This document shows positions 1 through 64,000 of a stretch of DNA of 64,000 nucleotides, piece after piece. Within the stretch, counting starts at the first letter, position 1, and the number at the start of each line of letters is the position of its first letter. Made by a program: the position numbers and the translations under genes. The notes beneath the pieces were generated by a model. The model had not been told where the DNA came from. It did not search any database and saw nothing but the letters and a program-made list of their open reading frames with translations. The stretch lies in the sequence record OP729297.1; one strand, 5' to 3'.

Positions 1-1
1 G

Positions 2-2218
2 TACGATGGAACGCATCTCACAAACTACCGTGACCTGCAACTCATTCCAACACGTTCGTTGGTGAATAGTATCACTATCGAATGTCCTGATACGATGTAT
101 GAGAAGACACGTACCTTTGTTCGTTTGCTTGCGACCTATGTTGATGGCACACAGGAATATGTGACTGCTGCTGAATGGGTGGGCAACTGGCCAGAGAAGG
201 AAGAAGACGAGTACAAGTTCCTACAGTTCTCGCCTGGTCGTTATAGTGGCATGGCCGTTGTTGAAATCATCGAAGGCCGTACTCCTCTCGACTACAAAGA
301 CTTCCGTTCAATGGACGTTAGCAAGCTGCCGATGTTCAACGCAATTGGTAGTATCGCTGACCTGAACAAGTCTTACTACGATGGTGCTATTCTGCAAACA
401 GGCAAACTGAAATACGAGTACGATACATATACTCAGGTTATCGCTTCATTCTTCCGAGTGAGCAATAAGATTGATATGATCGTTTCACCTTCGCCTAAGC
501 AGAGTATCAACAACATCATTAACAGTCGTATCGAAGGTGCAACGCAAATCAGTGCTGATGTGCTGTCCGAGTCATACACTCTGGTCAACACGTATAAGAC
601 TGGTGGCGTGATGCGTACTCTCGATGGTTCGTATGCGGAGGAAACTCCAAAGACGTTTGACCTTGAAGTCGATTCGGAATGGGCTGTTGTGCAGAACTAC
701 TACACGCAACCAGGACCGAACAACACGCCTGTGCTTATTCCTACCACAGACAGTGTTGCTGAGATTGATGCTGACGGTTCACTTACACCAAGTCAGAACG
801 TTAATGGTGCTGTGCTGATTCGTGCTCGCTTTACGTGCGACCAGTATCAGATTGAGAAAACGTTGCTTGTGTTCCTTGTGCAGGCTAATACGTATCTCCG
901 TCAGATTGGCCTCGTTGGGCCTGACGTAGTGTGGGATGTGTCTGATCGTAACCCAACTATTGGCTACGAGAATGGACGCTGGTACGTTCCATACAGCTTG
1001 CGTGTTATCATCGACCCTGACGACGAACTCACAACCACAGATGCTATTTGGTCTATTGGTGACGAGACAAACGTTGATGGTGTGTCGATTGATCCGCTCA
1101 ATGGTCATTTGTTCATTGGTCAGTCGCAATTGTCTGACGGCCTGATTAACCTTCGTGCTGTGTTTACCAAGCAGAATCCACAGTCGCTTGCTGATGAAAC
1201 TATCACAGGCTTCCGTACGATTGAGCTTCACACGCAGAACACGATTCTCAACGGCTATATCGAGAATCCTCCAGGCAACATTAGCCCTAACACGGACTAC
1301 CGATTCACTGCGTTCTATACTCGTCGCTCTGGTGCTACTGGCTCAAGCCGTTTGCCTGATGCGAACTCAGTTAAGTTCAAGTGGAACATAGTCGAGTCTG
1401 TCAGTGGCTTTACGTTGGCCCAAGACGGTACCTTCCGCTTCCCTGCATCGAAAGACCCGCAGAAAGTTAAAGTGGAATGTATCATCACCGAGCAGCGTAC
1501 TGAAATCAGTCTCGTTCAGGAAATCACTTGCCCAGGCATCGGTTTCCCACAAGACCTGTCAGTAGGTGGATATACGAATGTGCGTGACGATAGTTCAATG
1601 CAGATGAACGCATTGCTCGGCCGTACTGGCACGTTCGTGAAAGAAGATGTTAGCTCCAAGTGTTTATGGCAAGTCACTAACAGTAAGGGCGACGTGGTTG
1701 ATGTTCAAGGCATCTCTATCAACTCTCAGACTGGACGATTGACCATAGGCCTGTTGCTTAACGATACCGACTTCGGTGTCAAGGCTATCTACATTGAAGG
1801 ACAGCAGACGCTTACGCAGACGCACTTCATGAAAGCCATGTCATCTTATCCACGCTTCGGTGTTGCACCTTTCGGTATCACAGGCGTGAGTATCGCGCTT
1901 GCTCAACTGCCTACACGTTTACGTTCTAAGACAGGTGGCCAGTTCGTGTTGTCTACCAAACAGGACGAATACGGTTACTTCGTTGTCAGACAGTCATACG
2001 GTAACGCTGTGTTTGCAGCAGCCGCAGACGGTACAGGCAACGTAAACAAAGGGTGGCAAGGCTTCGATGGTGCTCAGTGGCCAGTAACTGGAGACAACGG
2101 TAAGAAGGGACCAATTGTAGGTAAGATTGTGTACGATAACCTGACAGAAAACGTCTTGATCTATCGCACCAACGCCCGTGCATTCGGCTCCTCAGTCATC
2201 ACAGTTCGCTATCAATAA
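2..2218 (+). CDS. Large virion structural protein with tandem Ig-like/beta-sandwich repeats (5' truncated by the window)
   Basis: The frame is open from base 2 (YDGTHLTNYRDLQ...) into the 719-aa track ORF. It has repeated beta-rich segments with W-x-I/V and G-x-L motifs (WSIGD...IDPLNGHL; WQVTN...INSQTGRL) and leads the structural arm. Confidence 0.6.
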   Translation, partial: YDGTHLTNYRDLQLIPTRSLVNSITIECPDTMYEKTRTFVRLLATYVDGTQEYVTAAEWVGNWPEKEEDEYKFLQFSPGRYSGMAVVEIIEGRTPLDYKDFRSMDVSKLPMFNAIGSIADLNKSYYDGAILQTGKLKYEYDTYTQVIASFFRVSNKIDMIVSPSPKQSINNIINSRIEGATQISADVLSESYTLVNTYKTGGVMRTLDGSYAEETPKTFDLEVDSEWAVVQNYYTQPGPNNTPVLIPTTDSVAEIDADGSLTPSQNVNGAVLIRARFTCDQYQIEKTLLVFLVQANTYLRQIGLVGPDVVWDVSDRNPTIGYENGRWYVPYSLRVIIDPDDELTTTDAIWSIGDETNVDGVSIDPLNGHLFIGQSQLSDGLINLRAVFTKQNPQSLADETITGFRTIELHTQNTILNGYIENPPGNISPNTDYRFTAFYTRRSGATGSSRLPDANSVKFKWNIVESVSGFTLAQDGTFRFPASKDPQKVKVECIITEQRTEISLVQEITCPGIGFPQDLSVGGYTNVRDDSSMQMNALLGRTGTFVKEDVSSKCLWQVTNSKGDVVDVQGISINSQTGRLTIGLLLNDTDFGVKAIYIEGQQTLTQTHFMKAMSSYPRFGVAPFGITGVSIALAQLPTRLRSKTGGQFVLSTKQDEYGYFVVRQSYGNAVFAAAADGTGNVNKGWQGFDGAQWPVTGDNGKKGPIVGKIVYDNLTENVLIYRTNARAFGSSVITVRYQ

Positions 2219-2222
2219 AAAT

Positions 2223-2265
2223 AAAGGGAGTCTGGAGCTATATGTTCCCGGCTCCCTTTTGTTTT
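2223..2265 (+). terminator. Rho-independent terminator
   Basis: AAAGGGAG..GGAGC-TATAT-GTTCC..CTCCCTTTTGTTTT hairpin right after the stop at 2218. Confidence 0.8.
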
Positions 2266-2269
2266 ACGA

Positions 2270-2285
2270 TAATTTATAAGAGTTA
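2270..2285 (+). promoter_or_regulatory. Candidate late-promoter motif TAATTT..GAGT
   Basis: TAATTTATAAGAGTTA lies between the terminator and the RBS of 2305; near-identical strings occur at 22863 and 32148. Confidence 0.45.
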
Positions 2286-2304
2286 AAACCCAAGGAGTTC
2301 TTTG

Positions 2305-4644
2305 ATGGCCACTGAATCTATCTACGTTGACGCATTGCGTCTAACGCCTCAGGGAGAACAGGCCGTTGCGAACGCTAACGCTGGTGGACTTGCTATTCAA
2401 CCAGTGTCGTTTAAAGCAGGTGACTTTGTTGGCTCTAACCCTTCTGTGGTTCCAGAGCAGTTACTTGGCAGCGAGCTTGCGTCGGGCGCATTGTCGTATG
2501 TTCAGGTTCTTACCGAGAACAGTGCCCGCTTTATCTTTGATATTAAAGTCAACTACGTTGCAGGCGAATCGCTGAAACGAGTTGGTGAGCTGTTGATCAT
2601 GCTTTCTGACAACCGACCTTTTGGTCACGTTGTTCTGCAAGAGCCTATCATCGCCGTACCGAACTCTATCAATCGCGTTAGCCTTCTCGTACATATTCAG
2701 CAGGACATCCAAAAGATTCTTGCTGTGAAAATGGCTGACTACACATCTATACCGAGTGTAGCAACGCTCCAGAACTTACCGAGCTTGAGCGATAACGTGT
2801 TCAATGCCGTGTCGGTTCTTGATATGCACGTTAACTCTGACGGCACACGCTCTCCAGGTACTGCATATCGTTATGGACAAGGCTCATACTATTGGGCTTT
2901 CAGTGAGCATGACCGTGTGTTCAGCGGCCAGATTACTGCCGCAGGATTCATCAATGCAAACACGTTCAAGATTGCTTCGCTGTCCTCAGTGTTGAAGGCT
3001 AACGAGGTTGTTCTGATTCAGACAATCTCGGGTACGGGCGCTGGTGCGTGTCGTCACTTCAAATACACGAATGGTCAACTGGTCAACATGGACAGCGCGA
3101 TTCCATTCGTTAGCGCACAGACAACTATTGCCGTGTGGCGACGCATCACTAACCCAACAACTCCGTCTGCTGGCATTCCGTGGCCGCTGAATAACGATGT
3201 ACCAGAAGCGTGGGCATTGTACAGAGGCAAAGACTTGCAGCCGTATTGGGGACCTGTTGCTGGTGGTACTCGTCAAACAACTGGTACGCTGTTTGTTCCT
3301 CCAGGCAAACTGTTATTCAGTTCTGTTGTGACTACAGCAACGCCTGATAAGCTGCGCTACACGCTGTCTGAGATTCTCGATAGCTCAACCGACCTGTTGC
3401 TTGGTACGTCAGGTGTTCTCCAGCCGCGTACTGCCTACAGTGTTGTTGATGACCAGCTTCTGCTTTCGTCTTATCCTGAACAACGTATGCAACTCGATAT
3501 GCGTCAGTTCCGCGTTGAGCCTTCTCAAGGTCACGTTGTTCTGTTTGAGACATACGAAGGTGTTGGCGACGGACAGACTGCGCTGTTTAAACTCGGCAAC
3601 AAACCGATTGATAGCGTTGACATGGTGTTCTGTGTCGTCGGTTCAACGTGGCAGCCTACCACCGTGTATAAACTCACGAATGGTAACAGCGTAACGTTAA
3701 CCGAAGCAATCCCGTCAGGTCAGAAGTACACATTCTATGTAGCTCGCTATGAAGAACGCGCCAACTGGTCTACTCGTATTCGTGTTGCTCAGTATCGCCT
3801 GCCTTATGATGCTGATACATTTGTTCTGCCAACTACGCCACTGAACAAGTCGCATTGCGTTATGGCCATGAGCGGCCTGACAGTACACACGCAGGACTTC
3901 ACAGTAGCGGGCAATGTGCTGAAAACGTTGTCGCCTATTCCTGCCGACACACTCATTGAGATCACAATCTTTGAGAACGTTATGGCAGTAGGCTCGAAAG
4001 ACAGTTCGGTCGATGGCGTTATCATTGATGCTATCCCTACGCCGACTGGCTACATGTTCAAACGTCAAGGTCTGCCTCCTATCGACGTGCCTATCGCTGC
4101 ACCTGAAATCATTCAGGGTGAGGGCATTCAGATTACAGGCAAGTGGCCAGAGATTACAATTCGTAATACTCAGGCTCTCGCCGAAGAAGCTGACCCACGC
4201 AACATGTACAACATTCAGCAGAATGCGGACGATTCGGAAGAGCTGGTTATTCAGCAGCGCATCGAGTTCAAGAAAGGCATCATGCTTACGTGTGTCGCCG
4301 ACTTCCAGTGCCAACTAGGTCCTGGCTTTGCTGCCACCAGCGGTAAAGAGCATCTCGAATATGTTCTGTCGTTCAAGGTGCCTGGTACATCCGAAGCTGA
4401 ATATGGGCGTGGCCTTAAAGGCACAGGCAGTGCTGGCTTTAACGTTGTTACTTCTGATGCGAGTCTGACAGAAGTGATTGCGTATTCAAACGTTAGCCTG
4501 ACGCAGATGTTCACGGTGCTGATAGAAAACCAACCTCAAGGCTTCATTGATATCGTTGCTAAAGTGCGTATCGTTAACGCGCAGATTACAAGCTACGGTT
4601 CGAAGCTGTCAGGTAACTTGTGCATTAAGGTTGAACCGAAATGA
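2305..4644 (+). CDS. Tail fibre/baseplate-associated protein with tail-collar-like N-terminus and three ~60-70 aa beta repeats
   Basis: GGAG RBS then ATG at 2305. The N-terminus ([14 protein letters not shown]) resembles tail-fibre attachment domains, followed by repeats of the type [10 protein letters not shown]...QP..Y...N.VTL...P.G. Confidence 0.55.
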
Positions 4645-6080
4645 CAACACAGTTAAAACTTTCGCAAATCGAAACAACGGCTAACGATGAAGGTAAATCG
4701 CTGGTCGGTGTTGATGGTAGCGTCGAGTTTGAGTCTACGGACTTAGCGACGAATACTCAGATCGCAAGCGTAAGGTTTAACAGCAAGACAGGCGTGTTGG
4801 TGTTCATCAAGAAGAACGGGGAAGTAGTGAACGTCCCCGGACTTCCTACTATTGCTATGTTCGGTGAAGGGAAACCTGGGCGTCGAGGCGCTCCAGGTGC
4901 TCCTGGCCGTGACGGACGTGATGGTCGAGATGGTGAAACAGGCAGACAGGGCTGCGAAGGTGGTCCTGGCTCTAAAGGTAAGACTGGTCCTGTTGGTGAC
5001 CCAGGACGTGATGGTGAAGACGGTCCTCCTGGTGATACTGGGCGTCAAGGTCCAGACGGTCCTACGGGCCCAGACGGCCCTCCTGGTCCTACAGGTAACA
5101 TCGGTCCTCGTGGTGCTACTGGAGCAAGCTGTATCTCTGGTGCTACAGGCCCTACTGGCCCAGCGCCTATTACAACTGCTGTTCAGTCTAACACGCAGCC
5201 TACAGATGGTCGTGTGTTCGTTTGGTTGTACCCTACAGCCAACGTTACGCCAGCACCTCCTCTGCCTACTATAACGCCTCTTGCTGCGTCAGTGTCTAAC
5301 CTGTACATGGTAGGTCAACGTGCAGTGCAAGGCTCTGATGTATTTACTTCGCTTGCATACCTTCCTGTCAATGCGCGTGGTGGTGTAGGTCCATATAAGT
5401 ATCAATGGTCTATCACAACTACTGAGGGCGTAACGCTTGGCGCTACTGATACCTCAACGTGTATTGTTAACTTCTATCTGCGTCTCGGACTTGGTGCTGA
5501 TCGTACAATCAAAGGCACAATCCGTTGCGTAGTTACTGACCTGGGCCAAGCGTCACGTCCTACTGTTACTGTGAGTTCTGCGCTAACAGTTGTTGCACGT
5601 AACCCAACAAGCTCAACGTCTGGCTGTATTGTGTTTGGTTCTGTTGTCGAAACAATTACAGGACCTAAAGCTGTCGAGGACTTACGTGTAGGTGATAGCC
5701 TACTGAGTTTCTCTAATCAGCCTAAGAACTTCCGTCAGTGGTCTTCGCCTAGTCTCAAAGGCAATCTGGTGAATGCTACTGTTGTCGGTTTGAAGTACGG
5801 CGAAGAAGATCACTACTTCGTTATCAACGGACAGAAGTTCACACACGAACATCCAGTGCTTGTATATGACGATAGCGTGTGGCGTTATATTCCTGCGCGT
5901 GATGTGCAGCCAGGGAATACAGTGCTTGGTCGTAAGGGTCCTGTGTCAGTGTATGAGTTCCGCCGCGTAGATAATCAAGTGAAGACTGTTGATATCGACG
6001 TTGACCCATTTGATTGTTATTTCGTTGGTGATGTGCTCGCACACAACACGGATATTGTTGCGAAAGCGGAGAAAAAGTAA
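4641..6080 (+). CDS. Collagen-like fibre protein with an Ig/PKD-like domain and C-terminal Hint domain
   Basis: About 33 G-X-Y triplets, then a [10 protein letters not shown] Ig-like module, then CIVFGS...THEH...LAHN-T. Confidence 0.85.
5625..6047 (+). other. Hint (mini-intein / bacterial intein-like) domain, 141 aa
   Basis: Cys1 (TGT 5625), VEDLRVGD block, TxxH block B (THEH), terminal His-Asn (6042-6047), +1 Thr; no endonuclease insert. Confidence 0.85.
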
Positions 6081-6712
6081 TGAGTCTGATTAAAGTTAAG
6101 ACCGGTCTCATTCAGGCTGGTTCTTCGTCTACGCCTACTGCGATTCGTGCTCAGTCTGGGGTTCTCTCGATAGACCCTAGCGACGAACAGGTTCCCTCTG
6201 AGGTAACTTCCGATTCGTCGTTCGATGCAACTTCGGGTATTCTTACTCTCAAGTTTGCTAACGGGCAGACAGTTAAGGTAGGCGGCTTCCCTACTGCTGC
6301 TGATATACCTGAAGGTCGTCAGGGCGGTAGAGGTGAGACAGGTGCTGATGGTAAAGACGGACGAGATGGCCGCGATGGTAATCCAGGTGAGCCTGGGTGT
6401 ACTGGTCCTGTGGGTCCAGATGGTGAGCAGGGTATCCCAGGACCAGATGGCCGTGACGGATTACCAGGCCCTGTTGGTCCTACTGGCCCAGATGGTAGAA
6501 CAGGCCCTATGGGTCCTACTGGTCCTACTGGCCCTCGTGGCGGTACTGGTCCTACAGGCGCTACTGGTTCTACTGGACCGACTGGTCCTACCGGCCCTGC
6601 AGGTCCTGCTGGACGCCTGTCTATCATCGTCAGTGCTACTAACCCAGGGAACGTTGCTGCTGGCACAATCTGGGTGGACCCTACCAAAGATCAGAATATC
6701 ACATGGCCATAA
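6080..6712 (+). CDS. Collagen-like fibre protein 2
   Basis: [15 protein letters not shown]-domain, long G-X-Y tract, C-terminal SATNP..GTIWVDP motif. Confidence 0.85.
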
Positions 6713-6721
6713 GGAGGCAAC

Positions 6722-7213
6722 GTGGTAGAAAAAGTTGATATATCGCTCGTTAAGGCCAATGCTTCTGGTCCTGTCGTAGCGACCGAAGGGGGAATCACAG
6801 TTGATACTGTTCAGGATGATAGCCAACTCAGCGGCTCATTCGATGCAGTTACAGGTCTACTGGCGATTAACATCCCTAATATCGGCAAGCTCCAGATTTC
6901 TGGTCTGCCTACAATACACAGCATCGGCTACGGTCCTGCTGGTGGCGTTGGTCCTGCTGGCCGTGATGGTATTGATGGTCTCATGGGTAGCGATGGTCGT
7001 CGCGGTACTGATGGCTGTCCTGGTCCTCGTGGTTCTGATGGGCAGCAAGGTAAGCAAGGCTACGTAGGTAATCGCGGGCCTGCTGGTCCTACGGGCCCTA
7101 CTGGACCTACTGGCGCGCCAGGTAATCCTGGTACGGTGATGGTCTTCGTACAAGATACAGATCCAGCCATTGATAATGAGATCGCACCAGGCGCCATCTG
7201 GGTACGGCCGTAA
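6722..7213 (+). CDS. Collagen-like fibre protein 3
   Basis: AAGGAGG RBS and GTG start; FDAVTGLL..GLPT domain, G-X-Y tract, ends PGAIWVRP. Confidence 0.85.
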   Translation: MVEKVDISLVKANASGPVVATEGGITVDTVQDDSQLSGSFDAVTGLLAINIPNIGKLQISGLPTIHSIGYGPAGGVGPAGRDGIDGLMGSDGRRGTDGCPGPRGSDGQQGKQGYVGNRGPAGPTGPTGPTGAPGNPGTVMVFVQDTDPAIDNEIAPGAIWVRP

Positions 7214-7222
7214 GGAGAGAGC

Positions 7223-9247
7223 ATGTCACGTTTTCGCGTTCGTAATGCTGCGAATAACGGTTGGCTTGACTGCGTGGACACGCCCATGTTCATACGCACA
7301 CATGCAGGAGACTGGACGCCATTAAGCCCAGACAAATTCAGTGTGCGTAATCAGTGGGGAAAGAGTTGGTTACCAATCAACGACTCTTTCGACCCTACGT
7401 ATGATGACCCGTGTTCAAACCTTGAGACGGGCGCATGTGGTGGCGGTCCAACGTCAACTACCAAAGGTTCTGGTAACGGGATAGGGAGTGGTGGCCGTGA
7501 GAAATACGATATCCTCAAAGGCTATCCTGCAGGGTTTGATTTACCTGATGCTGGTCGCACTGGCTTCGGTCTTATTAACTCTTTCTCTCCTCCTACTGGT
7601 CGATCTATCAATAGACCCGGCATCAAGACCATCGAATCATACGACCCTACTGGTGTTGCTTCTCGCGCAGGGCTAGGCACTTATGCTAACCCTAACGTAC
7701 CTTACGCTTCTGTTCATGGGCGTGGTGCTGTTATCACCGAGACGTATTATGCAATGCCAGCAATCGAAGGTTACGTGGAGCTGATGATCGCGTCCTATGC
7801 ACCAGCTGGTGCTAGTGTTGACGTGTACCACATGGGTGTGCGTGTTGCATCGACGTGTGGTAAGCTGGCCGGTCGCTCGCGCATCAAATTCCAATTCGAC
7901 CCTGACGCTGCTGATATGCGTATCATGGTGCGTGTGCGTACAACGCAGGGTTATGGCTGGAGCTTAGAAGTATATCCTCCGCGCCTTGCCGCACCTTCTG
8001 ACCGTGGCGGATTAGCTCTCGATAGTCAGGCATCGTATGACGTTATCAATTTCCCTGACGTCATTCATCCAGACTACATCGGCAGCCCAATCTTCCCTGC
8101 ACCATGTCATGCAACTGTTTGGCCTATTGCTGAACGTATTCAGAATGCTAACGCTTTCGAATACTATCACTTCATCGGCTGGACAGCAGGCTGGATGTAT
8201 CTCGACTACACCTCGTGGGAAACATTCGACTTCATTGAGGTCTATCAGTCTGGTCGCCGTATCGCTACGACGCTTGACGCTCGTACTGGTGAGGGTTATC
8301 TGTATTTCTACTTTGACCCTCAAGGTGTTGCATGTGATATCATGGTGCGCGTAGTCAGTAAGGACTTTGGTAACGCTGCCTCGCTTGCGAGTTGCTTCTA
8401 CAGTCTGTACTGTCCTGGTGAACGTGGTGCGCGTGAATACATGCACCCTTGCCAGAGCTACAGCGTGTACTCTGCCGGTCATCCAACCACAGAAGATAAT
8501 TTTGCGTTAGGAACTCAATCGGACATTCGTGCAGAGCTTGTTGTTTGTGTTGCGAACTCGTTCGATACCAAGTTCGAAGTGTTTGACCAAGACATGAACG
8601 TGCTCGATACCTCTATCGTTGCTGCGGGCAAGACTGGTACACTCGAATTTTGGAAGTACCCTGAGCATGTGCTGCGCTCTAACATCACTGTACGAGCGAC
8701 AGCGCCTATCGGATGTGATTGGTCATACTTCGTGTACTGTCCGATTCAGCCTCCTAAGATTAACGTGAGTGACTTCACCGTTCCTTATCGTTGCGTAACA
8801 ATCGAAGGTGGTAACGATCAGCCGCCAGATTCAGACGTTCTGCCGTGGCAGCCAAACGCATGGGAACAAACAGGTGGACGCGGTACAGGTTCTCCTAATG
8901 CTTCTCAAGTGTGGACACGCGACGGTAACTACATGAACATCTGGGGCGGTGTGAATGGTTGGTTCAAGTGGGGTAACTTCTTCACTAAGCCAATTAAGCA
9001 AATCACTTTCGCATGGGTGTACGACGGTAAGAATGGTGGCTGGCACACAATTGAGATCTACGAGCGCACTGCTGGTGAAGGCGCTGCTAAGAATCCTGCA
9101 AACAACAGCGGAACGTATCAGTATTTCACGTTCGATGTGAACATACCTGTTGGCCAAGAAATTTGGTTGCGTGTTCAAGGTGGCGGTGACCGTGGTGACT
9201 CGAACGACCTCGATTATCTCGCTATCACCAACGTAGTATTTGGATAA
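7223..9247 (+). CDS. Cys-rich virion fibre-associated protein with three internal beta-sandwich repeats
   Basis: Three N-terminal (F/M)x(V/I)R(N/T)..W repeats and three ~110-aa repeats with the pattern ..VY..G.R(V/I)A(S/T)T....F.FDP....IMVRV. Confidence 0.55.
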   Translation: MSRFRVRNAANNGWLDCVDTPMFIRTHAGDWTPLSPDKFSVRNQWGKSWLPINDSFDPTYDDPCSNLETGACGGGPTSTTKGSGNGIGSGGREKYDILKGYPAGFDLPDAGRTGFGLINSFSPPTGRSINRPGIKTIESYDPTGVASRAGLGTYANPNVPYASVHGRGAVITETYYAMPAIEGYVELMIASYAPAGASVDVYHMGVRVASTCGKLAGRSRIKFQFDPDAADMRIMVRVRTTQGYGWSLEVYPPRLAAPSDRGGLALDSQASYDVINFPDVIHPDYIGSPIFPAPCHATVWPIAERIQNANAFEYYHFIGWTAGWMYLDYTSWETFDFIEVYQSGRRIATTLDARTGEGYLYFYFDPQGVACDIMVRVVSKDFGNAASLASCFYSLYCPGERGAREYMHPCQSYSVYSAGHPTTEDNFALGTQSDIRAELVVCVANSFDTKFEVFDQDMNVLDTSIVAAGKTGTLEFWKYPEHVLRSNITVRATAPIGCDWSYFVYCPIQPPKINVSDFTVPYRCVTIEGGNDQPPDSDVLPWQPNAWEQTGGRGTGSPNASQVWTRDGNYMNIWGGVNGWFKWGNFFTKPIKQITFAWVYDGKNGGWHTIEIYERTAGEGAAKNPANNSGTYQYFTFDVNIPVGQEIWLRVQGGGDRGDSNDLDYLAITNVVFG

Positions 9248-9250
9248 CAT

Positions 9251-9266
9251 AGGGGCTTCGGCCCCT
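9251..9266 (+). terminator. C(UUCG)G hairpin, weak U-tract (terminator or RNA-stabilising stem)
   Basis: AGGGGC-TTCG-GCCCCT immediately after the stop at 9247. Confidence 0.55.
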
Positions 9267-9288
9267 CTTCTCGATCTAAGGACATAAC

Positions 9289-12168
9289 ATGCTGCAACAA
9301 AGCTGCTTGTATGCGCGAGGCATTACGCCTGTATTTAGCGGTAGTCCTGGCGATGGCTCTATTACCGCAGTAGACGCTATGGCAGTTGATAGCTCACGCT
9401 TCACCTCTTTTGTTGTTGATGGTCATGCTCTTTCATACGTATGCGGCTTCGGCTCTGTTTACATGAATGGTCGATTCATCCGCGACGGTAGTCCTCTTGT
9501 TGATGCTAACTACGGTTGGCTCGGTAACTACCGCAATAAGAGCATTAACAACATGGGTGTGCTGCGTCACCTGTTGACACAACGCGGCTACAACTCGAAC
9601 ATCACATATGGCAGCACCATGCTTGTCATATCAGACCTTGCACCTGTCAATGATGACACTGCAATGGAGTCGTGGGGACAACTCGTTGCGTATATGCAGC
9701 GCATCCCTCTCGACATGCTTGCTCATAGCTGGCAAGAGATTAACGCTGGTGCGTATGGTTATGACGGTACGTACAAGTATTTCAAGCAGTTCAGTTGCGT
9801 GATGCTTCTGCTGTCTGCGCCCAACCAGAGTATGCCTGCCCAAATGCTTAGTGCTCTGAGTGAGGCCCATCGAAACGGCGTCAGCCTGATTGTGTTGCAG
9901 AAAGGTCCGTATGAAGGCAACGTAAACTTCAACGCGATCTTTAATCCACTCGGCATTCGCAGTAACGGTCAGGCGTATGTTGCTTCTACCGTTGCAGCAA
10001 AGAACAAGAGCATTAACGCATTCGGCAATCATGTATCTTGGACCAACGTCGCTCAGTTGCATAACCAAATCAACTTCGAGCTATCTGCTGCGTATCAGTT
10101 CACAGGAGCTACGCAGGCAGGACCAGGCACTATTGGTGGTCAGCCAGGTACATGGCGCCAGTTCTACTGCGGACAAGTTGATATCTCTGACGATGTTGTC
10201 ATTGACCCACCTCTTATCTATCGTGACAAGTGCTGCGTCGAACCAGGCTCTGCGTATCAGGTAGACTTCGATGTTACTACATATCCGCAGAAGCCCGATG
10301 ATTGGGCAGCGCGTATGGCAGCAGGTGATGTTACAGTCTCTTGGTCAAACGAAAACGCGCAGTCACTTGCAGCACGTAGCCTAATCTTCTCTCACGTCGT
10401 AGGCTACCAGCGTTATCTCGACACAGGCGATACAGGCTACACAATCTTTAACGGTACTCGCTACACCGACACTCGTGGCTGGAACGTCTATAAGATTCGT
10501 AAGTCAGACCGCGCGTTGGTTGAGCGTCGTACATTTGACATTCACGCATCTGCCGAAGGTACTAACCCAGGTGTTGCGAACGCTGCTGCCTGTGCGGCTT
10601 TCTTGAACTCAATTGGCTCTGACCATTACGTCTACGTTGTGTCTTACGATACGGCCGACGTTAACCGTTTGCAGGGTGGGCTACCTCAAGCCATGTACCG
10701 CATTGGTGCATCGCGTCGTGTGTACGCAGGTTCGCAGTATGTGTATCGCGCTGCATACTCTCTGTTTGGTGAGCCTGGTATTGGTGAAGGTAACGCGTGG
10801 AATGAAATGTATCGTGGCGCCAAGTCGTCTGATACTGACAGCTACTTCTCTGTCGGCTATGACTTCGACACGAATGGTTTCCCTTACGTTACAGGTACAG
10901 ACCGCGAAGGCAACATGAGCATGGCGCTCAACGGTTTGTTTGAGAACACCAAGAGTAGTCACCTGCGCTACTACAAAGTGCTTGGCTCTCAGGACGGTGC
11001 CTCGACAATGGGGATGCAGCACAACGTTACGATTAGGGATAACCGTTTCAAGAAGCTGCCTATGTATGAGTCAAAGACCTTCGTTGTGTCTGTGACTAAC
11101 CCATGCTTCCCTGTGCCTAAGATTCAGTCTCACGATTGGGTTCACGTTGTTAGCCGCGCCAACAACCGCTACGTTAAATATCCGTTCAAGGACCTATGTG
11201 AGTATCTGATTACAACGTCGGACGGTAGCGGCCAGAACGAAATGTGTACCTCTCACCTGATGATGAACTGGGATATGTTTGGCTCAATCGGGTCAGGCAC
11301 TATCTACAACTCTGCTGGTGCATCGCATAAGATTTACTGCGGTACTGAGAACGGGAACATTAATGACCCGAACTCGTTGTATATCCAAACAACGGAAGAA
11401 GGGAAAGTGTGGCACATCTATGAGCGTAAGTATCAGCTCATTACAGAAGAAGCCTCACGCGATTCGAACGACTGGCAGGTTGTCTGGAAATGGAATGGCG
11501 TCGGTACTCAAGGCCACAACATCCAGATTGAGGCCGGCTATGAGTACATCGTGTTTGCGTATGACCGCTACGGCGAGATTGAACTTGCAGAGCGTCACTT
11601 CTTCGTACCACCAGCAGAGTATTTGCCTAAGTGGGGATCGAACTACTACTGCCGTGACTTCTCGAACTCAACCACGTTCACAGTAGACCGTTCGCTGCGC
11701 TGCAATGCGTACTGCGAGAAGTCTAGCAACAATGGCGGTGAGAACGGGATTATGATGATCATTCGTCGTCCTCTGTTCTTAACTACTGGCGCTGCTGACC
11801 GTACTGGTTGGGAATGTATCTTCAACAACAACGGCACATCGGTTCCTCGCGGGAATAACTACAACATCCCGTGTGTGAAAGATTACCAGTACATGGTGCT
11901 GTGCTCTGTCGGTGATGGTGCTTATTCTTCTCACCACTTCAATGCGTGGAAAGGCGCTTTCGATATGGTGTGGGAAGGATTGTTTGAGGCTGACTCTGGT
12001 GGCCGTGCTTCCTGGACAGAAGGACTTGTGACGTTGATGCAAAGCGGAAACTCAGGAGGACGCACAATGGATTGCTTCATTGACGACGGACGCGCTAACC
12101 CTATCGGTGTGTTCCAAGTATGGCGCCGTCCTATTCTGTGCTGGGAGCCTGACGAGATTGATGGTTAA
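9289..12168 (+). CDS. Large multidomain fibre/receptor-binding protein containing an ILEI/PANDER-like (GG-type lectin) domain
   Basis: RGWNVYKI...RTFDI...AAFLNSI...YVVSYD...MYRIGAS...YRAAYSLFGEPG (about 10471-10820) matches the ILEI pattern; there are two further C-terminal repeats. Confidence 0.6.
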   Translation: MLQQSCLYARGITPVFSGSPGDGSITAVDAMAVDSSRFTSFVVDGHALSYVCGFGSVYMNGRFIRDGSPLVDANYGWLGNYRNKSINNMGVLRHLLTQRGYNSNITYGSTMLVISDLAPVNDDTAMESWGQLVAYMQRIPLDMLAHSWQEINAGAYGYDGTYKYFKQFSCVMLLLSAPNQSMPAQMLSALSEAHRNGVSLIVLQKGPYEGNVNFNAIFNPLGIRSNGQAYVASTVAAKNKSINAFGNHVSWTNVAQLHNQINFELSAAYQFTGATQAGPGTIGGQPGTWRQFYCGQVDISDDVVIDPPLIYRDKCCVEPGSAYQVDFDVTTYPQKPDDWAARMAAGDVTVSWSNENAQSLAARSLIFSHVVGYQRYLDTGDTGYTIFNGTRYTDTRGWNVYKIRKSDRALVERRTFDIHASAEGTNPGVANAAACAAFLNSIGSDHYVYVVSYDTADVNRLQGGLPQAMYRIGASRRVYAGSQYVYRAAYSLFGEPGIGEGNAWNEMYRGAKSSDTDSYFSVGYDFDTNGFPYVTGTDREGNMSMALNGLFENTKSSHLRYYKVLGSQDGASTMGMQHNVTIRDNRFKKLPMYESKTFVVSVTNPCFPVPKIQSHDWVHVVSRANNRYVKYPFKDLCEYLITTSDGSGQNEMCTSHLMMNWDMFGSIGSGTIYNSAGASHKIYCGTENGNINDPNSLYIQTTEEGKVWHIYERKYQLITEEASRDSNDWQVVWKWNGVGTQGHNIQIEAGYEYIVFAYDRYGEIELAERHFFVPPAEYLPKWGSNYYCRDFSNSTTFTVDRSLRCNAYCEKSSNNGGENGIMMIIRRPLFLTTGAADRTGWECIFNNNGTSVPRGNNYNIPCVKDYQYMVLCSVGDGAYSSHHFNAWKGAFDMVWEGLFEADSGGRASWTEGLVTLMQSGNSGGRTMDCFIDDGRANPIGVFQVWRRPILCWEPDEIDG

Positions 12169-12177
12169 GGAGAGCGT

Positions 12178-12381
12178 ATGCCAGCTTATGCACGTTTAGC
12201 ATTCAAAGACCCAAGCAGAGACAGATGGGTAGCTAATTTAGCGTATGGTGGAACGAAGGTTCGGTATCAGGATTCAGATGGAAGTGTGCGTTGGGTTCGC
12301 ATGACAATCAACAACACCAAAGTTAAAAATCCTGAGGCTGGACAATCGGGTCAACCAGATTGGACAACACTGACTGGTTAG
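12178..12381 (+). CDS. Small fibre adaptor-like protein (67 aa, three Trp-ending repeats)
   Basis: AAGGAG RBS; repeats resemble the N-terminus of the 7223 protein. Confidence 0.55.
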   Translation: MPAYARLAFKDPSRDRWVANLAYGGTKVRYQDSDGSVRWVRMTINNTKVKNPEAGQSGQPDWTTLTG

Positions 12382-12392
12382 GAGTTTAGCCC

Positions 12393-13214
12393 ATGTCTCT
12401 TACGAAGATTAACCCTGCACTTATCGACGGCGGTGCTTCGCCTGTTGGTAAAGTGTTGGGTAAGAAGACGGCGACCGCTGTTGCGTTTATCGACCCAACA
12501 GAGGCTGCAAAGATTCCCGGCTCTCAGGGTGTTGAGTTTGACACAACTACAGGTACGCTAACAGTCATCTGGCCTGATGGTAGTCAGTCTAGTGTTATCG
12601 GACTGCCTACTGCTGATCAGCTTAAATCAGGGCGCGAAGGTAAACAGGGTAAAGACGGCTTACGCGGTCTCCCTGGTGCTGATGGTCGTGATGGTCGTGA
12701 TGGTGAAGATGGTTGCCCGGGACCTCGTGGCCCTCGTGGCCGTAACGGACCTACTGGTAACACAGGACCTGTCGGCGCTACTGGTAACACTGGCGCTGTG
12801 GGTCCTACTGGTGCAACTGGTCCTACAGGTAGCCCGGGACGCGATGCTGCTATTGACGAGTATCGTGTGTCTCAGGCGCTCAACCCAAACACCGGCGCTG
12901 TAATACCGAACGCATGGATTGGTAGTAACCGTGACATGAACACAGGCTTTACTCAGAACATGGGTCGAGTCGTGAACGCGTCAACTACTGATACCATCCA
13001 CGTTGTGTTTAACACGGCATTCATCAACCGTTGTATCAGCATTAACATCACGTTCGTTAACGCTGCTCTGAACCAAGCAAGGACCTACCAGCTCTACAAT
13101 CTGGACGGTACGAGCGCGATGAATGAGAACGCCCTGTTAGGCGGCTTCACCATCAAGTCTACTGGCACCAACACTGCTGGCTGGGACTTCTGGTATACTG
13201 CGGTAGGTGATTAA
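12393..13214 (+). CDS. Collagen-like fibre protein 4 with a C-terminal tail-fibre tip-like domain
   Basis: FDTTTGTL..GLPT domain, G-X-Y tract, C-terminal HVVFNTAF...GGFTI...FWYTAVGD typical of fibre tip domains. Confidence 0.8.
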   Translation: MSLTKINPALIDGGASPVGKVLGKKTATAVAFIDPTEAAKIPGSQGVEFDTTTGTLTVIWPDGSQSSVIGLPTADQLKSGREGKQGKDGLRGLPGADGRDGRDGEDGCPGPRGPRGRNGPTGNTGPVGATGNTGAVGPTGATGPTGSPGRDAAIDEYRVSQALNPNTGAVIPNAWIGSNRDMNTGFTQNMGRVVNASTTDTIHVVFNTAFINRCISINITFVNAALNQARTYQLYNLDGTSAMNENALLGGFTIKSTGTNTAGWDFWYTAVGD

Positions 13215-13215
13215 T

Positions 13216-13692
13216 ATGCCGATAATCAAAATCAATCGCGCCACGAATGCAATTATTGGTCGTGTGCGCGAGAAGACAGACGACGATTGCATTGAAGTTA
13301 GTGACGAGCTATTCGGCCGAATCATTGGCGACCCATCTGCATTCGCGTTTGACCCTTCTACTGGTCAGATTGATCTTGTCGAAGGATATGATACAGCGCC
13401 TCCTGATATCGACCCTGTGGTGCTGGCGCAGTTCGTTGCCGAAATCAACCAGAACATCTTAGTGCCTGAGCTTGGCGTTGAGATTAGTATCTCTGGTGAC
13501 TTAGGCAACCATCTGCTATTTGCTTTGGCTTGTGCGCAGTTTGCTCCGCAGACTATTGTGTGCAACACCAAAGGGAAAATCAGCACACTCGTTGTCGATA
13601 AGGCTGCTGCCAAACTGATCGCTAAGGCCTTCTCCGATAAAAGTTCTATTATTCTTCAATCGTTAGGAGTCTCGGATGAGCCAGTTGACTAA
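13216..13692 (+). CDS. Putative tail-fibre assembly chaperone
   Basis: Follows a fibre gene; size and position are typical of assembly chaperones; ATG at 13216 after a GGTGA RBS. Confidence 0.35.
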   Translation: MPIIKINRATNAIIGRVREKTDDDCIEVSDELFGRIIGDPSAFAFDPSTGQIDLVEGYDTAPPDIDPVVLAQFVAEINQNILVPELGVEISISGDLGNHLLFALACAQFAPQTIVCNTKGKISTLVVDKAAAKLIAKAFSDKSSIILQSLGVSDEPVD

Positions 13693-14500
13693 CTACGTGG
13701 ACACGTTGATTAGTCTTGCACAACAGCAAGGTCTGTCAGCGTCGAACGATATTGTGTATAAGGTAAGTGCTGATGTAACAATCATCTTAGCATTCGCCGA
13801 ACCTTACACTCGCGTTTTCCCACTGAACGGTCTCTGGATTATCGCGGACGGTACGAACGCTAACTATAAAAAAGTGATGCGTCGTAAGTCCAAAACTGCT
13901 ACGGCTCCTTATAGGAATACGTGGCAGGAAGAGACCGACTACAATACGGTGATGACCACTGTTCAAGTCTGGGACGAGGCTGATTTGCCTGCTCCTCAGA
14001 TTATCAGCGCAAGTGGTGGACGTCTTACCGGTAAAGTTCTTGTGCGCACAGGTGTAACAACCTACGATAACGATGAACTGATTCCTAAGTCCTATACGGA
14101 CGGCGTTCGCACGGCGATGAACAACTCGTTCTTCACCATGTTCAACAACATGAACCAGCGCGTTAACTCTAACCTTAGCGCCATTCGTACCATTCAGTCT
14201 GATGCACAGCTTCTTACAGCGCGTGTGACAGCACTTGAAGAAGGTTCGAGTGAGCCAGAAACAAAAGGGTTAGTGTTCGTGCAGGAGAATGCCGACACCG
14301 TTTGGGCTTTGCGACATGGATTGGGCAAAGGCAACGGCATTCCTTACGTCACTGACGAGAGAGGAGAAGTTCTATGGCCGGAAACTGTTACTCCAGCCGA
14401 AGCCGATCCAGACAACGTATTGCTGCTTACATTCTTGGAGCCTGTCTCTGGTGTTGCACAGCTTCTGTACACGCCGAAAGCCGAGACGAACCTTCAATAA
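13676..14500 (+). CDS. Virion structural protein with a short coiled coil and C-terminal W.I.H.L module
   Basis: GGAG RBS; C-terminal VFVQENADTVWALRHGLG...TFLEPVSG module shared with 17028, 18705 and 19313. Confidence 0.55.
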   Translation: MSQLTNYVDTLISLAQQQGLSASNDIVYKVSADVTIILAFAEPYTRVFPLNGLWIIADGTNANYKKVMRRKSKTATAPYRNTWQEETDYNTVMTTVQVWDEADLPAPQIISASGGRLTGKVLVRTGVTTYDNDELIPKSYTDGVRTAMNNSFFTMFNNMNQRVNSNLSAIRTIQSDAQLLTARVTALEEGSSEPETKGLVFVQENADTVWALRHGLGKGNGIPYVTDERGEVLWPETVTPAEADPDNVLLLTFLEPVSGVAQLLYTPKAETNLQ

Positions 14501-15399
14501 CGTGGGAGCGCGCGGTAAAGCAGACAGGTAACGGCATGACGCTTGCTGAGTCGAAAGGCTTAGTTGAAGATGGCCTAATGATCGTTACCCAATTCTCTGC
14601 TGGGCCAACGTTAGGCAGTACGCTGATACGTTCGGTTGTCGATTCAATTGATGACCGATTCGTTGTCGTGCAATATCTGCCTATTAGTCGCGTACTATCC
14701 GACACGGAGTACAAGGCATCGCTTCGCAGTATGCAGCTTGTCATTCAGTTAACTAAGCCTCGCGTGATACTTAGTCTGGATGATGACTACATGAAGTACA
14801 TGCCTCCAAACGTGTATGATGTTTATCGTGACAAATTCTTTATCGCCAATAAGGGCTTGGCCACTGTAGGCAAGCCCTCTTGCGATCTTATCAACATGGT
14901 TGCGCAGAAGACATACCAGTCCGATGCTCCTGTCTATATACTGCGAGATGATAACGTAGCGCACATCGAATCTGCTCGTGCGTTAGGTGCTTGCCTCAAA
15001 GATTATGGCCATGACGTATCGTATTACTCTGCGTCAACTGTTGGCGATTTAAAAGAGAACTTGTTTGATATCGAAAGTAAGGAGAAAGGGTTTCTCATTA
15101 GCTTGGTCAATACTGTCAGTGACACGGAATTCAATCGGCCTGTTGGTTTGGACGCAATCAATAGACTGTTCATAAGCATAAACAGGAAGCATATTGATAT
15201 AGGTTTCGTCAGAGCAAATAGGAATCTCAGTATGGTCATTATCCCGATGCTTGGTGGACTCGACCGTAATGAGAAGACGTGGGCTAACATGCGCACATCA
15301 CCTAGACTTTATGTTCAGGCGGAACGATTGGACAAGCTGGATGGCTCATTGGTTTACAAAAATATGTTTGCGGAGATTGGTGGTGTATTGAAGGAATGA
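14374..15399 (+). CDS. Secreted protein resembling a type I periplasmic/ABC substrate-binding protein; 5' end overlaps the previous gene by 127 nt
   Basis: GAGGAG RBS 7 nt before ATG 14374; signal-peptide-like IAAYILGACLWCCTASVHA/E; alpha/beta pattern (KPRVILSLDD; VYILRDD; VSYYSASTVGDL) like ABC_sub_bind proteins. Confidence 0.45.
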   Translation: MAGNCYSSRSRSRQRIAAYILGACLWCCTASVHAESRDEPSITWERAVKQTGNGMTLAESKGLVEDGLMIVTQFSAGPTLGSTLIRSVVDSIDDRFVVVQYLPISRVLSDTEYKASLRSMQLVIQLTKPRVILSLDDDYMKYMPPNVYDVYRDKFFIANKGLATVGKPSCDLINMVAQKTYQSDAPVYILRDDNVAHIESARALGACLKDYGHDVSYYSASTVGDLKENLFDIESKEKGFLISLVNTVSDTEFNRPVGLDAINRLFISINRKHIDIGFVRANRNLSMVIIPMLGGLDRNEKTWANMRTSPRLYVQAERLDKLDGSLVYKNMFAEIGGVLKE

Positions 15400-15422
15400 C
15401 CTTCCGTACACAAGTGGTTCGC

Positions 15423-15428
15423 TAATTT
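15423..15428 (+). promoter_or_regulatory. Candidate TAATTT promoter core
   Basis: Intergenic TAATTT 36 nt upstream of 15464; lacks the GAGT half. Confidence 0.25.
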
Positions 15429-15463
15429 CAGTCAGATAAAAGGACCATGAGGTAGAACCCGAA

Positions 15464-15748
15464 ATGCAAGCCAAGCGAATTAGGATTGCGATTGTCGTTG
15501 CCGTTTCTCTCGCTGTGGTTGGTTTCGTGATCACTGCTGTTAGGAGTGCCAACGAGTCTCCTGAAAATTTAATACTCAAGGAAGATGTTAGCTGCTTGTC
15601 TGCCATTTGTGTCGTCGATGGTCGTTACGGACAGAGTTGCTTAGAGTTCAAGCCTAGGATGGCGCACACGTACAAAACCACTGACGTAAACGAACCAGGT
15701 GCCGAGAGGATTATTGTTGATCTGAACGACAACACCTGTAAGGGTTGA
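15464..15748 (+). CDS. Small membrane-anchored/periplasmic protein with four Cys
   Basis: Basic N-terminus plus hydrophobic helix IAIVVAVSLAVVGFVITAV; C-x4-C-x9-C...C. Confidence 0.55.
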   Translation: MQAKRIRIAIVVAVSLAVVGFVITAVRSANESPENLILKEDVSCLSAICVVDGRYGQSCLEFKPRMAHTYKTTDVNEPGAERIIVDLNDNTCKG

Positions 15749-15753
15749 ATATA

Positions 15754-16263
15754 ATGTGGGCGGAAATTTTAGACAAGTTGCTCGCGTCCAACTATGCGAC
15801 TGTCTTCTCTGTTGTTCTACTGATCATTGGCGGTGGCTATGTTTGGTGGAAAATACTGCCTCAGCTTGAAGAACTGGAGCAACTGAAAGAGCGGAATGCA
15901 GAGCTGGAAGCCGCAACTACTGCTGTCAATCCAGATAGCAGTATAGTGCAAGCCGACTTGGCGCAGATGATGCGACTGATTCAGTCAATCGCTGACTCCG
16001 CACCAGTCGATAATTTGGATATGAAAGAGGGATTGAACTCAGTTCTCCGTGCGATGCAGCGCTTCGAACGAATCATATCCCAGCAGTCCCATGACCATCA
16101 GGTATCAGTCGAGCTAATGCGCGAAGTGCTTGATAAGTTAGGTGGGAGTCAACAAGAACTTGAGAAGCTCGGTCTGCGATTGCAGAGCATATCCAGTTCT
16201 CTTTATACAACCCCGAATGCTCAAGGCAACACGGAGTTGAATGATTTGAGGGCATTGCGATGA
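15754..16263 (+). CDS. Single-pass membrane protein with coiled coil
   Basis: TM segment VFSVVLLIIGGGYVWW followed by heptad-rich LEELEQLKERNAELEAA. Confidence 0.6.
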   Translation: MWAEILDKLLASNYATVFSVVLLIIGGGYVWWKILPQLEELEQLKERNAELEAATTAVNPDSSIVQADLAQMMRLIQSIADSAPVDNLDMKEGLNSVLRAMQRFERIISQQSHDHQVSVELMREVLDKLGGSQQELEKLGLRLQSISSSLYTTPNAQGNTELNDLRALR

Positions 16264-17003
16264 TGGGCTATTTGAAGAATAACATAGGGTTCAGACGATT
16301 CACCGCCGAACGCTATGGTGATTTCTACAAAGCGAAAGCCTTTATGCTTGGTGAAGTCCTTGACTCCAACAGGCATGACTTCACGGCTGCCGCACGAGAA
16401 ACATTGCTTCAATACCTATCTGCGTCGGAGTCTTGGTTGAGAGACATTGAACGTCGATTCATTTCAACTGGTCGTGGTGTCGAAATGGAACACGATGCCA
16501 CTGATATTTTAAGTTCCTTTGCAGATACTGAAAACGAGGTGCTGGGTCTTATGGCCCATCATCCCGAAGACTTTCCCGCGCTGTTCTGTGAGAGTTGGTA
16601 TGAGATGCGTATGGCAATTCGGCCTTACGTTGATCAGATTCTCACACAACAGTTTCGGCAGGACATGAGTGAATCGTTCAAACTTATAGCCGAGTTCATT
16701 ATCGGTTATATGAACTTCACATTGTTTAATTTGCATGAGATTGACTACATCTTGTGTAAGCGTGAACGACCATTCATTTATGCCGACAAGATTGACCTCA
16801 CCATTATGGAACGCGGTGGAGTCAGCGCCCCGGTACTTCGCCTTGAAGTTTATCAACGTCACGGCCTGCTCGATGGGTACGATGTGCCAATCCGAGTGAA
16901 GTACAATATTGATGATAAATATATCAATCTTACGGAAGAAAGAATTACGGCCTACCAGAAGCTACGCTGTAGCCTCGATGACTGTGAAAGTAACTTCTTC
17001 TAA
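16260..17003 (+). CDS. Hypothetical soluble helical protein
   Basis: 247-aa ORF coupled (ATGA overlap) to the previous gene. Confidence 0.55.
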   Translation: MMGYLKNNIGFRRFTAERYGDFYKAKAFMLGEVLDSNRHDFTAAARETLLQYLSASESWLRDIERRFISTGRGVEMEHDATDILSSFADTENEVLGLMAHHPEDFPALFCESWYEMRMAIRPYVDQILTQQFRQDMSESFKLIAEFIIGYMNFTLFNLHEIDYILCKRERPFIYADKIDLTIMERGGVSAPVLRLEVYQRHGLLDGYDVPIRVKYNIDDKYINLTEERITAYQKLRCSLDDCESNFF

Positions 17004-17027
17004 TCCCACGCACTCAGGAGAATGACA

Positions 17028-18647
17028 ATGCGTACTGGTAATATTGAACTGATGCTCAGTGCTCAGATTAAGAACTTCCGTCCAGAGGTTCTTGCTACTG
17101 ACCCAGTTGTAGGCGATCTGGTGCAGGCACAAACTGCACGTATGTGGTACAACAGCACCGACGGGAAGTACAAATACTTCGACTGTACTGCAATCAAAGA
17201 GCTGGGCGGTGGCGGTTCTGTAGAAGGCGCTATCCTGGCTGACGGTACTGTACCGATGACTGCTGACCTGCTGCTGTCTGGCCCTGACCAGTCTGCTTCT
17301 GGTGACAACGCTGCTGTGTCTAAAAAGCACGTTGAAACAGTTGTTGCTACCAAGCAGGACAAGCTGACCGGCCTGACTGAAAACGGCGTAGTGGTTGCTG
17401 GTGCAGACAACGAACTGCAAACCTCAAACGTAACTGCTGCCGAGCTGGGCTATCTGTCTGGCGCAAGCTCCAACATTCAGTCTCAGATCACCGCTGTTAG
17501 CAACAAAGCTAACGCGAACGAAACTGCTCTGGCTGGTAAGCTGAATGCTGCTAACGGCCAACTGACTGGCGACCTCGACGCGAACGGTAACACCGTTTCT
17601 AACCTGGCTGCACCAGCTAACGCGAACGATGCTGCTCGTAAGATCGATATCGACAACGCTATCGCGGGCATCGACTGGCTGCAAGACTCCGATGCTATCC
17701 AGCAGGACGGTACCCTCGATCCAGAGCTGGTTACTGGTAAACAGTACCTGATTCTGGCCGCTGACCAGATCAACCCGAACTTCGGTTCTATCACTGGTCT
17801 TGTAGACAACATGATCGTTCGCTATAACGGCACTGCGTTCGTTATCGTGTTCGACCCTACTGGCAGCGAAGCTGGTGGCGCTGTTACCTGGATTAAGTCC
17901 ATCAAAGAGTATCGTCGTTTTGACGGCACTGTGTGGACTACGTTCGGCGGTGCTTCTGAGTTCAACGCCGGTGACGGTCTGAACAAATCTGGTAACGTTG
18001 TTAACGTCGTTGTTGGTGCTGGTATTCAGATCACCTCTAACGCTGTGACTGCGAAGCTGGACTCTGCTGGTGGCCTGGAAGATAACGCTGGTAGCACTCG
18101 CGTTAAACTGGACGGCGCTACTCTGGCACGTTCTGTCGATGGTCTGGCGATTGCTGACGGCGGTGTGGGCTATACTCAGATTGCTGCGGCTGCCCTGGGT
18201 GATGGCCTGAAACAGGACACCACTAACAGCAAAATCGCTGTTGACGTTGCTGCGGTTAAAACTGCTGGTGGCTTCATCGACGCAAACGGTGGTGACGTTG
18301 ACCACATCAACCTGACTGGTACTGGCGCTCTGACCGACGCTTCTGCTGTCAGCAAGAAATACGTTGACGATGCTATCGCAGGTTCTACTGGCGGCGCTGC
18401 TGCTAAACTGTATCAGTACGACAAAACTGCTGGCGGTGATGCTGCTGCAACTGCCCACACCTTCACGCACAACGCTGGTGTGAAGTACGGTACTGTCACC
18501 GTTGTTGACGACACTGGCTATCAGATCATCCCTGATGAAGTTGTGTTCATCGACGCAAACAGTCTGCGTGTTGAGCTGGCTACTGCGAAGAAAGTCGCAA
18601 TCGCATTCGTAACTGGTGCTAACGCCTACGTTGAACCAGAAGCGTAA
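17028..18647 (+). CDS. Abundant Gly/Ala/Thr-rich fibre-like virion protein
   Basis: AGGAG RBS 7 nt before ATG 17028; strongly biased codons (CTG/AAC/GCT); AGDGL and AANKKYVD-like fibre motifs; C-terminal HNAG module. Confidence 0.7.
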   Translation: MRTGNIELMLSAQIKNFRPEVLATDPVVGDLVQAQTARMWYNSTDGKYKYFDCTAIKELGGGGSVEGAILADGTVPMTADLLLSGPDQSASGDNAAVSKKHVETVVATKQDKLTGLTENGVVVAGADNELQTSNVTAAELGYLSGASSNIQSQITAVSNKANANETALAGKLNAANGQLTGDLDANGNTVSNLAAPANANDAARKIDIDNAIAGIDWLQDSDAIQQDGTLDPELVTGKQYLILAADQINPNFGSITGLVDNMIVRYNGTAFVIVFDPTGSEAGGAVTWIKSIKEYRRFDGTVWTTFGGASEFNAGDGLNKSGNVVNVVVGAGIQITSNAVTAKLDSAGGLEDNAGSTRVKLDGATLARSVDGLAIADGGVGYTQIAAAALGDGLKQDTTNSKIAVDVAAVKTAGGFIDANGGDVDHINLTGTGALTDASAVSKKYVDDAIAGSTGGAAAKLYQYDKTAGGDAAATAHTFTHNAGVKYGTVTVVDDTGYQIIPDEVVFIDANSLRVELATAKKVAIAFVTGANAYVEPEA

Positions 18648-18657
18648 GTAGCATAAT

Positions 18658-18686
18658 AAAAGGGTGGGCATCTGCCTGCCCTTTTT
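18658..18686 (+). terminator. Rho-independent terminator
   Basis: AAAAGGGTGGGCA-TC-TGCCTGCCCTTTTT. Confidence 0.8.
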
Positions 18687-18704
18687 ACCTTCAGGAGAAG
18701 ATTT

Positions 18705-19301
18705 ATGAAAGTCCTCGGTAGTTTAGACTTAGAGTTTGGTTCGATTAAGAACTTCAAGTTTGCAGAAGTTACTGATTGGCCAGATAACCCTCAGCCGGGC
18801 ATGGCAATCTTCATGGATAAGCGACTGATGTTCTGTGTTGAGATTTTGGACCTGCCTATCTGGGTTCCACTAACTCAGCAAATGACGATGTACCGTCATG
18901 CTCAGGCGTCTGCTTCATCTCGCTGGGAAATCGCCCACAACATGAACACGGCAACGCCTATCGTGCAGTGCTACGATGAAAACGGCGAAGTGCTGATGCC
19001 ATCTTCAATCAAAGCGCAGGATGCTAACACCACAATCGTGCTGTTCCCTGAGCCTGTTGCTGGTACTGCTGTTCTGCTGTCTGGTATTGAAAGCGGTCTG
19101 CCTGCACCTACGGTTGCATTCACTGCATCATTCACTGATGAAGCTGTATGGGTTGTTACCCACAACCTGGGCTACCATCCTGCTGTTCAGATCCATCAAG
19201 GGTCGAAAGAAGTTCAGCCTAAATCTATCGTCCATGATAGCAATACCCAGCTCACCATCACGTTTGACAGTGCGCAGTCTGGTACTGTTATTCTGTATTA
19301 A
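18705..19301 (+). CDS. Virion protein with two W.I.HN(L/M) modules
   Basis: RWEIAHNMN...PEPVAGTAVL and VWVVTHNLG...SAQSGTVIL. Confidence 0.6.
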   Translation: MKVLGSLDLEFGSIKNFKFAEVTDWPDNPQPGMAIFMDKRLMFCVEILDLPIWVPLTQQMTMYRHAQASASSRWEIAHNMNTATPIVQCYDENGEVLMPSSIKAQDANTTIVLFPEPVAGTAVLLSGIESGLPAPTVAFTASFTDEAVWVVTHNLGYHPAVQIHQGSKEVQPKSIVHDSNTQLTITFDSAQSGTVILY

Positions 19302-19312
19302 GGGAGATTCGC

Positions 19313-19534
19313 ATGATCAACTATTCGATGGGGCGCACCTTTGAACAGGAGACGCCCGCGACCGAATGGACGATCGCACATAACTTCGGCCGCTACGTCG
19401 CAGTGACAACTTGCGTGAATATGCCTGATGGTAAGCTCCATCAAGTGCTACCACTCGATGTTATCGTTGTGGATATGAATACGGTCAAAGTAACATTCCC
19501 GTATGCAGTTACGGGGCATGTGCGGATCGCCTAA
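19313..19534 (+). CDS. Stand-alone W.I.HN module protein
   Basis: EQETPATEWTIAHNFGRY...VTFPYAVTGHVRI; GGGAG RBS. Confidence 0.6.
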   Translation: MINYSMGRTFEQETPATEWTIAHNFGRYVAVTTCVNMPDGKLHQVLPLDVIVVDMNTVKVTFPYAVTGHVRIA

Positions 19535-19545
19535 GGAGATAAACA

Positions 19546-20127
19546 ATGTATACTTTTGGTTTGCAACTCGCAGGCGAACAAGCTCAGATTACACGCGCAC
19601 CAGGTGACCCTAATTCGTCTGGACCTACCTTTCCTTCAAACCCAACAAACGGTCGTGTATGGAACCTGACTGCTGTTGTTGGCGCTAACCAGCCTGGCCT
19701 GTACGTCTACTCGACTGTCCGCGCTAAGTGGGTTAACCAGTTGCAGTCTGTAAATCCATATGACGTAGGCCTGAGCATTCTCAAGCGCTACGCTGGTGGC
19801 CAAGAGATTGCGCGTTACCTGTCAGTGCGTACCACCGCAATCATCAAAAACTTCGCTGGCTCTATGGCGAATGCTGATGTTGCTGCTACCGCCCAAGCGG
19901 TGTTCAAAGTAAGCGCATACGACACAGTTACTCAGGCTGTTATTCAGCTTGGTACTATCACGTTCGGTGCTGGTTCTAAGACTGGCGTATTCGCACCGTT
20001 ATCTGCATATCTCGACACTGAGATCATTCTGGTTGCTGGTGACCAGCTTCGCGTTGTCGCACCAGACACTGCTGATACGACACTGAACGGCGTGGCAATC
20101 ACCATCGCAGGCCGTCTGCTAGTGTAA
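19546..20127 (+). CDS. Virion structural protein (fibre knob motif plus beta-sandwich)
   Basis: FPSNPTNGRVW...LYVY...W motif; C-terminal LVAGDQLRVVAP. Confidence 0.55.
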   Translation: MYTFGLQLAGEQAQITRAPGDPNSSGPTFPSNPTNGRVWNLTAVVGANQPGLYVYSTVRAKWVNQLQSVNPYDVGLSILKRYAGGQEIARYLSVRTTAIIKNFAGSMANADVAATAQAVFKVSAYDTVTQAVIQLGTITFGAGSKTGVFAPLSAYLDTEIILVAGDQLRVVAPDTADTTLNGVAITIAGRLLV

Positions 20128-20133
20128 CAACAT

Positions 20134-20166
20134 ATGGCCTGTATCGTAATGGTACGGGCCATTTTA
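20134..20166 (+). terminator. Probable terminator hairpin
   Basis: ATGGCCTGTATC-GTAAT-GGTACGGGCCAT followed by TTT. Confidence 0.55.
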
Positions 20167-20188
20167 CCTTCTATCGGAGATTTTCACC

Positions 20189-20824
20189 ATGACTTACGTC
20201 CAAGCATTGACGTATGACTTCGATGTTGGCGACAAGACGCGTGTGCTCTTGAGAGCTACAGACGGATTCAACGATCTCGCCGTTCCAGGAAGAAAGCTAA
20301 CACTGTGGACAAGCCCTGTCGTAAGCACGGCACAATCCAAGTTTGGTGGCAAATCCTTTCTGATGAACAACGGTTATGTGGACTTCGGCACCACAGACTT
20401 GCCATTCGAGATCGGTGACTTCACTATTGAGGGCTGGGTGTATACGATTAGTATCACAGGCAATCAGTGGTGGTTGAGTAAGGGTGATGGTGTGTCGAGT
20501 TGCTTTAAGACATATCAAGGCAACGTGTATCTACAGACTCGCACACAATACGCTATGGCTTCTGCTGCTGCGATCATTCCTGTTGGTCGTTGGTATCACC
20601 TAGCGTTAACGCGCAAGGGCAACGTATATACTATCTGGATTGATGGTGTTGCTAAAATGACTACTACTGACACCGCTCCTGGATTCGGCATGTCCGCCGT
20701 ACCTCTGCGCATTGGTGGGTACGAAGGGTCCTCGAATAGTTATTGGGATCAGATTCGTGTGAGTAACTTCTCTCGTTACGACACCACATTCGTACCTCCT
20801 GCTAGCGCATTCGAATTAGATTAA
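20189..20824 (+). CDS. LamG / concanavalin A-like lectin domain protein
   Basis: SKFGG.S...DFTIEGWVY...WYHLALTR.G....WIDG...LRIG...DQIRVS..RY...F.PP. Confidence 0.85.
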   Translation: MTYVQALTYDFDVGDKTRVLLRATDGFNDLAVPGRKLTLWTSPVVSTAQSKFGGKSFLMNNGYVDFGTTDLPFEIGDFTIEGWVYTISITGNQWWLSKGDGVSSCFKTYQGNVYLQTRTQYAMASAAAIIPVGRWYHLALTRKGNVYTIWIDGVAKMTTTDTAPGFGMSAVPLRIGGYEGSSNSYWDQIRVSNFSRYDTTFVPPASAFELD

Positions 20825-20833
20825 GGAGTTTTT

Positions 20834-21877
20834 ATGTTGTATGCCACGTACCATAACAATAAGGCGAATGCGATTGCCAAGCTGGCTGTACATCGAGGTC
20901 TTTACTTTGATGATCAGACAGACATATCAGACGCACACGTTGACGAGGAGCATTACATATCTAAGATTGCTTCTGTCCGTGCTTGGGGAAATAGCTCTGA
21001 TACACAAGGCGACCAAGTTACCTTAAGCCCTATGAGCGGTGTTAAGGACAACTACTTCTACCCTGCGCGTAGTGCTAACCTAATCTCAGGCAACTCTGCT
21101 CCTCACAATAGCTACACGGCAATTCAGACCTATAAGGCTATGGCCGAACGTTATTTCTGTGTGTACGATACAGCCGCAGGAAATGGTCAGCAGTGGGCTA
21201 ACGGCAATCCTGTGTTCAATGGCTGGAACGGCGTCAGTAGAGATACGGGCGAGACTGGTTACTATTGGCCTTCATCCTGTATGCTCGTCTTCCCTGAGAA
21301 CATGCGTGAATCATCCATAATTGAATCATACAGTTCTAAGGCCGGCAGTCAGTATTCTAGGTACGTTGATGGTTTCTGGGGAACGTATAGTGGTTATGAT
21401 GCAGGATTTATGAATGCTTCTCTTAATCTGAATACGCGGGCAGAATCAGGAGCGCAGTCTTACTCCTACATTCAGACTACCTCTTCGCCGATGCAAGGCA
21501 TCCCTTCTGTCCTTAGTGGTCCTGCTTCTAATCCTCATATCACATTCATTAGGCCTGTTGGTAAACGCTACAGCTATAGTGGACTTAATCAGTTTACTGC
21601 TTGGGATGCACCTACTGTTTCGAATGGCGTCGGCGGTTATGTCCGTGATAGTGCGGCTTTTCCTATGCGCACTGCGGTCACTGGAAAAGACAATACGCCT
21701 GACGTGCTTCTGACCTCATGCATGATGATGTTTAAATGCAATGGTCAAGGGTATATGCTTCGTGCCAAAATTGGCCAGGACATTATACAGACCGCACCCG
21801 CGGCCACTGGCGATGTTGCTGTATTGAACATCGAATTTGAGAACCCATTTGGGACCAAAACACTGTTCAAAGTGTAA
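20834..21877 (+). CDS. Fibre-array paralog, long type (divergent)
   Basis: N-terminal GLYFD and C-terminal KIGQDII echo the array base domain; Ser/Gly/Tyr/Asn-rich insert. Confidence 0.45.
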   Translation: MLYATYHNNKANAIAKLAVHRGLYFDDQTDISDAHVDEEHYISKIASVRAWGNSSDTQGDQVTLSPMSGVKDNYFYPARSANLISGNSAPHNSYTAIQTYKAMAERYFCVYDTAAGNGQQWANGNPVFNGWNGVSRDTGETGYYWPSSCMLVFPENMRESSIIESYSSKAGSQYSRYVDGFWGTYSGYDAGFMNASLNLNTRAESGAQSYSYIQTTSSPMQGIPSVLSGPASNPHITFIRPVGKRYSYSGLNQFTAWDAPTVSNGVGGYVRDSAAFPMRTAVTGKDNTPDVLLTSCMMMFKCNGQGYMLRAKIGQDIIQTAPAATGDVAVLNIEFENPFGTKTLFKV

Positions 21878-21886
21878 GGACACAAT

Positions 21887-22837
21887 ATGTTGCTTGTTCT
21901 TCCGAAGCAGGATGATGTTCGTAAATACGGATTCTTCTTCGATTCGAACCAGCAGATACAATTCAAAAGCATATCCGAGCTACGTGATTTAATTCGTAAT
22001 AGCAGAAGCTCCGTTGCAAGTATCTCTGGAAACACGATAACCTGTCAACCAATGATGGGTGTCGCTGCGTACAACACACAAGCACGACTCTATTACTCGA
22101 AGTTAACCATGGTTGCCGAACCGCCGGACTTCACATCGGATGATGGCGTCATTCGAACGTTATTGGTTACAGGTCTTAAGGACGGCTACGGACGTAAGTC
22201 TAGCCAGATGGACTTTATTGATAACTACAACTCGAACACACCATTCACAGGGAATACAACAAACTTTGCATATACGCCTTTCGCATTAGTACCGAGTGCT
22301 ATTCAAGGGACAACGCTACCTACAACATTCCTGGCTTCATTCCCTGATACGCAAGTCACTGTATCGTCTGCTAGTAGACAGACGGGTGATGCTTACAATC
22401 ACAGACGTAGACTGTTTACGTCAACGAGTGCAACTACAGTCACTAAGTCTGTTCACTCGTGGTCGTATAATTTCACAGGCACAAACTACTCCTCATGGGC
22501 ATCTGACCAAACAGACTTGATGGCGTTCAGTATGGGCGCATATCTGGAATCCATTTCAAATGGAGGCTGGTGGCGAGCAACAACTCCAGTACGCCGCAAT
22601 ACCTACGATGCAGGCAAGTATGTTTGCTGCTCAAACCCATACGGAAACAGCGGCTATGCAGAGTCACCGCAGACCATAGATAAGTTCGCGCTGTTTATTT
22701 GGGAAGGTACGCGCGTTCGCACAGTGCTTTATACCGAAGAAGATTTTGGCGTTAAGACATTGGGTGTAGGCAACACAACTTCATTCAATATCCAACCTCA
22801 GCCTGACATATACTCTACAGATCCCATACGTCTGTGA
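21887..22837 (+). CDS. Fibre-array paralog, long type (divergent)
   Basis: YGFFFDS...LRDLIRNSRSSV aligns with AAFFRNG...TDLVASSRAAV of 30646. Confidence 0.5.
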   Translation: MLLVLPKQDDVRKYGFFFDSNQQIQFKSISELRDLIRNSRSSVASISGNTITCQPMMGVAAYNTQARLYYSKLTMVAEPPDFTSDDGVIRTLLVTGLKDGYGRKSSQMDFIDNYNSNTPFTGNTTNFAYTPFALVPSAIQGTTLPTTFLASFPDTQVTVSSASRQTGDAYNHRRRLFTSTSATTVTKSVHSWSYNFTGTNYSSWASDQTDLMAFSMGAYLESISNGGWWRATTPVRRNTYDAGKYVCCSNPYGNSGYAESPQTIDKFALFIWEGTRVRTVLYTEEDFGVKTLGVGNTTSFNIQPQPDIYSTDPIRL

Positions 22838-22862
22838 TGGCCTAGCGTATTCGACTTGTCAG

Positions 22863-22880
22863 TAATTTTATAGCGAGTTA
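22863..22880 (+). promoter_or_regulatory. Candidate late-promoter motif
   Basis: TAATTTTATAGCGAGTTA just upstream of the GGAG RBS of 22895. Confidence 0.45.
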
Positions 22881-22894
22881 ACTGGAGACATACA

Positions 22895-23392
22895 ATGGAA
22901 ATAGTTTCATTCCCTTTGGTCGCCAACGGCATTGTGATTCCAGATGCAGGCAAACGTCCTGTAACTGATCCGCCGTTGAAGTACGGCCTTTCAAACATGC
23001 AGAAGACAATCTGCCTCGCTAAGGTACCTGACCCTGCGAACATTGTTGTTGCCGACGGCACTACAGTGCAGACAGCTATCGGGGCTACTGCGGTGCTTGA
23101 CCTGACTTCTGTTACCGTTAACCCTGTGCGCTGGATTCACGGCTCCGATAACAAATACAAGTTCCGTCTGAGCGCTACGCTGCAAGGCACATTCGCGGGC
23201 ACTATCTCTGATTTGTTGAACGCGTACAACGTGATTGTCTTCAACAAAGATATTGCAAGCACGCCTTATGGTGGCTTCTTGATTCTGACTATCGGCGCTG
23301 CTGGCTCTGGTGCTGACCTGATTCTGTCTGCATCTAACCTGCGTAACGGTAAGTTCCTTGCTACCGTCGTCAAAGATTCTAAGGAGTTCTAA
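22895..23392 (+). CDS. Fibre-array paralog, short type
   Basis: C-terminal TIGAAGSGADLIL motif shared with 28461, 30103 and 31548. Confidence 0.6.
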   Translation: MEIVSFPLVANGIVIPDAGKRPVTDPPLKYGLSNMQKTICLAKVPDPANIVVADGTTVQTAIGATAVLDLTSVTVNPVRWIHGSDNKYKFRLSATLQGTFAGTISDLLNAYNVIVFNKDIASTPYGGFLILTIGAAGSGADLILSASNLRNGKFLATVVKDSKEF

Positions 23393-24348
23393 TGCGCATC
23401 TTAGGACACAACCTTCTGCCTTTCAGTGTGCTCAACTTAGGTTCTGGTTGGGCGTCGAACGCGGCTAACGGCATTCCTGTTAACGTATTCTTCTTCGACA
23501 CTGAGATGGCCGATCAAGGTAACTTCTCACAGCATCTGTTGGACATGCGTAACCTGTTCGACAACGCTGTTGCTGCAACACGACTCACACTGCGTCCAAC
23601 TACAGAAGGCCTGTTGCCTCTTATGGACCAACAGGAAGGATGGAAAGCTCGTTCTGGTCATGTGTATGAGATCAAGAACGGCGCTACCGTACACTACCCG
23701 TCTAAGGCTCGTCCTATCGGTTATAACGGTGCGGCTTCTGTTCAGATTCAAACTGCGTACACCACAAGCAACGATGCAGGTAACAAAGCTCTGTGGGGAG
23801 CTGGTCCTGCTGGCTATCGTGCATGGGACTATGCGGGCGTTCCTCACGACGCACTCATGCCTGGCATTCATCTGTCAACAACTGACCTGACGTTTGACTT
23901 CGCTGTTACGATTGATGCGGTGCTGTCTGACGTTGGTGATATGAGCACTGCCGCAGCAGGTACCATTGCTCCTATTGATGGTTCTGGCGTTGTTGGTACT
24001 GCTGTCGCTTGGTCGATTGCAGCAAACCAAGAGGGCAACGTGATTGCTACCGCTGTGCCTCAGTCCAACCGCTACCGCTTCATTCAGACGTCTGGTACTC
24101 GTCGTGTGCTGCCTGTAACTGCATCAGATGTAGGCCGCAACGCAGCATACAGAACGATTAAGACAGCGCTGGTTGTTATTCAAGACACCAACTACGGTGC
24201 TCTAGCGAATGGCAGCTACATCCCTACTTACTTCGCATGTGAAGTAGGCGCCATTGGTAGCGGCAAACCTATCGAGTTACTTTCTACAGCACTCGGTCCT
24301 GGTGAGTTTGCTTCTGTCGCCCAGCTTCGTCTGTCTACCGAGGTATAA
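23392..24348 (+). CDS. Fibre-array paralog, long type with discoidin-like insert
   Basis: VFFFDT; LTFDFAVTID...SNRYRFIQ insert; EVGAIGSGKPIEL. Confidence 0.55.
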   Translation: MRILGHNLLPFSVLNLGSGWASNAANGIPVNVFFFDTEMADQGNFSQHLLDMRNLFDNAVAATRLTLRPTTEGLLPLMDQQEGWKARSGHVYEIKNGATVHYPSKARPIGYNGAASVQIQTAYTTSNDAGNKALWGAGPAGYRAWDYAGVPHDALMPGIHLSTTDLTFDFAVTIDAVLSDVGDMSTAAAGTIAPIDGSGVVGTAVAWSIAANQEGNVIATAVPQSNRYRFIQTSGTRRVLPVTASDVGRNAAYRTIKTALVVIQDTNYGALANGSYIPTYFACEVGAIGSGKPIELLSTALGPGEFASVAQLRLSTEV

Positions 24349-24349
24349 C

Positions 24350-25438
24350 ATGAACTATAAGTTGTTTGCTAACTCTGCTGTGCCTCAGTTGACACGTTTG
24401 TTTGCTCAAGCGACGGCGGATGATAAGTCCTGCTATCTGGTAAAGCTGAATGCGGGTTACACCGAAGCAGATATCAACAAGTGCCTTAACTACCAGACAC
24501 AAACTGGCGCAGGATATGTGTTCGATGCAGCACTTGCAGCGTCCAGCGGTATCTGTACTGTGTTGGCCAAAGGCACTAACTGCGTTCGTACTATTGATCG
24601 CAACAAGCTGTCTATCTCTGACTGCTTGCTTACGGCTTTAGCGGAAGGTGTGCCTACCCATCTCATTCTCGGTGGCATTCTCCCTATCTGCCTGACTGTG
24701 GGCACGGATGTGACGTTGCTCTATCCTGACCTGAACATCAAGTATGACCCTAATGGCTATAAGACGCAGATCACTATCCTTGCGTTCTCTATCAGCCTGA
24801 CGCAGATGTGGTCAGAGACTACTGGCGCTACGTGGCTGACAGGTTCTGAGTCTACAGCATTCGACCTTGGTTGCTTCAACACTGGAGCATTCACTGACTA
24901 CGTAGGTATTGCGTACACATCGACAGGAACCAAAGTTGCCACAGACGGTCAAGGTATCGATCTCGGCACTGCCGGTGTAATCTCAACACCATCTGTTCCT
25001 GGTTTCGATCCGAGTAAGTCATTCACGATTGAGTGTGACTACCACCAATCAGGTAACGCTGATTATGCAGAATGGTCGATTTTAAAGATCGGTACGGGCA
25101 CCTCAGACCGCTTTGCAATCGCGTTCGACCGCTCAAACGAGCGTGGTCTGTGTATATGGAACAACACTAACGGCGGTTCTGCTACGGCCAAAGTGTCGCG
25201 TTCTATCTCTGCCTACTCGGCTCTGTGGTCAGGCAGTATTGTCCATATCAAGTATGTGTACGATGCTACGACCAACCAACATACTGTGTATATCAACGGT
25301 ACTCAGGTTGATCAGTTCACCTACGCAGTCACCAAGCCAGCCTCAGCAACAATACAGCAGGTAACTGGCGGCTATGGTGGAGGCAATGCAACGTATACAC
25401 CTATCGTCAATAACTACAGCGTGAGACAAGGAGCATAA
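24350..25438 (+). CDS. Fibre-array paralog with C-terminal LamG/ConA-like domain
   Basis: ATG 24350 after a GAGGT RBS; LTVGTDV base motif; FTIECD...HIKYVYD...VYINGTQV. Confidence 0.6.
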   Translation: MNYKLFANSAVPQLTRLFAQATADDKSCYLVKLNAGYTEADINKCLNYQTQTGAGYVFDAALAASSGICTVLAKGTNCVRTIDRNKLSISDCLLTALAEGVPTHLILGGILPICLTVGTDVTLLYPDLNIKYDPNGYKTQITILAFSISLTQMWSETTGATWLTGSESTAFDLGCFNTGAFTDYVGIAYTSTGTKVATDGQGIDLGTAGVISTPSVPGFDPSKSFTIECDYHQSGNADYAEWSILKIGTGTSDRFAIAFDRSNERGLCIWNNTNGGSATAKVSRSISAYSALWSGSIVHIKYVYDATTNQHTVYINGTQVDQFTYAVTKPASATIQQVTGGYGGGNATYTPIVNNYSVRQGA

Positions 25439-25439
25439 C

Positions 25440-25895
25440 ATGTTTGTACCTGTCATTGCGTATGATCCTGATCTCTTTGCTGACTTCGTGTTCGTTATGT
25501 CGCAGCTTGAAATCAGCACGGCATCACAGCCGTCTAAGCCTACGACGAACGAGAAAGCCACATACATTCCTCATGAACGTGTGGCTGATGTTCTGTCTCA
25601 AACGATTCCTGTGTATCGTTGGTCACAGATTCTCAATCAGCAGATAACGAGCGCAGACACGCTTGTGTTTGTTGCAGCACTTGTCACTCAGGTGCAGTCG
25701 AAATTCACGGCCCGCACGTTTAACTCCAGTGTCACGCCAGGCCGTATCGACGTACCTCTGGCTACTGGTGCTTTCGTGACTGACCAGACCATTGAACCGC
25801 TGTTTGATAACATCGTGTTCCGTGTGTCGGTTCCTGCGCTTGACCTGTCTGATACGAAAGCGAATAACAAATCTGTTGCACCGGTGGTGAGCTAA
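25440..25895 (+). CDS. Probable fibre-array protein, short type (divergent)
   Basis: AAGGAG RBS; size and position fit the array, but sequence similarity is weak. Confidence 0.4.
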   Translation: MFVPVIAYDPDLFADFVFVMSQLEISTASQPSKPTTNEKATYIPHERVADVLSQTIPVYRWSQILNQQITSADTLVFVAALVTQVQSKFTARTFNSSVTPGRIDVPLATGAFVTDQTIEPLFDNIVFRVSVPALDLSDTKANNKSVAPVVS

Positions 25896-26800
25896 TGAAG
25901 ATCATTAACACACGTATCATGGCGCAAGCAGTTGTAGGCACGAACGCAAACACGGCAGCACTACTCAACGACCCAAACGTAGGTGCTGGCTGGAACATCT
26001 TTGCGTTTAGTGGCAAACTGCCTACGTCTAAAGAAGGCTTCGAAGCGGCCTTCAACAATAAGTCACTTGCTGATATGTATAACCAAGCTATCGGCATTGT
26101 GCGAAACCCTATTACTGGTATTGAAAACGGCAACGTGATTGCACTTGCCCTTCAATCTCAGTACATCCCTAAAGGGGTATCGTACTATGGGACCATTGGC
26201 ACTCCTGCTATTGTGGTATCTCAACTTGTGCCTCATCGTATCACTCGTTCAGGCGTTACTGATCGTAACATCACGTTAGTTATGGGAGCTGGTGGCGTTG
26301 CAGAACCTGCTGTTCGTTTCGGTGGTGTCGATATTGACATTGAGTTCGATACGGCTGTCACAGTGACACATATCAAATTTAATAGTGCCGTGACTGATGG
26401 CTTCCAGTTGGTTGCGCTATCTGACGATGGAACCACTGAGTCAACTCTTGGTGGAGCTTCCACAGTTACAGGTGACGCCACCGCCATGTCTCTGTCCGAG
26501 CCTAAGGCGTCGAAGCGCTATCGCTTTAAGTCAACGAGCCTGACCGCAGCAAGCGCTATGCGTGTGCTACTCAGCTCTGTTGATGTGCCGTCTTCTGTTG
26601 CTGTAACTTCTCCTACGTGGGCGGCGCTCGCACACTGTAATACGTTCACGCACGGCGATACCGATTACTCGGACAGCATCATGTACACTGCCGGCGCTGT
26701 GGGGAATCAGGGTCCGTTCAAGCTGGTGGATCAGGTTATCCCAAGTCAGAAGACGTTGATGTACTGTCCTAAACTGCGATTCACGCAAAGGAGTAGCTGA
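25895..26800 (+). CDS. Fibre-array paralog, long type with discoidin-like insert
   Basis: IFAFSGKLPT; IDIEFDTAVTVTHI...SKRYRFK; AGAVGNQGPFKL. Confidence 0.6.
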   Translation: MKIINTRIMAQAVVGTNANTAALLNDPNVGAGWNIFAFSGKLPTSKEGFEAAFNNKSLADMYNQAIGIVRNPITGIENGNVIALALQSQYIPKGVSYYGTIGTPAIVVSQLVPHRITRSGVTDRNITLVMGAGGVAEPAVRFGGVDIDIEFDTAVTVTHIKFNSAVTDGFQLVALSDDGTTESTLGGASTVTGDATAMSLSEPKASKRYRFKSTSLTAASAMRVLLSSVDVPSSVAVTSPTWAALAHCNTFTHGDTDYSDSIMYTAGAVGNQGPFKLVDQVIPSQKTLMYCPKLRFTQRSS

Positions 26801-27378
26801 TGTATATCTCTAAAGCAATGCTCAACATGCGCGGGGATTCGCTTGGGTCAACGGCCAACCCGACTGTTGAAAACCCGTGTCAGCCTGCATCTTTTGTGGG
26901 ATATAACTCAGGTAATCTACAGGCTGGTGGCATTCCGATCTCGGCCGAAGTTACTGCCGCTCTTGTTTTCTCTGCTGGCGATACTATTCCCGATTCAGTG
27001 TGGAACAACCAAGCGCAGGCACCATTCAGTCTGACTTCATTGCGCACATACCTGACAGCGAACGTTCCTGGCTGCGTAATGGAATCAACCTTTGCCTCGT
27101 CTGGTACGATTCGTATCGTCAATCTGGGCAACGGTAAGCGCATGTTCGATCTGTATACTGCGCTCGGTCGCTTCGCCTATGCTAAGGCGTTCAACCGCAT
27201 GTATCTGCTGTTGAGCAATAGCGCGTCTGCTCTTGGGACAGGTACGGCTTCTGTTTCATCTCTGGTTGAGTTCACACCGCAAGATTTGATCTCTATGGGT
27301 GTTCCTCTGACTGATAACGGTGATGGTACGTTCAACCTGAATGGCACTGTCAATATCAACAACATCACATTCAGCTAA
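26800..27378 (+). CDS. Fibre-array paralog, short type
   Basis: MYISKAMLN start like 28461 and 30103; LVFSAGDTIP. Confidence 0.5.
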   Translation: MYISKAMLNMRGDSLGSTANPTVENPCQPASFVGYNSGNLQAGGIPISAEVTAALVFSAGDTIPDSVWNNQAQAPFSLTSLRTYLTANVPGCVMESTFASSGTIRIVNLGNGKRMFDLYTALGRFAYAKAFNRMYLLLSNSASALGTGTASVSSLVEFTPQDLISMGVPLTDNGDGTFNLNGTVNINNITFS

Positions 27379-27387
27379 GGACGCATT

Positions 27388-28464
27388 ATGGAACTCTTTC
27401 CGTATCAGGCAGCGAACGTAGCTTCTCTGTTCTCGCTCGGCCTGTTGTACGATACAGACGTGCCTGAGAATGGTGAGCGTGGTATTCACAGCACGTTCAA
27501 CGATGCCATTACGATTCGTCTGCTACAAAAGACGCCAATGAGCACAGCGCCGTTTCGTTGGCAGTACACGCCAGTATCGGCCTCGACCTTTGTCGGTAAT
27601 AACTTCTACCCAGCTTGGGTGGAGATTAACGCCACGTTCGGATATGGCGCTGCGATCAACGCAATGACTCGCATCATTCCTAAGTTGCGTCTGCCTGCAC
27701 TCGACAACCGTTTTGCTGCAACTGTCGGTAAGTATAACGAGAGTGTGGCAACTACTATCCTTGCGCACAAGATGGGCAACGCGGCAAGCCAATTCTCAAC
27801 GACTACCAGTCTGTACTTGAGTCCTCAGTACAATCTAACAGAAGCAGGTAATTGGCTGATCGCCGAGTATGATTTCGGTGCCGAGATGGAACTCAAAGGT
27901 CTCGTGGGTGTTTCAGTAGGCGCTGCCGTGAACACACTTATGGTACTCGGTACACAAGGTACCGTACTGCAAGCCTATGTCAACGGTCAGTGGGTAGATG
28001 CGGTAGACTGCTACGCTAACGTTCGTACAATAACTAACTGGGCGCCTATTGCATATACGCTGCCTGCATCTGTCAAAGCTCAGAAGTTTAGGCTGATCAA
28101 TAAATCAGTATCATGGCCGTGGACAACGCTGGGCCACTATCCGTTTAGCTTGCAGTTCTACGGCAACTATACAGGTGTTAAGCCTCGCACGTTAGGTAAG
28201 TATAAGCACATGTCTGTGCTCAACCTGATTGCCAGCGCAAGCTATGCAAACAGCACTCAGTGGCACTTCAACTGGCCTGCCTTAGAGGCTACGGTTGCTG
28301 GCCGATACTTCGGTATGACACACTTCACTGTCACCGACGACGTTAAGCTGTCAGCCAGTAACGATATCGTAATGCTGGACACAACGTATAACACAGCATT
28401 CGGTGAAGCGCCTGTGCCTACGTTCCGTGTGAAGCAAGACGCACTCGTAGGGAGGGGCGTATGA
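27388..28464 (+). CDS. Fibre-array paralog, long type with discoidin/F5-8-like insert
   Basis: AEYDFGAE...LQAYVNGQWVD...LPASVKAQKFRL; clearly paralogous to 29046. Confidence 0.65.
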   Translation: MELFPYQAANVASLFSLGLLYDTDVPENGERGIHSTFNDAITIRLLQKTPMSTAPFRWQYTPVSASTFVGNNFYPAWVEINATFGYGAAINAMTRIIPKLRLPALDNRFAATVGKYNESVATTILAHKMGNAASQFSTTTSLYLSPQYNLTEAGNWLIAEYDFGAEMELKGLVGVSVGAAVNTLMVLGTQGTVLQAYVNGQWVDAVDCYANVRTITNWAPIAYTLPASVKAQKFRLINKSVSWPWTTLGHYPFSLQFYGNYTGVKPRTLGKYKHMSVLNLIASASYANSTQWHFNWPALEATVAGRYFGMTHFTVTDDVKLSASNDIVMLDTTYNTAFGEAPVPTFRVKQDALVGRGV

Positions 28465-28985
28465 TTAGCAATAAAGCCGTTTCTATGGCTCAGATGAATG
28501 CTGCCTTTCCAGCGACTGCAATCGTAGCCAACTCTCTGCATATTGGTCTGTTCAAAGGCACAGCTCCTAAGATTAGTAAGGCGCTTGACGTGTTACCTCC
28601 AGGTGCTGTCAATAGTCTACTGAACTGGAACACCGTGTGTGCAAACCTGGGACTTGTGTCCGCCGATTTTCTCGGTGTACTGGCCTCTGCTGCGATCACA
28701 CCTGTTGTTAACACACAGGCGCGTACAGTAACACTGCCTCTTGCTGGGCAGGCTGCTACTCTTACTGGTGTTGCTGACGGTACGCCTACGTTCTACGTTG
28801 CACGTATTCTGCCTGCAAACGCATCGAACAACTGGGCCGGCTTTGCATACAGCGCCAGTCTGACAGGACCATTCTGGATTGGCTCTGTGGGTACGCAGGG
28901 TTCTGATGCCGAACTCCAGTTCATTGGAGGTCAGATTAAAACAGGTCAGGCCTATCGCTTCCTCGATCTGACTATCCAACTGTAA
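28461..28985 (+). CDS. Fibre-array paralog, short type
   Basis: LFKGTAP...ADGTPTFY...GSVGTQGSDAELQF.GG.I..G..Y...DLTI. Confidence 0.7.
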   Translation: MISNKAVSMAQMNAAFPATAIVANSLHIGLFKGTAPKISKALDVLPPGAVNSLLNWNTVCANLGLVSADFLGVLASAAITPVVNTQARTVTLPLAGQAATLTGVADGTPTFYVARILPANASNNWAGFAYSASLTGPFWIGSVGTQGSDAELQFIGGQIKTGQAYRFLDLTIQL

Positions 28986-28990
28986 TACAC

Positions 28991-29014
28991 ACGTGGTGGC
29001 TTCGGCTGCCACGT
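28991..29014 (+). terminator. C(UUCG)G hairpin
   Basis: ACGTGGTGGC-TTCG-GCTGCCACGT, followed by TAATTT at 29018. Confidence 0.55.
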
Positions 29015-29045
29015 CATTAATTTGAACTGTCTTTAAACCAAGGGC

Positions 29046-30101
29046 ATGTATATGAAAATTGTACCTATCTATCAGAACACACCACTTGCTGTGTTCGGCG
29101 CCTTCATGGAAGGGAATCTTCCGACTACACTGAACTACGATCTCCAAACTGTGTTGAATAACATGGTGAGTGGTCGTGCTTTTCTGCAAAACAACATCGG
29201 TAACTCCCAGCAGCAACTGGTGCCTACCGCTGTCTCTAACTACCAAGTATCTCCAGCTCCTGCCTGGACTACTGTGCAGGGCTACCGTGGAAAGCGCGTC
29301 CTGCCTAAAGTGACCTTCGCAACATACAGCACTGTCTATCAAGATCTTGTGGCCAACCTGTCCCTCAACAGCACACAGCTTGATATGTTGTTCTTCACTA
29401 TTCTGGCCCACCGCACCGCGTCCACTACAGCCGCATATATTGGGCCGTGTATTTCAACGAACTCATCTGTACCTCCGGTTAAGAACGTCAACGCAGATGG
29501 GTCATGGACTCTTGCTGAATATGATTTTGGCGCTGAGGTTGTAGTAAATAGTTTGGCTGCAATATGCATGATACCAGCGAATAACTTGTTCAGTGTCACA
29601 GCAGGAAACTTAACCTTCCTGCAAGTTCAGCAGGGTAGCTCCTGGGTTGACGTGACGAACATCAACACGAACCTATCCGTCACCACAGCACAATCCGAGA
29701 AGTATTTCCAGCTCCCTGCTACAGTTCAAGGTCGTCGCTGGCGTGTCGTCTCTAAAGCGGCAACCAACCCATTCCCTACAGGGTTGGGTCCGTTTATTTT
29801 GCACTTCTATGGCGACTACGTTTCAGGTACGTCACCACGTACTCTGGCAAAGATTCAACACGCAGTGATCATGCCTGTTATGTATGCCACAACGTGGGGT
29901 TCTGTGTCTATGTCTAACGGCCTAAGCACGGTGGCATACGGACGCTACTTCGGTCACTATGGCCTGACTGTTACTGACGATTTGAAACAGGCCGCAAACT
30001 TTGACCTCGTTATCAATGACGCCACTGTTTACCCTGCGCAGGAACAAGCTGTAAGCTCGTTCACTGTAACCTATAAACCTGCCGCAACTGAGGTATACTA
30101 A
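29046..30101 (+). CDS. Fibre-array paralog, long type with discoidin/F5-8-like insert
   Basis: AEYDFGAE...FLQVQQGSSWVD...LPATVQGRRWRV; GRYFG..TVTDD. Confidence 0.65.
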   Translation: MYMKIVPIYQNTPLAVFGAFMEGNLPTTLNYDLQTVLNNMVSGRAFLQNNIGNSQQQLVPTAVSNYQVSPAPAWTTVQGYRGKRVLPKVTFATYSTVYQDLVANLSLNSTQLDMLFFTILAHRTASTTAAYIGPCISTNSSVPPVKNVNADGSWTLAEYDFGAEVVVNSLAAICMIPANNLFSVTAGNLTFLQVQQGSSWVDVTNINTNLSVTTAQSEKYFQLPATVQGRRWRVVSKAATNPFPTGLGPFILHFYGDYVSGTSPRTLAKIQHAVIMPVMYATTWGSVSMSNGLSTVAYGRYFGHYGLTVTDDLKQAANFDLVINDATVYPAQEQAVSSFTVTYKPAATEVY

Positions 30102-30102
30102 T

Positions 30103-30636
30103 ATGCGCGTCTCAAAAGCATACAACACACTCCAGGCCCAAATTGCTCTTTGCATCCGTATGCCACCAGGACAGGCAGTCACGGCTGGAGCTGTTCACGT
30201 TGCCCTGTTCTCAGGCACTCCTCCTACAGATGACCAGTTGCAGACACTGCTGGCTACAACTAACACGATGACCTCGTGGTCTGCATCACTTATCTCAGCA
30301 TTTGCAACACAGACGAATTTCTTGGGTAACGTTGCTCTAGGCGCGTTCGTTCCAACTATGGACTTCGACAACAACGTGTTTAATCTGCCGTTAAGTGCTC
30401 AGACTAACCTGTTCACTATCGCAACGTCGGGAACACCTACATGGTTTATGTTGCGTCAGTGCTCCGCGGCATCGAACGCTGACGCTTGGGCAAACTTTGT
30501 ATCAGGTACCAACCTGTACAACTGCATCGTCGGTACTGTTGGTGACGAGAACTCCGCAGCAGATCTCAAAATCGTTGGTGGTGCTGTTACTGCTGGTCAG
30601 CCTGTGCGCGTACCTGATATGCGTATCAAACTCTAA
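30103..30636 (+). CDS. Fibre-array paralog, short type
   Basis: LFSGTPP...SGTPTWF...GTVGDENSAADLKIVGG. Confidence 0.7.
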   Translation: MRVSKAYNTLQAQIALCIRMPPGQAVTAGAVHVALFSGTPPTDDQLQTLLATTNTMTSWSASLISAFATQTNFLGNVALGAFVPTMDFDNNVFNLPLSAQTNLFTIATSGTPTWFMLRQCSAASNADAWANFVSGTNLYNCIVGTVGDENSAADLKIVGGAVTAGQPVRVPDMRIKL

Positions 30637-30645
30637 GGAGGCATT

Positions 30646-31548
30646 ATGTTAGTCTCTGAAAAACAGGCGCTGTATCAGCTACTGCAAACAGTTGGTACTA
30701 GCGCCAGTAACGGCTGGGCTGCTTTCTTCCGAAACGGAAGTAGCAACAACGTACCGAAAGCGTTTACTGATCTCGTGGCTTCATCTCGCGCTGCCGTTGA
30801 GTTGAAGTACCAAACGCAGACCGCAGACCCTAATGGCATTCTGTGTCGTCAGTACAGCAAGGTTAGAAGCCTGATGCCTATTGGTGGCTACGGTCAAGGC
30901 CGTGTCGCATTTGACGCTACAACCAAACAGTCTGTGCAAACGTATGCAGTGTTCCCTGAATACTCGCGCTATACACCATCTATTGGTTGGTCTAAAACAC
31001 CTCAGCAGATAATGGCCAACGTTTGCTCCTGCTCTGACATTACGTTGCCTATTGCTCAGTCTTGGGATGCGAACGATACAATGGAGTACGACTACGGACG
31101 TACTCTGCGTTTCCGTTCATTTATGATCGCAACCTCGGGTATAAACACAGGCAATATCCGACTGGAGTATCAAGACCCGACGACTCTGGTGTGGACGCGC
31201 ATCGTAGTTGCTCTTGGTATGAATGAAGTCGATATCACAGCACGTAAACTGCGTATCAACACGAACGGTACCTCATCGGTCACCCAAATCATGTTTACGC
31301 CGTATGCAGAGAAAGGCAGTGACTTCGTTACAGCCGCTTTTACACACGCTGTGCTCGTACCTCTGACGCCTGCTGTCCCTACAACAACTCAGCCCTATCT
31401 TGGGGCAAGCGCCGAAGACTATTATGGTCTTGTGCTTGATGTAGGTACGGATATCGTACTCGGTACTCCGTCTATCGGCCAGTATGGAACTCTTGCGGTA
31501 TCTGATTTCACTATCCGCATCTCTGATAACTTCTTGGGGAGTGTATAA
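30646..31548 (+). CDS. Fibre-array paralog, long type with discoidin-like insert
   Basis: MEYDYG...LEYQD...W...ITARKLRI; LDVGTDIVL. Confidence 0.6.
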   Translation: MLVSEKQALYQLLQTVGTSASNGWAAFFRNGSSNNVPKAFTDLVASSRAAVELKYQTQTADPNGILCRQYSKVRSLMPIGGYGQGRVAFDATTKQSVQTYAVFPEYSRYTPSIGWSKTPQQIMANVCSCSDITLPIAQSWDANDTMEYDYGRTLRFRSFMIATSGINTGNIRLEYQDPTTLVWTRIVVALGMNEVDITARKLRINTNGTSSVTQIMFTPYAEKGSDFVTAAFTHAVLVPLTPAVPTTTQPYLGASAEDYYGLVLDVGTDIVLGTPSIGQYGTLAVSDFTIRISDNFLGSV

Positions 31549-32147
31549 TGAAGATGCTTCCAGCAACCGCTAACGCCATGATGCGAAATGCGCTTATCAA
31601 CTTGGTAGGTAACGCATCACCTACGGCGTTTACTGCCACTACCATGTCTGTTTTGTTCTACACAGGCACGATGCCGACCAAAGCAGAGGTGCAATCGCTA
31701 CTCGCTGAGGGAACACAGTTGGCCGGTGGTAACGCAGCGTACACGCGAGTAGGTCCTTTGTTTACTGCGCGTGTTGCAGACTACGTTGGCGGTGTGACGG
31801 GCAACAAGCCTGTTGTTACTCAGATGGCAAACAACGTCATTGTTCCTATGTCTTCTGCGATGAACATGCGTCTGAATAACACCTACAACGACTACCGTGC
31901 AAGCTACTTCCTGAAAGACGCTTTCCCTACATGGTGTATCGTCATCGGTGCGTATTCGAATACAGTTAACTTGCAGACAGGCAGCAACGATGCAGGAGCT
32001 TCTTTCCTCGCAGTCTGTAGTGTTGGTGACGAAAACTCAAACGCAGACTTGAAGCTGCTTGGTGGCAAGGTGTATGCAAACAACACCACGCCAACTGACC
32101 AGTCGAAAGCTGTTATCATTAACGACCTTGTTTTGAAATTCGCTTGA
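31548..32147 (+). CDS. Fibre-array paralog, short type
   Basis: FYTGTMPT...PTWC...SVGDENSNADLKLLGG...DLVLKF. Confidence 0.7.
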   Translation: MKMLPATANAMMRNALINLVGNASPTAFTATTMSVLFYTGTMPTKAEVQSLLAEGTQLAGGNAAYTRVGPLFTARVADYVGGVTGNKPVVTQMANNVIVPMSSAMNMRLNNTYNDYRASYFLKDAFPTWCIVIGAYSNTVNLQTGSNDAGASFLAVCSVGDENSNADLKLLGGKVYANNTTPTDQSKAVIINDLVLKFA

Positions 32148-32162
32148 TAATTTAAGCGAGTA
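32148..32162 (+). promoter_or_regulatory. Candidate late-promoter motif
   Basis: TAATTTAAGCGAGTA upstream of the GAGG RBS of 32183. Confidence 0.45.
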
Positions 32163-32182
32163 CAAAATAAGAGGATGGTATT

Positions 32183-32422
32183 ATGCAACTAACAGTAGCT
32201 CTGTCAGTCAAGCAGTATATCAGCGTAAGTGCGGAGAAATCAATGCTCCAGCAAGAATACGCAGATATGGTCAAAGGTATGTGCGCTAAGTATGGTGTAC
32301 AGCAACCCTTTGAGCTGGACGATGATCGTTTGAGGGAGTTCTTCTCGGAACTTTCTTCTTCGTGGAAAGCGCGTAAGCGTGAACTGTATCAAGATGGTCA
32401 GATTACTTCTGAGCAACTTTGA
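32183..32422 (+). CDS. Hypothetical 79-aa protein
   Basis: GAGGA RBS; has its own motif upstream and a terminator downstream. Confidence 0.6.
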   Translation: MQLTVALSVKQYISVSAEKSMLQQEYADMVKGMCAKYGVQQPFELDDDRLREFFSELSSSWKARKRELYQDGQITSEQL

Positions 32423-32427
32423 TCGAT

Positions 32428-32456
32428 AAGGGCGGCTTCGGCTGCCCTTTCTTTTT
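32428..32456 (+). terminator. Rho-independent terminator with UUCG loop
   Basis: AAGGGCGGC-TTCG-GCTGCCCTTTCTTTTT. Confidence 0.85.
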
Positions 32457-32477
32457 GTCTAATAGGGAGTATTAAAC

Positions 32478-32786
32478 ATGGGTGATGTGTTATCACAAAT
32501 GCCAACGATCCAAATCGTAGCCTTCTTCCTTTCATATGTTGGCGGCGTCTTGATGAACTATGTGGTCAAGACTAAGCGAGAAGGCTTAAACTGGAAAGAG
32601 TATTGGACTCTGAATCCAATCTCTTCCGTCGCCGCAGTGTTTGTGTCTACAGGTATGTTCATTGGTTTACTGATGAACGGCCAGACAGACCATCTTACCT
32701 ACTTCTCTTTGGCGTTCACAGTTGAGAACCTTGTCAACATGCAGACCACCAAAGCTCAGGAGCAGGATAAAGACAAAGCCGAATAG
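32478..32786 (+). CDS. Holin-like membrane protein
   Basis: Two to three hydrophobic segments and a highly charged C-tail (KAQEQDKDKAE); sits upstream of spanin-like genes. Confidence 0.45.
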   Translation: MGDVLSQMPTIQIVAFFLSYVGGVLMNYVVKTKREGLNWKEYWTLNPISSVAAVFVSTGMFIGLLMNGQTDHLTYFSLAFTVENLVNMQTTKAQEQDKDKAE

Positions 32787-32800
32787 TGGAGTGCGTGATT

Positions 32801-33097
32801 ATGTCTAAGGCTATTGAGATCGTGAGAAAATACTGGAAGGTTTTCGCATCTGTTATTGTGCTTGTCGTTACGGCGTTGTTGTTCCGTCGCCCTAAGACAA
32901 GTCCTTCAACTACCACAGGTGAACAGAAAGCCGCTGACAATACGCGTGAAGCAGCAATCGAGAACCAAGTCCAAGACAGCAAGACTGTCAACGAGGCGGT
33001 GAAAGAACTGAACACGCGGAAGCCTGAGACTGATGTTAAGCCTCCGACCAAAGAAGACAGCATGGACGAGCTGGTGGACAGGTACAATAAGCTATGA
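32801..33097 (+). CDS. i-spanin (Rz)-like inner-membrane protein
   Basis: N-terminal TM (VFASVIVLVVTALLF) then a hydrophilic helical domain; ATGA overlap with a lipoprotein gene. Confidence 0.5.
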   Translation: MSKAIEIVRKYWKVFASVIVLVVTALLFRRPKTSPSTTTGEQKAADNTREAAIENQVQDSKTVNEAVKELNTRKPETDVKPPTKEDSMDELVDRYNKL

Positions 33098-33558
33098 AAA
33101 TAATCACGTTACTCCTGTGCTTGCTAGTGACTGGTTGTAGTTCGTTGTCTGGCATCGAACCAACCAAGAAAACAACCATGCAAGACATTCAGCAGATCAA
33201 TCGTGTTGAGTGGGAAAAGGAAGCCGTTCCTGCCAAGCCTCAAGTCGTTGTCAAAGTTGTAGACGACAAAAAGGTTGCAGTGCTCGACAATAAGGGAATG
33301 GTTGATTTGATCAATTTGTATGAGTCAGGTAAGACACGCACCGAAGAACGAAACAAGTTACTCGATGTGTTGAATCTGACGATTGATGAACGCAACAAAC
33401 TACTGCGTTTGGCTCAAGTCGAAGAGGTGAGGGCGAACGGACTATCCGATGACTTAGCAGCAGAGCGTAAGGCACGTATTGAAGATCAGAAGTCTGCCGA
33501 TTTTCAATTGTGGTTGACGCGCATTGCAGCAGCTATCGGTATAGGTTTAGCGCTATAA
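33094..33558 (+). CDS. Spanin-like outer-membrane lipoprotein with hydrophobic C-terminus
   Basis: Lipobox LVTG/C-SS, coiled-coil core, C-terminal LWLTRIAAAIGIGLAL. Confidence 0.55.
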   Translation: MKIITLLLCLLVTGCSSLSGIEPTKKTTMQDIQQINRVEWEKEAVPAKPQVVVKVVDDKKVAVLDNKGMVDLINLYESGKTRTEERNKLLDVLNLTIDERNKLLRLAQVEEVRANGLSDDLAAERKARIEDQKSADFQLWLTRIAAAIGIGLAL

Positions 33559-33560
33559 CG

Positions 33561-33598
33561 AAAAAGGGCGACTCTCAATTACGAGGGCCGCCCTTTTT
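33561..33598. terminator. Bidirectional terminator at the convergence of the two arms
   Basis: AAAAAGGGCG..CTC-loop-GAG..CGCCCTTTTT between stops at 33558 (+) and 33615 (-). Confidence 0.85.
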
Positions 33599-33614
33599 GC
33601 TTTTCTACAGCAGA

Positions 33615-34637
33615 TTACAACTGGTCGTTGATCATCTGAGTCAGACCATCAACACGAATCACCAGATACTCCAGCATCTCGTCAATAGCGCGAACAATTT
33701 CGAGCTTAGCCAGTTCACTAAAGCCCACATTGATTCCGCCGATTTCTTCTGGCGCCTCACCCAACAGACGCAAACCAGCTTCACTGATATCCGCCTGAAT
33801 GTTATTGTAGACAACCAGAATGTCCATAGCCAGATCACGAACGTCTTGATCTGCACGGTTCAGCAGCACGCCTTCTTGCGCACGACGGGCCATATCACCG
33901 TCAGGGAATACCTGACCCATGAGGAACTGAGTCAGAGTGATGATCGGTGCGGCGTGGCAGCCAACAACTTTCAGCGGCGATTGAGTACGCGATTCGAAGT
34001 ACGAATTGTGCATGTAGTATGCCATGCTGCGTACATAATCGTATGCAGGAACCAGTTCGCCGTCTGCACGAATATCACCATCAGCGTCCGCTTCGTTCTG
34101 GCCTTCAAATATTTCGTTGATGCGAGAACGCAGATCAGCAACGCAGGAATTGTCAATCGCACCGAAGTCATACAGCGCGATAGTCAGATGTGCGATGCTG
34201 TCCATCAGGTTCACGGAGCGGCGAGCAACGCGCGGGCCGATCGGCACTTCTACGTCTGAGCCACTTTCGATTGACGGTGGAATGTGAGAGATTACACCAG
34301 CAGGACCAGGGCTAGATGCAGCGCCGCGTGGACAAGGTCCTGGTCCGCGAACACCAGTATCACCATCAGACAGACCATAACCTGAACGCATGGTAGAGTT
34401 ACGTGCTGCGGCGCGATCAGTACCGATAGTATCGGCGTGTTGGAACGATTGGGTCTGACCACGAGCAGGTGCTACCGCCTGGGAGTTCAGCTTATGAACA
34501 CGGTCGGCATCCCACTCTTTGTGTGCTTGCTGTTCTGCGTCTGTCAGATAGTGACGCTTGAACTTGCCTTTCTCGCCGCGTACAACAATGTACGGGTTAC
34601 GGTCATCATCGAATTTAACAGCGGTAAAGTCGATCAT
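33615..34637 (-). CDS. Hypothetical protein (disordered middle, helical C-terminus)
   Basis: 340-aa ORF coupled to the upstream gene (TAATG overlap). Confidence 0.6.
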   Translation of the reverse strand: MIDFTAVKFDDDRNPYIVVRGEKGKFKRHYLTDAEQQAHKEWDADRVHKLNSQAVAPARGQTQSFQHADTIGTDRAAARNSTMRSGYGLSDGDTGVRGPGPCPRGAASSPGPAGVISHIPPSIESGSDVEVPIGPRVARRSVNLMDSIAHLTIALYDFGAIDNSCVADLRSRINEIFEGQNEADADGDIRADGELVPAYDYVRSMAYYMHNSYFESRTQSPLKVVGCHAAPIITLTQFLMGQVFPDGDMARRAQEGVLLNRADQDVRDLAMDILVVYNNIQADISEAGLRLLGEAPEEIGGINVGFSELAKLEIVRAIDEMLEYLVIRVDGLTQMINDQL

Positions 34638-35338
34638 TATAAAGTGGCTCCCAGCAGATTGTTTGACAGGTCTGCATTGACGCGATGCAGGGTAGAGATT
34701 GTGTCGTCCAGGTGATCAACCAGATTGCACAGGCAAGCGTGAACGCTATCGGTCACCTCAGCTTCACGGCGGTCAGCAGGACCCTCTACGCCGATCATAG
34801 AAGCGTTCAGACGATTGGCCTGGCTCTGAATAGACAGCAGACGAAGAATAGCAGTCTGTGAGTCATGATACACGCTACGTCCATACTGCGTTTTCATGAT
34901 CAGGCCGGTAGGCTCTTTGGCTACGTCTTCGTCTTCGCCCATTTCATCACGCTCACCATCACCGTTAACAGCTTCATACACCAGATGGTTGGTGTGACGC
35001 AGAGCCACGTTCAGATCTTCATTAAGGATGCGCAGCACGTTGTGGTGCTGACTCGCGGCCAGATCTTCTGCTTTGGCTGGAGAAGGCTCGTACAGGCCGA
35101 GAGCCATCAGCGTGTCCGCCAGTTGCGAACGAGCGGAGTTTAGGCTATCAATGCGGCCATAGATTTGCTGGGCTACAGACAGACCGATGCAGGCTGAGGT
35201 AGCAGCACCAGCTTCAACTACAGCCGAGGCCTGGACACCGTTATAGACAGGTGCAGTCACACGCTTACCAGCAGAGCCTCCGGAGCGGACAGACTTAGCA
35301 GAGTTATCGACAGCACCACCACGTTCTTTAGAAGCCAT
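34637..35338 (-). CDS. Hypothetical helical protein with an internal duplication
   Basis: AAGGA RBS; two similar helical-hairpin segments. Confidence 0.6.
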   Translation of the reverse strand: MASKERGGAVDNSAKSVRSGGSAGKRVTAPVYNGVQASAVVEAGAATSACIGLSVAQQIYGRIDSLNSARSQLADTLMALGLYEPSPAKAEDLAASQHHNVLRILNEDLNVALRHTNHLVYEAVNGDGERDEMGEDEDVAKEPTGLIMKTQYGRSVYHDSQTAILRLLSIQSQANRLNASMIGVEGPADRREAEVTDSVHACLCNLVDHLDDTISTLHRVNADLSNNLLGATL

Positions 35339-35400
35339 ACTTTGTTCCTTCTGATATTTGATAGATAGTTAGTTTAGATAGATAACTTTAGCAGTTAGTA

Positions 35401-35411
35401 TTTACAGATTT
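35401..35411 (-). promoter_or_regulatory. AAWCTGTAAA motif
   Basis: AAATCTGTAAA on the - strand, 63 nt upstream of start 35338. Confidence 0.45.
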
Positions 35412-36127
35412 ACTAACTTGCGATAGGCGCGCAGATGCTCTTGCGTCAGGCCGTGATCCCACGGCTGGGTAATGAATTTGAATACAGGCGTCATATCAAA
35501 CAGATTCGCTGTACCTGCTGTGTGTCTGTCAGGGTCAACCACGATCAGATTTCCACCGCTAAACAGCAGACGCGCCTTGGAATTTCTCATGCTCTCACCT
35601 GTGGCGTAATATTTCTCAAACACCACTGACGAGATTTCTTGGCGAGGACCTGAGTGAACATAGCCTTCAATCACACCCATAAAGTCACGCATATTGAGCG
35701 CATCGTCGATGTTAACGATCCACGCTTCTGGCATACGCAACTCAGTTTTTGCTGTTACCGGATCATGGTTGATCAAGAAGGCGCGGAGTTTGCGCAACGG
35801 TGCATAGAACAGGTCCTGCTCCGCTTTCGCCGTTATTGCTTTAGCCAGGTCAGTGTACGTAGCGTTTGGATCAGCCAGCATATGACCGAACGTATAAGCC
35901 AGAGGGTGTCTGTTTTCATACGTGTACTTCGGAGTATAGGTCCAAGTACCGTTGAGTAAATCAACACCCAACTCTTTTGTGGAGCGCAAGACCACACTAC
36001 TGTGCCTGTGCAGGTCAAGGGTGCTGTCCAGAATCTCAATGCTACCATCGAGAATCTGTTTGTAAATCAGGTCACCACTGTCAGGCAGCGGGCTCCCGAT
36101 GTTGATTTCCGATAATGGACTCGCCAT
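35402..36127 (-). CDS. Hypothetical protein
   Basis: 241-aa ORF within the co-oriented arm. Confidence 0.55.
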   Translation of the reverse strand: MASPLSEINIGSPLPDSGDLIYKQILDGSIEILDSTLDLHRHSSVVLRSTKELGVDLLNGTWTYTPKYTYENRHPLAYTFGHMLADPNATYTDLAKAITAKAEQDLFYAPLRKLRAFLINHDPVTAKTELRMPEAWIVNIDDALNMRDFMGVIEGYVHSGPRQEISSVVFEKYYATGESMRNSKARLLFSGGNLIVVDPDRHTAGTANLFDMTPVFKFITQPWDHGLTQEHLRAYRKLVNL

Positions 36128-36428
36128 TTACTTTACCTTCTGCAACGAGTTTGTTGAGTTCAGTGCGCAGTCTACGGCTCAATGACTTTGCACGGTTATC
36201 TTTAGGCAGCAAGTCTGCCATGCCGTTAGTATCAGTCCACGTCAGATGGCGTCGATAGATATCGTGGCAGATGCAGGACAGACTTGAACCATGAATACGA
36301 CGACCGCCAGTGCGCTTTGGTCCATAGTAGACGGTCTCTACTAGGCCAATCGCTGTACCTTCTTCTGCATCAACAACCATCTTGTGAATGACTGTCTCCG
36401 TCGTTATCAACCAGTCTTTGATACTCAT
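36081..36428 (-). CDS. Hypothetical protein
   Basis: ATG 36428 after a GGGG purine tract. Confidence 0.5.
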   Translation of the reverse strand: MSIKDWLITTETVIHKMVVDAEEGTAIGLVETVYYGPKRTGGRRIHGSSLSCICHDIYRRHLTWTDTNGMADLLPKDNRAKSLSRRLRTELNKLVAEGKVNGESIIGNQHREPAA

Positions 36429-36578
36429 GGCCATTCCCCTGAGCAAGCTCTGCATCTACAACACGGCTGATACACTGACCTGCTGGTGTACGTTCATTAT
36501 TAAGCACATCAAGAAAAACCTGTGTGCGTGTCGATACCGCATCAATTGGATGCTGCGGCAGAGATGGTGGATTGTTTG

Positions 36579-37229
36579 TCAACGACCGCGACCTTTAAAG
36601 TTCTGACGCTGAGGCTTCGCGCTGAAACGCTGATTGCCAGAGTGTCTGCCTACACGATTATGCGTCTGACGAACTGCTTTCAGATTAGGGTCAGGCTCTT
36701 TGCGTACACGAGGCGTATCAAGTTCGAAGAAGCCTGTGCTCTGTGAACATCGGGCCATCTTTTCGTTAATAGCCGCAATCTGGCCTGAGTCACGTACCTC
36801 ATAACCAGACTCAAGGGCCAGATGTTTAGCCAACGCAGTACCATGACCGTTAAGCACCAACACGATCTTCTTATCACGCGCAGCCGCGGACAGGTGCGCC
36901 ATGGAAAGAATCGTCTTCCCACCAACTTCGTGCCGATCACTGTCCAGCATCAGAGCCAGCAGCACAACGAAACGTGCTTCAAGCGTCTGCCCTTCCTCAA
37001 ACACAGCATCAGGCAAATCATCGCCTGTATGAGCCGCTCGTTCATCAGCAATAGCAGCATGGCCTTGTTCGAGATAAGGCTCAATCGCCTGATACGTCAT
37101 GGTGTTGGCGGTCTTGTCGTCGTGCGCATCATGAGCCAAACGAGCAGCTTCAATGTACGCACGACCACGCCAGTACGCTTCAACGTCTTTCGCAGTCAGT
37201 TCAAGCGCGGGCCCAGCAGCGTTCAGCAT
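36579..37229 (-). CDS. Hypothetical protein with basic C-tail
   Basis: AAGGAGG RBS before ATG 37229. Confidence 0.6.
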   Translation of the reverse strand: MLNAAGPALELTAKDVEAYWRGRAYIEAARLAHDAHDDKTANTMTYQAIEPYLEQGHAAIADERAAHTGDDLPDAVFEEGQTLEARFVVLLALMLDSDRHEVGGKTILSMAHLSAAARDKKIVLVLNGHGTALAKHLALESGYEVRDSGQIAAINEKMARCSQSTGFFELDTPRVRKEPDPNLKAVRQTHNRVGRHSGNQRFSAKPQRQNFKGRGR

Positions 37230-37584
37230 CTTGCCCTCCTTCCACACGAATCTCCACAGGCACCACGTTGTCGGCAACGATTGCTTCGGAGCTTTCGCCA
37301 ACAAAGAACACATCATTGCCGCGACGAATCAACTGCCAAACACGCACAGGCTCAAGGTTCATCGCCTCCTGCAGGTGCTCAGGCAGCTTCTGGCCAACAG
37401 TTGCGGCATACGTGCGGGTGTCACCTACTTCGTACACAGCGAACGTCACAGGCTGACTGTCTTTGGCGTACGGGCTGTTCGACGATACACCGTGCATGAA
37501 CATAATGCTTTTGTGGAAGCGACGTTCAGCGAACTCCTGTTCGTTCGCTACGTTCTCAAACAGATGCAGAGATAAGGCGGCCAT
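37201..37584 (-). CDS. Hypothetical protein
   Basis: GAGG RBS; 127 aa. Confidence 0.5.
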   Translation of the reverse strand: MAALSLHLFENVANEQEFAERRFHKSIMFMHGVSSNSPYAKDSQPVTFAVYEVGDTRTYAATVGQKLPEHLQEAMNLEPVRVWQLIRRGNDVFFVGESSEAIVADNVVPVEIRVEGGQDAERCWARA

Positions 37585-37930
37585 GATTCTTCCTCATGTG
37601 AATAGAAAGGCGGTGCGCGAGCAACTGATCATAATGAGTCATGTTCATGTTGCGCATATCGCGTAGTGTATTGGTTGCCACTGTCAAGACTTCACTGTCG
37701 TCGCAGATGGGCATGTAAATAAAACCGTCAACCCACTTAACAAGAGCGAACCACTCAGGCTCCTTGCGAGTGATCTTATCGCAGCGCATTACCACACGCA
37801 GATGACGTTTACGAAAACCCCACCAGCTAGTTTCGCTGACGGTCAATACCGCAGTAGCGTGTTTGTTTTTAACTTCCATGTTTTCAACCAACACGCTACG
37901 AGTTTTAAACGGAGGCAGCTTCATGTCCAT
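37556..37930 (-). CDS. Hypothetical protein
   Basis: GGAG RBS; 124 aa. Confidence 0.5.
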   Translation of the reverse strand: MDMKLPPFKTRSVLVENMEVKNKHATAVLTVSETSWWGFRKRHLRVVMRCDKITRKEPEWFALVKWVDGFIYMPICDDSEVLTVATNTLRDMRNMNMTHYDQLLAHRLSIHMRKNHGRLISASV

Positions 37931-38579
37931 ATGAATCTCCGATATGCAGCGTGTAGCCGTTGTAGTTCTGTGCTTCGGCCAGCGCGTTGTGGAAGTGGAT
38001 TAACAGGCTGTCTGGGCATTCGCGTTCAAGACGCTGCATATACTCCAGACAGTAGATACGGTGCTCGTCTGCCATTTTGTTGAAGATATCAGACAGCAGG
38101 AGAATCACTGCGGCACGAACGTCACCCTGAGCGCGAGTGAACATGCGAACCAGGAAGAACTTCTCTGCGATGTAACGTGCAGCATACGCAGGGTCAAGGT
38201 CGTAAACGTCTTTGCAGTTGTCATAGATATCACCGCACTTGAGCGTTTGCGCCTGATGGCTTGCTTGCAGCAATTTGATGACGTTACCCCAATACTTCTC
38301 GATACGCGGTGTACCTTCAGGGTATTCGTTGTTGGTTACTTCGAGTACCAGATCGGCAACCTGTGTACCGACCGTCAGTTCGAGAGCACTGTGACCGACA
38401 CCTGTGTCTTCGATAACGTCATGGCAGATCGCGGCGGCTTCGATCAGTTCACCAACGTGAAACTGAGACAACCACTGGCTAACACGAAGCGGGTGATTGA
38501 TGTACGGCTCGTTGGTGTACTTACGAATCTGACCAGAGTGAGCTTGTGTAGCGACAAGACGAGCAATGTTAGTAAGCAT
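37905..38579 (-). CDS. HD-domain phosphohydrolase of the RelA/SpoT-hydrolase (MESH1/small alarmone hydrolase) type
   Basis: AH.GQ.RKY..EPY.NHP; CHDVIEDT; V..LV.EVT; LKCGDIYDN. Confidence 0.85.
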   Translation of the reverse strand: MLTNIARLVATQAHSGQIRKYTNEPYINHPLRVSQWLSQFHVGELIEAAAICHDVIEDTGVGHSALELTVGTQVADLVLEVTNNEYPEGTPRIEKYWGNVIKLLQASHQAQTLKCGDIYDNCKDVYDLDPAYAARYIAEKFFLVRMFTRAQGDVRAAVILLLSDIFNKMADEHRIYCLEYMQRLERECPDSLLIHFHNALAEAQNYNGYTLHIGDSYGHEAASV

Positions 38580-39084
38580 GTTGTACCCACGGGTAGAGGT
38601 TATAGAGATCGCCACGCACGTATTTGATTTGTGCATGGTTATTGACGATACGGATTTCGAAGTACGTGTGCGATGGAGTGCTTGGCTCGTCTGCCCATAT
38701 GTTCACACGATCATCGTGAATATTATACAGGTCGTCTTCGCCTCGCATAACACCGATTACTTCATCCCGATGATCGATGTACGGTTCGAGCCAGTTGATA
38801 AATCCTACGAGACGGTCTGTGCCTTGAGCGCGACGAGAGAAGTTGGCACTGGTGCGGATATACGATACGACGCCAGAACCATGAATGAAGTTACGTTCAG
38901 GTACAACACCAGCAAAGCCTTCACTATCGCGGCAACCCAAAGCAGCACCAACATCAATACCGAGATGCAGGAAGTCATCAAACCCGTGTGGATTGTTGTG
39001 CCACTGCTTCAACATGCTGATAACCTCTTTGGGTGTATCAGGCTTCAAGCGAATGTTCCAGTCAACAACAAATGAATAGCTCAT
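38569..39084 (-). CDS. Hypothetical protein
   Basis: 171 aa, coupled to its neighbours. Confidence 0.55.
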   Translation of the reverse strand: MSYSFVVDWNIRLKPDTPKEVISMLKQWHNNPHGFDDFLHLGIDVGAALGCRDSEGFAGVVPERNFIHGSGVVSYIRTSANFSRRAQGTDRLVGFINWLEPYIDHRDEVIGVMRGEDDLYNIHDDRVNIWADEPSTPSHTYFEIRIVNNHAQIKYVRGDLYNLYPWVQHAY

Positions 39085-39410
39085 TATTCGTCCTCGTCTT
39101 CGTCAGCTTCGTCTTCACGTAACACTTGACCATTATCTTTGGCTTCTTCCATGAGAGCCTTCAATTCGTCAGTACGGTTCAACGCACGAATCAGGTCAGG
39201 AACGTATTCAAACCCACGCGTCTTTTCTTCAAGCAGATAACGGGCCGCGTCAATATCACGCAGGCTGCCGTACAGACGCGCCTCAACCGACTTGCCGTTA
39301 CCATCTTTGTGCTCCAGACCAAACTGCTGTGCCTCAATAGCAAGGGCTGAGGCCTCAGTACACTTCTGAGCAAACATAGAAAGAGCAAACTGCAATTCTG
39401 TCATAGCCAT
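39084..39410 (-). CDS. MazG-like helical protein (degenerate)
   Basis: KCTEAS...FGL...ARL...DI.A resembles the EECAEV..K..RFGL family, but with the acidic residues replaced. Confidence 0.3.
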   Translation of the reverse strand: MAMTELQFALSMFAQKCTEASALAIEAQQFGLEHKDGNGKSVEARLYGSLRDIDAARYLLEEKTRGFEYVPDLIRALNRTDELKALMEEAKDNGQVLREDEADEDEDE

Positions 39411-39439
39411 AATAGGTCCTTATTCTTGGTATAGTGGTT

Positions 39440-40006
39440 CTATGCTTTATTTACAGATTTCAACATAGCCAGTGTTTCGTTGACCACACCCATGGTATCG
39501 AGCATAGCTTGCCTGTGGTTGGCCAGTTCTACACGCAGACGCTCAAGGGTGGTCTTTAGGGTACGCAGTCTATTGCGTCCCGTGGGTGCTGGGTAGAATC
39601 GAATCTTCTCTGTGCAGGAAGCCAGTTCGAAATAGATGGTGGCCTCTTTTGGCGTAACTGAATAGCAGAAAGCAACACTGCCTGTGGCTCCTGTCTCAAT
39701 CGGGTTCAACCACTCACGGCAATGGCCAGTGTTAGTCGTACCCAACAGATCCATGAACGCATTCAGGCAGTCGATGATTTTGGTCAGCTTGTCGATGTAT
39801 AACTGATCGCAGTTATCGCGTATCGCCTCGGTTGCATCTAGTGTGTGAATCACAACGTAAGAATCTCCCCACGCCACAGCGAACTGCCCGTAAGCAGTAC
39901 CGCTGAATGGACTCACGTACACCTCCCAATTAACGGCTCTTAGCGACGGACTTTTTGCGAGAAACTTTCTTCCCGTCTTTTTGACTATTGGCTTTGGCTG
40001 CTGCAC
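39440..40006 (-). CDS. Hypothetical protein
   Basis: 188 aa. Confidence 0.55.
   Translation of the reverse strand: MQQPKPIVKKTGRKFLAKSPSLRAVNWEVYVSPFSGTAYGQFAVAWGDSYVVIHTLDATEAIRDNCDQLYIDKLTKIIDCLNAFMDLLGTTNTGHCREWLNPIETGATGSVAFCYSVTPKEATIYFELASCTEKIRFYPAPTGRNRLRTLKTTLERLRVELANHRQAMLDTMGVVNETLAMLKSVNKA
39450..39460 (-). promoter_or_regulatory. AAWCTGTAAA motif
   Basis: AAATCTGTAAA, 40 nt upstream of start 39410. Confidence 0.45.
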
Positions 40007-40355
40007 GACGACGTTTCCTGTAAGTGGCTTTTATACGCTCCCATTTACAGTTTGCATTGTATGCCCACTCTGCTGCTCTGGCCAACGCGTCACCATGACA
40101 ACGCTTTGGACTGCACCAACACCCAAGACGCTTGCCATAGAGTTCAAGCAAATGACCAATGCGTATCTCACCATCATATATCTTGAGCCACAAATCTATC
40201 TCATGTTCATCGCACACTCGGTCACGTTCGGCGACAGACTCATGGGTCATGTAGAACTTATTACCCCACTTAGTCTCACGGTCAATACGAACGTCATAGT
40301 CCTTATTGCCCTTACGCATACTGACTACGCGGGTCTTAGGTGCAAACGGTAACAT
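39930..40355 (-). CDS. DUF4326-domain protein
   Basis: IDR.TKWGN.F...L.GK.LGCWC.P..CHGD.L; AAGGAG RBS. Confidence 0.85.
   Translation of the reverse strand: MLPFAPKTRVVSMRKGNKDYDVRIDRETKWGNKFYMTHESVAERDRVCDEHEIDLWLKIYDGEIRIGHLLELYGKRLGCWCSPKRCHGDALARAAEWAYNANCKWERIKATYRKRRRAAAKANSQKDGKKVSRKKSVAKSR
40044..40054 (-). promoter_or_regulatory. AAWCTGTAAA motif
   Basis: CAAACTGTAAA, 38 nt upstream of start 40006. Confidence 0.4.
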
Positions 40356-40372
40356 GGTGCTCCTTAAACGCG

Positions 40373-40397
40373 AAAAGGGTAGCACGAGGCCACCCTT
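40373..40397 (-). terminator. Rho-independent terminator
   Basis: AAGGGTGGC-CTCGT-GCTACCCTTTT on the - strand. Confidence 0.75.
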
Positions 40398-40400
40398 GTT

Positions 40401-40616
40401 TTACATACCTCGCATATGCCTAACAACTTCATAGTCATCAGCAGTAGGCGAGTAGCCATAGAGAAAGACAACGGCAGCAACTGGTGCAATGCCTGTAGTG
40501 TAGATTGTTGCGCCACGTACCTGCATGTGCCGAACGAAATACACGTCATTACGATCTTCATTAACCAGTTGTGCGGGCAATACCTTGCCACGGAATACAA
40601 CCAGTATCGGCCTCAC
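40401..40616 (-). CDS. Hypothetical protein
   Basis: 71 aa, overlapping the ASCH gene stop. Confidence 0.5.
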   Translation of the reverse strand: MRPILVVFRGKVLPAQLVNEDRNDVYFVRHMQVRGATIYTTGIAPVAAVVFLYGYSPTADDYEVVRHMRGM

Positions 40617-41011
40617 TGTGATTTAGCCAGCTTACCGCCTATTACACAGTACGGTGTGTTGAAGAAACTGAGAGCGCCTTTGAAGCGGACAGGCTCAACG
40701 GCACGACAGTCTTTCAGTTGCAGGCCAACAGGACCGAAGAAGAATGGATCGTCTGATTTCGTTGTCGTACCACACAACGTTGCGTAACCGACGATAGAAC
40801 CGAGAACAAACTCATTCTTCTCAGGCAGCTTGATGTTCAGGCCGGCACAAATCTCAGATGCTATCAGCATGTCGTCATCGCTTGGTCGCTTCGAACTGGC
40901 GTGAATGAGAAAACGCCCGCGCTTCTTCGTGTCCCACGTACGGTTCTCAATCTTCTTGTGGCCTTGCGTGATCAACCACGCCCAGGGCTGGCGAATGGAA
41001 AGTGCTTTCAT
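40613..41011 (-). CDS. ASCH-domain protein
   Basis: KALSIRQPWAWLI..G.K.IENR.W....RG..LIHAS. Confidence 0.9.
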   Translation of the reverse strand: MKALSIRQPWAWLITQGHKKIENRTWDTKKRGRFLIHASSKRPSDDDMLIASEICAGLNIKLPEKNEFVLGSIVGYATLCGTTTKSDDPFFFGPVGLQLKDCRAVEPVRFKGALSFFNTPYCVIGGKLAKSQ

Positions 41012-41475
41012 TCTGCTTTCTCTCCTTCTTTGAGCACACGATATGACTGCGGCAGTTCTTCTGGCTTTTCAAAGATCAGATCTGCCATAGCACACGACTC
41101 CCAGCCGTCAGACAGTGCGCGATACTTCAAACGCAGTTGATTATCAGACGACACACCGATGATGATAATCGGGTAGATTACCCTATGCTGGTGGCCAACG
41201 AGAAAACGAACAGGCTCACGCTGTGAACTCAGGCGGCGCGCTTTCTTAACCAGACGACGACGTTCTGCTTTGCCTAAGCGTTCATTTTCAAGCATACGCT
41301 CGAACGGAGGACGTAGATGCGGATTGAAGTGTCGCGCATGTTTTTGAAGTTCGTTCATGGATTTCCCGAAGAAGCCTTCCCCGCAGTCGCGTTCACCGCA
41401 CTCTGCGTATTGTACAAGGGTGCGGTACACATCTTTATCCAGCACCACAACCTTTTCATCAGTGTTACGTTCCAT
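41008..41475 (-). CDS. Hypothetical protein
   Basis: 155 aa. Confidence 0.55.
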   Translation of the reverse strand: MERNTDEKVVVLDKDVYRTLVQYAECGERDCGEGFFGKSMNELQKHARHFNPHLRPPFERMLENERLGKAERRRLVKKARRLSSQREPVRFLVGHQHRVIYPIIIIGVSSDNQLRLKYRALSDGWESCAMADLIFEKPEELPQSYRVLKEGEKAE

Positions 41476-41493
41476 AGTTTATTCTCGGTATAG

Positions 41494-41703
41494 TTAAAAA
41501 CGATTTAGTATCTTCTGATACGTACGGTTGGCAAACACAATGATTGGCCATGCGATGATCGCCGCAAACATGTGAACGGCAAGCATCAGCATTGTTCTGT
41601 TACGTCTGCGAAATGTGATTTCACCTAACAGGCTCATTGTCGCAGCGGCAGAAACGAGCAAACCTATTGTAACCCATGCAAAAGCGAAGTTGACTAGAAG
41701 CAT
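41494..41703 (-). CDS. Small two-TM membrane protein
   Basis: Two hydrophobic helices. Confidence 0.5.
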   Translation of the reverse strand: MLLVNFAFAWVTIGLLVSAAATMSLLGEITFRRRNRTMLMLAVHMFAAIIAWPIIVFANRTYQKILNRF

Positions 41704-41732
41704 ATTTTTCTCGGTATATGTTGATCGTACTG

Positions 41733-42140
41733 TTAGTTTACAGAAACTGATTTGACCTTGAAGTCCTTACCATCGAAGTCAAGTTCAGGAATGTCTCTGT
41801 ACTTACGACGCATGGCATCACGCCAATCGCTTATGCCTGTGTGACACTCATACGGCGTCATGATTTTACCGTTATGAATGTTCAACCGGTTTTCATAACC
41901 GAGAGCGCGTGTACGAACATACTCAACAGCCTCTGCCGTTTGAGGCAAGTCTGCACCACACCAGTCGTACACGTCAGTACAGGCGCGCATCATCGCTTCG
42001 TGCTGGCGCAGCTTGCGCTTGTTTGCGTCTGAGATAAACATCAAGCCTATCCAGTTCATTAGACGTTTAATCACAGCCGCTACCTCCGCTATATCCAGAA
42101 TCCGAACCACCATCGTATGCTGGGCTTGGATCAGGGTCAC
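41733..42140 (-). CDS. Hypothetical protein (start uncertain)
   Basis: 135-aa ORF; a downstream Met start is possible. Confidence 0.45.
   Translation of the reverse strand: MTLIQAQHTMVVRILDIAEVAAVIKRLMNWIGLMFISDANKRKLRQHEAMMRACTDVYDWCGADLPQTAEAVEYVRTRALGYENRLNIHNGKIMTPYECHTGISDWRDAMRRKYRDIPELDFDGKDFKVKSVSVN
41737..41747 (-). promoter_or_regulatory. CTGTAAA motif
   Basis: GTTTCTGTAAA, 34 nt upstream of start 41703. Confidence 0.35.
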
Positions 42141-42555
42141 TATGACGATGACTTGGCGTATGGTCTACGCGGCAGTTATCATCATACGAACGAATGGGTG
42201 CTGGTGCAACATAGGTTTCCCGCATCAGCATAGCCATTGTCAGATCATCCGACACAACGCGATTAGAAGTAGTCTGATTGATTGTCATGCCACGATTCAA
42301 CGGTTCAGGACGAGCTGCCGAACGTTGAGGCTGATATCGCTTGCGCGGCGCATCGACTACCACATGACGCTCTTTCTTACGCACAGGTTGATGCCCAGGA
42401 TGCAGAGCACGACGTAGACGTTCCTCGTCACGACGAATCTGATCTGCCAGACGTTCTTCCTGTGTAGCGTCCGCAATCGCATCCAGCTTTTCTTCAAAGG
42501 TCTTTTTGACCTGCGGTTTCTTCTTGCTGAATAAAGCCAACAGACGTTTTAGCAT
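42067..42555 (-). CDS. Hypothetical protein with low-complexity S/G/D C-tail
   Basis: Ends YDGGSDSGYSGGSGCD. Confidence 0.55.
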   Translation of the reverse strand: MLKRLLALFSKKKPQVKKTFEEKLDAIADATQEERLADQIRRDEERLRRALHPGHQPVRKKERHVVVDAPRKRYQPQRSAARPEPLNRGMTINQTTSNRVVSDDLTMAMLMRETYVAPAPIRSYDDNCRVDHTPSHRHSDPDPSPAYDGGSDSGYSGGSGCD

Positions 42556-42844
42556 TGTCGTTCCCCGTTTCGAGAATTACTTGGATCCTGCTTGGTCTGT
42601 TAATCTCCAAGCGCATAGTCAAGATGTTGTTTTCGAGATTGTACTGCGGATTGTTTGATTCATCGCAGACAACACGCATACCGCAATTGTGCGCAGCAAG
42701 CGACTTCGCTACGCCCTGAACGATATCACGGACGTGGCTTTTAATCGCTTCATCGCTGATATCGAGGCCTTCTACAGCGTTCTCATTAACACGCTTCGAT
42801 ATGTAGTCGGCCATTTGTTTGACTGCCTGTTTATCCTGCTCCAT
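42494..42844 (-). CDS. Small protein resembling an isolated tail-sheath C-terminal domain
   Basis: MRVVCDESNNP...ENN.L...I..P matches the sheath C-terminal F.V.CD..NN motif. Confidence 0.45.
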   Translation of the reverse strand: MEQDKQAVKQMADYISKRVNENAVEGLDISDEAIKSHVRDIVQGVAKSLAAHNCGMRVVCDESNNPQYNLENNILTMRLEINRPSRIQVILETGNDNAKTSVGFIQQEETAGQKDL

Positions 42845-42852
42845 GTTAACCC

Positions 42853-43512
42853 CTATGATTGAACGGTGTGGAGTTCACGTTTGACACGACTGAATACTTC
42901 CCAGCAAATCTCGCCGTACGCCTTGTCTGAGTCTTCATGCAGATCGACATACTGGCCGCGTTCTGGATTCTCCAGCACTGCGTACTTGACGTTAGCTGTC
43001 AGGTAGATGTACGAGAAGTGGTTAAGGGTGATAGTAAGATTACGGAAGCGCCCATCTTCGTACACGTTGCCCAACACCGCGAAATAATCGCGTTCTTCTT
43101 TGCTTGCGTTAACCCCTGGTGCTTCGGCTTGTGACCAGAAGATGTGTGCAGGCGCAAGATCTCCCTGTGCAGCCAAGAACTCGCGCAGCTCTTTGTTCAG
43201 CGTACGGAACATCTCCCGTGTAGTTGGAAAGTCACCATCATACACATCAAGATCAATTTCAGGCAGCATCACTGGCCCGTAGCGCTCGTCGAGTTTGATT
43301 TTAAACGGGCACTTCGATACGACACCTACAAGGGCCATGCGAGATAGACGCAAGAAGTCATACTCCTGACTTCCGTTAAAGCCTGGGTAGAAGATACGAA
43401 TGCCGTCCGTTGTATCTTTGACTTCGAAGCCTTGTTTTTCTGCTTCGCTTTTCATCTCATTAACGAGATTTACCACAGCCACAGTGGCCAGTTGTACGTG
43501 CTCAAGATTCAT
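42853..43512 (-). CDS. Hypothetical protein
   Basis: 219 aa; GAGAG RBS. Confidence 0.6.
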   Translation of the reverse strand: MNLEHVQLATVAVVNLVNEMKSEAEKQGFEVKDTTDGIRIFYPGFNGSQEYDFLRLSRMALVGVVSKCPFKIKLDERYGPVMLPEIDLDVYDGDFPTTREMFRTLNKELREFLAAQGDLAPAHIFWSQAEAPGVNASKEERDYFAVLGNVYEDGRFRNLTITLNHFSYIYLTANVKYAVLENPERGQYVDLHEDSDKAYGEICWEVFSRVKRELHTVQS

Positions 43513-43543
43513 ATTGATTCTCTCTTTGTTTGTGTATCAGATA

Positions 43544-43554
43544 TTTACAGTATT
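43544..43554 (-). promoter_or_regulatory. AAWCTGTAAA motif
   Basis: AATACTGTAAA, intergenic, just after a terminator and 32 nt upstream of start 43512. Confidence 0.55.
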
Positions 43555-43561
43555 CAGATAC

Positions 43562-43586
43562 AAAAATGGGCGGCCGAAGCCACCCA
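43562..43586 (-). terminator. Rho-independent terminator with UUCG loop
   Basis: TGGGTGGC-TTCG-GCCGCCCATTTTT on the - strand. Confidence 0.85.
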
Positions 43587-43593
43587 CAGGGTC

Positions 43594-44499
43594 TTACTTA
43601 GAACGAGGAATCTCGCTCAGGTTTTCATGCGCACAGCTAACACGCCCAGTAACAGTGCCTTTAGAACGGAAGGCGCTTAGGCGTTTATCCTGTTCATGGA
43701 TATACTGACCTAAGAAGTTACGTGCCGCGTCTTTGTTGCTGTCGCCACACAGCACACCGTTGAGATGTGCTTCGTATGCAGCGTCGAACAGATCGTTGGA
43801 GATTGGTACAGCGGTAGGCTCGAATGCGATTGAGTTGGCTGTAATAACCAGCTCTGCGTCGCAGTCGATAGCCACAGTGCCATCACCTTTAATGGTGAGC
43901 GCTACATCACCTTTCTCAGAATCGAGAACGGTTTCAGGCCAACCACCAACAGGTTTCAGATAGATGCTGTCGATATTGCTCAGAGTATCACGCACCAGAC
44001 GGCCGTTTTTAACACGACCATCTTCATAATAAGCACGTTGAATGCTCACTTCGTACAGCACTTTACCTTCGACGTAGGTAACGCCAGTAACCATAACAGG
44101 AATGTTGAACTTATCCTGTTCGCCAGTTCCTTCGAGGTCGATATCAACTTCGACAAGCTGACCAGGAATGAACTGCGTGTTACCTGAGTACGCTTCGTCA
44201 GGACGCTCGAACTTACCAACATGGCCGATGTGATCGATATACTGACGATCAAGAATCGGCTTCAAGTCCTGCGCAATGAAACCATCAACAGGACGACCCT
44301 GGTGCAAGAACGCAGATGGGTTCGACTCTGGTCCATCGTTAACGAATAACGACACGCGATACAGACGCTGACGTCCGTAGAACATCACACCTTCGATAAC
44401 GCCGTAAGGTACTTTGTTCTGACCAAAGTTATCGAGAGACAGTAACGCCATCTCACCGATTGCGAACGCACTGCTATAAGACACATGTTGCTTTGACAT
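43594..44499 (-). CDS. Hypothetical protein with two SH3/KOW-like repeats
   Basis: F.IGE...GVIEGV.FY...LYRVSL and FIPGQ...VMVTGVTY...LYEVSI. Confidence 0.55.
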   Translation of the reverse strand: MSKQHVSYSSAFAIGEMALLSLDNFGQNKVPYGVIEGVMFYGRQRLYRVSLFVNDGPESNPSAFLHQGRPVDGFIAQDLKPILDRQYIDHIGHVGKFERPDEAYSGNTQFIPGQLVEVDIDLEGTGEQDKFNIPVMVTGVTYVEGKVLYEVSIQRAYYEDGRVKNGRLVRDTLSNIDSIYLKPVGGWPETVLDSEKGDVALTIKGDGTVAIDCDAELVITANSIAFEPTAVPISNDLFDAAYEAHLNGVLCGDSNKDAARNFLGQYIHEQDKRLSAFRSKGTVTGRVSCAHENLSEIPRSK

Positions 44500-44557
44500 A
44501 GTACATACCTTTTAGGTAGAGGGTGTAGTCACGTTTGTGCTACACACCGAATGCCGA

Positions 44558-44968
44558 TTACTCGGCGGGAGTTTCAACCGGCCACTTAACTACAGGCGGA
44601 TTGATGTAAAACTTGGTATCGACGATGCTGACGTGATAGTTCGCGTACGGAAGGCCGCAAGAAGAATCACGCAACAACAAAAATGCAGAAGCCAAACGCG
44701 AAAGGTCTTTCTTATCGCGCTCGGGGTGCATAGCCACTGAGTGTGCAGAACCACCGCTAACCAGGCAGATATTGACACGGCATACAATGACAATGCTTCC
44801 ATCTACACTGTTAACACCTTCACCACGTTCTATGGTGACTTCACGAATTTCGTCCAGATGGAACTGGAATGCTGAAAGATATTCGCCACGAACGATACGA
44901 ATAAACCCACGCTGGTGGTCGAAGCCGAACTCTTTCAGAACGTTGAGGGCGTCTTGGCGCTTACTCAT
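44558..44968 (-). CDS. Hypothetical protein
   Basis: ATG 44968 overlaps the TAA of the upstream small ORF. Confidence 0.5.
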   Translation of the reverse strand: MSKRQDALNVLKEFGFDHQRGFIRIVRGEYLSAFQFHLDEIREVTIERGEGVNSVDGSIVIVCRVNICLVSGGSAHSVAMHPERDKKDLSRLASAFLLLRDSSCGLPYANYHVSIVDTKFYINPPVVKWPVETPAE

Positions 44969-45135
44969 TAACTCTGCCCCTTGATAAAACGTTGCCATTT
45001 GATTTCGAAGTGTGTGACAAGCGCAGCGCAAACGATGCCTATCTTCTCACACCACTCATATGTAACGTCCATTGTCGATAACGAGTACGCTACCAGAATC
45101 CATGTAGCGAGGAATATTATCGGGTAGCGTATCAT
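44968..45135 (-). CDS. Small membrane protein, 55 aa (not in the track)
   Basis: MIRYPIIFLATWILVAYSLS...; fills the gap exactly, with TAATG coupling. Confidence 0.5.
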   Translation of the reverse strand: MIRYPIIFLATWILVAYSLSTMDVTYEWCEKIGIVCAALVTHFEIKWQRFIKGQS

Positions 45136-45136
45136 T

Positions 45137-45700
45137 TTATTTACCAACCAGAACCATCAGCTTGCTGCTGTCATCATACAGTGAGAACATGTTGACGCCG
45201 AGAACTTTATCATCGACGTCAAAGTTATCATCGCACACAACAGGCACGACATTGCGACCGACGTAATCAACGTCCGAGTCTGCGCCAACAAACAACGTTT
45301 TACCGAAGAGGTCTTCTTTGTCTGTCTCCAGAACCTGACAGGCAACTGCCGAAGGCTGCGTCAGATAAAACACAGAGGCCACGTCAGTTGTGTCCTTGAA
45401 ACAGTTCACCAGACGACAGTTAACGCCATGTTTCAGAGCAAGCTGAACAATGCGAGAGAACACGCTGCCGTTACCTTCCAGTACTTTGGCCATCTTGCGA
45501 TAGTTAAGCGTAGGCATAAGGTCACGGTCCTGTTCGTCTTCAAGTAGAATGCGACCATTGTACTCAAAGAAGACACGGTGCATGAAGTTGAACAGCGTTG
45601 TGGAGTCTTTACCACCGAGTTTGACCTTGTACTTAGAGCAAACAAGCTGACCTTCTTGCACATGCGCAATCATCATTGAACGAACTAAACTGTATGACAT
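45137..45700 (-). CDS. Hypothetical protein
   Basis: AGGAG RBS before ATG 45700. Confidence 0.6.
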   Translation of the reverse strand: MSYSLVRSMMIAHVQEGQLVCSKYKVKLGGKDSTTLFNFMHRVFFEYNGRILLEDEQDRDLMPTLNYRKMAKVLEGNGSVFSRIVQLALKHGVNCRLVNCFKDTTDVASVFYLTQPSAVACQVLETDKEDLFGKTLFVGADSDVDYVGRNVVPVVCDDNFDVDDKVLGVNMFSLYDDSSKLMVLVGK

Positions 45701-45732
45701 TTTAATCTCCTGGACGTCCTTGTCCTGTTGTA

Positions 45733-45837
45733 TCAAGACTTGAACACCTTGAAATCCTTAAGGAAGAAATACCACAAGCTGAATAGCGTGATGACAACTC
45801 CCACCACGATACCTACCACTAAGCCTGTCCAGAACAT
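45733..45837 (-). CDS. Single-TM peptide, 34 aa (not in the track)
   Basis: MFWTGLVVGIVVGVVITLFSLWYFFLKDFKVFKS; AAGGT RBS. Confidence 0.5.
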   Translation of the reverse strand: MFWTGLVVGIVVGVVITLFSLWYFFLKDFKVFKS

Positions 45838-45845
45838 AGGTGACC

Positions 45846-47975
45846 TTACTTAAAGATATCGCCTGGCTTCTTCTTACGCTTCTTCGCGTACGGAAGTAAG
45901 ACGTGTTCGATAAGCGCTTTGGATGCAGCGTGTGTCATTGCTGGCACACAGATACGACCGAGACGCTCCCATTGTTCTTCGAATTTGCCCACCAGCTTAT
46001 AGTCAGAGGGCAGACCAGAAATAACTTTGAGTTCGTCGATGGTCAGTTTACGGCGATGGCCTTTGTTATCTTCGATGAAACCAGCAGACGAGAACCGCGC
46101 AGTTTCATAGGCTATCGCATCGGCCGCAGTGATAGTCGGCATCGGTCCGTTCATCGCAGGCAGATACGTAATGATATCTTTCTTCGTGGACTTATACCGT
46201 TGAATATGCGGCAGCGCATCGGCAAGGAATGCCATTGTGTCACAAGGCACAACATCAGGCACAGCGGTCTTAATGCTCTTGTGACCGAGAGCGTGTGCTA
46301 CGTCTTTGCGTACACCCATGAAGATGATACGCTCTCGGGACTGAGGCACACCGAGCCAGGCAGCGTTAAGCAGCGGCGCTCGGACGTAATACCCAATCCT
46401 GTCGAACTCTTTCATGATCTCGATGAAGTAACCTTTCGAAGCGCCCTTAACAAGACCACTAACGTTCTCCGCAGTGAACACTTTCGGCATCATGCCTTCC
46501 AGCATACGGCAATACTGATCGAACAGGTCATCAACCTGCTGATACTTGTTATCGCTGTACTTAACTTCTTTGCCCCAGCCTTCTTCTTTCACGCCGGCAG
46601 TCGAGAAGCCTTTGCAGTTGTGCACCACAGTACCATTAGCCACGTAGGTTTCGTCAACTTCAACCGAGAAGTTATAGACGTCACAAGTTGCCTGATACGC
46701 AAGGTTCTCAATCACTTGTACCCACAGGTTCGGGTCTTCTTTATCGAACTCGTGGAAGAAGTTGTGCTCTTCCTGCAGGAACAAATAGCCGAGATGCTCA
46801 CGCGCACTGTTACGCTCTTTTGGAGTTAACGCGCTACCGAAATACACGTCGCCCCAAATCATTCCGTCGAATAGCGGACGGTTGAACGCAGAACAGCACA
46901 GGTAGTTCATCTCTAACAGGAAGCGCTTGCTTGAAGACGTGATAGCAAGGCCAGTGCCCATCGCTGTAACGTAGTCATGCCCAGCGCAGCCGAGAATGAA
47001 TTGACGTTTCAGTTCGGTGCTCAGGTGGAATACCAGAGCAGGTAGACGACGAGAGAACGTGTTGTTGCCAGCACTGACGAAGCGGCGCAGGAACTGCACC
47101 AGCTCGGCGTCGATAACAGTACGGAACGTTTTACGTTGTGCTGTCATGCGGTCGATACGGTTCAGGCTACTGAGTTTAAGCGCATCAAACGCCTGCTCAA
47201 TCATCGCGTTTTCCAGACTGGTATGCGATTCGAAGCTAACAACTTCTACACCACTAACAGTCTCGATTGAACCGCGATCACACCAGTGACCTACCATCCA
47301 CCAGAACTCAGGGATGCTCACCCACTGCTGAATCAACTTCGGCAGTTGTTCCATCTGGGCGTGTACTGCATCTGCACCAATGTCAGGAGTAGTTCTTGGA
47401 GTACCGACCAGGTCACCTTCCTGCACGTCTTTAGCGTCACACCAGAACGGGTCAGAGAAGCCACCAGACTCAAGCGGACGACGAATGAAGAACGGATGCT
47501 CGGGCGTTGCGTTGTTTGCACTGATCAGAGTTTCAATCTTGTGCATAGTACCGACATACGGACGAACCATAGTGTCATACACAGGAAGATACTGACCGAT
47601 GCTTGTCATCGCTTTATCGCCGACGTTCATGTCCGAGATGAACTTCATGCCGTCTGCTGTATGAATGATAGTGTCTTCGGTAAAGCAAGGAGGACTACCG
47701 TCAAGTAAATCCAATTCGCCTTTAGACAGACCAGCATAGCGCATCAGCTTGCCTGGGTCTAAGCGACGAATATCATGCGGCAGCACTTTGGTTGTCGGGT
47801 GGTTTGCTTCATACGACTCACGCGCCGAGTCAACAAACTCGTTACTCAGCACGATGTTGATACCGGCCATCTTGTGACCGGTAGAAGAACCACCGCAACC
47901 TGCGAAGAAACTCATACCACGCCAGGGTTTATCCAGCTTGTTGATTTCCTTCATCGTAGGCGGCTTGATGATCAT
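45846..47975 (-). CDS. C5-cytosine DNA methyltransferase interrupted by an intein
   Basis: Motif I FFAGCGG, motif IV GSPP/C, ENV, PQSRER.IF.G and C-terminal R.LT..E...G.P. Confidence 0.92.
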   Translation of the reverse strand: MIIKPPTMKEINKLDKPWRGMSFFAGCGGSSTGHKMAGINIVLSNEFVDSARESYEANHPTTKVLPHDIRRLDPGKLMRYAGLSKGELDLLDGSPPCFTEDTIIHTADGMKFISDMNVGDKAMTSIGQYLPVYDTMVRPYVGTMHKIETLISANNATPEHPFFIRRPLESGGFSDPFWCDAKDVQEGDLVGTPRTTPDIGADAVHAQMEQLPKLIQQWVSIPEFWWMVGHWCDRGSIETVSGVEVVSFESHTSLENAMIEQAFDALKLSSLNRIDRMTAQRKTFRTVIDAELVQFLRRFVSAGNNTFSRRLPALVFHLSTELKRQFILGCAGHDYVTAMGTGLAITSSSKRFLLEMNYLCCSAFNRPLFDGMIWGDVYFGSALTPKERNSAREHLGYLFLQEEHNFFHEFDKEDPNLWVQVIENLAYQATCDVYNFSVEVDETYVANGTVVHNCKGFSTAGVKEEGWGKEVKYSDNKYQQVDDLFDQYCRMLEGMMPKVFTAENVSGLVKGASKGYFIEIMKEFDRIGYYVRAPLLNAAWLGVPQSRERIIFMGVRKDVAHALGHKSIKTAVPDVVPCDTMAFLADALPHIQRYKSTKKDIITYLPAMNGPMPTITAADAIAYETARFSSAGFIEDNKGHRRKLTIDELKVISGLPSDYKLVGKFEEQWERLGRICVPAMTHAASKALIEHVLLPYAKKRKKKPGDIFK
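46617..47687 (-). mobile_element. Intein (357 aa) with degenerate LAGLIDADG region
   Basis: Begins CFTEDT, has TPEHPF block B, VYNFSVE block F, ends VVHN, +1 Cys. The middle has eroded LAGLIDADG-like helices (VGHWCDRGS; FILGCAGHD). Confidence 0.9.
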
Positions 47976-47977
47976 TA

Positions 47978-48688
47978 TTATCCCTCGAACTTGAATCCAC
48001 AACGCGGGCAGGTGCAGTTCAGAGCGTCACCCACATCATCTGGGCTATACTCGTTGAACTTGCCGGTACTACCGTTCATCTGGCCAGTAGTCTTGCCAGC
48101 ACGTTTCTCGTCCTGCACAACGGCCTGAACTTTCAGCTTGGCTTGAAGACCACGAATTTCTAACGGGTCGAGACCGAGCAGTTGAGGCTTGATTGTATTG
48201 AGGTCGAGTTGTTCAACCAGCTTGGCGAGTTTCTTGTTATCGAACTCACCGCCATGGGCGTTTGCCGCGATGTTCGCAGCGTACTCAGCTTTCTTATCAG
48301 TCCAGTTCACGACACGCAGAGGAATGCTGATCACTTTATCAGCTTTCTTCGGATGCGTTGCGTGGATATAACCCAGGCCGATTGTACCGTGCTTGTCAAC
48401 AGACTTTTGGATCTCGATACGAGTCTTCCAGCCTTCGATCGATTTCAGGCGCTGGTGGCCAGAGATCAACACGCCTGATTTGACGTTGTTGTTGAACACG
48501 ATACCAGACAGGTCGCCGAAACTACCCAAAGAACCTTCGAGCGCTTTCAGGCGACTGTCTGTAATGAAGCGCGGGTTGTACGCTGCACCTTTCAACTGAG
48601 CGACGGAGTTGAGTTTCTTCAACTCAAACTTTAGTCCGTCGTTCTTTTTCTTTTTCCCTTCCTTTGCTTTGATAGCAGTTTTTGCCAT
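47978..48688 (-). CDS. ParB/Srx-like N-terminal domain protein with C-terminal CPxC zinc-ribbon tail
   Basis: YNPR.I...L..SL..FG...IV.N...ISGHQRL; ends CTCPRCGFKF. Confidence 0.8.
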   Translation of the reverse strand: MAKTAIKAKEGKKKKNDGLKFELKKLNSVAQLKGAAYNPRFITDSRLKALEGSLGSFGDLSGIVFNNNVKSGVLISGHQRLKSIEGWKTRIEIQKSVDKHGTIGLGYIHATHPKKADKVISIPLRVVNWTDKKAEYAANIAANAHGGEFDNKKLAKLVEQLDLNTIKPQLLGLDPLEIRGLQAKLKVQAVVQDEKRAGKTTGQMNGSTGKFNEYSPDDVGDALNCTCPRCGFKFEG

Positions 48689-48722
48689 TGTCGTATCTCT
48701 TATCGGTTGCTCTTTCTCTGTC

Positions 48723-48733
48723 TTTACAGATTC
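48723..48733 (-). promoter_or_regulatory. AAWCTGTAAA motif
   Basis: GAATCTGTAAA, 35 nt upstream of start 48688. Confidence 0.5.
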
Positions 48734-49067
48734 AGTAATAGTAGTGCCGAGGTGTTGTCTGCCATTCAATTTGAACTTTGCCGAACTCCACTACTCGACG
48801 GTCTAACTTAATTACCATTTTCAGACCAGAGACAGAGCATTTCTTAATGTCGATACCCCCGCCAGAGTCTTTAGCCCTGAACGTTACGGTACCTCTGTCC
48901 ATCTGATTCATCTGGGCCACAGTAAACTCGAACGTGCATTCATCGCTGCCGATGTTTACATCGTTCTCAATCAAGTTAACCGTGTTGCCTAAGAACCCTG
49001 TGTGCGGGGCTTTAGGTGCGCCCAGATATTGGAACGGATGGAAGTCTTTCTTCGGATCATATTTCAT
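48732..49067 (-). CDS. Hypothetical protein
   Basis: AGGAG RBS. Confidence 0.55.
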   Translation of the reverse strand: MKYDPKKDFHPFQYLGAPKAPHTGFLGNTVNLIENDVNIGSDECTFEFTVAQMNQMDRGTVTFRAKDSGGGIDIKKCSVSGLKMVIKLDRRVVEFGKVQIEWQTTPRHYYY

Positions 49068-49117
49068 GGCAAGTCTCCTGTTAGACAATCAAATTACTGA
49101 CAGGAGGCCAACGCCGG

Positions 49118-50008
49118 TCAGATGAAACGAATCAGATTCAGTGCATGGTTATAACCGATGGTAGGTCGAGCACTGCGCTCAAAGTCCAGATACTTTTGCG
49201 GGAAGTGATGTTCGATACTTACCGTCATATTTAGATTAGCGCCAGCATCCTGCATCAGAACTTTAGGCATCAGTCCACGAAGTGCGATGTGCATGAACTC
49301 TGCATCATCAACTTGACGAGTCGCGTACCCACCATCACGAGCAACAAATGTGTACTGGTATTGAGGTCTACCGCGGTCGACACCGAAAGTGATGTACGCT
49401 GCAAGCAGATCGTTTTCCGCTGCAAGGCGCATCATCTCTTTGTTGTGCTCGTGCAGCCAGTGCTGCGTACCCTTTTCAGAGATATGCGCATCGTGGAAGA
49501 TAACGTCGCCTTCAGGGTTGCGCGTCACAGTCAGATTACCTTCTACCATCAGGTAGTGTTTGTACAACATCCAGATATCGTACTTACTACCTGTCTTAAC
49601 TGCCGTAAGCGTGTCGTATTTAAACGTGACTTCGAGCGTAGGCATCTTGGCTGTTTCTGCTTTCAACCACTCAACGAACTGATCAAACTCCTGAGTGATG
49701 TTAGGCAGAAGTGCTTTCAGCTTATGCGCATCAAGCAGGACTTCGATTGTCGGTGAATAGCCGTTGAACCAGTCCATGTATTCTTTAGTGAACATCTTAC
49801 TGGTCAGGTCAACACGCCAATCAGTAGCCGCAGGCAAAGCGAGAATCGCATGGCCAGTATCAATGTCGTGCGACACGTCAACGTTGGTGAAGATGCAGTC
49901 GAACAGGTCAATACGTTCGTGCGTACCGTCAGTGAGTTGGCCTGAATCTTCTACACGCAGAATACGAAACGGCGTGCCACCGCAGGCCTCATAACCTAAT
50001 AGCTTCAT
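49118..50008 (-). CDS. Hypothetical protein
   Basis: 296 aa; GGAGA RBS. Confidence 0.6.
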   Translation of the reverse strand: MKLLGYEACGGTPFRILRVEDSGQLTDGTHERIDLFDCIFTNVDVSHDIDTGHAILALPAATDWRVDLTSKMFTKEYMDWFNGYSPTIEVLLDAHKLKALLPNITQEFDQFVEWLKAETAKMPTLEVTFKYDTLTAVKTGSKYDIWMLYKHYLMVEGNLTVTRNPEGDVIFHDAHISEKGTQHWLHEHNKEMMRLAAENDLLAAYITFGVDRGRPQYQYTFVARDGGYATRQVDDAEFMHIALRGLMPKVLMQDAGANLNMTVSIEHHFPQKYLDFERSARPTIGYNHALNLIRFI

Positions 50009-50658
50009 TGCATCTCTCCCAAATCGAGTAGCTTACGCATTTCTGCGACCTGCTGCTCAGGTGTCATGTCCGATTCAAGCACAGAGCGAATCGCCTTGTT
50101 AGGGATTGTACGCTTCTGACTGAACGGCAGGTTCTTGAGGAAGCGCAGAGCCATTGCACCTGTCTGCGTCGCCTCAATGCGCATGTTTTCGATCAGACGC
50201 GCATCGCCGTTTTCTTCAAACGTTGCGCAGTCACGCAGCAACTCACCTGCTTCTTCAACCACGATAGACGCAGCGTGAATACATTCCTCTGGCCACGTAG
50301 GATGATCTGTTTCTGCATCGCGCAGTTCGTTCAGGATCAGATTGATAGCAGCCTGCTCGCGGCCATGCACTGACTTCTGGAACAAACCTTCGTTGAATTT
50401 ACAATGCGACTTCATAGCGCACATTGTCTCATTACCTTCTGCACCAGGTCTAGCCTGCAGGATAAAGCAGTTGTGCGGCAGGTGGTAGATACACTGAGCC
50501 TGCATGTCCAGAATAGGTTCATCATCACCTTTTGGATCTGGGATGACAACGTGGACGCTCTGGACACCACGACGAGGAATATGCAGCTCATGCTCTGCAT
50601 ACCCGACATACAGGAACGCACTCAAGCGTTTAATCAACATGAAGTTATCGTTGTTCAT
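50005..50658 (-). CDS. Protein with C-terminal MazG-like NTP pyrophosphohydrolase domain
   Basis: HAASIVVEEAGEL...EA.Q..AMA.RFL. Confidence 0.6.
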   Translation of the reverse strand: MNNDNFMLIKRLSAFLYVGYAEHELHIPRRGVQSVHVVIPDPKGDDEPILDMQAQCIYHLPHNCFILQARPGAEGNETMCAMKSHCKFNEGLFQKSVHGREQAAINLILNELRDAETDHPTWPEECIHAASIVVEEAGELLRDCATFEENGDARLIENMRIEATQTGAMALRFLKNLPFSQKRTIPNKAIRSVLESDMTPEQQVAEMRKLLDLGEMQ

Positions 50659-51761
50659 TTGGTCACACGTCCCTTAACCGCTGGTGATGGTGCATAATCG
50701 AGGAGCTGGAACCACTCTGCGTTGGCGTTGTCCAGCAACTCTTCTGGCGTCAGGCCGAGAATGTCGTCGCTGATTTCCAGCATAGGATAGACAACAGGTT
50801 CGCCTGTGCGTTTCATGTTGTCTGCGAGAACTGCCCACTGCTCACGTTGCTTTTCAAACGCTTCGAAGTGATGCGTATACAGGTGAGTGTTGGTAGTGTT
50901 CAGTGTGAAGCTGCCGACGTTCAGGCCAGCCCACTTGGCGATCATCTGGTGCATCGCGCTGTAGCCCATGATGTTGAAGGGACGCCCAAGCAGCACATCG
51001 TTGGAACGCATGGTCACAGTGATATGCAGCGTATCTTCGGCAGGTGCCATTTGACGCGCTTCCATCTGAGCAACTTCATACAGCGTCGGCTTAGTGACGT
51101 TGAACTCGAACTCAGTATGGCACGGAGGCAGACCTTGCATGTGGAGATAAGCGGGGTTATATGCCTGAACGCGAATACGACGAGAGCGACTGCGGTTCAT
51201 CACCTGACGCAAAGCATCAGCGAACTGATCAACAGTACCTTCATAGCACACACGGCCATCTGCCATTTGTGTTTCGGTATAACCAGCGGCTTTCATGCGA
51301 TTGATCTCTTTGGAGATACGCTCGATTTCAGCATCGCTAATCTGACGTTCTTTCATCGACTCAATAGTCGGGAACGTTTTGATATCAGGCCACATACGCC
51401 ACATCAGACCGTAGATAGGACCGCACTCGCCGTCTTCGTCTGCCCACTCGTTCCAGATTTTGGAGCCGAGGCTGCCGATGTTCGTTTCACCACGAGCCAT
51501 CCAGCACATTTCATCTACAGCAGCGTACCAGTTCTTACGCGCAGACACCAGCGCAGGGAAAGCGATCAGCGTGTTAGACAACTGGAATCCAACACCAATC
51601 AGAGTGCGCCACGTATCTTCGGTGCGGCCTGGGTCCGTTTCGTCGGTACCGTGCATCATGATAGCGTTGCCCAGATTGATGTACTGCTCGTCTACGCAAT
51701 GTAGAGAGTAGAGTTCGTACTGGTTAGGGTCACGCAGATCAAGGGTTTGTTGTTTGCTCAT
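50655..51761 (-). CDS. thyA: Thymidylate synthase family enzyme
   Basis: GPIYG.MWR, SRR, LPPCH, RSND..LG.PFN, H.Y..H; carries a ~50-aa insertion. Confidence 0.9.
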   Translation of the reverse strand: MSKQQTLDLRDPNQYELYSLHCVDEQYINLGNAIMMHGTDETDPGRTEDTWRTLIGVGFQLSNTLIAFPALVSARKNWYAAVDEMCWMARGETNIGSLGSKIWNEWADEDGECGPIYGLMWRMWPDIKTFPTIESMKERQISDAEIERISKEINRMKAAGYTETQMADGRVCYEGTVDQFADALRQVMNRSRSRRIRVQAYNPAYLHMQGLPPCHTEFEFNVTKPTLYEVAQMEARQMAPAEDTLHITVTMRSNDVLLGRPFNIMGYSAMHQMIAKWAGLNVGSFTLNTTNTHLYTHHFEAFEKQREQWAVLADNMKRTGEPVVYPMLEISDDILGLTPEELLDNANAEWFQLLDYAPSPAVKGRVTK

Positions 51762-52123
51762 TACGAGTTCCGTCTGTCTTTATGGTAGATGATTGGATGG
51801 AGTTCGAAGGCGAGTGCTTCTGGTTGGCTATCACCGACTGCCATGTACTCACGGTCGAAATGCGGATGCCATTCGTACACTTCCTCGTCTTCGCCCAGAT
51901 AGAGCTTGTCGCCAAGGTCAAGACCTTTGACGCGAGGAACGGTAACAGTGTTCGTGCCATTAGACAGATACACACGAAAGCCCAGCGCTGAACCTAAATC
52001 TGAATCAGGACCTGGGCCGCCAATGATTGTATCTCGACGCACGACAAAGAACGGCTTGTGTATGCCGAAGATCTTTGCCAGCAGTTCACGCGTCTTAGCA
52101 TCAAAGCGAATTACTGGAGTCAT
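51761..52123 (-). CDS. Hypothetical protein
   Basis: 120 aa, coupled to its neighbours. Confidence 0.55.
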   Translation of the reverse strand: MTPVIRFDAKTRELLAKIFGIHKPFFVVRRDTIIGGPGPDSDLGSALGFRVYLSNGTNTVTVPRVKGLDLGDKLYLGEDEEVYEWHPHFDREYMAVGDSQPEALAFELHPIIYHKDRRNS

Positions 52124-52461
52124 TCTTTTATCTCGCTGTAGCGGTAGCGTAATACACAGGCAGGCATTTCAACATAACGCCCACCATTTCTTTGTACGAA
52201 CACGGACGGCGTGAACTTATCGTTCGGGCTGTTCGAGTAGAAGTCAACGCGACACGTCATAAACGGGAACCACTTGTGACGAAAACGCGCATTCTTCTTA
52301 GGACCCCAGCCGTCTGCGAAAGCCTTGCGGGACAAACGCAGAGTACGACGCTCACGCCATTCGGTGAAAATGAAATAGCCGATGACGATAACAGGCACGA
52401 CGAACGCACTGATAGGCTCGTCCCAGAAAGGACTGTTCCAGATTGCTTTAAGCATGTCCAT
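52120..52461 (-). CDS. Membrane-anchored hypothetical protein
   Basis: N-terminal TM AFVVPVIVIGYFIF. Confidence 0.55.
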   Translation of the reverse strand: MDMLKAIWNSPFWDEPISAFVVPVIVIGYFIFTEWRERRTLRLSRKAFADGWGPKKNARFRHKWFPFMTCRVDFYSNSPNDKFTPSVFVQRNGGRYVEMPACVLRYRYSEIKE

Positions 52462-52808
52462 TACGCGTCGTCCTCTGGAGGCGCTTCTGCACCTTTGCCC
52501 TGAGTCTTCATGTACTCGGCAATTATCTGACTGTCTTCTGGGCGTGATTTGAGTTCCAGAGATTCAGACTCACCGAAGCATTGAAGTGTACGCAGATCGA
52601 TGAAGCCGGCAGACACAGCTTTCATCTGTTGGTAGTAGTGATTCTCCACGTGGCCATTATAGACCGCGTAGCCAATCATGGCTTCGTCCATATCAGAGTG
52701 CATGATATGCGACGGAAAGATCACTGGCATGTGTACGCCGTCCGTACGCTCTTTATTACGAGTGCGGACGAACATCACGTACTTAAACACTAGCGCTTGC
52801 TGTGTCAT
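52461..52808 (-). CDS. Hypothetical phage protein
   Basis: P.IFP....H...SAGF...CFGESESL.L.S...D motif, common in phages. Confidence 0.55.
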   Translation of the reverse strand: MTQQALVFKYVMFVRTRNKERTDGVHMPVIFPSHIMHSDMDEAMIGYAVYNGHVENHYYQQMKAVSAGFIDLRTLQCFGESESLELKSRPEDSQIIAEYMKTQGKGAEAPPEDDA

Positions 52809-53427
52809 TGGCTTCGACCTCTTTGTGATAAACGAAGATAAACTGCGAAAGTAACATCGCTGTTTGGTGTTCTTCATTTACAGTATACACAACGATAGGA
52901 TGGGCCTTGCCTAAGCCCAGCACAAGATCAATACGCGCACGTAGAGGAAGGACTTTAGCCACGTGGCCTAGCGACTCCAGTTCAGGAGAAGGCTCGTTAC
53001 GCACAGAACTCTCCACCCAAATCTCACCCTCTTTAGGCAGTCTCAGTTTGGTGTTATTGATCATCTGAGTTACGAGCAAAGTAGTGTTGAAGCACTCAGA
53101 TGGCTGGCCTCCACTGATATGCGTAAACTTGTGGCAGAACTCACTGAAAGGCCTGTTGTAGATCTGCTCGAAGTCATTCGTGTAGACGACGTTGACTTCC
53201 CACCCAGCCTTTGAGGTGCCTGTGTTAGTCAGACATAACACAGTGTAGGGTCGACCTGTCTTCAAGTGAACCCAGACGTTGCCGCGATCAAGACGCCCGC
53301 AGTTGTAGTGCTCCTGCGCTTTGATCAAGTGGCGGTCACGTTCGACCTTGTTCATGACATAACGCCAGAGGATGTAGCAGAGTATAATCGCAGGGATTGC
53401 TTTCAACGTATCAATCAACATGGTCAT
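52783..53427 (-). CDS. Protein with N-terminal TM and DUF1653-like domain
   Basis: WVHLKTGRPY.V...VVY...YNRP..EF..KF. Confidence 0.5.
   Translation of the reverse strand: MTMLIDTLKAIPAIILCYILWRYVMNKVERDRHLIKAQEHYNCGRLDRGNVWVHLKTGRPYTVLCLTNTGTSKAGWEVNVVYTNDFEQIYNRPFSEFCHKFTHISGGQPSECFNTTLLVTQMINNTKLRLPKEGEIWVESSVRNEPSPELESLGHVAKVLPLRARIDLVLGLGKAHPIVVYTVNEEHQTAMLLSQFIFVYHKEVEANDTASASV
52877..52887 (-). promoter_or_regulatory. CTGTAAA motif
   Basis: TATACTGTAAA, 69 nt upstream of start 52808. Confidence 0.3.
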
Positions 53428-53954
53428 TCCTTAGGTATCTGAGGTGTGTCGAACACAGACAGGTCTGTGCCCTGACGAATTGCATCTGCGATGATGGATA
53501 GACGCATAGCAGTCTGCGGCGTATCGCCTTGCACCAGACGCTTACGATGGAAATACTGATAGGTCATGTACAGCGCTTCGAGCATCACAGGACCGGCAGC
53601 GGCCAGCACACAGTTGGCTTTGCGATTATCTTCGCACATCTTATAGCCTGCGTCAGTGCTGTCCAGACCGCTTTGCATCTGACCCAGATGTGTCCACCAG
53701 TAGCGCTCACCTTCTCGCTTTTCACGTAGCTCATAAATGCCGTTGCCATACGTTCCGTTCTTTACGTTGACGTAACGTTGAGCGCGTGAGTGTTTGAGAT
53801 CTTTGAACGGAGGTACACCGTCTTCGTTCTCAGGCACGTCGATGATTTGCACCAACGTGTATTCGAATTTTGTGCTGCCCTGACAGTCGCAGCTACTGAC
53901 TTTTCCGATGTGGACATACTTGCAGTGTTTACAACGGTATGCTGTTTGCATCAT
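53424..53954 (-). CDS. Hypothetical protein with N-terminal CxxC..CxC
   Basis: GGAG RBS; YRCKHCK...SCDC. Confidence 0.55.
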   Translation of the reverse strand: MMQTAYRCKHCKYVHIGKVSSCDCQGSTKFEYTLVQIIDVPENEDGVPPFKDLKHSRAQRYVNVKNGTYGNGIYELREKREGERYWWTHLGQMQSGLDSTDAGYKMCEDNRKANCVLAAAGPVMLEALYMTYQYFHRKRLVQGDTPQTAMRLSIIADAIRQGTDLSVFDTPQIPKE

Positions 53955-53965
53955 GTTCTCCAAAC

Positions 53966-53988
53966 AAAAATGGGGCACTAGGCCCCAT
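53966..53988 (-). terminator. Rho-independent terminator
   Basis: ATGGGGC-CTAGT-GCCCCATTTTT on the - strand. Confidence 0.8.
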
Positions 53989-53991
53989 GAA

Positions 53992-54150
53992 TTAGATCTT
54001 GCAGCCGCCACCTTCGCATTCATCGGATGCTTCTACAACTTCACCGCCACCGTCACGCATTGTTTCAACACGCTCTTGGGCTTCGTCCAGACCAGGGATA
54101 GATGCAGATTCATCGAAGAATTTCGCTAAGGGGTTTTCAGGTTGGCTCAT
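53992..54150 (-). CDS. Acidic 52-aa peptide ending ECEGGGCKI (not in the track)
   Basis: Start overlaps the end of the upstream gene; stop lies 3 nt before a terminator. Confidence 0.6.
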   Translation of the reverse strand: MSQPENPLAKFFDESASIPGLDEAQERVETMRDGGGEVVEASDECEGGGCKI

Positions 54151-54625
54151 TGCTTTTCTCGTCGTACAATTGTTGGATTTTCTGACCCATCTCGTTCATG
54201 CACGTCACAGCAACAAGGCTGGCGCGACGAGCGAGAATCGGGTCGGTCAAGACGCCAGTGAGAGTGGCATCATCAAAACCCAGAATGTTCATCAGCATAG
54301 CCAGACGAACACTACCGAGTGTCGATTTAGTTTCCGCGTCACCTGCTTGCGCCAGCTTGTTCACAAGCGAGGCACTCAGGTCCTGATACGCAGTATTAAC
54401 CAGACGCTCAGTTTCGTCCAGATGGTTCGTCAGTAACTCAAAACGAACTTCATCAGGAATTTGGAGTTGCAGCAGCGCCAGGCCGACAACCATCTTGCGA
54501 CGCTTCTCTTCGGAGAGACTATCCACAAAACGCGCAGCGTCATCGTCTGGGAAGAGATTCATAAAATCATCAGGCAGACCGAGAGCACGGTAGCGCTGAA
54601 TCGCAACTTCTTTAAGATCAATCAT
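54137..54625 (-). CDS. Hypothetical helical protein
   Basis: GAGG RBS before ATG 54625; the longer track ORF overlaps the upstream gene. Confidence 0.55.
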   Translation of the reverse strand: MIDLKEVAIQRYRALGLPDDFMNLFPDDDAARFVDSLSEEKRRKMVVGLALLQLQIPDEVRFELLTNHLDETERLVNTAYQDLSASLVNKLAQAGDAETKSTLGSVRLAMLMNILGFDDATLTGVLTDPILARRASLVAVTCMNEMGQKIQQLYDEKSNEPT

Positions 54626-54635
54626 TGCTGTTACC

Positions 54636-55418
54636 TCAGCGTTGTTTACGACGCGCTTTCTTCTGGGCGCGTGTTTTGGCACGGAGCTTCTTGCGATCAG
54701 AAGCGGGTGTTGCAGCACGGTCACGGCGTTCGGCAGACCAATTAGAGCCACGGCGTACACGCAGCGCACGACCAGAACCCTGAGGGCCTTTAGGGTCGCC
54801 GGTTGTTTTGAAATCGACGATAGGGCCTCTCTCAGATTGCAGATAATGCAGAGGGAGATGTTCTGGTGTAGATTGGCCGCCACCAGACTCAGCAGGAATA
54901 ACGCCAAGTTGTTCGCCACTAAGACCATACGCAAATGCGGCAAGCGCATCGCCCAAATCTTCGGTCTTCACATTGCCTGCATAGATATCAGTTTGCATAA
55001 TACGTTTCCCTGGTGCTACGTCAACTTTAATACGTCCATCACGAGGCAGATTGTCCATCATTATAGGAAAGCGCTGCACAACACCGCGAGTTACGCCTGA
55101 CGTGCGACGTAACGTAGGTGAGACATGTCCGCGTGGCTGCTGCATACGATCAGCATGAACATCAGCCTGCGAGGCTATGACTTTCTCAAGCGCAGACAGG
55201 TCGAGGTTCTCAAACTTCTTCTGATCCTTGTCTAGCCACAGACCGTACTTGGCCCTCAACTCAGGACTGGATTCAATCATCTGCACAAAACGCTCCAGAT
55301 TACGGCGACGACTTTTTTCAATCTCAGCCATTGCGTCTAAGAACCGTCGATCTTCTGCGTCAGTAACCTGACGTATCTGTGCCTCTGTAGGTTGCGCAGT
55401 GTTGTAATGCTTTTCCAT
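54636..55418 (-). CDS. Hypothetical protein with basic C-tail
   Basis: 260 aa; GAGAGG RBS. Confidence 0.6.
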   Translation of the reverse strand: MEKHYNTAQPTEAQIRQVTDAEDRRFLDAMAEIEKSRRRNLERFVQMIESSPELRAKYGLWLDKDQKKFENLDLSALEKVIASQADVHADRMQQPRGHVSPTLRRTSGVTRGVVQRFPIMMDNLPRDGRIKVDVAPGKRIMQTDIYAGNVKTEDLGDALAAFAYGLSGEQLGVIPAESGGGQSTPEHLPLHYLQSERGPIVDFKTTGDPKGPQGSGRALRVRRGSNWSAERRDRAATPASDRKKLRAKTRAQKKARRKQR

Positions 55419-55443
55419 GTTGAGAGCCTCTCAGTTATTGGTC

Positions 55444-56007
55444 TTAGTTAGACGCTGGTGTTGTTGCGATCACTTCTTTGATGCGGTCGATGCCGTGCTG
55501 CATACGCTGGACAACGCTGTCCATATCCAGGCAGAACATCTTGATAGGAGATGCGTCCAGATGATCAGTCAGGCGATATTCACGCGCATACACAACGGTC
55601 TTAACGCCTTCGGCTTCGAGATCCGCCAAGCAGTTAGGGCACGGCGAATCGGTGCAGAACAGAATGTCTTCTTCGTTTGCCCACATGCTGTACTCTTCCA
55701 TGCGGTTGAGGCAGTTCACCTCTGCATGGATAACTGTGTCGAGCGATAACGTCAGGTCTTCGTTCTCCATGACGTTGCTTGCGCCAGGCTCAGTACCATT
55801 CACGCCGCTGCTCACAATAGTAGGGAAGCCATTGTGGAAGTGAATCAACATCGCAGCAGTCGCACGGCGTTTTGACTTTGAAGCACCAGCCAGAGTAAAC
55901 ACGCTCGCCATGATGTGTTCAGCCTGAGTGATGTTAATCGGTAATTCGTTTAAGGTGCAGCGCACGTTCTTTCCTCCGCTTTTCTCTTTTCGACGTTGAG
56001 CAACCAA
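55444..56007 (-). CDS. dCMP deaminase family protein (start uncertain)
   Basis: S.G.NG...HAE.N...SPCxxC...G...VVY...YR. Confidence 0.88.
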   Translation of the reverse strand: MVAQRRKEKSGGKNVRCTLNELPINITQAEHIMASVFTLAGASKSKRRATAAMLIHFHNGFPTIVSSGVNGTEPGASNVMENEDLTLSLDTVIHAEVNCLNRMEEYSMWANEEDILFCTDSPCPNCLADLEAEGVKTVVYAREYRLTDHLDASPIKMFCLDMDSVVQRMQHGIDRIKEVIATTPASN

Positions 56008-56360
56008 TCAAGATAGGCAAGCCGCAGATTACGGCCTTTACCTTCAACTGGATTTTCATCGCCCTTGTTGCTGATCTTTACAGATTTCTTGGTATGCGAG
56101 ACAAACAGCTTTAGCTCGTCAATGCGATCAGCTATACCCATTTGTTGGGGTATGCAGTCAGACTTAGTGCCACGACACTTGCCTGTCTCGTCAAAGACAA
56201 ACTCGCAATCGTCACAAATGCCATTGTGCCATTCCCAACGTACAGTCCAACCACGAAGCACCCACACCTGCTGCATGACCGCTTCGGCATCACGATGAAT
56301 CTGCTCGTAGTAACGGCGGATTTCATCGGACGAGGCATCATCACTCAGCTGGCGATACAT
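55950..56360 (-). CDS. Hypothetical protein
   Basis: GGAGA RBS before ATG 56360. Confidence 0.5.
   Translation of the reverse strand: MYRQLSDDASSDEIRRYYEQIHRDAEAVMQQVWVLRGWTVRWEWHNGICDDCEFVFDETGKCRGTKSDCIPQQMGIADRIDELKLFVSHTKKSVKISNKGDENPVEGKGRNLRLAYLDWLLNVEKRKAEERTCAAP
56077..56087 (-). promoter_or_regulatory. AAWCTGTAAA motif
   Basis: AAATCTGTAAA, 70 nt upstream of the deaminase ORF start. Confidence 0.4.
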
Positions 56361-56820
56361 AGACTTTCTCCCGCAGTGCACCGAAGTGGTAGAGCTTACC
56401 TTCTGTTTTAGACTCGCGCAGTTGCTTAACACGCTCGGCGCGAAGTACAGCCCACGTAAACACGGCAGTTGTCAGGTCAGGACCAACGATACGCGGTCCG
56501 TTCTGCAACGCACGTCCGTAGTCCTGAGATAGGTTGCGATAGATAGGATTGCGGGACCACACGTTAAACTCCCACACAATTCTGTCTTCTTCGCCAGGCT
56601 TTGGTTTGTGTCGTGGATCGACAGTGCGCTCGACATGCAGACCATAGCGCTCAATCACAAGCAGAATGTTCTCTGCCGACTCAGGACGCCAGTGACTGAC
56701 AAGACCCATTGGTTTGCCAGTTGCATCGACGTAACAGGCAGATGGGCCGTCGCTTACTACGGACATATCGAGCGCCTTAACCAGACGCTCACGTAACTCA
56801 GTGAAGGACGAGGGTGCCAT
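56341..56820 (-). CDS. Hypothetical protein
   Basis: 159-aa ORF. Confidence 0.5.
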   Translation of the reverse strand: MAPSSFTELRERLVKALDMSVVSDGPSACYVDATGKPMGLVSHWRPESAENILLVIERYGLHVERTVDPRHKPKPGEEDRIVWEFNVWSRNPIYRNLSQDYGRALQNGPRIVGPDLTTAVFTWAVLRAERVKQLRESKTEGKLYHFGALREKVYVSPAE

Positions 56821-57181
56821 CGACTACCTCTGCTTTATCGAAGCCACGAATAGTCGTGAAGCTATCGTTATCACGGAACACAATGAAGTCACCAGGCTTG
56901 AGTTCGACTTCAACGTCCATATCACGAACGTTGAGTACCATGTAGGCATAACCGCCTACGATGGAATCTTCGATGCAGTTTGGAAACAGCTTGTCGCACA
57001 CGCGGTTGCGAACAAAGTCAGGCGCAGCTTTAGGATCGCCGTCAAAGAAGATGATATCAAACAGCGGACCATCTTCATAGCCGTTACGCAACTGCTCCAG
57101 AAAACGCATTTTCAATACAGCAACGATCTTACGCACTCTTGCCTCCGAACTGCTCAGGGAATTTGTTGTACAGGTACGCAT
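56798..57181 (-). CDS. Hypothetical protein (true start may be 57109)
   Basis: ELKPGDFIVF...F C-terminal motif. Confidence 0.5.
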   Translation of the reverse strand: MRTCTTNSLSSSEARVRKIVAVLKMRFLEQLRNGYEDGPLFDIIFFDGDPKAAPDFVRNRVCDKLFPNCIEDSIVGGYAYMVLNVRDMDVEVELKPGDFIVFRDNDSFTTIRGFDKAEVVDGTLVLH

Positions 57182-57827
57182 TGAGCATTTCTTTCATGCG
57201 GTGCTCAGTGAGCGCGTGATTGTGATGCCAGCTGGAGAAGTGCATCTTACGCATCTCCAGCGGCTGCGTCAGGTACGCTCGCCAATCACCGTTCCAGACA
57301 AACTGGTGGCTATTGCTCGAATGAATGCCAAGCACAACAGGCTCAGCGTCACACAGACTGGCAGCTTGACGGCGATACGTGTGGAGCATCAGAATGTCTT
57401 TCTCTTCGGCAGGTCGCGTCAGATACTTGATCAGTTCGCGGCTGAACATGTTCGTCTTGTTGCGACGAATAAGAGTAGACGCACCATCTTCTTCGAGAAA
57501 TGCAGTCTCCAGCTCACGCATCAGCAGATCGAGGCCGTAGATAAGAGCCTCAAGAACAACGTGCGCATTCTTGCGGCATCGCTCCAGCGATTCAAACAAA
57601 TCAAACTGACGGCGATCAATAACAGGCCCTGTGATATGGACAACGGACATGAGATCAATCTTGTTGAGATTTTCGACGATGCGGTCTTCCCAGAAAGACT
57701 CGTCAATTGTACCGCCAAGACGAACGACGTCTAAAGCGAAGGACAGGAGTTGCGCTGAACCTTCGCGGAATGAAAAACCATTGACGATGTGCTGAGGCAG
57801 ATCGCGCAGATCTTGTTTCTGTTCCAT
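57129..57827 (-). CDS. Hypothetical protein
   Basis: GGAGAG RBS before ATG 57827. Confidence 0.55.
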   Translation of the reverse strand: MEQKQDLRDLPQHIVNGFSFREGSAQLLSFALDVVRLGGTIDESFWEDRIVENLNKIDLMSVVHITGPVIDRRQFDLFESLERCRKNAHVVLEALIYGLDLLMRELETAFLEEDGASTLIRRNKTNMFSRELIKYLTRPAEEKDILMLHTYRRQAASLCDAEPVVLGIHSSNSHQFVWNGDWRAYLTQPLEMRKMHFSSWHHNHALTEHRMKEMLNAYLYNKFPEQFGGKSA

Positions 57828-57828
57828 A

Positions 57829-58410
57829 CTACTCTCCCAGCAGACTGTGGATTTGAACGTACACCATGCCTTGTTGTTTATTGTAGTCGGCACTTACGTT
57901 TACGTCGCGGTTGTTGGACAGATGCGCACTACCTTTCCAGTAGCCGTCGTATTGCTCTTTCATGTTGTACGCACGAACGCAGGTAACGTCGTTCTCTTTC
58001 AGACTGTCCAGCGTGTCGAGAATGCGGCACACGTCCTGTTCAACCTGCACGTTGTTATCTTTGGACATAGCGAGGAAGCTGGTACCGAAAGAGATTACAC
58101 ACAACAACATCCACGCCCAGAAGATATTGCGATTCTTTTTCTTCGTCAGTGTATCGCGCTTCCACAAGTAGATAGGAATGAACAGCAACCAGCCCCACGA
58201 TGGCGAAGTGTTGCCGCTGTCCATAATCTTACGAACATCGAGAACCACCGCAACCGAGTAGATTGCGACAACAACGATTGACGGCCAGATGGCGTTGTAG
58301 TCGAACAGGAAGTCACTGGCCATTGCCCAAAGAATACCGATGAACATCAGACCCAGCGGCCAGCTATCGTACTCACGCAGGTCGAAATACTTAGACAGGA
58401 ACTCTTTCAT
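57829..58410 (-). CDS. Multi-pass membrane protein with C-terminal soluble domain
   Basis: Four hydrophobic segments, GWLLFIPIYLWKR motif; AAGGA RBS. Confidence 0.7.
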   Translation of the reverse strand: MKEFLSKYFDLREYDSWPLGLMFIGILWAMASDFLFDYNAIWPSIVVVAIYSVAVVLDVRKIMDSGNTSPSWGWLLFIPIYLWKRDTLTKKKNRNIFWAWMLLCVISFGTSFLAMSKDNNVQVEQDVCRILDTLDSLKENDVTCVRAYNMKEQYDGYWKGSAHLSNNRDVNVSADYNKQQGMVYVQIHSLLGE

Positions 58411-58454
58411 TTTTATATCCTTAATGTGTAGTCAAATGGTTGGTACGTTATTGT

Positions 58455-58465
58455 TTTACAGATTA
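58455..58465 (-). promoter_or_regulatory. AAWCTGTAAA motif
   Basis: TAATCTGTAAA, intergenic, 45 nt upstream of start 58410. Confidence 0.5.
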
Positions 58466-58774
58466 CTTCTTGGAGCAGTATTTCTGGTAAAGCTCGTCGG
58501 CTCTGTATTCGGCCGCACGTTGATGGCTCTCGGCACCACCATGAAGACCAGCAATGTAGCGCTTGCGTTCTTCGATTTGCAGAGTGCGCCGTTCGATTTC
58601 CACAATCAGCGCTTCGTCCGACCAGTCAGGAATTGATGAAGGACAGATCACACCGCAGGCGTCTTTTTCGTCTTTCGAAACGTACCATGCGACAGCGCTA
58701 ATCTTTTCCAGTTCACGCACGATGCTAAACAGAACGCGTTTCAGTTTGGGATTTGCTTCATGTTCAGGTGTCAT
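58463..58774 (-). CDS. Hypothetical protein
   Basis: 103 aa; GAGG RBS. Confidence 0.55.
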   Translation of the reverse strand: MTPEHEANPKLKRVLFSIVRELEKISAVAWYVSKDEKDACGVICPSSIPDWSDEALIVEIERRTLQIEERKRYIAGLHGGAESHQRAAEYRADELYQKYCSKK

Positions 58775-58781
58775 AGCAGCC

Positions 58782-59624
58782 TCAGTAGTTCATTGCCAGA
58801 ATTTCAACAGTACCATGCGAGCCACTCTGGCCGTTGTTCATCGCATAGCTTTTGTTCGGGTACAGCACGGTAGTTGCGTGTTTCTTTAACCAGCGTTTCA
58901 ACAAATCGTTTGAGAAGTGTCGGTGCTCGGTCACGTTGCTCAACATCCAGGGTACACCTAAACGATTGAGTTGTTCCAGAGTGGCAAGCAGGTTACGCTC
59001 GTTCGTTTCAGTCCACTTGCCATACTGCATTGCACCGCTCGCCAGATATGGAGGGTCGAAGTAGCAGAACGTGTTGCAGTTCAGTTGGTGGCCTAAGCGA
59101 CTCAGCAACTTACCATACTTCATGTTCGTCAGGTGAACGCCTTGCATGTGACTGTGGAAGGTAGTGAGTTCGTGCTCCAGCTCGTCGAACTTACCAATCA
59201 AGCCACGATCACCAAAGCCTACGTTGTACACACCCTGCTGGTTGAAGCGCAGCATGTTCGAGTGCGCGTGTCTGTGTGCAACGTAATGTAGTATCGGTGT
59301 ACGCTTCTTCTGGACGACAGTTCGAAACGCATCATAGTTCGCTTCGTTGCTGTTTGTCAGACACCAGTGTTTGACCAGGCGCTTAACTTGACCGAGAGTT
59401 TTCTTCGGGTCTTGTTCCACCAGCATCTTAACGATCTCAAACACCTGAGGACTAAGCTCATTGTACACGCGAAACTTCTGTGGCATGTTAGCGCAGACGG
59501 TAGCACTACCACCAAACACATCTACCATACGCGGACAGTCCTGTACGCTTGGTGTGTGCTCAAGAATAAGAGGGATAAGGCTTCGCTTATTGCCCTGATA
59601 ACGGATTGGACTGATTACGGTCAT
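58782..59624 (-). CDS. dam: Dam-family (D12 class) N6-adenine DNA methyltransferase
   Basis: SPIRY.GNK, D.FGGSA.V, YFDPPY; target sequence unknown. Confidence 0.88.
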   Translation of the reverse strand: MTVISPIRYQGNKRSLIPLILEHTPSVQDCPRMVDVFGGSATVCANMPQKFRVYNELSPQVFEIVKMLVEQDPKKTLGQVKRLVKHWCLTNSNEANYDAFRTVVQKKRTPILHYVAHRHAHSNMLRFNQQGVYNVGFGDRGLIGKFDELEHELTTFHSHMQGVHLTNMKYGKLLSRLGHQLNCNTFCYFDPPYLASGAMQYGKWTETNERNLLATLEQLNRLGVPWMLSNVTEHRHFSNDLLKRWLKKHATTVLYPNKSYAMNNGQSGSHGTVEILAMNY

Positions 59625-59644
59625 TTTTCTCTCCTTTATCAGTA

Positions 59645-59655
59645 TTTACAGTTTT
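59645..59655 (-). promoter_or_regulatory. AAWCTGTAAA motif
   Basis: AAAACTGTAAA, intergenic, 21 nt upstream of start 59624. Confidence 0.5.
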
Positions 59656-59776
59656 TAAGCGCTTCCCACTGCTCAAGAAAAAGGTGGTGTTTCTACGCTG
59701 CCTACACATGGTTTTATACTGTTTACGCACGGTTCTACATGGTCCTTATGGGCTTGTTTTAGTTGTCTAAGATCAG

Positions 59777-59803
59777 AAAAGGGCAGCCTAATGGCCACCC
59801 TTT
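59777..59803 (-). terminator. Rho-independent terminator
   Basis: AAAGGGTGGCC-ATTA-GGCTGCCCTTTT on the - strand. Confidence 0.85.
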
Positions 59804-59808
59804 GAGTA

Positions 59809-59835
59809 TTACCAGTCGTAGAACCAATCGCTCAT
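59809..59835 (-). CDS. Micro-ORF MSDWFYDW (8 aa)
   Basis: TAAAGGAG RBS 6 nt before ATG; stop 5 nt before the terminator stem. Confidence 0.5.
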   Translation of the reverse strand: MSDWFYDW

Positions 59836-59862
59836 GATCGTCTCCTTTAGCTGGTTAGGTTA

Positions 59863-60246
59863 TTAGGCTTCGATCTCATGATAGTATGAGTTATCGAACA
59901 CGGCCTGCTCAACCTTATCCCGCACAGCAGCCCATTCAGCCAGAGTGCGCTCAGGCCCACAGAAGTGCCAAATTTCACACTCGCCACCTTCAAGGAAGAA
60001 AGCGAGAGCTGGTACGCTTACGTGACTCTCGTTATCAGGCAGAACGTCGTCTGGATGCAGACCGATATCAGCAGTGAACTGTTCGATGTGACCAGCACCA
60101 ATCATCTCACGATGCAGTGCCTGTACAGCGTCCAGATTAATGACGTGGTTAACAGGAGCTAGCTGGCCGAAAAAGTCAGTGGCCGACACAGTTGATACTG
60201 TAGGTACAGACTTAACGATCACAGGTGGTCGAATAAAACGAGGCAT
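59863..60246 (-). CDS. Hypothetical protein
   Basis: 127 aa. Confidence 0.55.
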   Translation of the reverse strand: MPRFIRPPVIVKSVPTVSTVSATDFFGQLAPVNHVINLDAVQALHREMIGAGHIEQFTADIGLHPDDVLPDNESHVSVPALAFFLEGGECEIWHFCGPERTLAEWAAVRDKVEQAVFDNSYYHEIEA

Positions 60247-60260
60247 GTTTGTGCTCCAGA

Positions 60261-60695
60261 TTACTTGGCGACTACTGCACGAACAGCGCAGTCTTTGGCT
60301 TCGAGAAGTTTACGCAGACCCGCAGACTTCTCAGCACCGTCAGGCAGATACAGGTCCATCTCTTGCGCCAGCAGCGCGAAAGGTTTACTGACACGCTGCA
60401 AATGAGGCGGCAGATGGGCGTATGCGAAATACTGCATGATCTGATTTTTCGACATGGCGGAGTCGGTGCGGATGCAGGCTTCTTCCAGAACAACTTCTGG
60501 AGCAAACTGATACAGGTCAGCCTGAGCCGAAGCCGCTTCGCCAGCATTCTGCAACATGTTCCACGCCTTCTCGTCAGCATGAACAACGGTCGCGCCACTG
60601 TCTTTCAGCATCGCAGCAATGCGACAGTAGGCAGCAGACTTACCGCTACCAACATCACCGAGAATACGCACGATGATTTTGTGTTTATTTTCCAT
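60261..60695 (-). CDS. Two-part protein: P-loop-like N-terminus plus helical-hairpin domain with possible Acb2/Tad1-like register
   Basis: GDVGSGKS; QYFAYAHLP.HLQ.VS.PF..LA...LP.G.EKS..LRKLLEAKDCAVRA. Confidence 0.5.
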   Translation of the reverse strand: MENKHKIIVRILGDVGSGKSAAYCRIAAMLKDSGATVVHADEKAWNMLQNAGEAASAQADLYQFAPEVVLEEACIRTDSAMSKNQIMQYFAYAHLPPHLQRVSKPFALLAQEMDLYLPDGAEKSAGLRKLLEAKDCAVRAVVAK

Positions 60696-60859
60696 TACGA
60701 ACATCCTTTAAGGAGATAACGAAAGACCATGAAGTTACAGAAACCCACAGCGATAAGTCCAACAATTGATAGATTGCAGGAAGGGTCCCACTTCAACCAA
60801 AGATTCAGTACAAGAGTGCCAACTGCAAGCACAATAAAGATGATGCAGATGACATACAT
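60695..60859 (-). CDS. Small two-TM protein, 54 aa (not in the track)
   Basis: MYVICIIFIVLAVGTLVLNLW...; TAATG coupling to the 60695 start. Confidence 0.45.
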   Translation of the reverse strand: MYVICIIFIVLAVGTLVLNLWLKWDPSCNLSIVGLIAVGFCNFMVFRYLLKGCS

Positions 60860-60882
60860 TATCACGCAGAAAGTTTTCAGAG

Positions 60883-61399
60883 CTACTTCCTCACGAATGG
60901 GAGAGTTAGATCGAGAAGTTCACTGTCAGTCATTTCATCAAGGTCTTTGCTGGTGGTGCCTAGTCCAAACGTCTGACTAAACTTTTCACCTGCTGCATCG
61001 TTGTCACCAAGACAGACGAAGCGTAGACCGAGAAGACGCAACTGATGGTAAAGGTGCAGACTAACATCCGAACCTAGAACGGACCAAGCGTTAAGTCCAA
61101 CGCGATGCAGAGCACATGCCTTGAACACAGACTCAGTTAAGAATACGGTCGACCCGTTCAGGTTTAATTTCCGATCCCCACACCAACTGCTTGCCACCGA
61201 ATGCTCGCGTGAAGTAGCGACACTCTTTTGGGTTCTTATCGTGCTTTGGTGCATCTGGTGTGTAGACCTGTAGACCGCGCATGGCTCGATCAAAGCCAAA
61301 CAGAGGCACGGTCATTTGCGTTTCACTTAGCCAACAGTGATAGGAAGAAGGAGCAAATCCCCTTGATTCCAGATGACGATACAAGCTCGTTGTGTTCAT
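60883..61399 (-). pseudogene. Toprim/primase-like gene split by a +1 frameshift near 61165-61180
   Basis: One frame gives ..RYFT...LVWGSE; the +1 frame continues LNLNGSTVFLTESVFKA...LGS...GDNDAAG...KDLDE. Confidence 0.7.
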
Positions 61400-61616
61400 G
61401 GTGCTCTCCTGATTCGTACTCAGAGAACTGCATCACAAACAACGATTCTGGGATTACCCACACGCTATCAGCAGGTCTGTCTGACGTAGGTTCGAGATTA
61501 CGATAGACAACCATAGGTAGTGAGCAATCCTGTCCGTGTGCAGCAATGCAGTCAACAATAAATGGCTTGTCGCTATGCGACTTGTAGATATGGCCGACTG
61601 TAATGTCACTAATCAT
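61323..61616 (-). CDS. DUF1653-like protein
   Basis: G.IYK.H...F.V..IA.H......MVVYR...VWV.P...F. Confidence 0.55.
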   Translation of the reverse strand: MISDITVGHIYKSHSDKPFIVDCIAAHGQDCSLPMVVYRNLEPTSDRPADSVWVIPESLFVMQFSEYESGEHHEHNELVSSSGIKGICSFFLSLLAK

Positions 61617-61645
61617 ACTTGCTCCTCACACGGACAGACCGTGCG

Positions 61646-61855
61646 TTACGATTTAGAGTTGTTGGTCCGCATCAAGAACACCGTTGACATGTTGTTAATG
61701 AAACAAACAACGAGAACGATCAGCAGAGGTGTGGTTACTTCCTTCGATATGTCCATAACAACATTGAACACAATCAGAGCGAAGATCACCAGAGTCAGGA
61801 ACAAGCCTGAGACAAACGCGCTACAGGACAAAAGGAATTGAATGCGCTTACTCAT
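61646..61855 (-). CDS. Two-TM membrane protein
   Basis: Two hydrophobic helices; GAAG RBS. Confidence 0.55.
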   Translation of the reverse strand: MSKRIQFLLSCSAFVSGLFLTLVIFALIVFNVVMDISKEVTTPLLIVLVVCFINNMSTVFLMRTNNSKS

Positions 61856-62310
61856 GCTTGCTTCTCCACAGCTACCCACTGCATACCTGACAGACCTTGC
61901 TGCAAGCGATAGAGTTTCTCTCGCTTACCTTTAGGCGTCACGCCACAGATGAAGTAGCCTTTCTTAAATGACTTAGGCTTACCGCTCATTGCCTTTTCGA
62001 GAGTTTTGATGTTCTCGGCGACAGGGCTATCGAAGCGTTTAAAGAAGATCGAATACGACACGTACTTGCTCGCTCCCCACTCGTCGATCTTTTCGAGTAA
62101 CGCATCAGGGTAACAAGCGATAGGCTCAGAAGTACCTGGCTCAATATAGAAGCAGGTGTTAGCGCCAGTCTTGCCGACGATATACATCTGGCCTTTGATT
62201 TCCACAGAGTAACGCCAGTCGAACAACGAACGAATCTCAGGCTCGTGATTCGCTTCGGTCGATAGCGCTTTTTTCACTTGCTGTTTTAAAATAGAAAACA
62301 GGTTCATCAT
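61852..62310 (-). CDS. Hypothetical protein
   Basis: GAGGG RBS. Confidence 0.55.
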   Translation of the reverse strand: MMNLFSILKQQVKKALSTEANHEPEIRSLFDWRYSVEIKGQMYIVGKTGANTCFYIEPGTSEPIACYPDALLEKIDEWGASKYVSYSIFFKRFDSPVAENIKTLEKAMSGKPKSFKKGYFICGVTPKGKREKLYRLQQGLSGMQWVAVEKQA

Positions 62311-62314
62311 GCCC

Positions 62315-62578
62315 TCAATCTGCCAACACGTAGTTGGTGTGCAGCTCGGATGCTGTGATTGCATCGAACTTACCATCTTCGCGTTTTATTGCATAGTTGC
62401 CAACTGCCACGTTCGCAAGAGTGGGCTTGCCGTACTGGTCAGTCACACCGATTTGAACGTAACGCCCTACAACGTAACCGCTGCCGTTGAGAAAGTTATT
62501 CATCTCCTCAACGTTCTCACCGTTCCACTGACAGGCTTCAATCACTGGAACTCGTTTTAACTGAAAGCGATTAATCAT
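62315..62578 (-). CDS. Widespread small phage protein (PV.IEA.QW.G.N ... G.Y.IK..G.F family)
   Basis: Motif recognised by eye; function not assigned. Confidence 0.55.
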   Translation of the reverse strand: MINRFQLKRVPVIEACQWNGENVEEMNNFLNGSGYVVGRYVQIGVTDQYGKPTLANVAVGNYAIKREDGKFDAITASELHTNYVLAD

Positions 62579-62590
62579 CGTGCCCTCGCG

Positions 62591-63211
62591 TTATTGCTGC
62601 TGGCGCTTTTCAAGGAACTCTCGCACCAACCCTGCATAGTTGTGATACATGCTGCGCTTCACACCGAGTTTGTGTGCTGCAACAATCATTGACGGACTCG
62701 ATAAGAACTTAGGCGTATCGTCCAGTTCTTCACGCGCGCCGTGTTCATCAAACTCCGAGCCTGACGCGAACCGCACTGACTTATCAGCGATAATAAATTC
62801 GTGGTCAAGGTCGAAGTGTTTGATACGCCCAGCGATGCGTCCGAGTTGCCGTTGCTTCTTGTAGATGTTTACAGAAATTGAGGAAGCAACAACAGGCGTT
62901 GAGCCACACTGCAAATCATCGCAGTAGATGATGTTATGGCTCTGACCGCATTGATCAATCATGCTACGTGCAACAAGAGAGCCTACGTAACTACTGATCA
63001 GGAACAGGCCGCGATAGGTACCCAGCACGTTACCGATATGTTTCTCGATCTCCTGCGCTTCAAAGCCCATAGACAATGAAGGATAAGGAGCATACTGAGC
63101 GCGAATGCGCGGATTGTTTGGAGCGTGAGTGCGGCAGTTGATATTCGACTCACGCAATTTCTCAGCTACATAATTGCAGCCTACGCCACCGTCAATGATG
63201 TGTACTAACAT
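62591..63211 (-). CDS. Hypothetical alpha/beta protein (Rossmann-like start VHIIDGG.G)
   Basis: GAGGA RBS; coupled to the upstream Asn-synthase-like gene. Confidence 0.55.
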   Translation of the reverse strand: MLVHIIDGGVGCNYVAEKLRESNINCRTHAPNNPRIRAQYAPYPSLSMGFEAQEIEKHIGNVLGTYRGLFLISSYVGSLVARSMIDQCGQSHNIIYCDDLQCGSTPVVASSISVNIYKKQRQLGRIAGRIKHFDLDHEFIIADKSVRFASGSEFDEHGAREELDDTPKFLSSPSMIVAAHKLGVKRSMYHNYAGLVREFLEKRQQQ

Positions 63212-63212
63212 G

Positions 63213-64000
63213 TTACGTCCTCGTTGACCAATCACGGGCAACATCCATGATACGCTTGCGCCCGTTGAAGTTGATCTCAGGATTATCCAGTAAGCGTTCG
63301 AAGTACGCAGGTACTCCAGCTTCTGTTTGATATCCGCGATGTGGGCGATGCCCTACAATAGCGATGTGGTCAGCCCATGCTTCTGTAATAGGTTGTTTCT
63401 GCTTAGGCTGATTGAGTTCCTGCCATGTGTACTTGATGAAGTAATCAAATACTTTCGGCTGCATCCACGGGTTAACGTGAACGAGGCCGAAGTGGTCACA
63501 CAGCATTTCGTGTTGCAGCATACCGCTTGGGTTATACCCATCAACACCGAGAGACTTCTTACCGTCTTTGATCCACGGGCGGAAGTATTCGGTGCGGTAC
63601 GCGTGATACTTTTCAGCGACTGAGTGCGGGCCACTTACTTTCTGAATGTGTGTATTGCGGTTATACAGGAAGTAACCGTCGGCCACCAGACCACTGAGCA
63701 CATACTTAAACCCAGCTTCTTTGATCGCCTTGTAGCAATACACCATAGGGTACGCACACTCATAGTCACGCTTCTTAATGCAGCGAAACTTTTTATGCAG
63801 CGTCTTCCAGCCCTGAGCAATAGCACTGTCAGACGTAGGCACTTTGACGAGCGTGAACTCCCAGCCCATCTTCTGTGCGACGATTGCAGCGTGTTTGCTA
63901 TCGAAGCTCTGGTTGTCGCCCATCTGGAAAGTAAAGGCATGGACCTTCATGCCGAGATCGTGCGCGGCGAGTGCGCTAACCAAACCGTCGAGGCCGCTCG
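63213..64000 (-). CDS. Asparagine-synthase-like adenine nucleotide alpha-hydrolase (5' truncated by the window)
   Basis: SGLDG PP-loop variant, AFTF...D...A..VA..G, VLSG..ADG.F, H.NPW. Confidence 0.7.
   Translation of the reverse strand, partial: SGLDGLVSALAAHDLGMKVHAFTFQMGDNQSFDSKHAAIVAQKMGWEFTLVKVPTSDSAIAQGWKTLHKKFRCIKKRDYECAYPMVYCYKAIKEAGFKYVLSGLVADGYFLYNRNTHIQKVSGPHSVAEKYHAYRTEYFRPWIKDGKKSLGVDGYNPSGMLQHEMLCDHFGLVHVNPWMQPKVFDYFIKYTWQELNQPKQKQPITEAWADHIAIVGHRPHRGYQTEAGVPAYFERLLDNPEINFNGRKRIMDVARDWSTRT

Follow-up and report, generated by a model that had tools for sequence, protein, structure and literature searches.

What is built by the run of genes that closes a plus-strand block coding for tail proteins, collagen-like tail fibres and structural proteins of the virion in a "hairy" jumbo phage? 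We addressed this question in Erwinia phage vB_Ea_2910A (Alexandravirus, 263 kb), using a 64,000-nucleotide stretch of record OP729297.1 (the window). Positions 20834-32147 of the window hold 14 consecutive plus-strand ORFs, named g01 to g14 here, which are 100% identical to the coding sequences WAK44375-WAK44388 and are all annotated as hypothetical (Table 1). The original prediction treated them as one array of paralogous fibre genes, with alternating short and long members and swapped lectin-like inserts.

Table 1. Genes of the array and its upstream neighbour; all positions are window coordinates.
Feature	Position	Strand	Description
LamG-domain protein, 211 aa	20189..20824	+	Neighbour outside the original count; variable cassette region
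g01, 347 aa	20834..21877	+	Variable cassette family
g02, 316 aa	21887..22837	+	Second variable cassette family
g03, 165 aa	22895..23392	+	Short garland-family member
g04, 318 aa	23392..24348	+	Long member: garland-type base with insert
g05, 362 aa	24350..25438	+	N-domain (~residues 1-150) and LamG-like C-terminal domain (nt 24965-25375)
g06, 151 aa	25440..25895	+	Short gene; no family link found
g07, 301 aa	25895..26800	+	Long; garland domain split by ~100-160 aa insert
g08, 192 aa	26800..27378	+	Short garland-family member
g09, 358 aa	27388..28464	+	Long; discoidin-like insert at nt 27829-28185
g10, 174 aa	28461..28985	+	Short garland-family member; 4-nt overlap with g09
g11, 349-351 aa (annotated start 29052)	29046..30101	+	Long g09 paralogue; insert at ~nt 29481-29837
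g12, 177 aa	30103..30636	+	Short garland-family member; modelled
g13, 300 aa	30646..31548	+	Long member
g14, 199 aa	31548..32147	+	Short garland-family member; final gene of the array

Gene order and conservation of the array

Two features of the anatomy proved as described. From 25440 to 32147 short and long genes alternate strictly (lengths in Table 1), an outcome expected once in 126 if five short and four long genes were placed at random, and the short-long order is also kept in the relatives we examined from other genera. Gene junctions are tight, with neighbours overlapping or lying 1 nt apart at 8 of the 13 and separated by a 9-nt spacer at four more. When array composition was compared across related phages, g03-g14 were found to be kept one-to-one in the genera examined; these genes (22895-32147) are a conserved 12-gene block, almost all of it one protein superfamily. 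The most conserved gene of the block is g03 (orthologue identity 84-98%).

The array had also been read as a series of short-then-long pairs. A two-gene unit does repeat, but in each duplicated unit the long gene comes first and the short one second. At each of the four long-to-short junctions between g07 and g14 the genes overlap or lie 1 nt apart; at three of the four short-to-long junctions they are separated by 9-60 nt. The long-short unit is present once in Yoloswag and JA13, is duplicated in vB_Ea_2910A and has an extra copy in fHe-Yen9-02. Growth of the block is by tandem duplication of a long gene together with its translationally coupled short gene. On an unrelated phage contig, we also observed a pair of genes (169 aa and 294 aa) immediately downstream of tail-fibre genes.

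The claim of a single array failed for g01 and g02. Together with the LamG gene at 20189, they belong to a separate cassette that differs in copy number and type among related phages, and such variation is typical of receptor-binding genes. The g01 family comprises 18 members at one to four copies per phage (eight loci clustered), which share an N-terminal module of ~75-120 aa and diverge over the remainder; in Yoloswag, where five ~320-360-aa genes occupy that position, BLAST identified at least two further members. By profile comparison g01 is linked to the g02 family (55-87%) and scores 7.6% with g09, and it has no PHROG match and no Pfam match. Orthologues of g02 were found only in AD1 and SNUABM_35, plus a distant one in SNUABM_20, and its link to g13 is weak (6.6%). 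The gene at 20189 has an orthologue only in phage AD1; it exceeds the Laminin_G_3 cut-off (48.2 bits), and its PHROG matches are to giant baseplate-wedge and virion proteins, within their LamG portions.

A protein family related to phage garland proteins

Profile-profile alignment joined ten of the 14 proteins (g03, g04 and g07-g14) in one network at probabilities of 59-100%, with a maximum of 1.5% in 165 control comparisons. The shared base domain is thus supported by homology, but paralogy does not extend over all 14 genes: the g05 N-domain, g01 and g02 are linked to the network only weakly (about 7-11%), and no profile link from g06 to any other array member was found. Orthologues of g06 are present in all relatives (identity 42-93%). 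Recovering one network needed deeper, more diverse alignments. BLAST and shallow profiles gave links limited to g09-g11 (BLAST E 1e-33) and g10-g12-g14, and PHROGs spread the array over 9 separate families, with g10 and g14 both in phrog_17152.

Against the deep short-family profile, hhalign gave 92.9% for g03, 86.4% for g08 (full length), 77.5% for g04 and 58.7% for g07; g10 and g14 aligned to g12 at 99.9% and 99.2%, respectively. An HMM search of the 206 ORFs of the window also recovered g03 with the short-family profile (E 8.7e-6). Long members were connected to one another by g04-g07 (91.7%), g04-g09/g11 (66.9%), g09-g11 (100%) and g09/g11-g13 (96.1%, over g13 residues 10-300). For g09, g11 and g13 the path to the garland base runs solely through g04, at that 66.9%; their direct scores to the short family are 0.4-11% (11% for g13). 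The quoted N-terminal F-x-G-x-x-P and C-terminal V-G-D motifs are invariant or nearly so in the short family, as is a central P-T-W motif, and all three are in register in the profile alignment of g03, g04 and g07.

To place the family structurally we used an AlphaFold model of g12, the single short member modelled (pLDDT 91, pTM 0.86). Its best PDB match by Foldseek was 9rkv_A (E 6.6e-5, probability 1.0, TM 0.50/0.62), and we identified 9RKV chain A as Agrobacterium phage 7-7-1 gp014; the fold match is moderate (TM 0.5-0.62, rmsd 6.8 Å). By sequence, the deep short-family profile aligned to 7-7-1 gp012 at 94.1% (hhalign E 1.2e-7; HMM 22 bits) and to gp014 at 9.4% (10 bits), gp012 and gp014 being paralogues with 31% identity. 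The modelled fold, the Foldseek match to 9RKV chain A and the 94% profile match together indicate that the short genes g03, g08, g10, g12 and g14 are homologues of the 7-7-1 garland proteins gp012/gp014. Among the matches to the g12 model are also proteins of Yoloswag (186 aa) and JA13 (197 aa) whose length and position are consistent with g08 orthologues.

Garland proteins ring the baseplate fibres in two Agrobacterium phages, 7-7-1 and Milano, where they assemble as homo- or heterodimers; going by the literature, the Milano proteins gp125/gp127 are homologues of the short members as well. In 7-7-1, gp014 has the garland role as dimers at the distal baseplate (PMC12796354), and in Milano, gp125 and gp127 form garland heterodimers and a beads-on-a-string chain (PMC10811340). 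The term fibre genes, in its usual trimeric sense, is not supported; gp014, the only relative with a solved structure, is a dimeric garland protein of the distal baseplate and no hair on the tail.

Small genes downstream of fibre genes frequently encode assembly chaperones (Tfa-type). In a third reading the array products would be non-virion proteins, helping the upstream fibres to assemble as factors or chaperones, or modifying the host surface during infection; the membrane-protein label carried by some g03 orthologues is a further point in its favour. Yet the virion structure of 7-7-1 resolves gp014, both gp012 and gp014 carry a virion-structural annotation, the hydrophobic stretch of g03 falls in the alignment on the family's conserved V-G-D strand, and lectin-type inserts such as those described below are uncommon in chaperones. 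We consider a non-virion role very unlikely. The label itself, "putative membrane protein", is given to g03 orthologues in several records.

Lectin-type modules of the long genes

The long members g04, g07, g09, g11 and g13 are probably garland bases with a jelly-roll of ~100-120 aa in a loop. Residues 198-315 of g04 correspond to short-family profile positions 57-175, and the HMM matches of g07 (residues 21-62 and 221-287) lie on either side of its insert. Where the fold was tested, in g09, the insert is predicted to be of the discoidin/F5-8C-like class. The AlphaFold model of g09 (pLDDT 88, pTM 0.90) gave 56 Foldseek matches in the PDB at E<=1e-3, with TM to target of about 0.4-0.48, and nearly all among the matches listed were discoidin, F5/8C, neuropilin b1 or CBM32 domains. 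The insert (~residues 148-266) superposes on CASPR2, factor VIII C2, neuropilin b1, DDR2 and CBM32 (best E 6.5e-6), so that the anticipated discoidin-like insert was recovered by fold in g09. Because g11 and g13 are homologous to g09 (100% and 96%, respectively), their inserts are probably discoidin-like too. Pfam F5_F8_type_C (PF00754) had no match at E<=1 in any array protein, nor in 31 members of the g09 family or 32 of the g07 family. A distant family member (P0214), from a metagenomic jumbo-phage contig where it lies within an array of similar build, is a garland domain fused to F5_F8_type_C with a Pfam-significant score of 43.9 bits.

A different module is found in g05, which appears to consist of a short-type N-domain, weakly linked to the short family at about 10%, and a C-terminally added, borderline LamG-like domain. 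The expected LamG-like domain does match Laminin_G_3 (PF13385; E 5.6e-6), but at 27.0 bits it falls just under the cut-off of 27.6; three of nine homologous segments match at E<=0.01. The view of long genes as a base plus a lectin-type domain is supported by a discoidin-like example in g09 and a borderline LamG-like one in g05. In fHe-Yen9-02 the g05 N-domain is a free-standing 150-aa gene, and Dickeya phage JA13 carries the LamG-like C-module on its g04 orthologue. The LamG-like module moves among g05, the g04 orthologue and a stand-alone gene. Heads differ between members and can shift between base proteins, as had been proposed, but swapping was observed for the LamG-like module alone; none of the g09, g11 and g13 orthologues had a swapped insert. 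Among g07 orthologues insert identity is 0.52, compared with about 0.8 for the base, whereas between g09 and g11 the insert is the best conserved part (34% identity versus 18% in the N-terminal base).

The inserts also bear on a reading of the array as proximal BW3TFN connectors of the T4 gp8 / A511 gp105 type, in which every long-short dimer would fix a particular kind of fibre to the wedge of the baseplate, in place of a distal garland. According to Sonani et al. the garland fold resembles these two proteins, as does its dimer, and they also chain as dimers (PMC10811340); the many fibre-like proteins encoded would all need attachment points. However, neither T4 gp8 nor A511 gp105 was among the best 50 PDB matches of the g12 model or recovered by a sequence-profile search of the PDB, and outward lectin-type inserts suit a peripheral site better than a buried connector. 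We regard a connector role as unlikely.

Possible role and comparison with known systems

Since every second gene carries a sugar-binding-type domain, the likely product of the run is an adhesive network surrounding the tail fibres. We favour, at a probability of roughly 55%, a garland-type role for the array in the tail-fibre network, exercised by lectin-bearing long-short proteins. Its products would be virion proteins located at the baseplate periphery, where long-short pairs may act as heterodimeric beads, bracing the many fibres or linking them to one another. On the beads a fixed set of lectin-type domains would be displayed, and these may provide weak, multivalent binding to host surface polysaccharide ahead of irreversible attachment. 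Our literature search brought up neither a virion proteome nor a structure for phages of this clade.

Alternatively, short-long pairs could polymerize into the hairs along the tails of "hairy Myoviridae", with different lectin heads on each hair. The description "hairy Myoviridae" has been given to Y3 and to AD1, a close relative that has this array too; for 7-7-1, which possesses the homologous garland genes, bushy tail fibres adorning the tail are described, and a beads-on-a-string filament is reported for the Milano garland proteins. An ordered set of ~12 distinct subunits, kept in all relatives examined, would moreover suit a filament of defined composition. Against this, the homologues in both solved cases are at the distal baseplate and not along the sheath, the three collagen-like tail-fibre paralogues upstream of the array (4641-6712 and 12393-13214) are at least equally good candidates, and tblastn with g12, weak evidence from a single sequence, detected no homologue in Lu11 or PaBG, two "hairy" relatives that infect Pseudomonas. 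The assignment to hairs is doubtful. It is improbable that the array specifies a new, non-trimeric appendage, a beads-on-a-string hetero-oligomer of ~6 long-short garland-type dimers forming the tail hairs, in which the order of dimers would be genetically fixed and each would bear its own lectin-type head. If true, the hairy jumbo myoviruses of Erwinia, Dickeya and Yersinia would owe their defining hairs to such filaments.

A garland-type network is best compared with 7-7-1 and Milano. Like the short proteins here, their garland proteins are small (~140-180 aa), have the same fold (Foldseek probability 1.0) and, for gp012, profile homology; their genes also lie beside tail-fibre genes, the diverged paralogues being separated by a further gene (gp014-gp013-gp012 in 7-7-1, gp125-gp126-gp127 in Milano). 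Those phages have two members, whereas the array has at least ten, half of which carry an internal lectin-type domain, arranged in repeated long-short units of a 263-kb jumbo phage. T4 gp8 and A511 gp105, in contrast, lack lectin inserts and lie near the baseplate wedge. With discoidin, F5/8 type C and CBM32 domains the g09 insert shares the galactose-binding-domain-like jelly-roll fold, but it is placed inside another domain instead of being appended, and has no sequence-level Pfam match. Modules of the Laminin_G_3 (concanavalin A-like) type occur in giant baseplate-wedge proteins (PHROG), and here on a small garland-type N-domain. Finally, Rak2-like CBB and phiKp24 also gather many adhesion-related paralogues in one jumbo-myovirus block; their clusters encode long trimeric fibres or depolymerases, whereas the array of vB_Ea_2910A encodes small proteins of a putatively dimeric type.

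Gene layout of the array and its surroundings

A megablast search identified the window as Erwinia phage vB_Ea_2910A (OP729297.1, Alexandravirus, 262,854 bp) at 100% identity, and window coordinates equal OP729297.1 coordinates minus 62,000. The array's 14 ORFs (g01-g14) correspond to CDS WAK44375-WAK44388, each labelled "hypothetical protein". They bear out the lengths, order and strand read from the sequence alone, as well as the alternation of short and long genes between 25440 and 32147 (151/301/192/358/174/349-351/177/300/199 aa). Gene junctions were tight, as proposed (8/13 overlap or are 1 nt apart), with 9-nt spacers at four further junctions and larger gaps 5' of g03 (57 nt) and g11 (60 nt). 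Within 25440-32147, long-to-short junctions are tight in 4/4 cases, and short-to-long junctions are not tight in 3/4. Since the coding strand flips ~1.4 kb 3' of the array, the array closes the tail and fibre module. Base composition in the window is flat (GC ~0.50).

Features in and around the array and at compared loci
Sequence	Coordinates	Strand	Feature
Window		+	tail protein, upstream of array
Window	4641-6080, 6080-6712, 12393-13214	+	three collagen-like tail-fibre paralogues, upstream
Window		+	virion structural protein, upstream
Window		+	193-aa gene, C-terminus weakly tail-fibre-like, upstream
Window		+	211-aa LamG protein, upstream
Window	13676-14500, 17022-18647, 18705-19301, 19313-19534	+	four neighbouring genes with a common ~60-aa module
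Window	16260-17003	+	match to PHROG "ABC transporter (moron)"
Window	20134-20162	+	GC-rich hairpin, 13-bp stem, 3' of 193-aa gene
Window	20834-32147	+	array g01-g14
Window	28617-29411	-	264-aa ORF, antisense across g10-g11 junction
Window	28991-29014	+	GC-rich hairpin, 10-bp stem, between g10 and g11
Window	32428-32449	+	GC-rich hairpin, 9-bp stem and T-run, 3' of 79-aa gene following array
Window	37908-38636	-	243 aa, Pfam HD_4 domain
Dickeya phage AD1 (locus L002)	10005-11004		stretch between g02 and g03 orthologues, incl. 164-aa gene AD1_088
Erwinia phage Alexandra (L005)	9355-9933		g08 orthologue
Agrobacterium phage 7-7-1 (L011)	5824-6321		gp013
Metagenomic contig, unrelated phage (L012)	9482-10885		169-aa and 294-aa genes between PTR-repeat tail-fibre genes and 914-aa PKD-domain protein

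The antisense ORF across the g10-g11 junction was rejected as probably no gene because it is annotated in no relative. The three hairpins occupy three of the few intergenic gaps and may mark where transcripts end or affect RNA stability. The four genes with the ~60-aa module (BLAST E 1e-5 to 1e-4) have cross-matching PHROGs, one of which is labelled HNH endonuclease despite the position of the genes in the structural block. The "ABC transporter" gene, whose fHe-Yen9-02 orthologue is labelled likewise, has no Pfam domain. The HD_4 protein has positional orthologues in AD1, Y3 and JA13 that bear the annotation GTP pyrophosphokinase or (p)ppGpp synthetase/hydrolase, and this gene may therefore be a phage-encoded alarmone-metabolism gene.

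Paralogy and fold of the array proteins

All-against-all BLASTP linked only g09-g11 and g10-g12-g14, and hhalign on 8-sequence orthologue alignments added solely a weak g04-g07 link. These two rounds, taken alone, would have led us to reject paralogy. In PHROGs the array is split over nine families, with g01 and g02 in none. Starting from the short family, a local iterative HMM search gave no expansion; segment HMMs for g09/g11 (N-terminal, insert, C-terminal) matched no further window protein, and supplying hhalign with AlphaFold secondary-structure strings left the outcome the same (SS score 0).

We then compared array proteins with the short family at greater depth. A deep short-family profile was built from a library-wide HMM search (157 representatives at E ≤ 1e-3, nearly all 160-215 aa). 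Searched against 206 window ORFs, it found, after three family members, g03 (E 8.7e-6), g07 (E 9.5e-5, in two pieces, residues 21-62 and 221-287, flanking the insert) and g04 (E 2.9e-4), with noise from E 0.034. Profile-profile comparison was sharpened by adding Yoloswag, JA13 and fHe-Yen9-02 orthologues. Hhalign probabilities against the short profile were 92.9% for g03, 86.4% for g08 (full length), 77.5% for g04 and 58.7% for g07; long genes were linked through g04-g07 (91.7%), g04-g09/g11 (66.9%) and g09/g11-g13 (96.1%). Since 165 control comparisons, made against 15 gene families from the neighbourhood that are unrelated to the array, reached at most 1.5%, g03, g04 and g07-g14 form one connected superfamily of ten genes. 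The g05 N-domain (~10%), g01 (7.6%, to g09) and g02 (6.6%, to g13) lay barely above controls, and g06 had no link to any other array member. The base domain originally predicted for the whole array is thus upheld by all-versus-all profile comparison for 10/14 genes, weak for the g05 N-domain, g01 and g02, and not recovered for g06. The motifs quoted for it are invariant or nearly invariant positions of the short family.

Structures were predicted for g12 and g09; for g03-g08, g11, g13 and g14 the fold is assigned from profiles. The g12 AlphaFold model (50-sequence alignment; pLDDT 91, pTM 0.86) had a single significant PDB match, 9rkv_A (E 6.6e-5, probability 1.0, TM 0.50/0.62). This chain has exactly the sequence of Agrobacterium phage 7-7-1 gp014 (record NC_019519; description and gp numbering agree with the paper), named the garland protein in the 9RKV structure paper (PMC12796354). 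The deep short-family profile also matched gp012, the neighbouring paralogue of gp014 (hhalign 94%). In phage Milano, the garland is described as a beads-on-a-string arrangement of 18 dimers, homo- or heteromeric, built from the ~30% identical proteins gp125 and gp127, whose fold was likened to T4 gp8 and A511 gp105 (Sonani et al., PMC10811340); our searches did not recover this last likeness. Profile searches of PDB sequences with g05, g07, g09, g12, g13 and LamG-module alignments gave no match. In BFVD the g12 model matched small proteins from three phages, Alexandra, Yoloswag and JA13, among them proteins of 186 aa and 197 aa that are putative g08 orthologues by length and position. A 1617-aa protein (P0146, "5 stretches"), considered as a covalent chain of garland domains, was dropped after scoring negatively against the deeper profile.

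Lectin-type inserts and heads

The g09 model (pLDDT 88, pTM 0.90) had 56 PDB matches at E ≤ 1e-3, of which those listed were nearly all discoidin, F5/8C, neuropilin b1, DDR2 or CBM32; the discoidin-type matches map to an all-beta stretch at ~residues 148-266. In Pfam scans, no g09-family or g07-family member returned a discoidin match. The discoidin/F5-8 (CBM32-like) insert first proposed is therefore borne out by the fold of the g09 model but not by Pfam sequence matching. On a jumbo-phage contig from a metagenome, a short/long array of similar build encodes P0214 (555 aa), a distant relative within the family that has a garland domain at its N-terminus and also an F5_F8_type_C domain with a significant Pfam match. 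The g05 C-terminus scored 27.0 bits against Laminin_G_3 (cut-off 27.6).

Among orthologues, the g09, g11 and g13 inserts are as conserved as their bases, and when g09 is compared with g11 no other part is as well conserved as the insert. Inheritance rather than exchange therefore accounts for these inserts, and we rejected the idea that they are hypervariable heads. The g07 insert varies more than its base, and so does the g05 LamG-like module. This module is missing from the fHe-Yen9-02 g05 orthologue (150 aa, N-domain only), part of a 524-aa fusion with the g04 orthologue in JA13 and a stand-alone 215-aa gene in SNUABM_46. The swapping proposed for the inserts thus holds for the LamG-like module and fails for g09, g11 and g13.

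Conservation among related phages and probable role of the array

One-to-one orthologues of g03-g14, in the same order and of nearly the same lengths, were found in AD1, five SNUABM phages, Alexandra and Y3. Yoloswag and JA13 keep the order minus one long-short unit, and fHe-Yen9-02 has an additional unit past the 79-aa gene; g09-g10 and g11-g12 thus represent one two-gene unit duplicated in tandem. The AD1 and window arrays are otherwise ~90% identical, their main indel being ~940 bp more in AD1 between g02 and g03. In Alexandra the g08 orthologue is annotated as two CDS (Alexandra_86, Alexandra_85) despite an unbroken 192-aa ORF, probably an annotation issue. On the metagenomic contig of an unrelated phage (L012), the 294-aa gene has the C-terminal half of the garland domain, and a short+long pair therefore occurs outside the jumbo clade too.

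The 18 members of the g01 family (335-365 aa) have in common only an N-terminal module of ~75-120 aa; across the eight clustered loci, each phage has 1-4 copies of the family. A second family, of sporadic occurrence, contains g02. Yoloswag has five ~320-360-aa genes at the g01 position, at least two of them in the g01 family, and fHe-Yen9-02 lacks both families. Receptor-binding genes that are exchangeable would be expected to vary in this way.

Together, our results best support the array as an expanded garland-type family of small, probably dimer-forming proteins, putative members of the tail-fibre network, encoded as long-short units and with half of them fitted with lectin-type domains. 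The original prediction that short+long pairs build hair-like tail appendages appears unlikely, as solved garland homologues are located at the baseplate and other candidates for hairs lie upstream: the collagen-like paralogues, judged from sequence, have their N-terminal ~150-200 aa in common and match tail-fibre and collagen-like minor-tail PHROGs. It nevertheless stays among the readings because the literature calls AD1 and Y3 "hairy Myoviridae" and gives 7-7-1 bushy tail fibres (PMC12796354), and the array proteins are candidate components of this unexplained morphology. Our literature search found no proteome or structure for phages of this clade, including no proteome of Yoloswag, JA11, fHe-Yen9-02 or SNUABM phages.

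The garland-type reading offers names and structural hypotheses for 12-14 "hypothetical" genes present in the related genomes examined. As these phages are under study for the biocontrol of fire blight and soft rot, identifying adsorption-apparatus genes aids genome reading. Recognition of garland proteins dates only from 2024-2025 and comes from two small Agrobacterium phages; here the family is seen expanded to at least 10 members throughout a clade of jumbo phages that infect enterobacteria of plants and animals. Half of the members have lectin-type domains and a head, the LamG-like module, moves between bases; our results suggest that garland proteins are adhesion modules, not mere braces. 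In 7-7-1, gp013 lies between the garland paralogues and is similar to two segments of gp015, the long tail fibre (E 4e-5, 2e-3), paralleling Milano and this array, where another gene likewise sits between garland genes.

Follow-up and report, generated by a model that had tools for sequence, protein, structure and literature searches.

Introduction

Among the systems described so far, mccA comes closest to the locus reported here. It is an ORF of 7 codons at which ribosome binding induces termination, stabilizes a short RNA, and allows its repeated translation (PMC4231749, PMC6495379), and the MccA sequences are not conserved (PMC6495379). Frames as short as eight codons are skipped by gene finders and by small-protein surveys. 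The leader peptides of attenuators, such as trpL, pheL, and pyrL, form another type suited for comparison, as do ermCL, the 8-residue cmlA leader, and tnaC, which are very short ORFs with a conserved amino acid sequence. Short signaling peptides of phages and streptococci include the arbitrium AimP products, SHP (such as DIIIIVGG), and XIP, which has a D-W-W core. They are released by cleavage from longer precursors that are secreted, and they act through RRNPP/Rgg receptors in Gram-positive systems.

Here, we analyzed an eight-codon ORF (the micro-ORF) encoding MSDWFYDW, located in a 64,000-nucleotide stretch of sequence record OP729297.1, which is referred to as the window. Its relatives are found in Alexandravirus and Salmondvirus, two genera of giant phages that infect plant pathogens. 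Like mccA, it is a 7- to 8-codon ORF with a strong Shine-Dalgarno sequence (SD) and with neither leader nor processing, and in Alexandravirus it is followed within a few bases by a terminator (T1), with further genes beyond. In contrast to mccA, its peptides end in W or G rather than in Asn, it is situated at the end and not at the start of an operon and has no promoter of its own, its terminator is not kept in Salmondvirus, and its peptide is conserved. Searches for a ThiF/MccB-like enzyme (PF00899) in the phages SNUABM_33, JA29, and JA33 gave no match above the cutoff, with positive controls. Membership in the mccA family was thus ruled out by the peptide C termini and the missing MccB. Since the anatomy in Alexandravirus is similar to that of mccA, T1 may nevertheless help to form a stable 3' fragment that serves as the template for translation of the peptide.

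With trpL, pheL, and pyrL, the locus shares a short ORF containing Trp, Phe, and Tyr codons near a terminator and upstream of a gene. However, it has no runs of sensed codons, no antiterminator, and no fixed geometry, a promoter-like motif lies in between, and the ORF is conserved also where no terminator follows. The arrest leaders ermCL, cmlA, and tnaC resemble it in being very short and in the conservation of the sequence itself, whereas the C-terminal residues of the octapeptide vary between DW and GG and the downstream context differs between the two genera. No downstream structure common to both genera is conserved, and neither a regulated downstream SD nor a Rho site was identified near the micro-ORF. 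The AimP, SHP, and XIP peptides are similar in size (6 to 8 residues) and in the order of acidic and then hydrophobic or aromatic residues, and some alleles of the micro-ORF end in GG. In contrast to these peptides, the octapeptide spans its entire ORF, belongs to phages of Gram-negative hosts, and has no known receptor; the likeness is a resemblance only.

Results

An eight-codon ORF in the non-coding gap of a phage gene array

Between positions 59600 and 60000, the window is 100% identical to the Erwinia jumbo phage vB_Ea_2910A (OP729297, Alexandravirus, 262.9 kb; record coordinates correspond to window coordinates plus 62000), and 43 related phage records match this stretch with identities of 73 to 100%. 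The genes annotated between approximately positions 40000 and 64000 are all located on the - strand and are tightly packed. Because the other apparent gaps in this 24-kb array hold unannotated small ORFs, positions 59625 to 59862 represent its one true non-coding gap. The features of this gap and of its surroundings are listed in Table 1.

Table 1. Features at the micro-ORF locus, in the direction of transcription (window coordinates)
Feature	Coordinates	Strand	Basis
Gene26-like protein, P-loop N-terminal domain and widespread phage C-terminal domain	60261..60704	-	Alignment, PHROGs
127-aa gene, function not assigned, upstream of the micro-ORF	59863..60246	-	ORF and annotation
Shine-Dalgarno sequence AAAGGAG of the micro-ORF	59842..59848	-	Read from sequence; GGAGG in most relatives
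Predicted hairpin, SD paired with codons 3 to 6, AUG in loop	59820..59845	-	RNAfold and alifold; Alexandravirus only
SD-to-ATG spacer, 6 nt	59836-59841	-	Read from sequence
Micro-ORF MSDWFYDW plus TAA, eight codons	59809..59835	-	Read from sequence
Spacer from stop to terminator stem, 5 nt here, variable in relatives	59804..59808	-	Alignment of relatives
Intrinsic terminator T1, 11-bp stem including two G-U pairs, loop ATTA, T-run	59775..59803	-	Folding
Non-coding block from T1 to the promoter-like motif, indel-free, highly conserved	59652..59774	-	Alignment
Promoter-like motif CTGTAAATA	59643..59651	-	Motif enrichment
Dam-family DNA adenine methylase gene (D12 class)	58782..59624	-	Pfam PF02086, E 5.7e-23; annotated in OP729297
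193-aa protein, four predicted membrane helices, candidate partner	57829..58410	-	Presence/absence profiling

In the window, the micro-ORF is the last cistron behind the 127-aa gene. Its codons are ATG (59835-59833), AGC, GAT, TGG, TTC, TAC, GAC, and TGG, followed by TAA at 59811-59809. T1 is composed of a 5' arm (59803-59793), the loop (59792-59789), a 3' arm (59788-59778), and the T-run TTTTCT (59780-59775). The first-pass annotation had described an SD, the ATG, MSDWFYDW, TAA, a 5-nt spacer, a terminator, and a Dam-family gene downstream, and we found each of these elements, at the positions it had given.

The micro-ORF is not annotated in any of the GenBank records examined, and a full-text literature search for the peptide retrieved no paper. 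There is no second copy of the micro-ORF core within the window, nor in JA29, JA33, or SNUABM_33 (98% identical to the window in this region) beyond the known site, and an Rfam search of positions 59300 to 60300 gave sub-threshold noise only. Four public RNA runs contained contigs of related phages with genes and spacer alike, which carry no expression information.

The window holds 33 strict matches to an SD followed by ATG, some of which were counted twice, and 27 of these open long frames. Short frames are opened at 5 distinct sites (<40 codons), including 4 with fewer than 20 codons. Considered in a single genome, the micro-ORF is not beyond chance expectation; it is its conservation in relatives that raises it above chance.

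Conservation of the micro-ORF within Alexandravirus

To keep the sample independent of the ORF, relatives were collected by means of the terminator and the downstream sequence (14 viral contigs). The SD, the ATG, the 8 codons, and the stop are all kept in 12 of these terminator-selected, Alexandravirus-type contigs, and annotated records agree with this picture. The module formed by the SD, the ORF, the terminator, and the conserved block was found behind four different upstream genes. In the phage of this window, this is the 127-aa gene; SNUABM_33, SNUABM_1, and phB78 have a 110-aa gene at this place, and Alexandra, SNUABM_35, and SNUABM_2 have the 142-aa gene26. SNUABM_30, SNUABM_32, and metagenomic contigs carry a small Zn-ribbon-like ORF that is not annotated. 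These last three genes replace or supplement the 127-aa gene in other phages. In all contexts but that of the 127-aa gene, the stop codon of the upstream gene is situated within the SD or adjoins it; in the window, it lies 24 nt before the ATG.

The alleles found in Alexandravirus are MSDWFYDW, MNDWFYDW (one with TAG), MSDWFYGG, and MNDWFYGG. The GGAG core of the SD is invariant in 13 Alexandravirus-type sequences, and only three positions vary in the 31-nt segment that begins with GGAG and ends with the first base of codon 7. In the adjacent dam gene, by comparison, 13 to 64% of the four-fold sites differ from the window in these relatives, and across the set no more than 5 of 35 and 13 of 70 (14 to 19%) are invariant; the post-stop spacer (4 to 13 nt) and the terminator loop are saturated with substitutions and indels. 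This divergence around a segment that barely varies indicates that the module is strongly constrained rather than a passive relic.

Every carrier is intact, with a start, an SD at 5 to 9 nt, 8 codons, and a stop; this holds for the 13 Alexandravirus-type sequences as well as for the 3 Salmondvirus-like lineages. Decayed copies were not encountered, and relatives either have the intact micro-ORF or lack it altogether. It is absent from the entire genomes of the SNUABM_22/28 type, Y3, and the SNUABM_45 type, and the 12-mer for D-W-F-Y was found on neither strand of SNUABM_22 and Y3. In SNUABM_45, the upstream stop directly precedes the terminator. The existence of these phages indicates that the micro-ORF is dispensable.

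From GGAG to codon 6, conservation inside Alexandravirus extends to every codon position and to the SD-ATG spacer. Synonymous variation is almost nil in this genus (GGT/GGA only); as estimated from dam, the chance that all five two-fold codons remain unchanged under peptide-only selection is 0.05 to 0.08. Owing to this near absence of synonymous variation, the constraint within Alexandravirus looks nucleotide-wide, which is suggestive but not decisive. The predicted hairpin involving the SD can explain this extra nucleotide-level constraint. It has an energy of -6.3 to -8.6 kcal/mol (RNAfold, alifold), with 3% of shuffled sequences folding equally well, and the three variable positions fall into its bulge, fall into its loop, or change a G-U into an A-U pair. 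Such a structure would also suit a mechanism in which translation of the micro-ORF is coupled to that of the upstream gene. Salmondvirus does not share the hairpin.

The eight-codon ORF recurs in a second phage genus

A degenerate back-translation of M-[S/N]-D-W-F-Y, used as a search pattern, matched the Dickeya phages JA29 and JA33/JA11/JA13 of the genus Salmondvirus. Further patterns in which other positions were freed detected MRDWFYGG in a metagenomic relative of 256.7 kb. A further allele, with GGA in codon 8, is present on a 1.7-kb Alexandravirus fragment that was binned into a Raoultibacter MAG. All known Salmondvirus genomes carry the micro-ORF. The Salmondvirus-like alleles (MNDWFYGG and MRDWFYGG) always have exactly 8 codons and possess their own SD (AGGAG or AAGGA) 7 to 9 nt before the ATG. 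Their start codon overlaps with the end of an upstream ORF that is conserved, unannotated, and 34 to 75 aa long; start and stop form either ATGA or ATGNNTGA.

Between the genera, 20 to 25 of the 27 nt of the micro-ORF are identical, as opposed to 5 to 13 of 27 in either 27-nt flank, which is about random; the flanks cannot be aligned. The island of cross-genus conservation thus begins with the first base of the ATG and ends with the stop. Codon 2 varies between S, N, and R. Apart from this codon and the switch between DW and GG, all differences are in synonymous third positions (TTC/TTT, TAC/TAT, GGC/GGT, GGT/GGC/GGA, and AAC/AAT). The first-pass annotation had considered a functional acidic-aromatic micropeptide, which would resemble a protein-docking motif, as a second possibility and had suggested comparing peptide-level with nucleotide-level conservation. 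The former idea gains in that the peptide, rather than the surrounding nucleotides, is common to the two genera; its second acidic-aromatic pair (DW), however, is replaced by GG in many alleles. The comparison gave a divided answer, with conservation bounded by the ORF between genera and nearly all positions frozen within Alexandravirus.

The synonymous count is biased, since the patterns demanded the amino acids D-W-F-Y, and the lack of nonsynonymous change in this core is therefore partly built in. The unbiased positions give weak statistics (p ~0.1 for codons 7 and 8 in JA11), and only ~9 distinct alleles are known. Support independent of the pattern bias comes from the GG-stop ending, which was not requested by the patterns and is expected by chance at ~7e-4 per match, from the 8-codon length together with the SDs and synteny, from the presence in all Salmondvirus, and from the lack of any decayed copy. 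As for synteny, the micro-ORF is located downstream of a gene26-like gene in both genera (in Alexandravirus as in Alexandra and SNUABM_35). The gene26-like proteins share 27 to 35% identity between genera and belong to the PHROGs phrog_1761 and phrog_5120, both without an assigned function. The C-terminal domain occurs in at least 580 viral contigs. The gene26-like protein was rejected as an unbiased probe, since this widespread domain led mostly to small prophage-like contigs with no micro-ORF behind it.

The looser pattern M-x-DWFY-xx-stop gave ~37 extra matches without an SD or a GG/DW ending, apart from three SD-like exceptions; they were judged to be chance matches and serve as a control. 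Scans of metagenomes and genomes added one Alexandravirus fragment and two chance matches. An origin from a longer gene was also considered and rejected: ORFs starting with MSDWFY (465 aa and others) in unrelated contigs are products of the pattern, and none occurs in these phages.

Terminator T1, the conserved block, and a promoter-like motif upstream of dam

The energy of T1 is ~-13.5 kcal/mol for the G+C core and ~-18 kcal/mol when the A-U extension is included. ViennaRNA folded it in every context tried, whereas a simple consensus terminator scan did not list it. Phage Alexandra shows one compensatory exchange in T1 (G-C to C-G), and the loop varies freely among relatives. We identified 32 strong terminator hairpins in SNUABM_33, ~10 of which form a T1 family of the type GGGTGGC-loop-GCTGCCC. 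Ordinary genes in this genome mostly end 2 to 14 nt before the G+C stem, and the stop of the micro-ORF, 8 nt from the G+C core of T1, is placed as an ordinary gene end. An SD-led micro-ORF before the terminator was found only at T1 among these 32 terminators.

The block that follows T1 was aligned for 13 phages, Y3 among them, and 92 of the 141 columns show no variation. The block showed no stable or covarying RNA fold (z +1.6) and no Rfam match. It is absent from SNUABM_45, in which T1 is directly followed by the promoter-like motif. This motif, CTGTAAATA, has its first base 27 nt before the dam ATG and ends 18 nt before it. The window contains 4 copies, all on the coding strand, compared with 0.3 expected (13-fold), and the corresponding 8-mer occurs 35 times in SNUABM_33, compared with ~8 expected (~4-fold), often just past terminators and upstream of genes. 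The motif is similar to the T4 late promoter, TATAAATA. From its enrichment and location, we infer that CTGTAAATA is a phage promoter serving dam.

In Salmondvirus, the stop of the micro-ORF is followed at once by TCTGTAAA(A/T), with no terminator between them. The longer spacers of Alexandra, SNUABM_35, and SNUABM_2 resemble a decayed copy of the TCTGTAAATA motif found after the Salmondvirus ORF. On these two grounds, the feature shared by both genera appears to be that of a last cistron before the next promoter, and not that of an ORF abutting a terminator.

Discussion

On balance, we favor the interpretation that in "hairy" jumbo phages the micro-ORF constitutes a true micro-gene that is translated and that its peptide is the selected product; it appears to rank among the shortest conserved genes known. 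Anatomy, distribution, constraint, synteny, and the pattern of substitutions were established directly; translation, coupling, and action in trans are what we infer from the sequence comparisons. The micro-ORF would be the last cistron of a string of co-directional genes and would be translated by coupling to the upstream gene, with the SD held in a small hairpin in Alexandravirus and by means of the stop-start overlap in Salmondvirus. The octapeptide, composed of M, a variable residue, the invariant core D-W-F-Y, and then GG or DW, would be under selection as such and act after its release on a host or phage target. In the window, the terminator would merely end the transcription unit, as it does behind ordinary phage genes, and dam would be served by its own promoter-like motif. 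Only tentatively do we go further and propose that (formyl-)M-x-D-W-F-Y-G-G/D-W is a free, trans-acting phage micropeptide, made directly from the 8-codon gene, that binds a specific host or phage protein, such as the 193-aa membrane protein described below, or signals at lysis. To our knowledge, there are few precedents for free peptides of 8 residues with a specific target.

We consider it unlikely that translation of the micro-ORF, or its nascent chain, acts in cis by altering termination at T1, by stabilizing the 3' end of the upstream mRNA, or by stalling the ribosome. A precedent exists in mccA, where a terminator behind a 7-codon ORF is controlled by the ribosome (PMC4231749, PMC6495379). 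Both genera place the micro-ORF at the very end of a transcription unit, and in Alexandravirus an 8-codon ORF led by a strong SD stops 4 to 13 nt short of a strong intrinsic terminator. The peptide sequence is conserved, as is typical of arrest leaders. However, the distance from the stop to the stem is not conserved and varies with indels in the Alexandravirus-type relatives. A terminating ribosome protects ~9 nt beyond the stop, so that at spacings of 10 to 13 nt a ribosome at the stop would not reach the stem of T1, and one halted on the W, F, or Y codon would lie at an even greater distance from it. No alternative pairing competing with T1 was predicted in 13 sequences or in the consensus fold. 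A long-range pairing of GGTTCTAC with GTAGAACC, an 8-nt complement downstream of T1 in the minimum free energy fold, was rejected because this partner changes among relatives with no compensatory exchange and is still present in phages devoid of the ORF. The W, F, and Y codons of the core occur once each, invariant and without runs, and in the GG alleles a G takes the place of the second W. It is thus the last two residues that switch, yet the C termini of arrest peptides are usually the most constrained. A cis role is also difficult to reconcile with the Salmondvirus ORF, which has no terminator behind it, with the promoter-like motif of dam itself, and with the ORF-less phages, which keep T1, the block, and dam. 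The aromatic attenuator proposed in the first-pass annotation, in which the position of the ribosome over the Trp, Phe, and Tyr codons would set T1 and thereby gate the Dam-family gene, is the narrowest form of such a cis model. Spacing, the lack of an antiterminator, the promoter-like motif, the situation in Salmondvirus, and the retention of terminator and dam by close relatives without the ORF all contradict it, and we regard an aromatic-amino-acid-sensing switch as hardly credible.

Still less probable than a role in cis, in our estimation, is that a nucleotide element is conserved and the frame is incidental, be it an RNA hairpin, a 3'-UTR-derived seed, a DNA site for a regulator, or an upstream promoter element. 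The conservation at all codon positions from GGAG to codon 6 and in the SD-ATG spacer of Alexandravirus would be expected of such an element, as would a local hairpin with which the three variable positions are compatible. The Salmondvirus ORF occupies precisely the place in which one would expect an upstream promoter element of the TCTGTAAA motif, and the neighboring 141-nt block demonstrates that long non-coding DNA is kept almost invariant in this phage group. Against this, conservation across the genera is bounded by the ATG and the stop, the differences are synonymous third positions, and the hairpin is not kept in Salmondvirus. In addition, none of the 34 further sites at which SNUABM_33 carries the promoter-like motif has a similar upstream sequence, neither the window nor this genome holds a second copy of the element, and Rfam provided no match. 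A functionless relic of fused gene ends or of a modular recombination junction, kept by descent or recent exchange, is very improbable. The distance from the stop to the terminator equals that of ordinary genes, the border of the module lies at the SD, where upstream genes are swapped, and several close relatives lack the ORF, all of which a relic would explain. It would not explain why the ORF is intact in every carrier while neutral sites nearby are 13 to 64% diverged and the spacer and the loop are scrambled, nor its survival in a second genus with unalignable flanks, and these genomes contain no longer gene with such a start.

If the octapeptide is made and active, as the micro-gene interpretation would have it, the micro-ORF would be the second precursor-free functional gene of 7 to 8 codons after mccA and the first in lytic phages. 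Phage genomes would then hide a class of micro-genes that is detectable only by comparison. The coding sequence of 24 nt is short enough for recoding to separate a function at the peptide level from one at the RNA level. With respect to annotation, the terminator and dam should not be described as being under the control of an amino-acid-sensing attenuator.

A membrane protein as a candidate partner

Candidate partners were sought with a four-genome profile that opposed two phages with the micro-ORF (SNUABM_33 and JA29) to two without it (SNUABM_22 and Y3). SNUABM_33 ORFs were retained if they had a tblastn match in JA29 and none in SNUABM_22 or Y3, which left three real genes. The genes of a nearby cytosine-modification cassette did not follow the distribution of the micro-ORF in this profile. 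One of the three (56798-57181) is also present in phages without the micro-ORF. Another encodes a 193-aa protein, for which four membrane helices are predicted and which has a tail of 75 residues; it is a lead as a possible binding partner of the octapeptide. It matched no family in Pfam, PHROGs, or Atlas. The phage collection contained no phage with this protein but without the micro-ORF, whereas three lineages have the micro-ORF without the protein (Alexandra, SNUABM_35/36, and SNUABM_2/39). The protein is present in 26 records of the collection, all of which carry the micro-ORF and which represent 11 lineages, including all Salmondvirus. The association is inflated by linkage in Alexandravirus, where the two genes are 1.4 kb apart; in Salmondvirus, the gene for the 193-aa protein is located ~127 kb from the micro-ORF.

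Conserved sequence and promoter-like motif behind the micro-ORF

The intrinsic terminator T1, which follows the micro-ORF MSDWFYDW, is itself followed by an indel-free non-coding block (see the table below). In an alignment of 13 phages including Y3, 92 of 141 aligned columns were invariant, and the block contains several TG(C/T)GTA-like repeats. It is absent from SNUABM_45. Neither a stable RNA fold nor an Rfam match was obtained for this block, which has the appearance of a regulatory region at the DNA level, namely an operator or promoter cluster for a putative factor.

The motif CTGTAAATA is strongly overrepresented in the window, with 4 copies against 0.3 expected, and its 8-mer occurs at 35 sites in the related genome SNUABM_33 (L051-L064), where about 8 are expected. 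It lies on the coding strand, often with AAT directly 5' of it, and is frequently located right behind terminators, 25 to 75 nt ahead of gene starts. CTGTAAATA probably represents a class of phage promoters similar to the T4 late promoter.

Coordinates of the features described in this section
Feature	Position	Strand	Sequence
Non-coding block, indel-free	59652-59774	-	Window; alignment of 13 phages including Y3
CTGTAAATA motif copies	59643-59651, 43542-43550, 39448-39456, 35399-35407	-	Window
Gene26-like protein	60261-60704	-	Window; also L118-L197
193-aa protein, four predicted membrane helices and soluble tail	57829-58410	-	Window
Salmondvirus annotation gap with unannotated genes	2850-3530		L065 (JA29)
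Same			L066 (JA11)
Same	2241-2990		L069
Small unannotated Zn-ribbon-like ORF	about 680-810		L010; also L011, L014, L017, L021, L025, L114
Primase-like region, two overlapping frames	60883-61399	-	Window
Same	12329-12842		L031
Annotation gaps with plausible unannotated small ORFs	60705-60865, 61323-61616, 44969-45136	-	Window

Gene neighborhood of the micro-ORF

The immediate upstream neighbor of the micro-ORF varies among relatives. In SNUABM_30, SNUABM_32 and metagenomic Alexandravirus contigs, it is the Zn-ribbon-like ORF ending ...EPECPHCGCRVYFS. Wastewater and straw metatranscriptome libraries (runs X1, X2, X5 and X10) yielded environmental contigs in which a 110-aa gene (320 nt) separates the micro-ORF from the 127-aa gene, an insertion that maps to window position 59857/59865; both arrangements therefore circulate in nature. 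JAVWLC010000469.1 (L117, 1,715 bp), an Alexandravirus fragment although filed under a Raoultibacter metagenome-assembled genome, probably through a binning error, also carries the end of the 110-aa gene together with the micro-ORF, T1 and the conserved non-coding block.

In the Salmondvirus phages, the 690-nt annotation gap lies ahead of the baseplate spike gene and contains unannotated genes: an ORF of 34 to 75 aa, overlapping the start of the micro-ORF, and one for a membrane peptide of 50 to 58 aa. Behind them follow about 300 nt of conserved sequence with a T1-like terminator at the end. The 193-aa protein, which matched no known family, is restricted to phages carrying the micro-ORF, including Salmondvirus, in which the two genes are unlinked.

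Other proteins and unannotated frames

The gene26-like protein ends in a 60-residue domain (motif EKSxGLRKLLEAKDC) that is very widespread among phages: at least 580 viral contigs encode it, and many of these are of prophage size. This domain belongs to phrog_1761 and phrog_5120, neither with an assigned function. Lambdoid-type contigs encode it as a small gene of its own, with a terminator behind it.

The primase-like region comprises an N-terminal part of 87 to 88 aa and a Toprim-like part of 123 to 138 aa (Pfam Toprim_2, E = 0.008), of which OP729297 annotates the first frame only; this division could reflect a frameshift, a gene that is split, or a gap in the annotation. The plausible ORFs in the three apparent intergenic gaps in the annotation of the window include a two-helix membrane peptide (~50 aa) and a 97-aa ORF.
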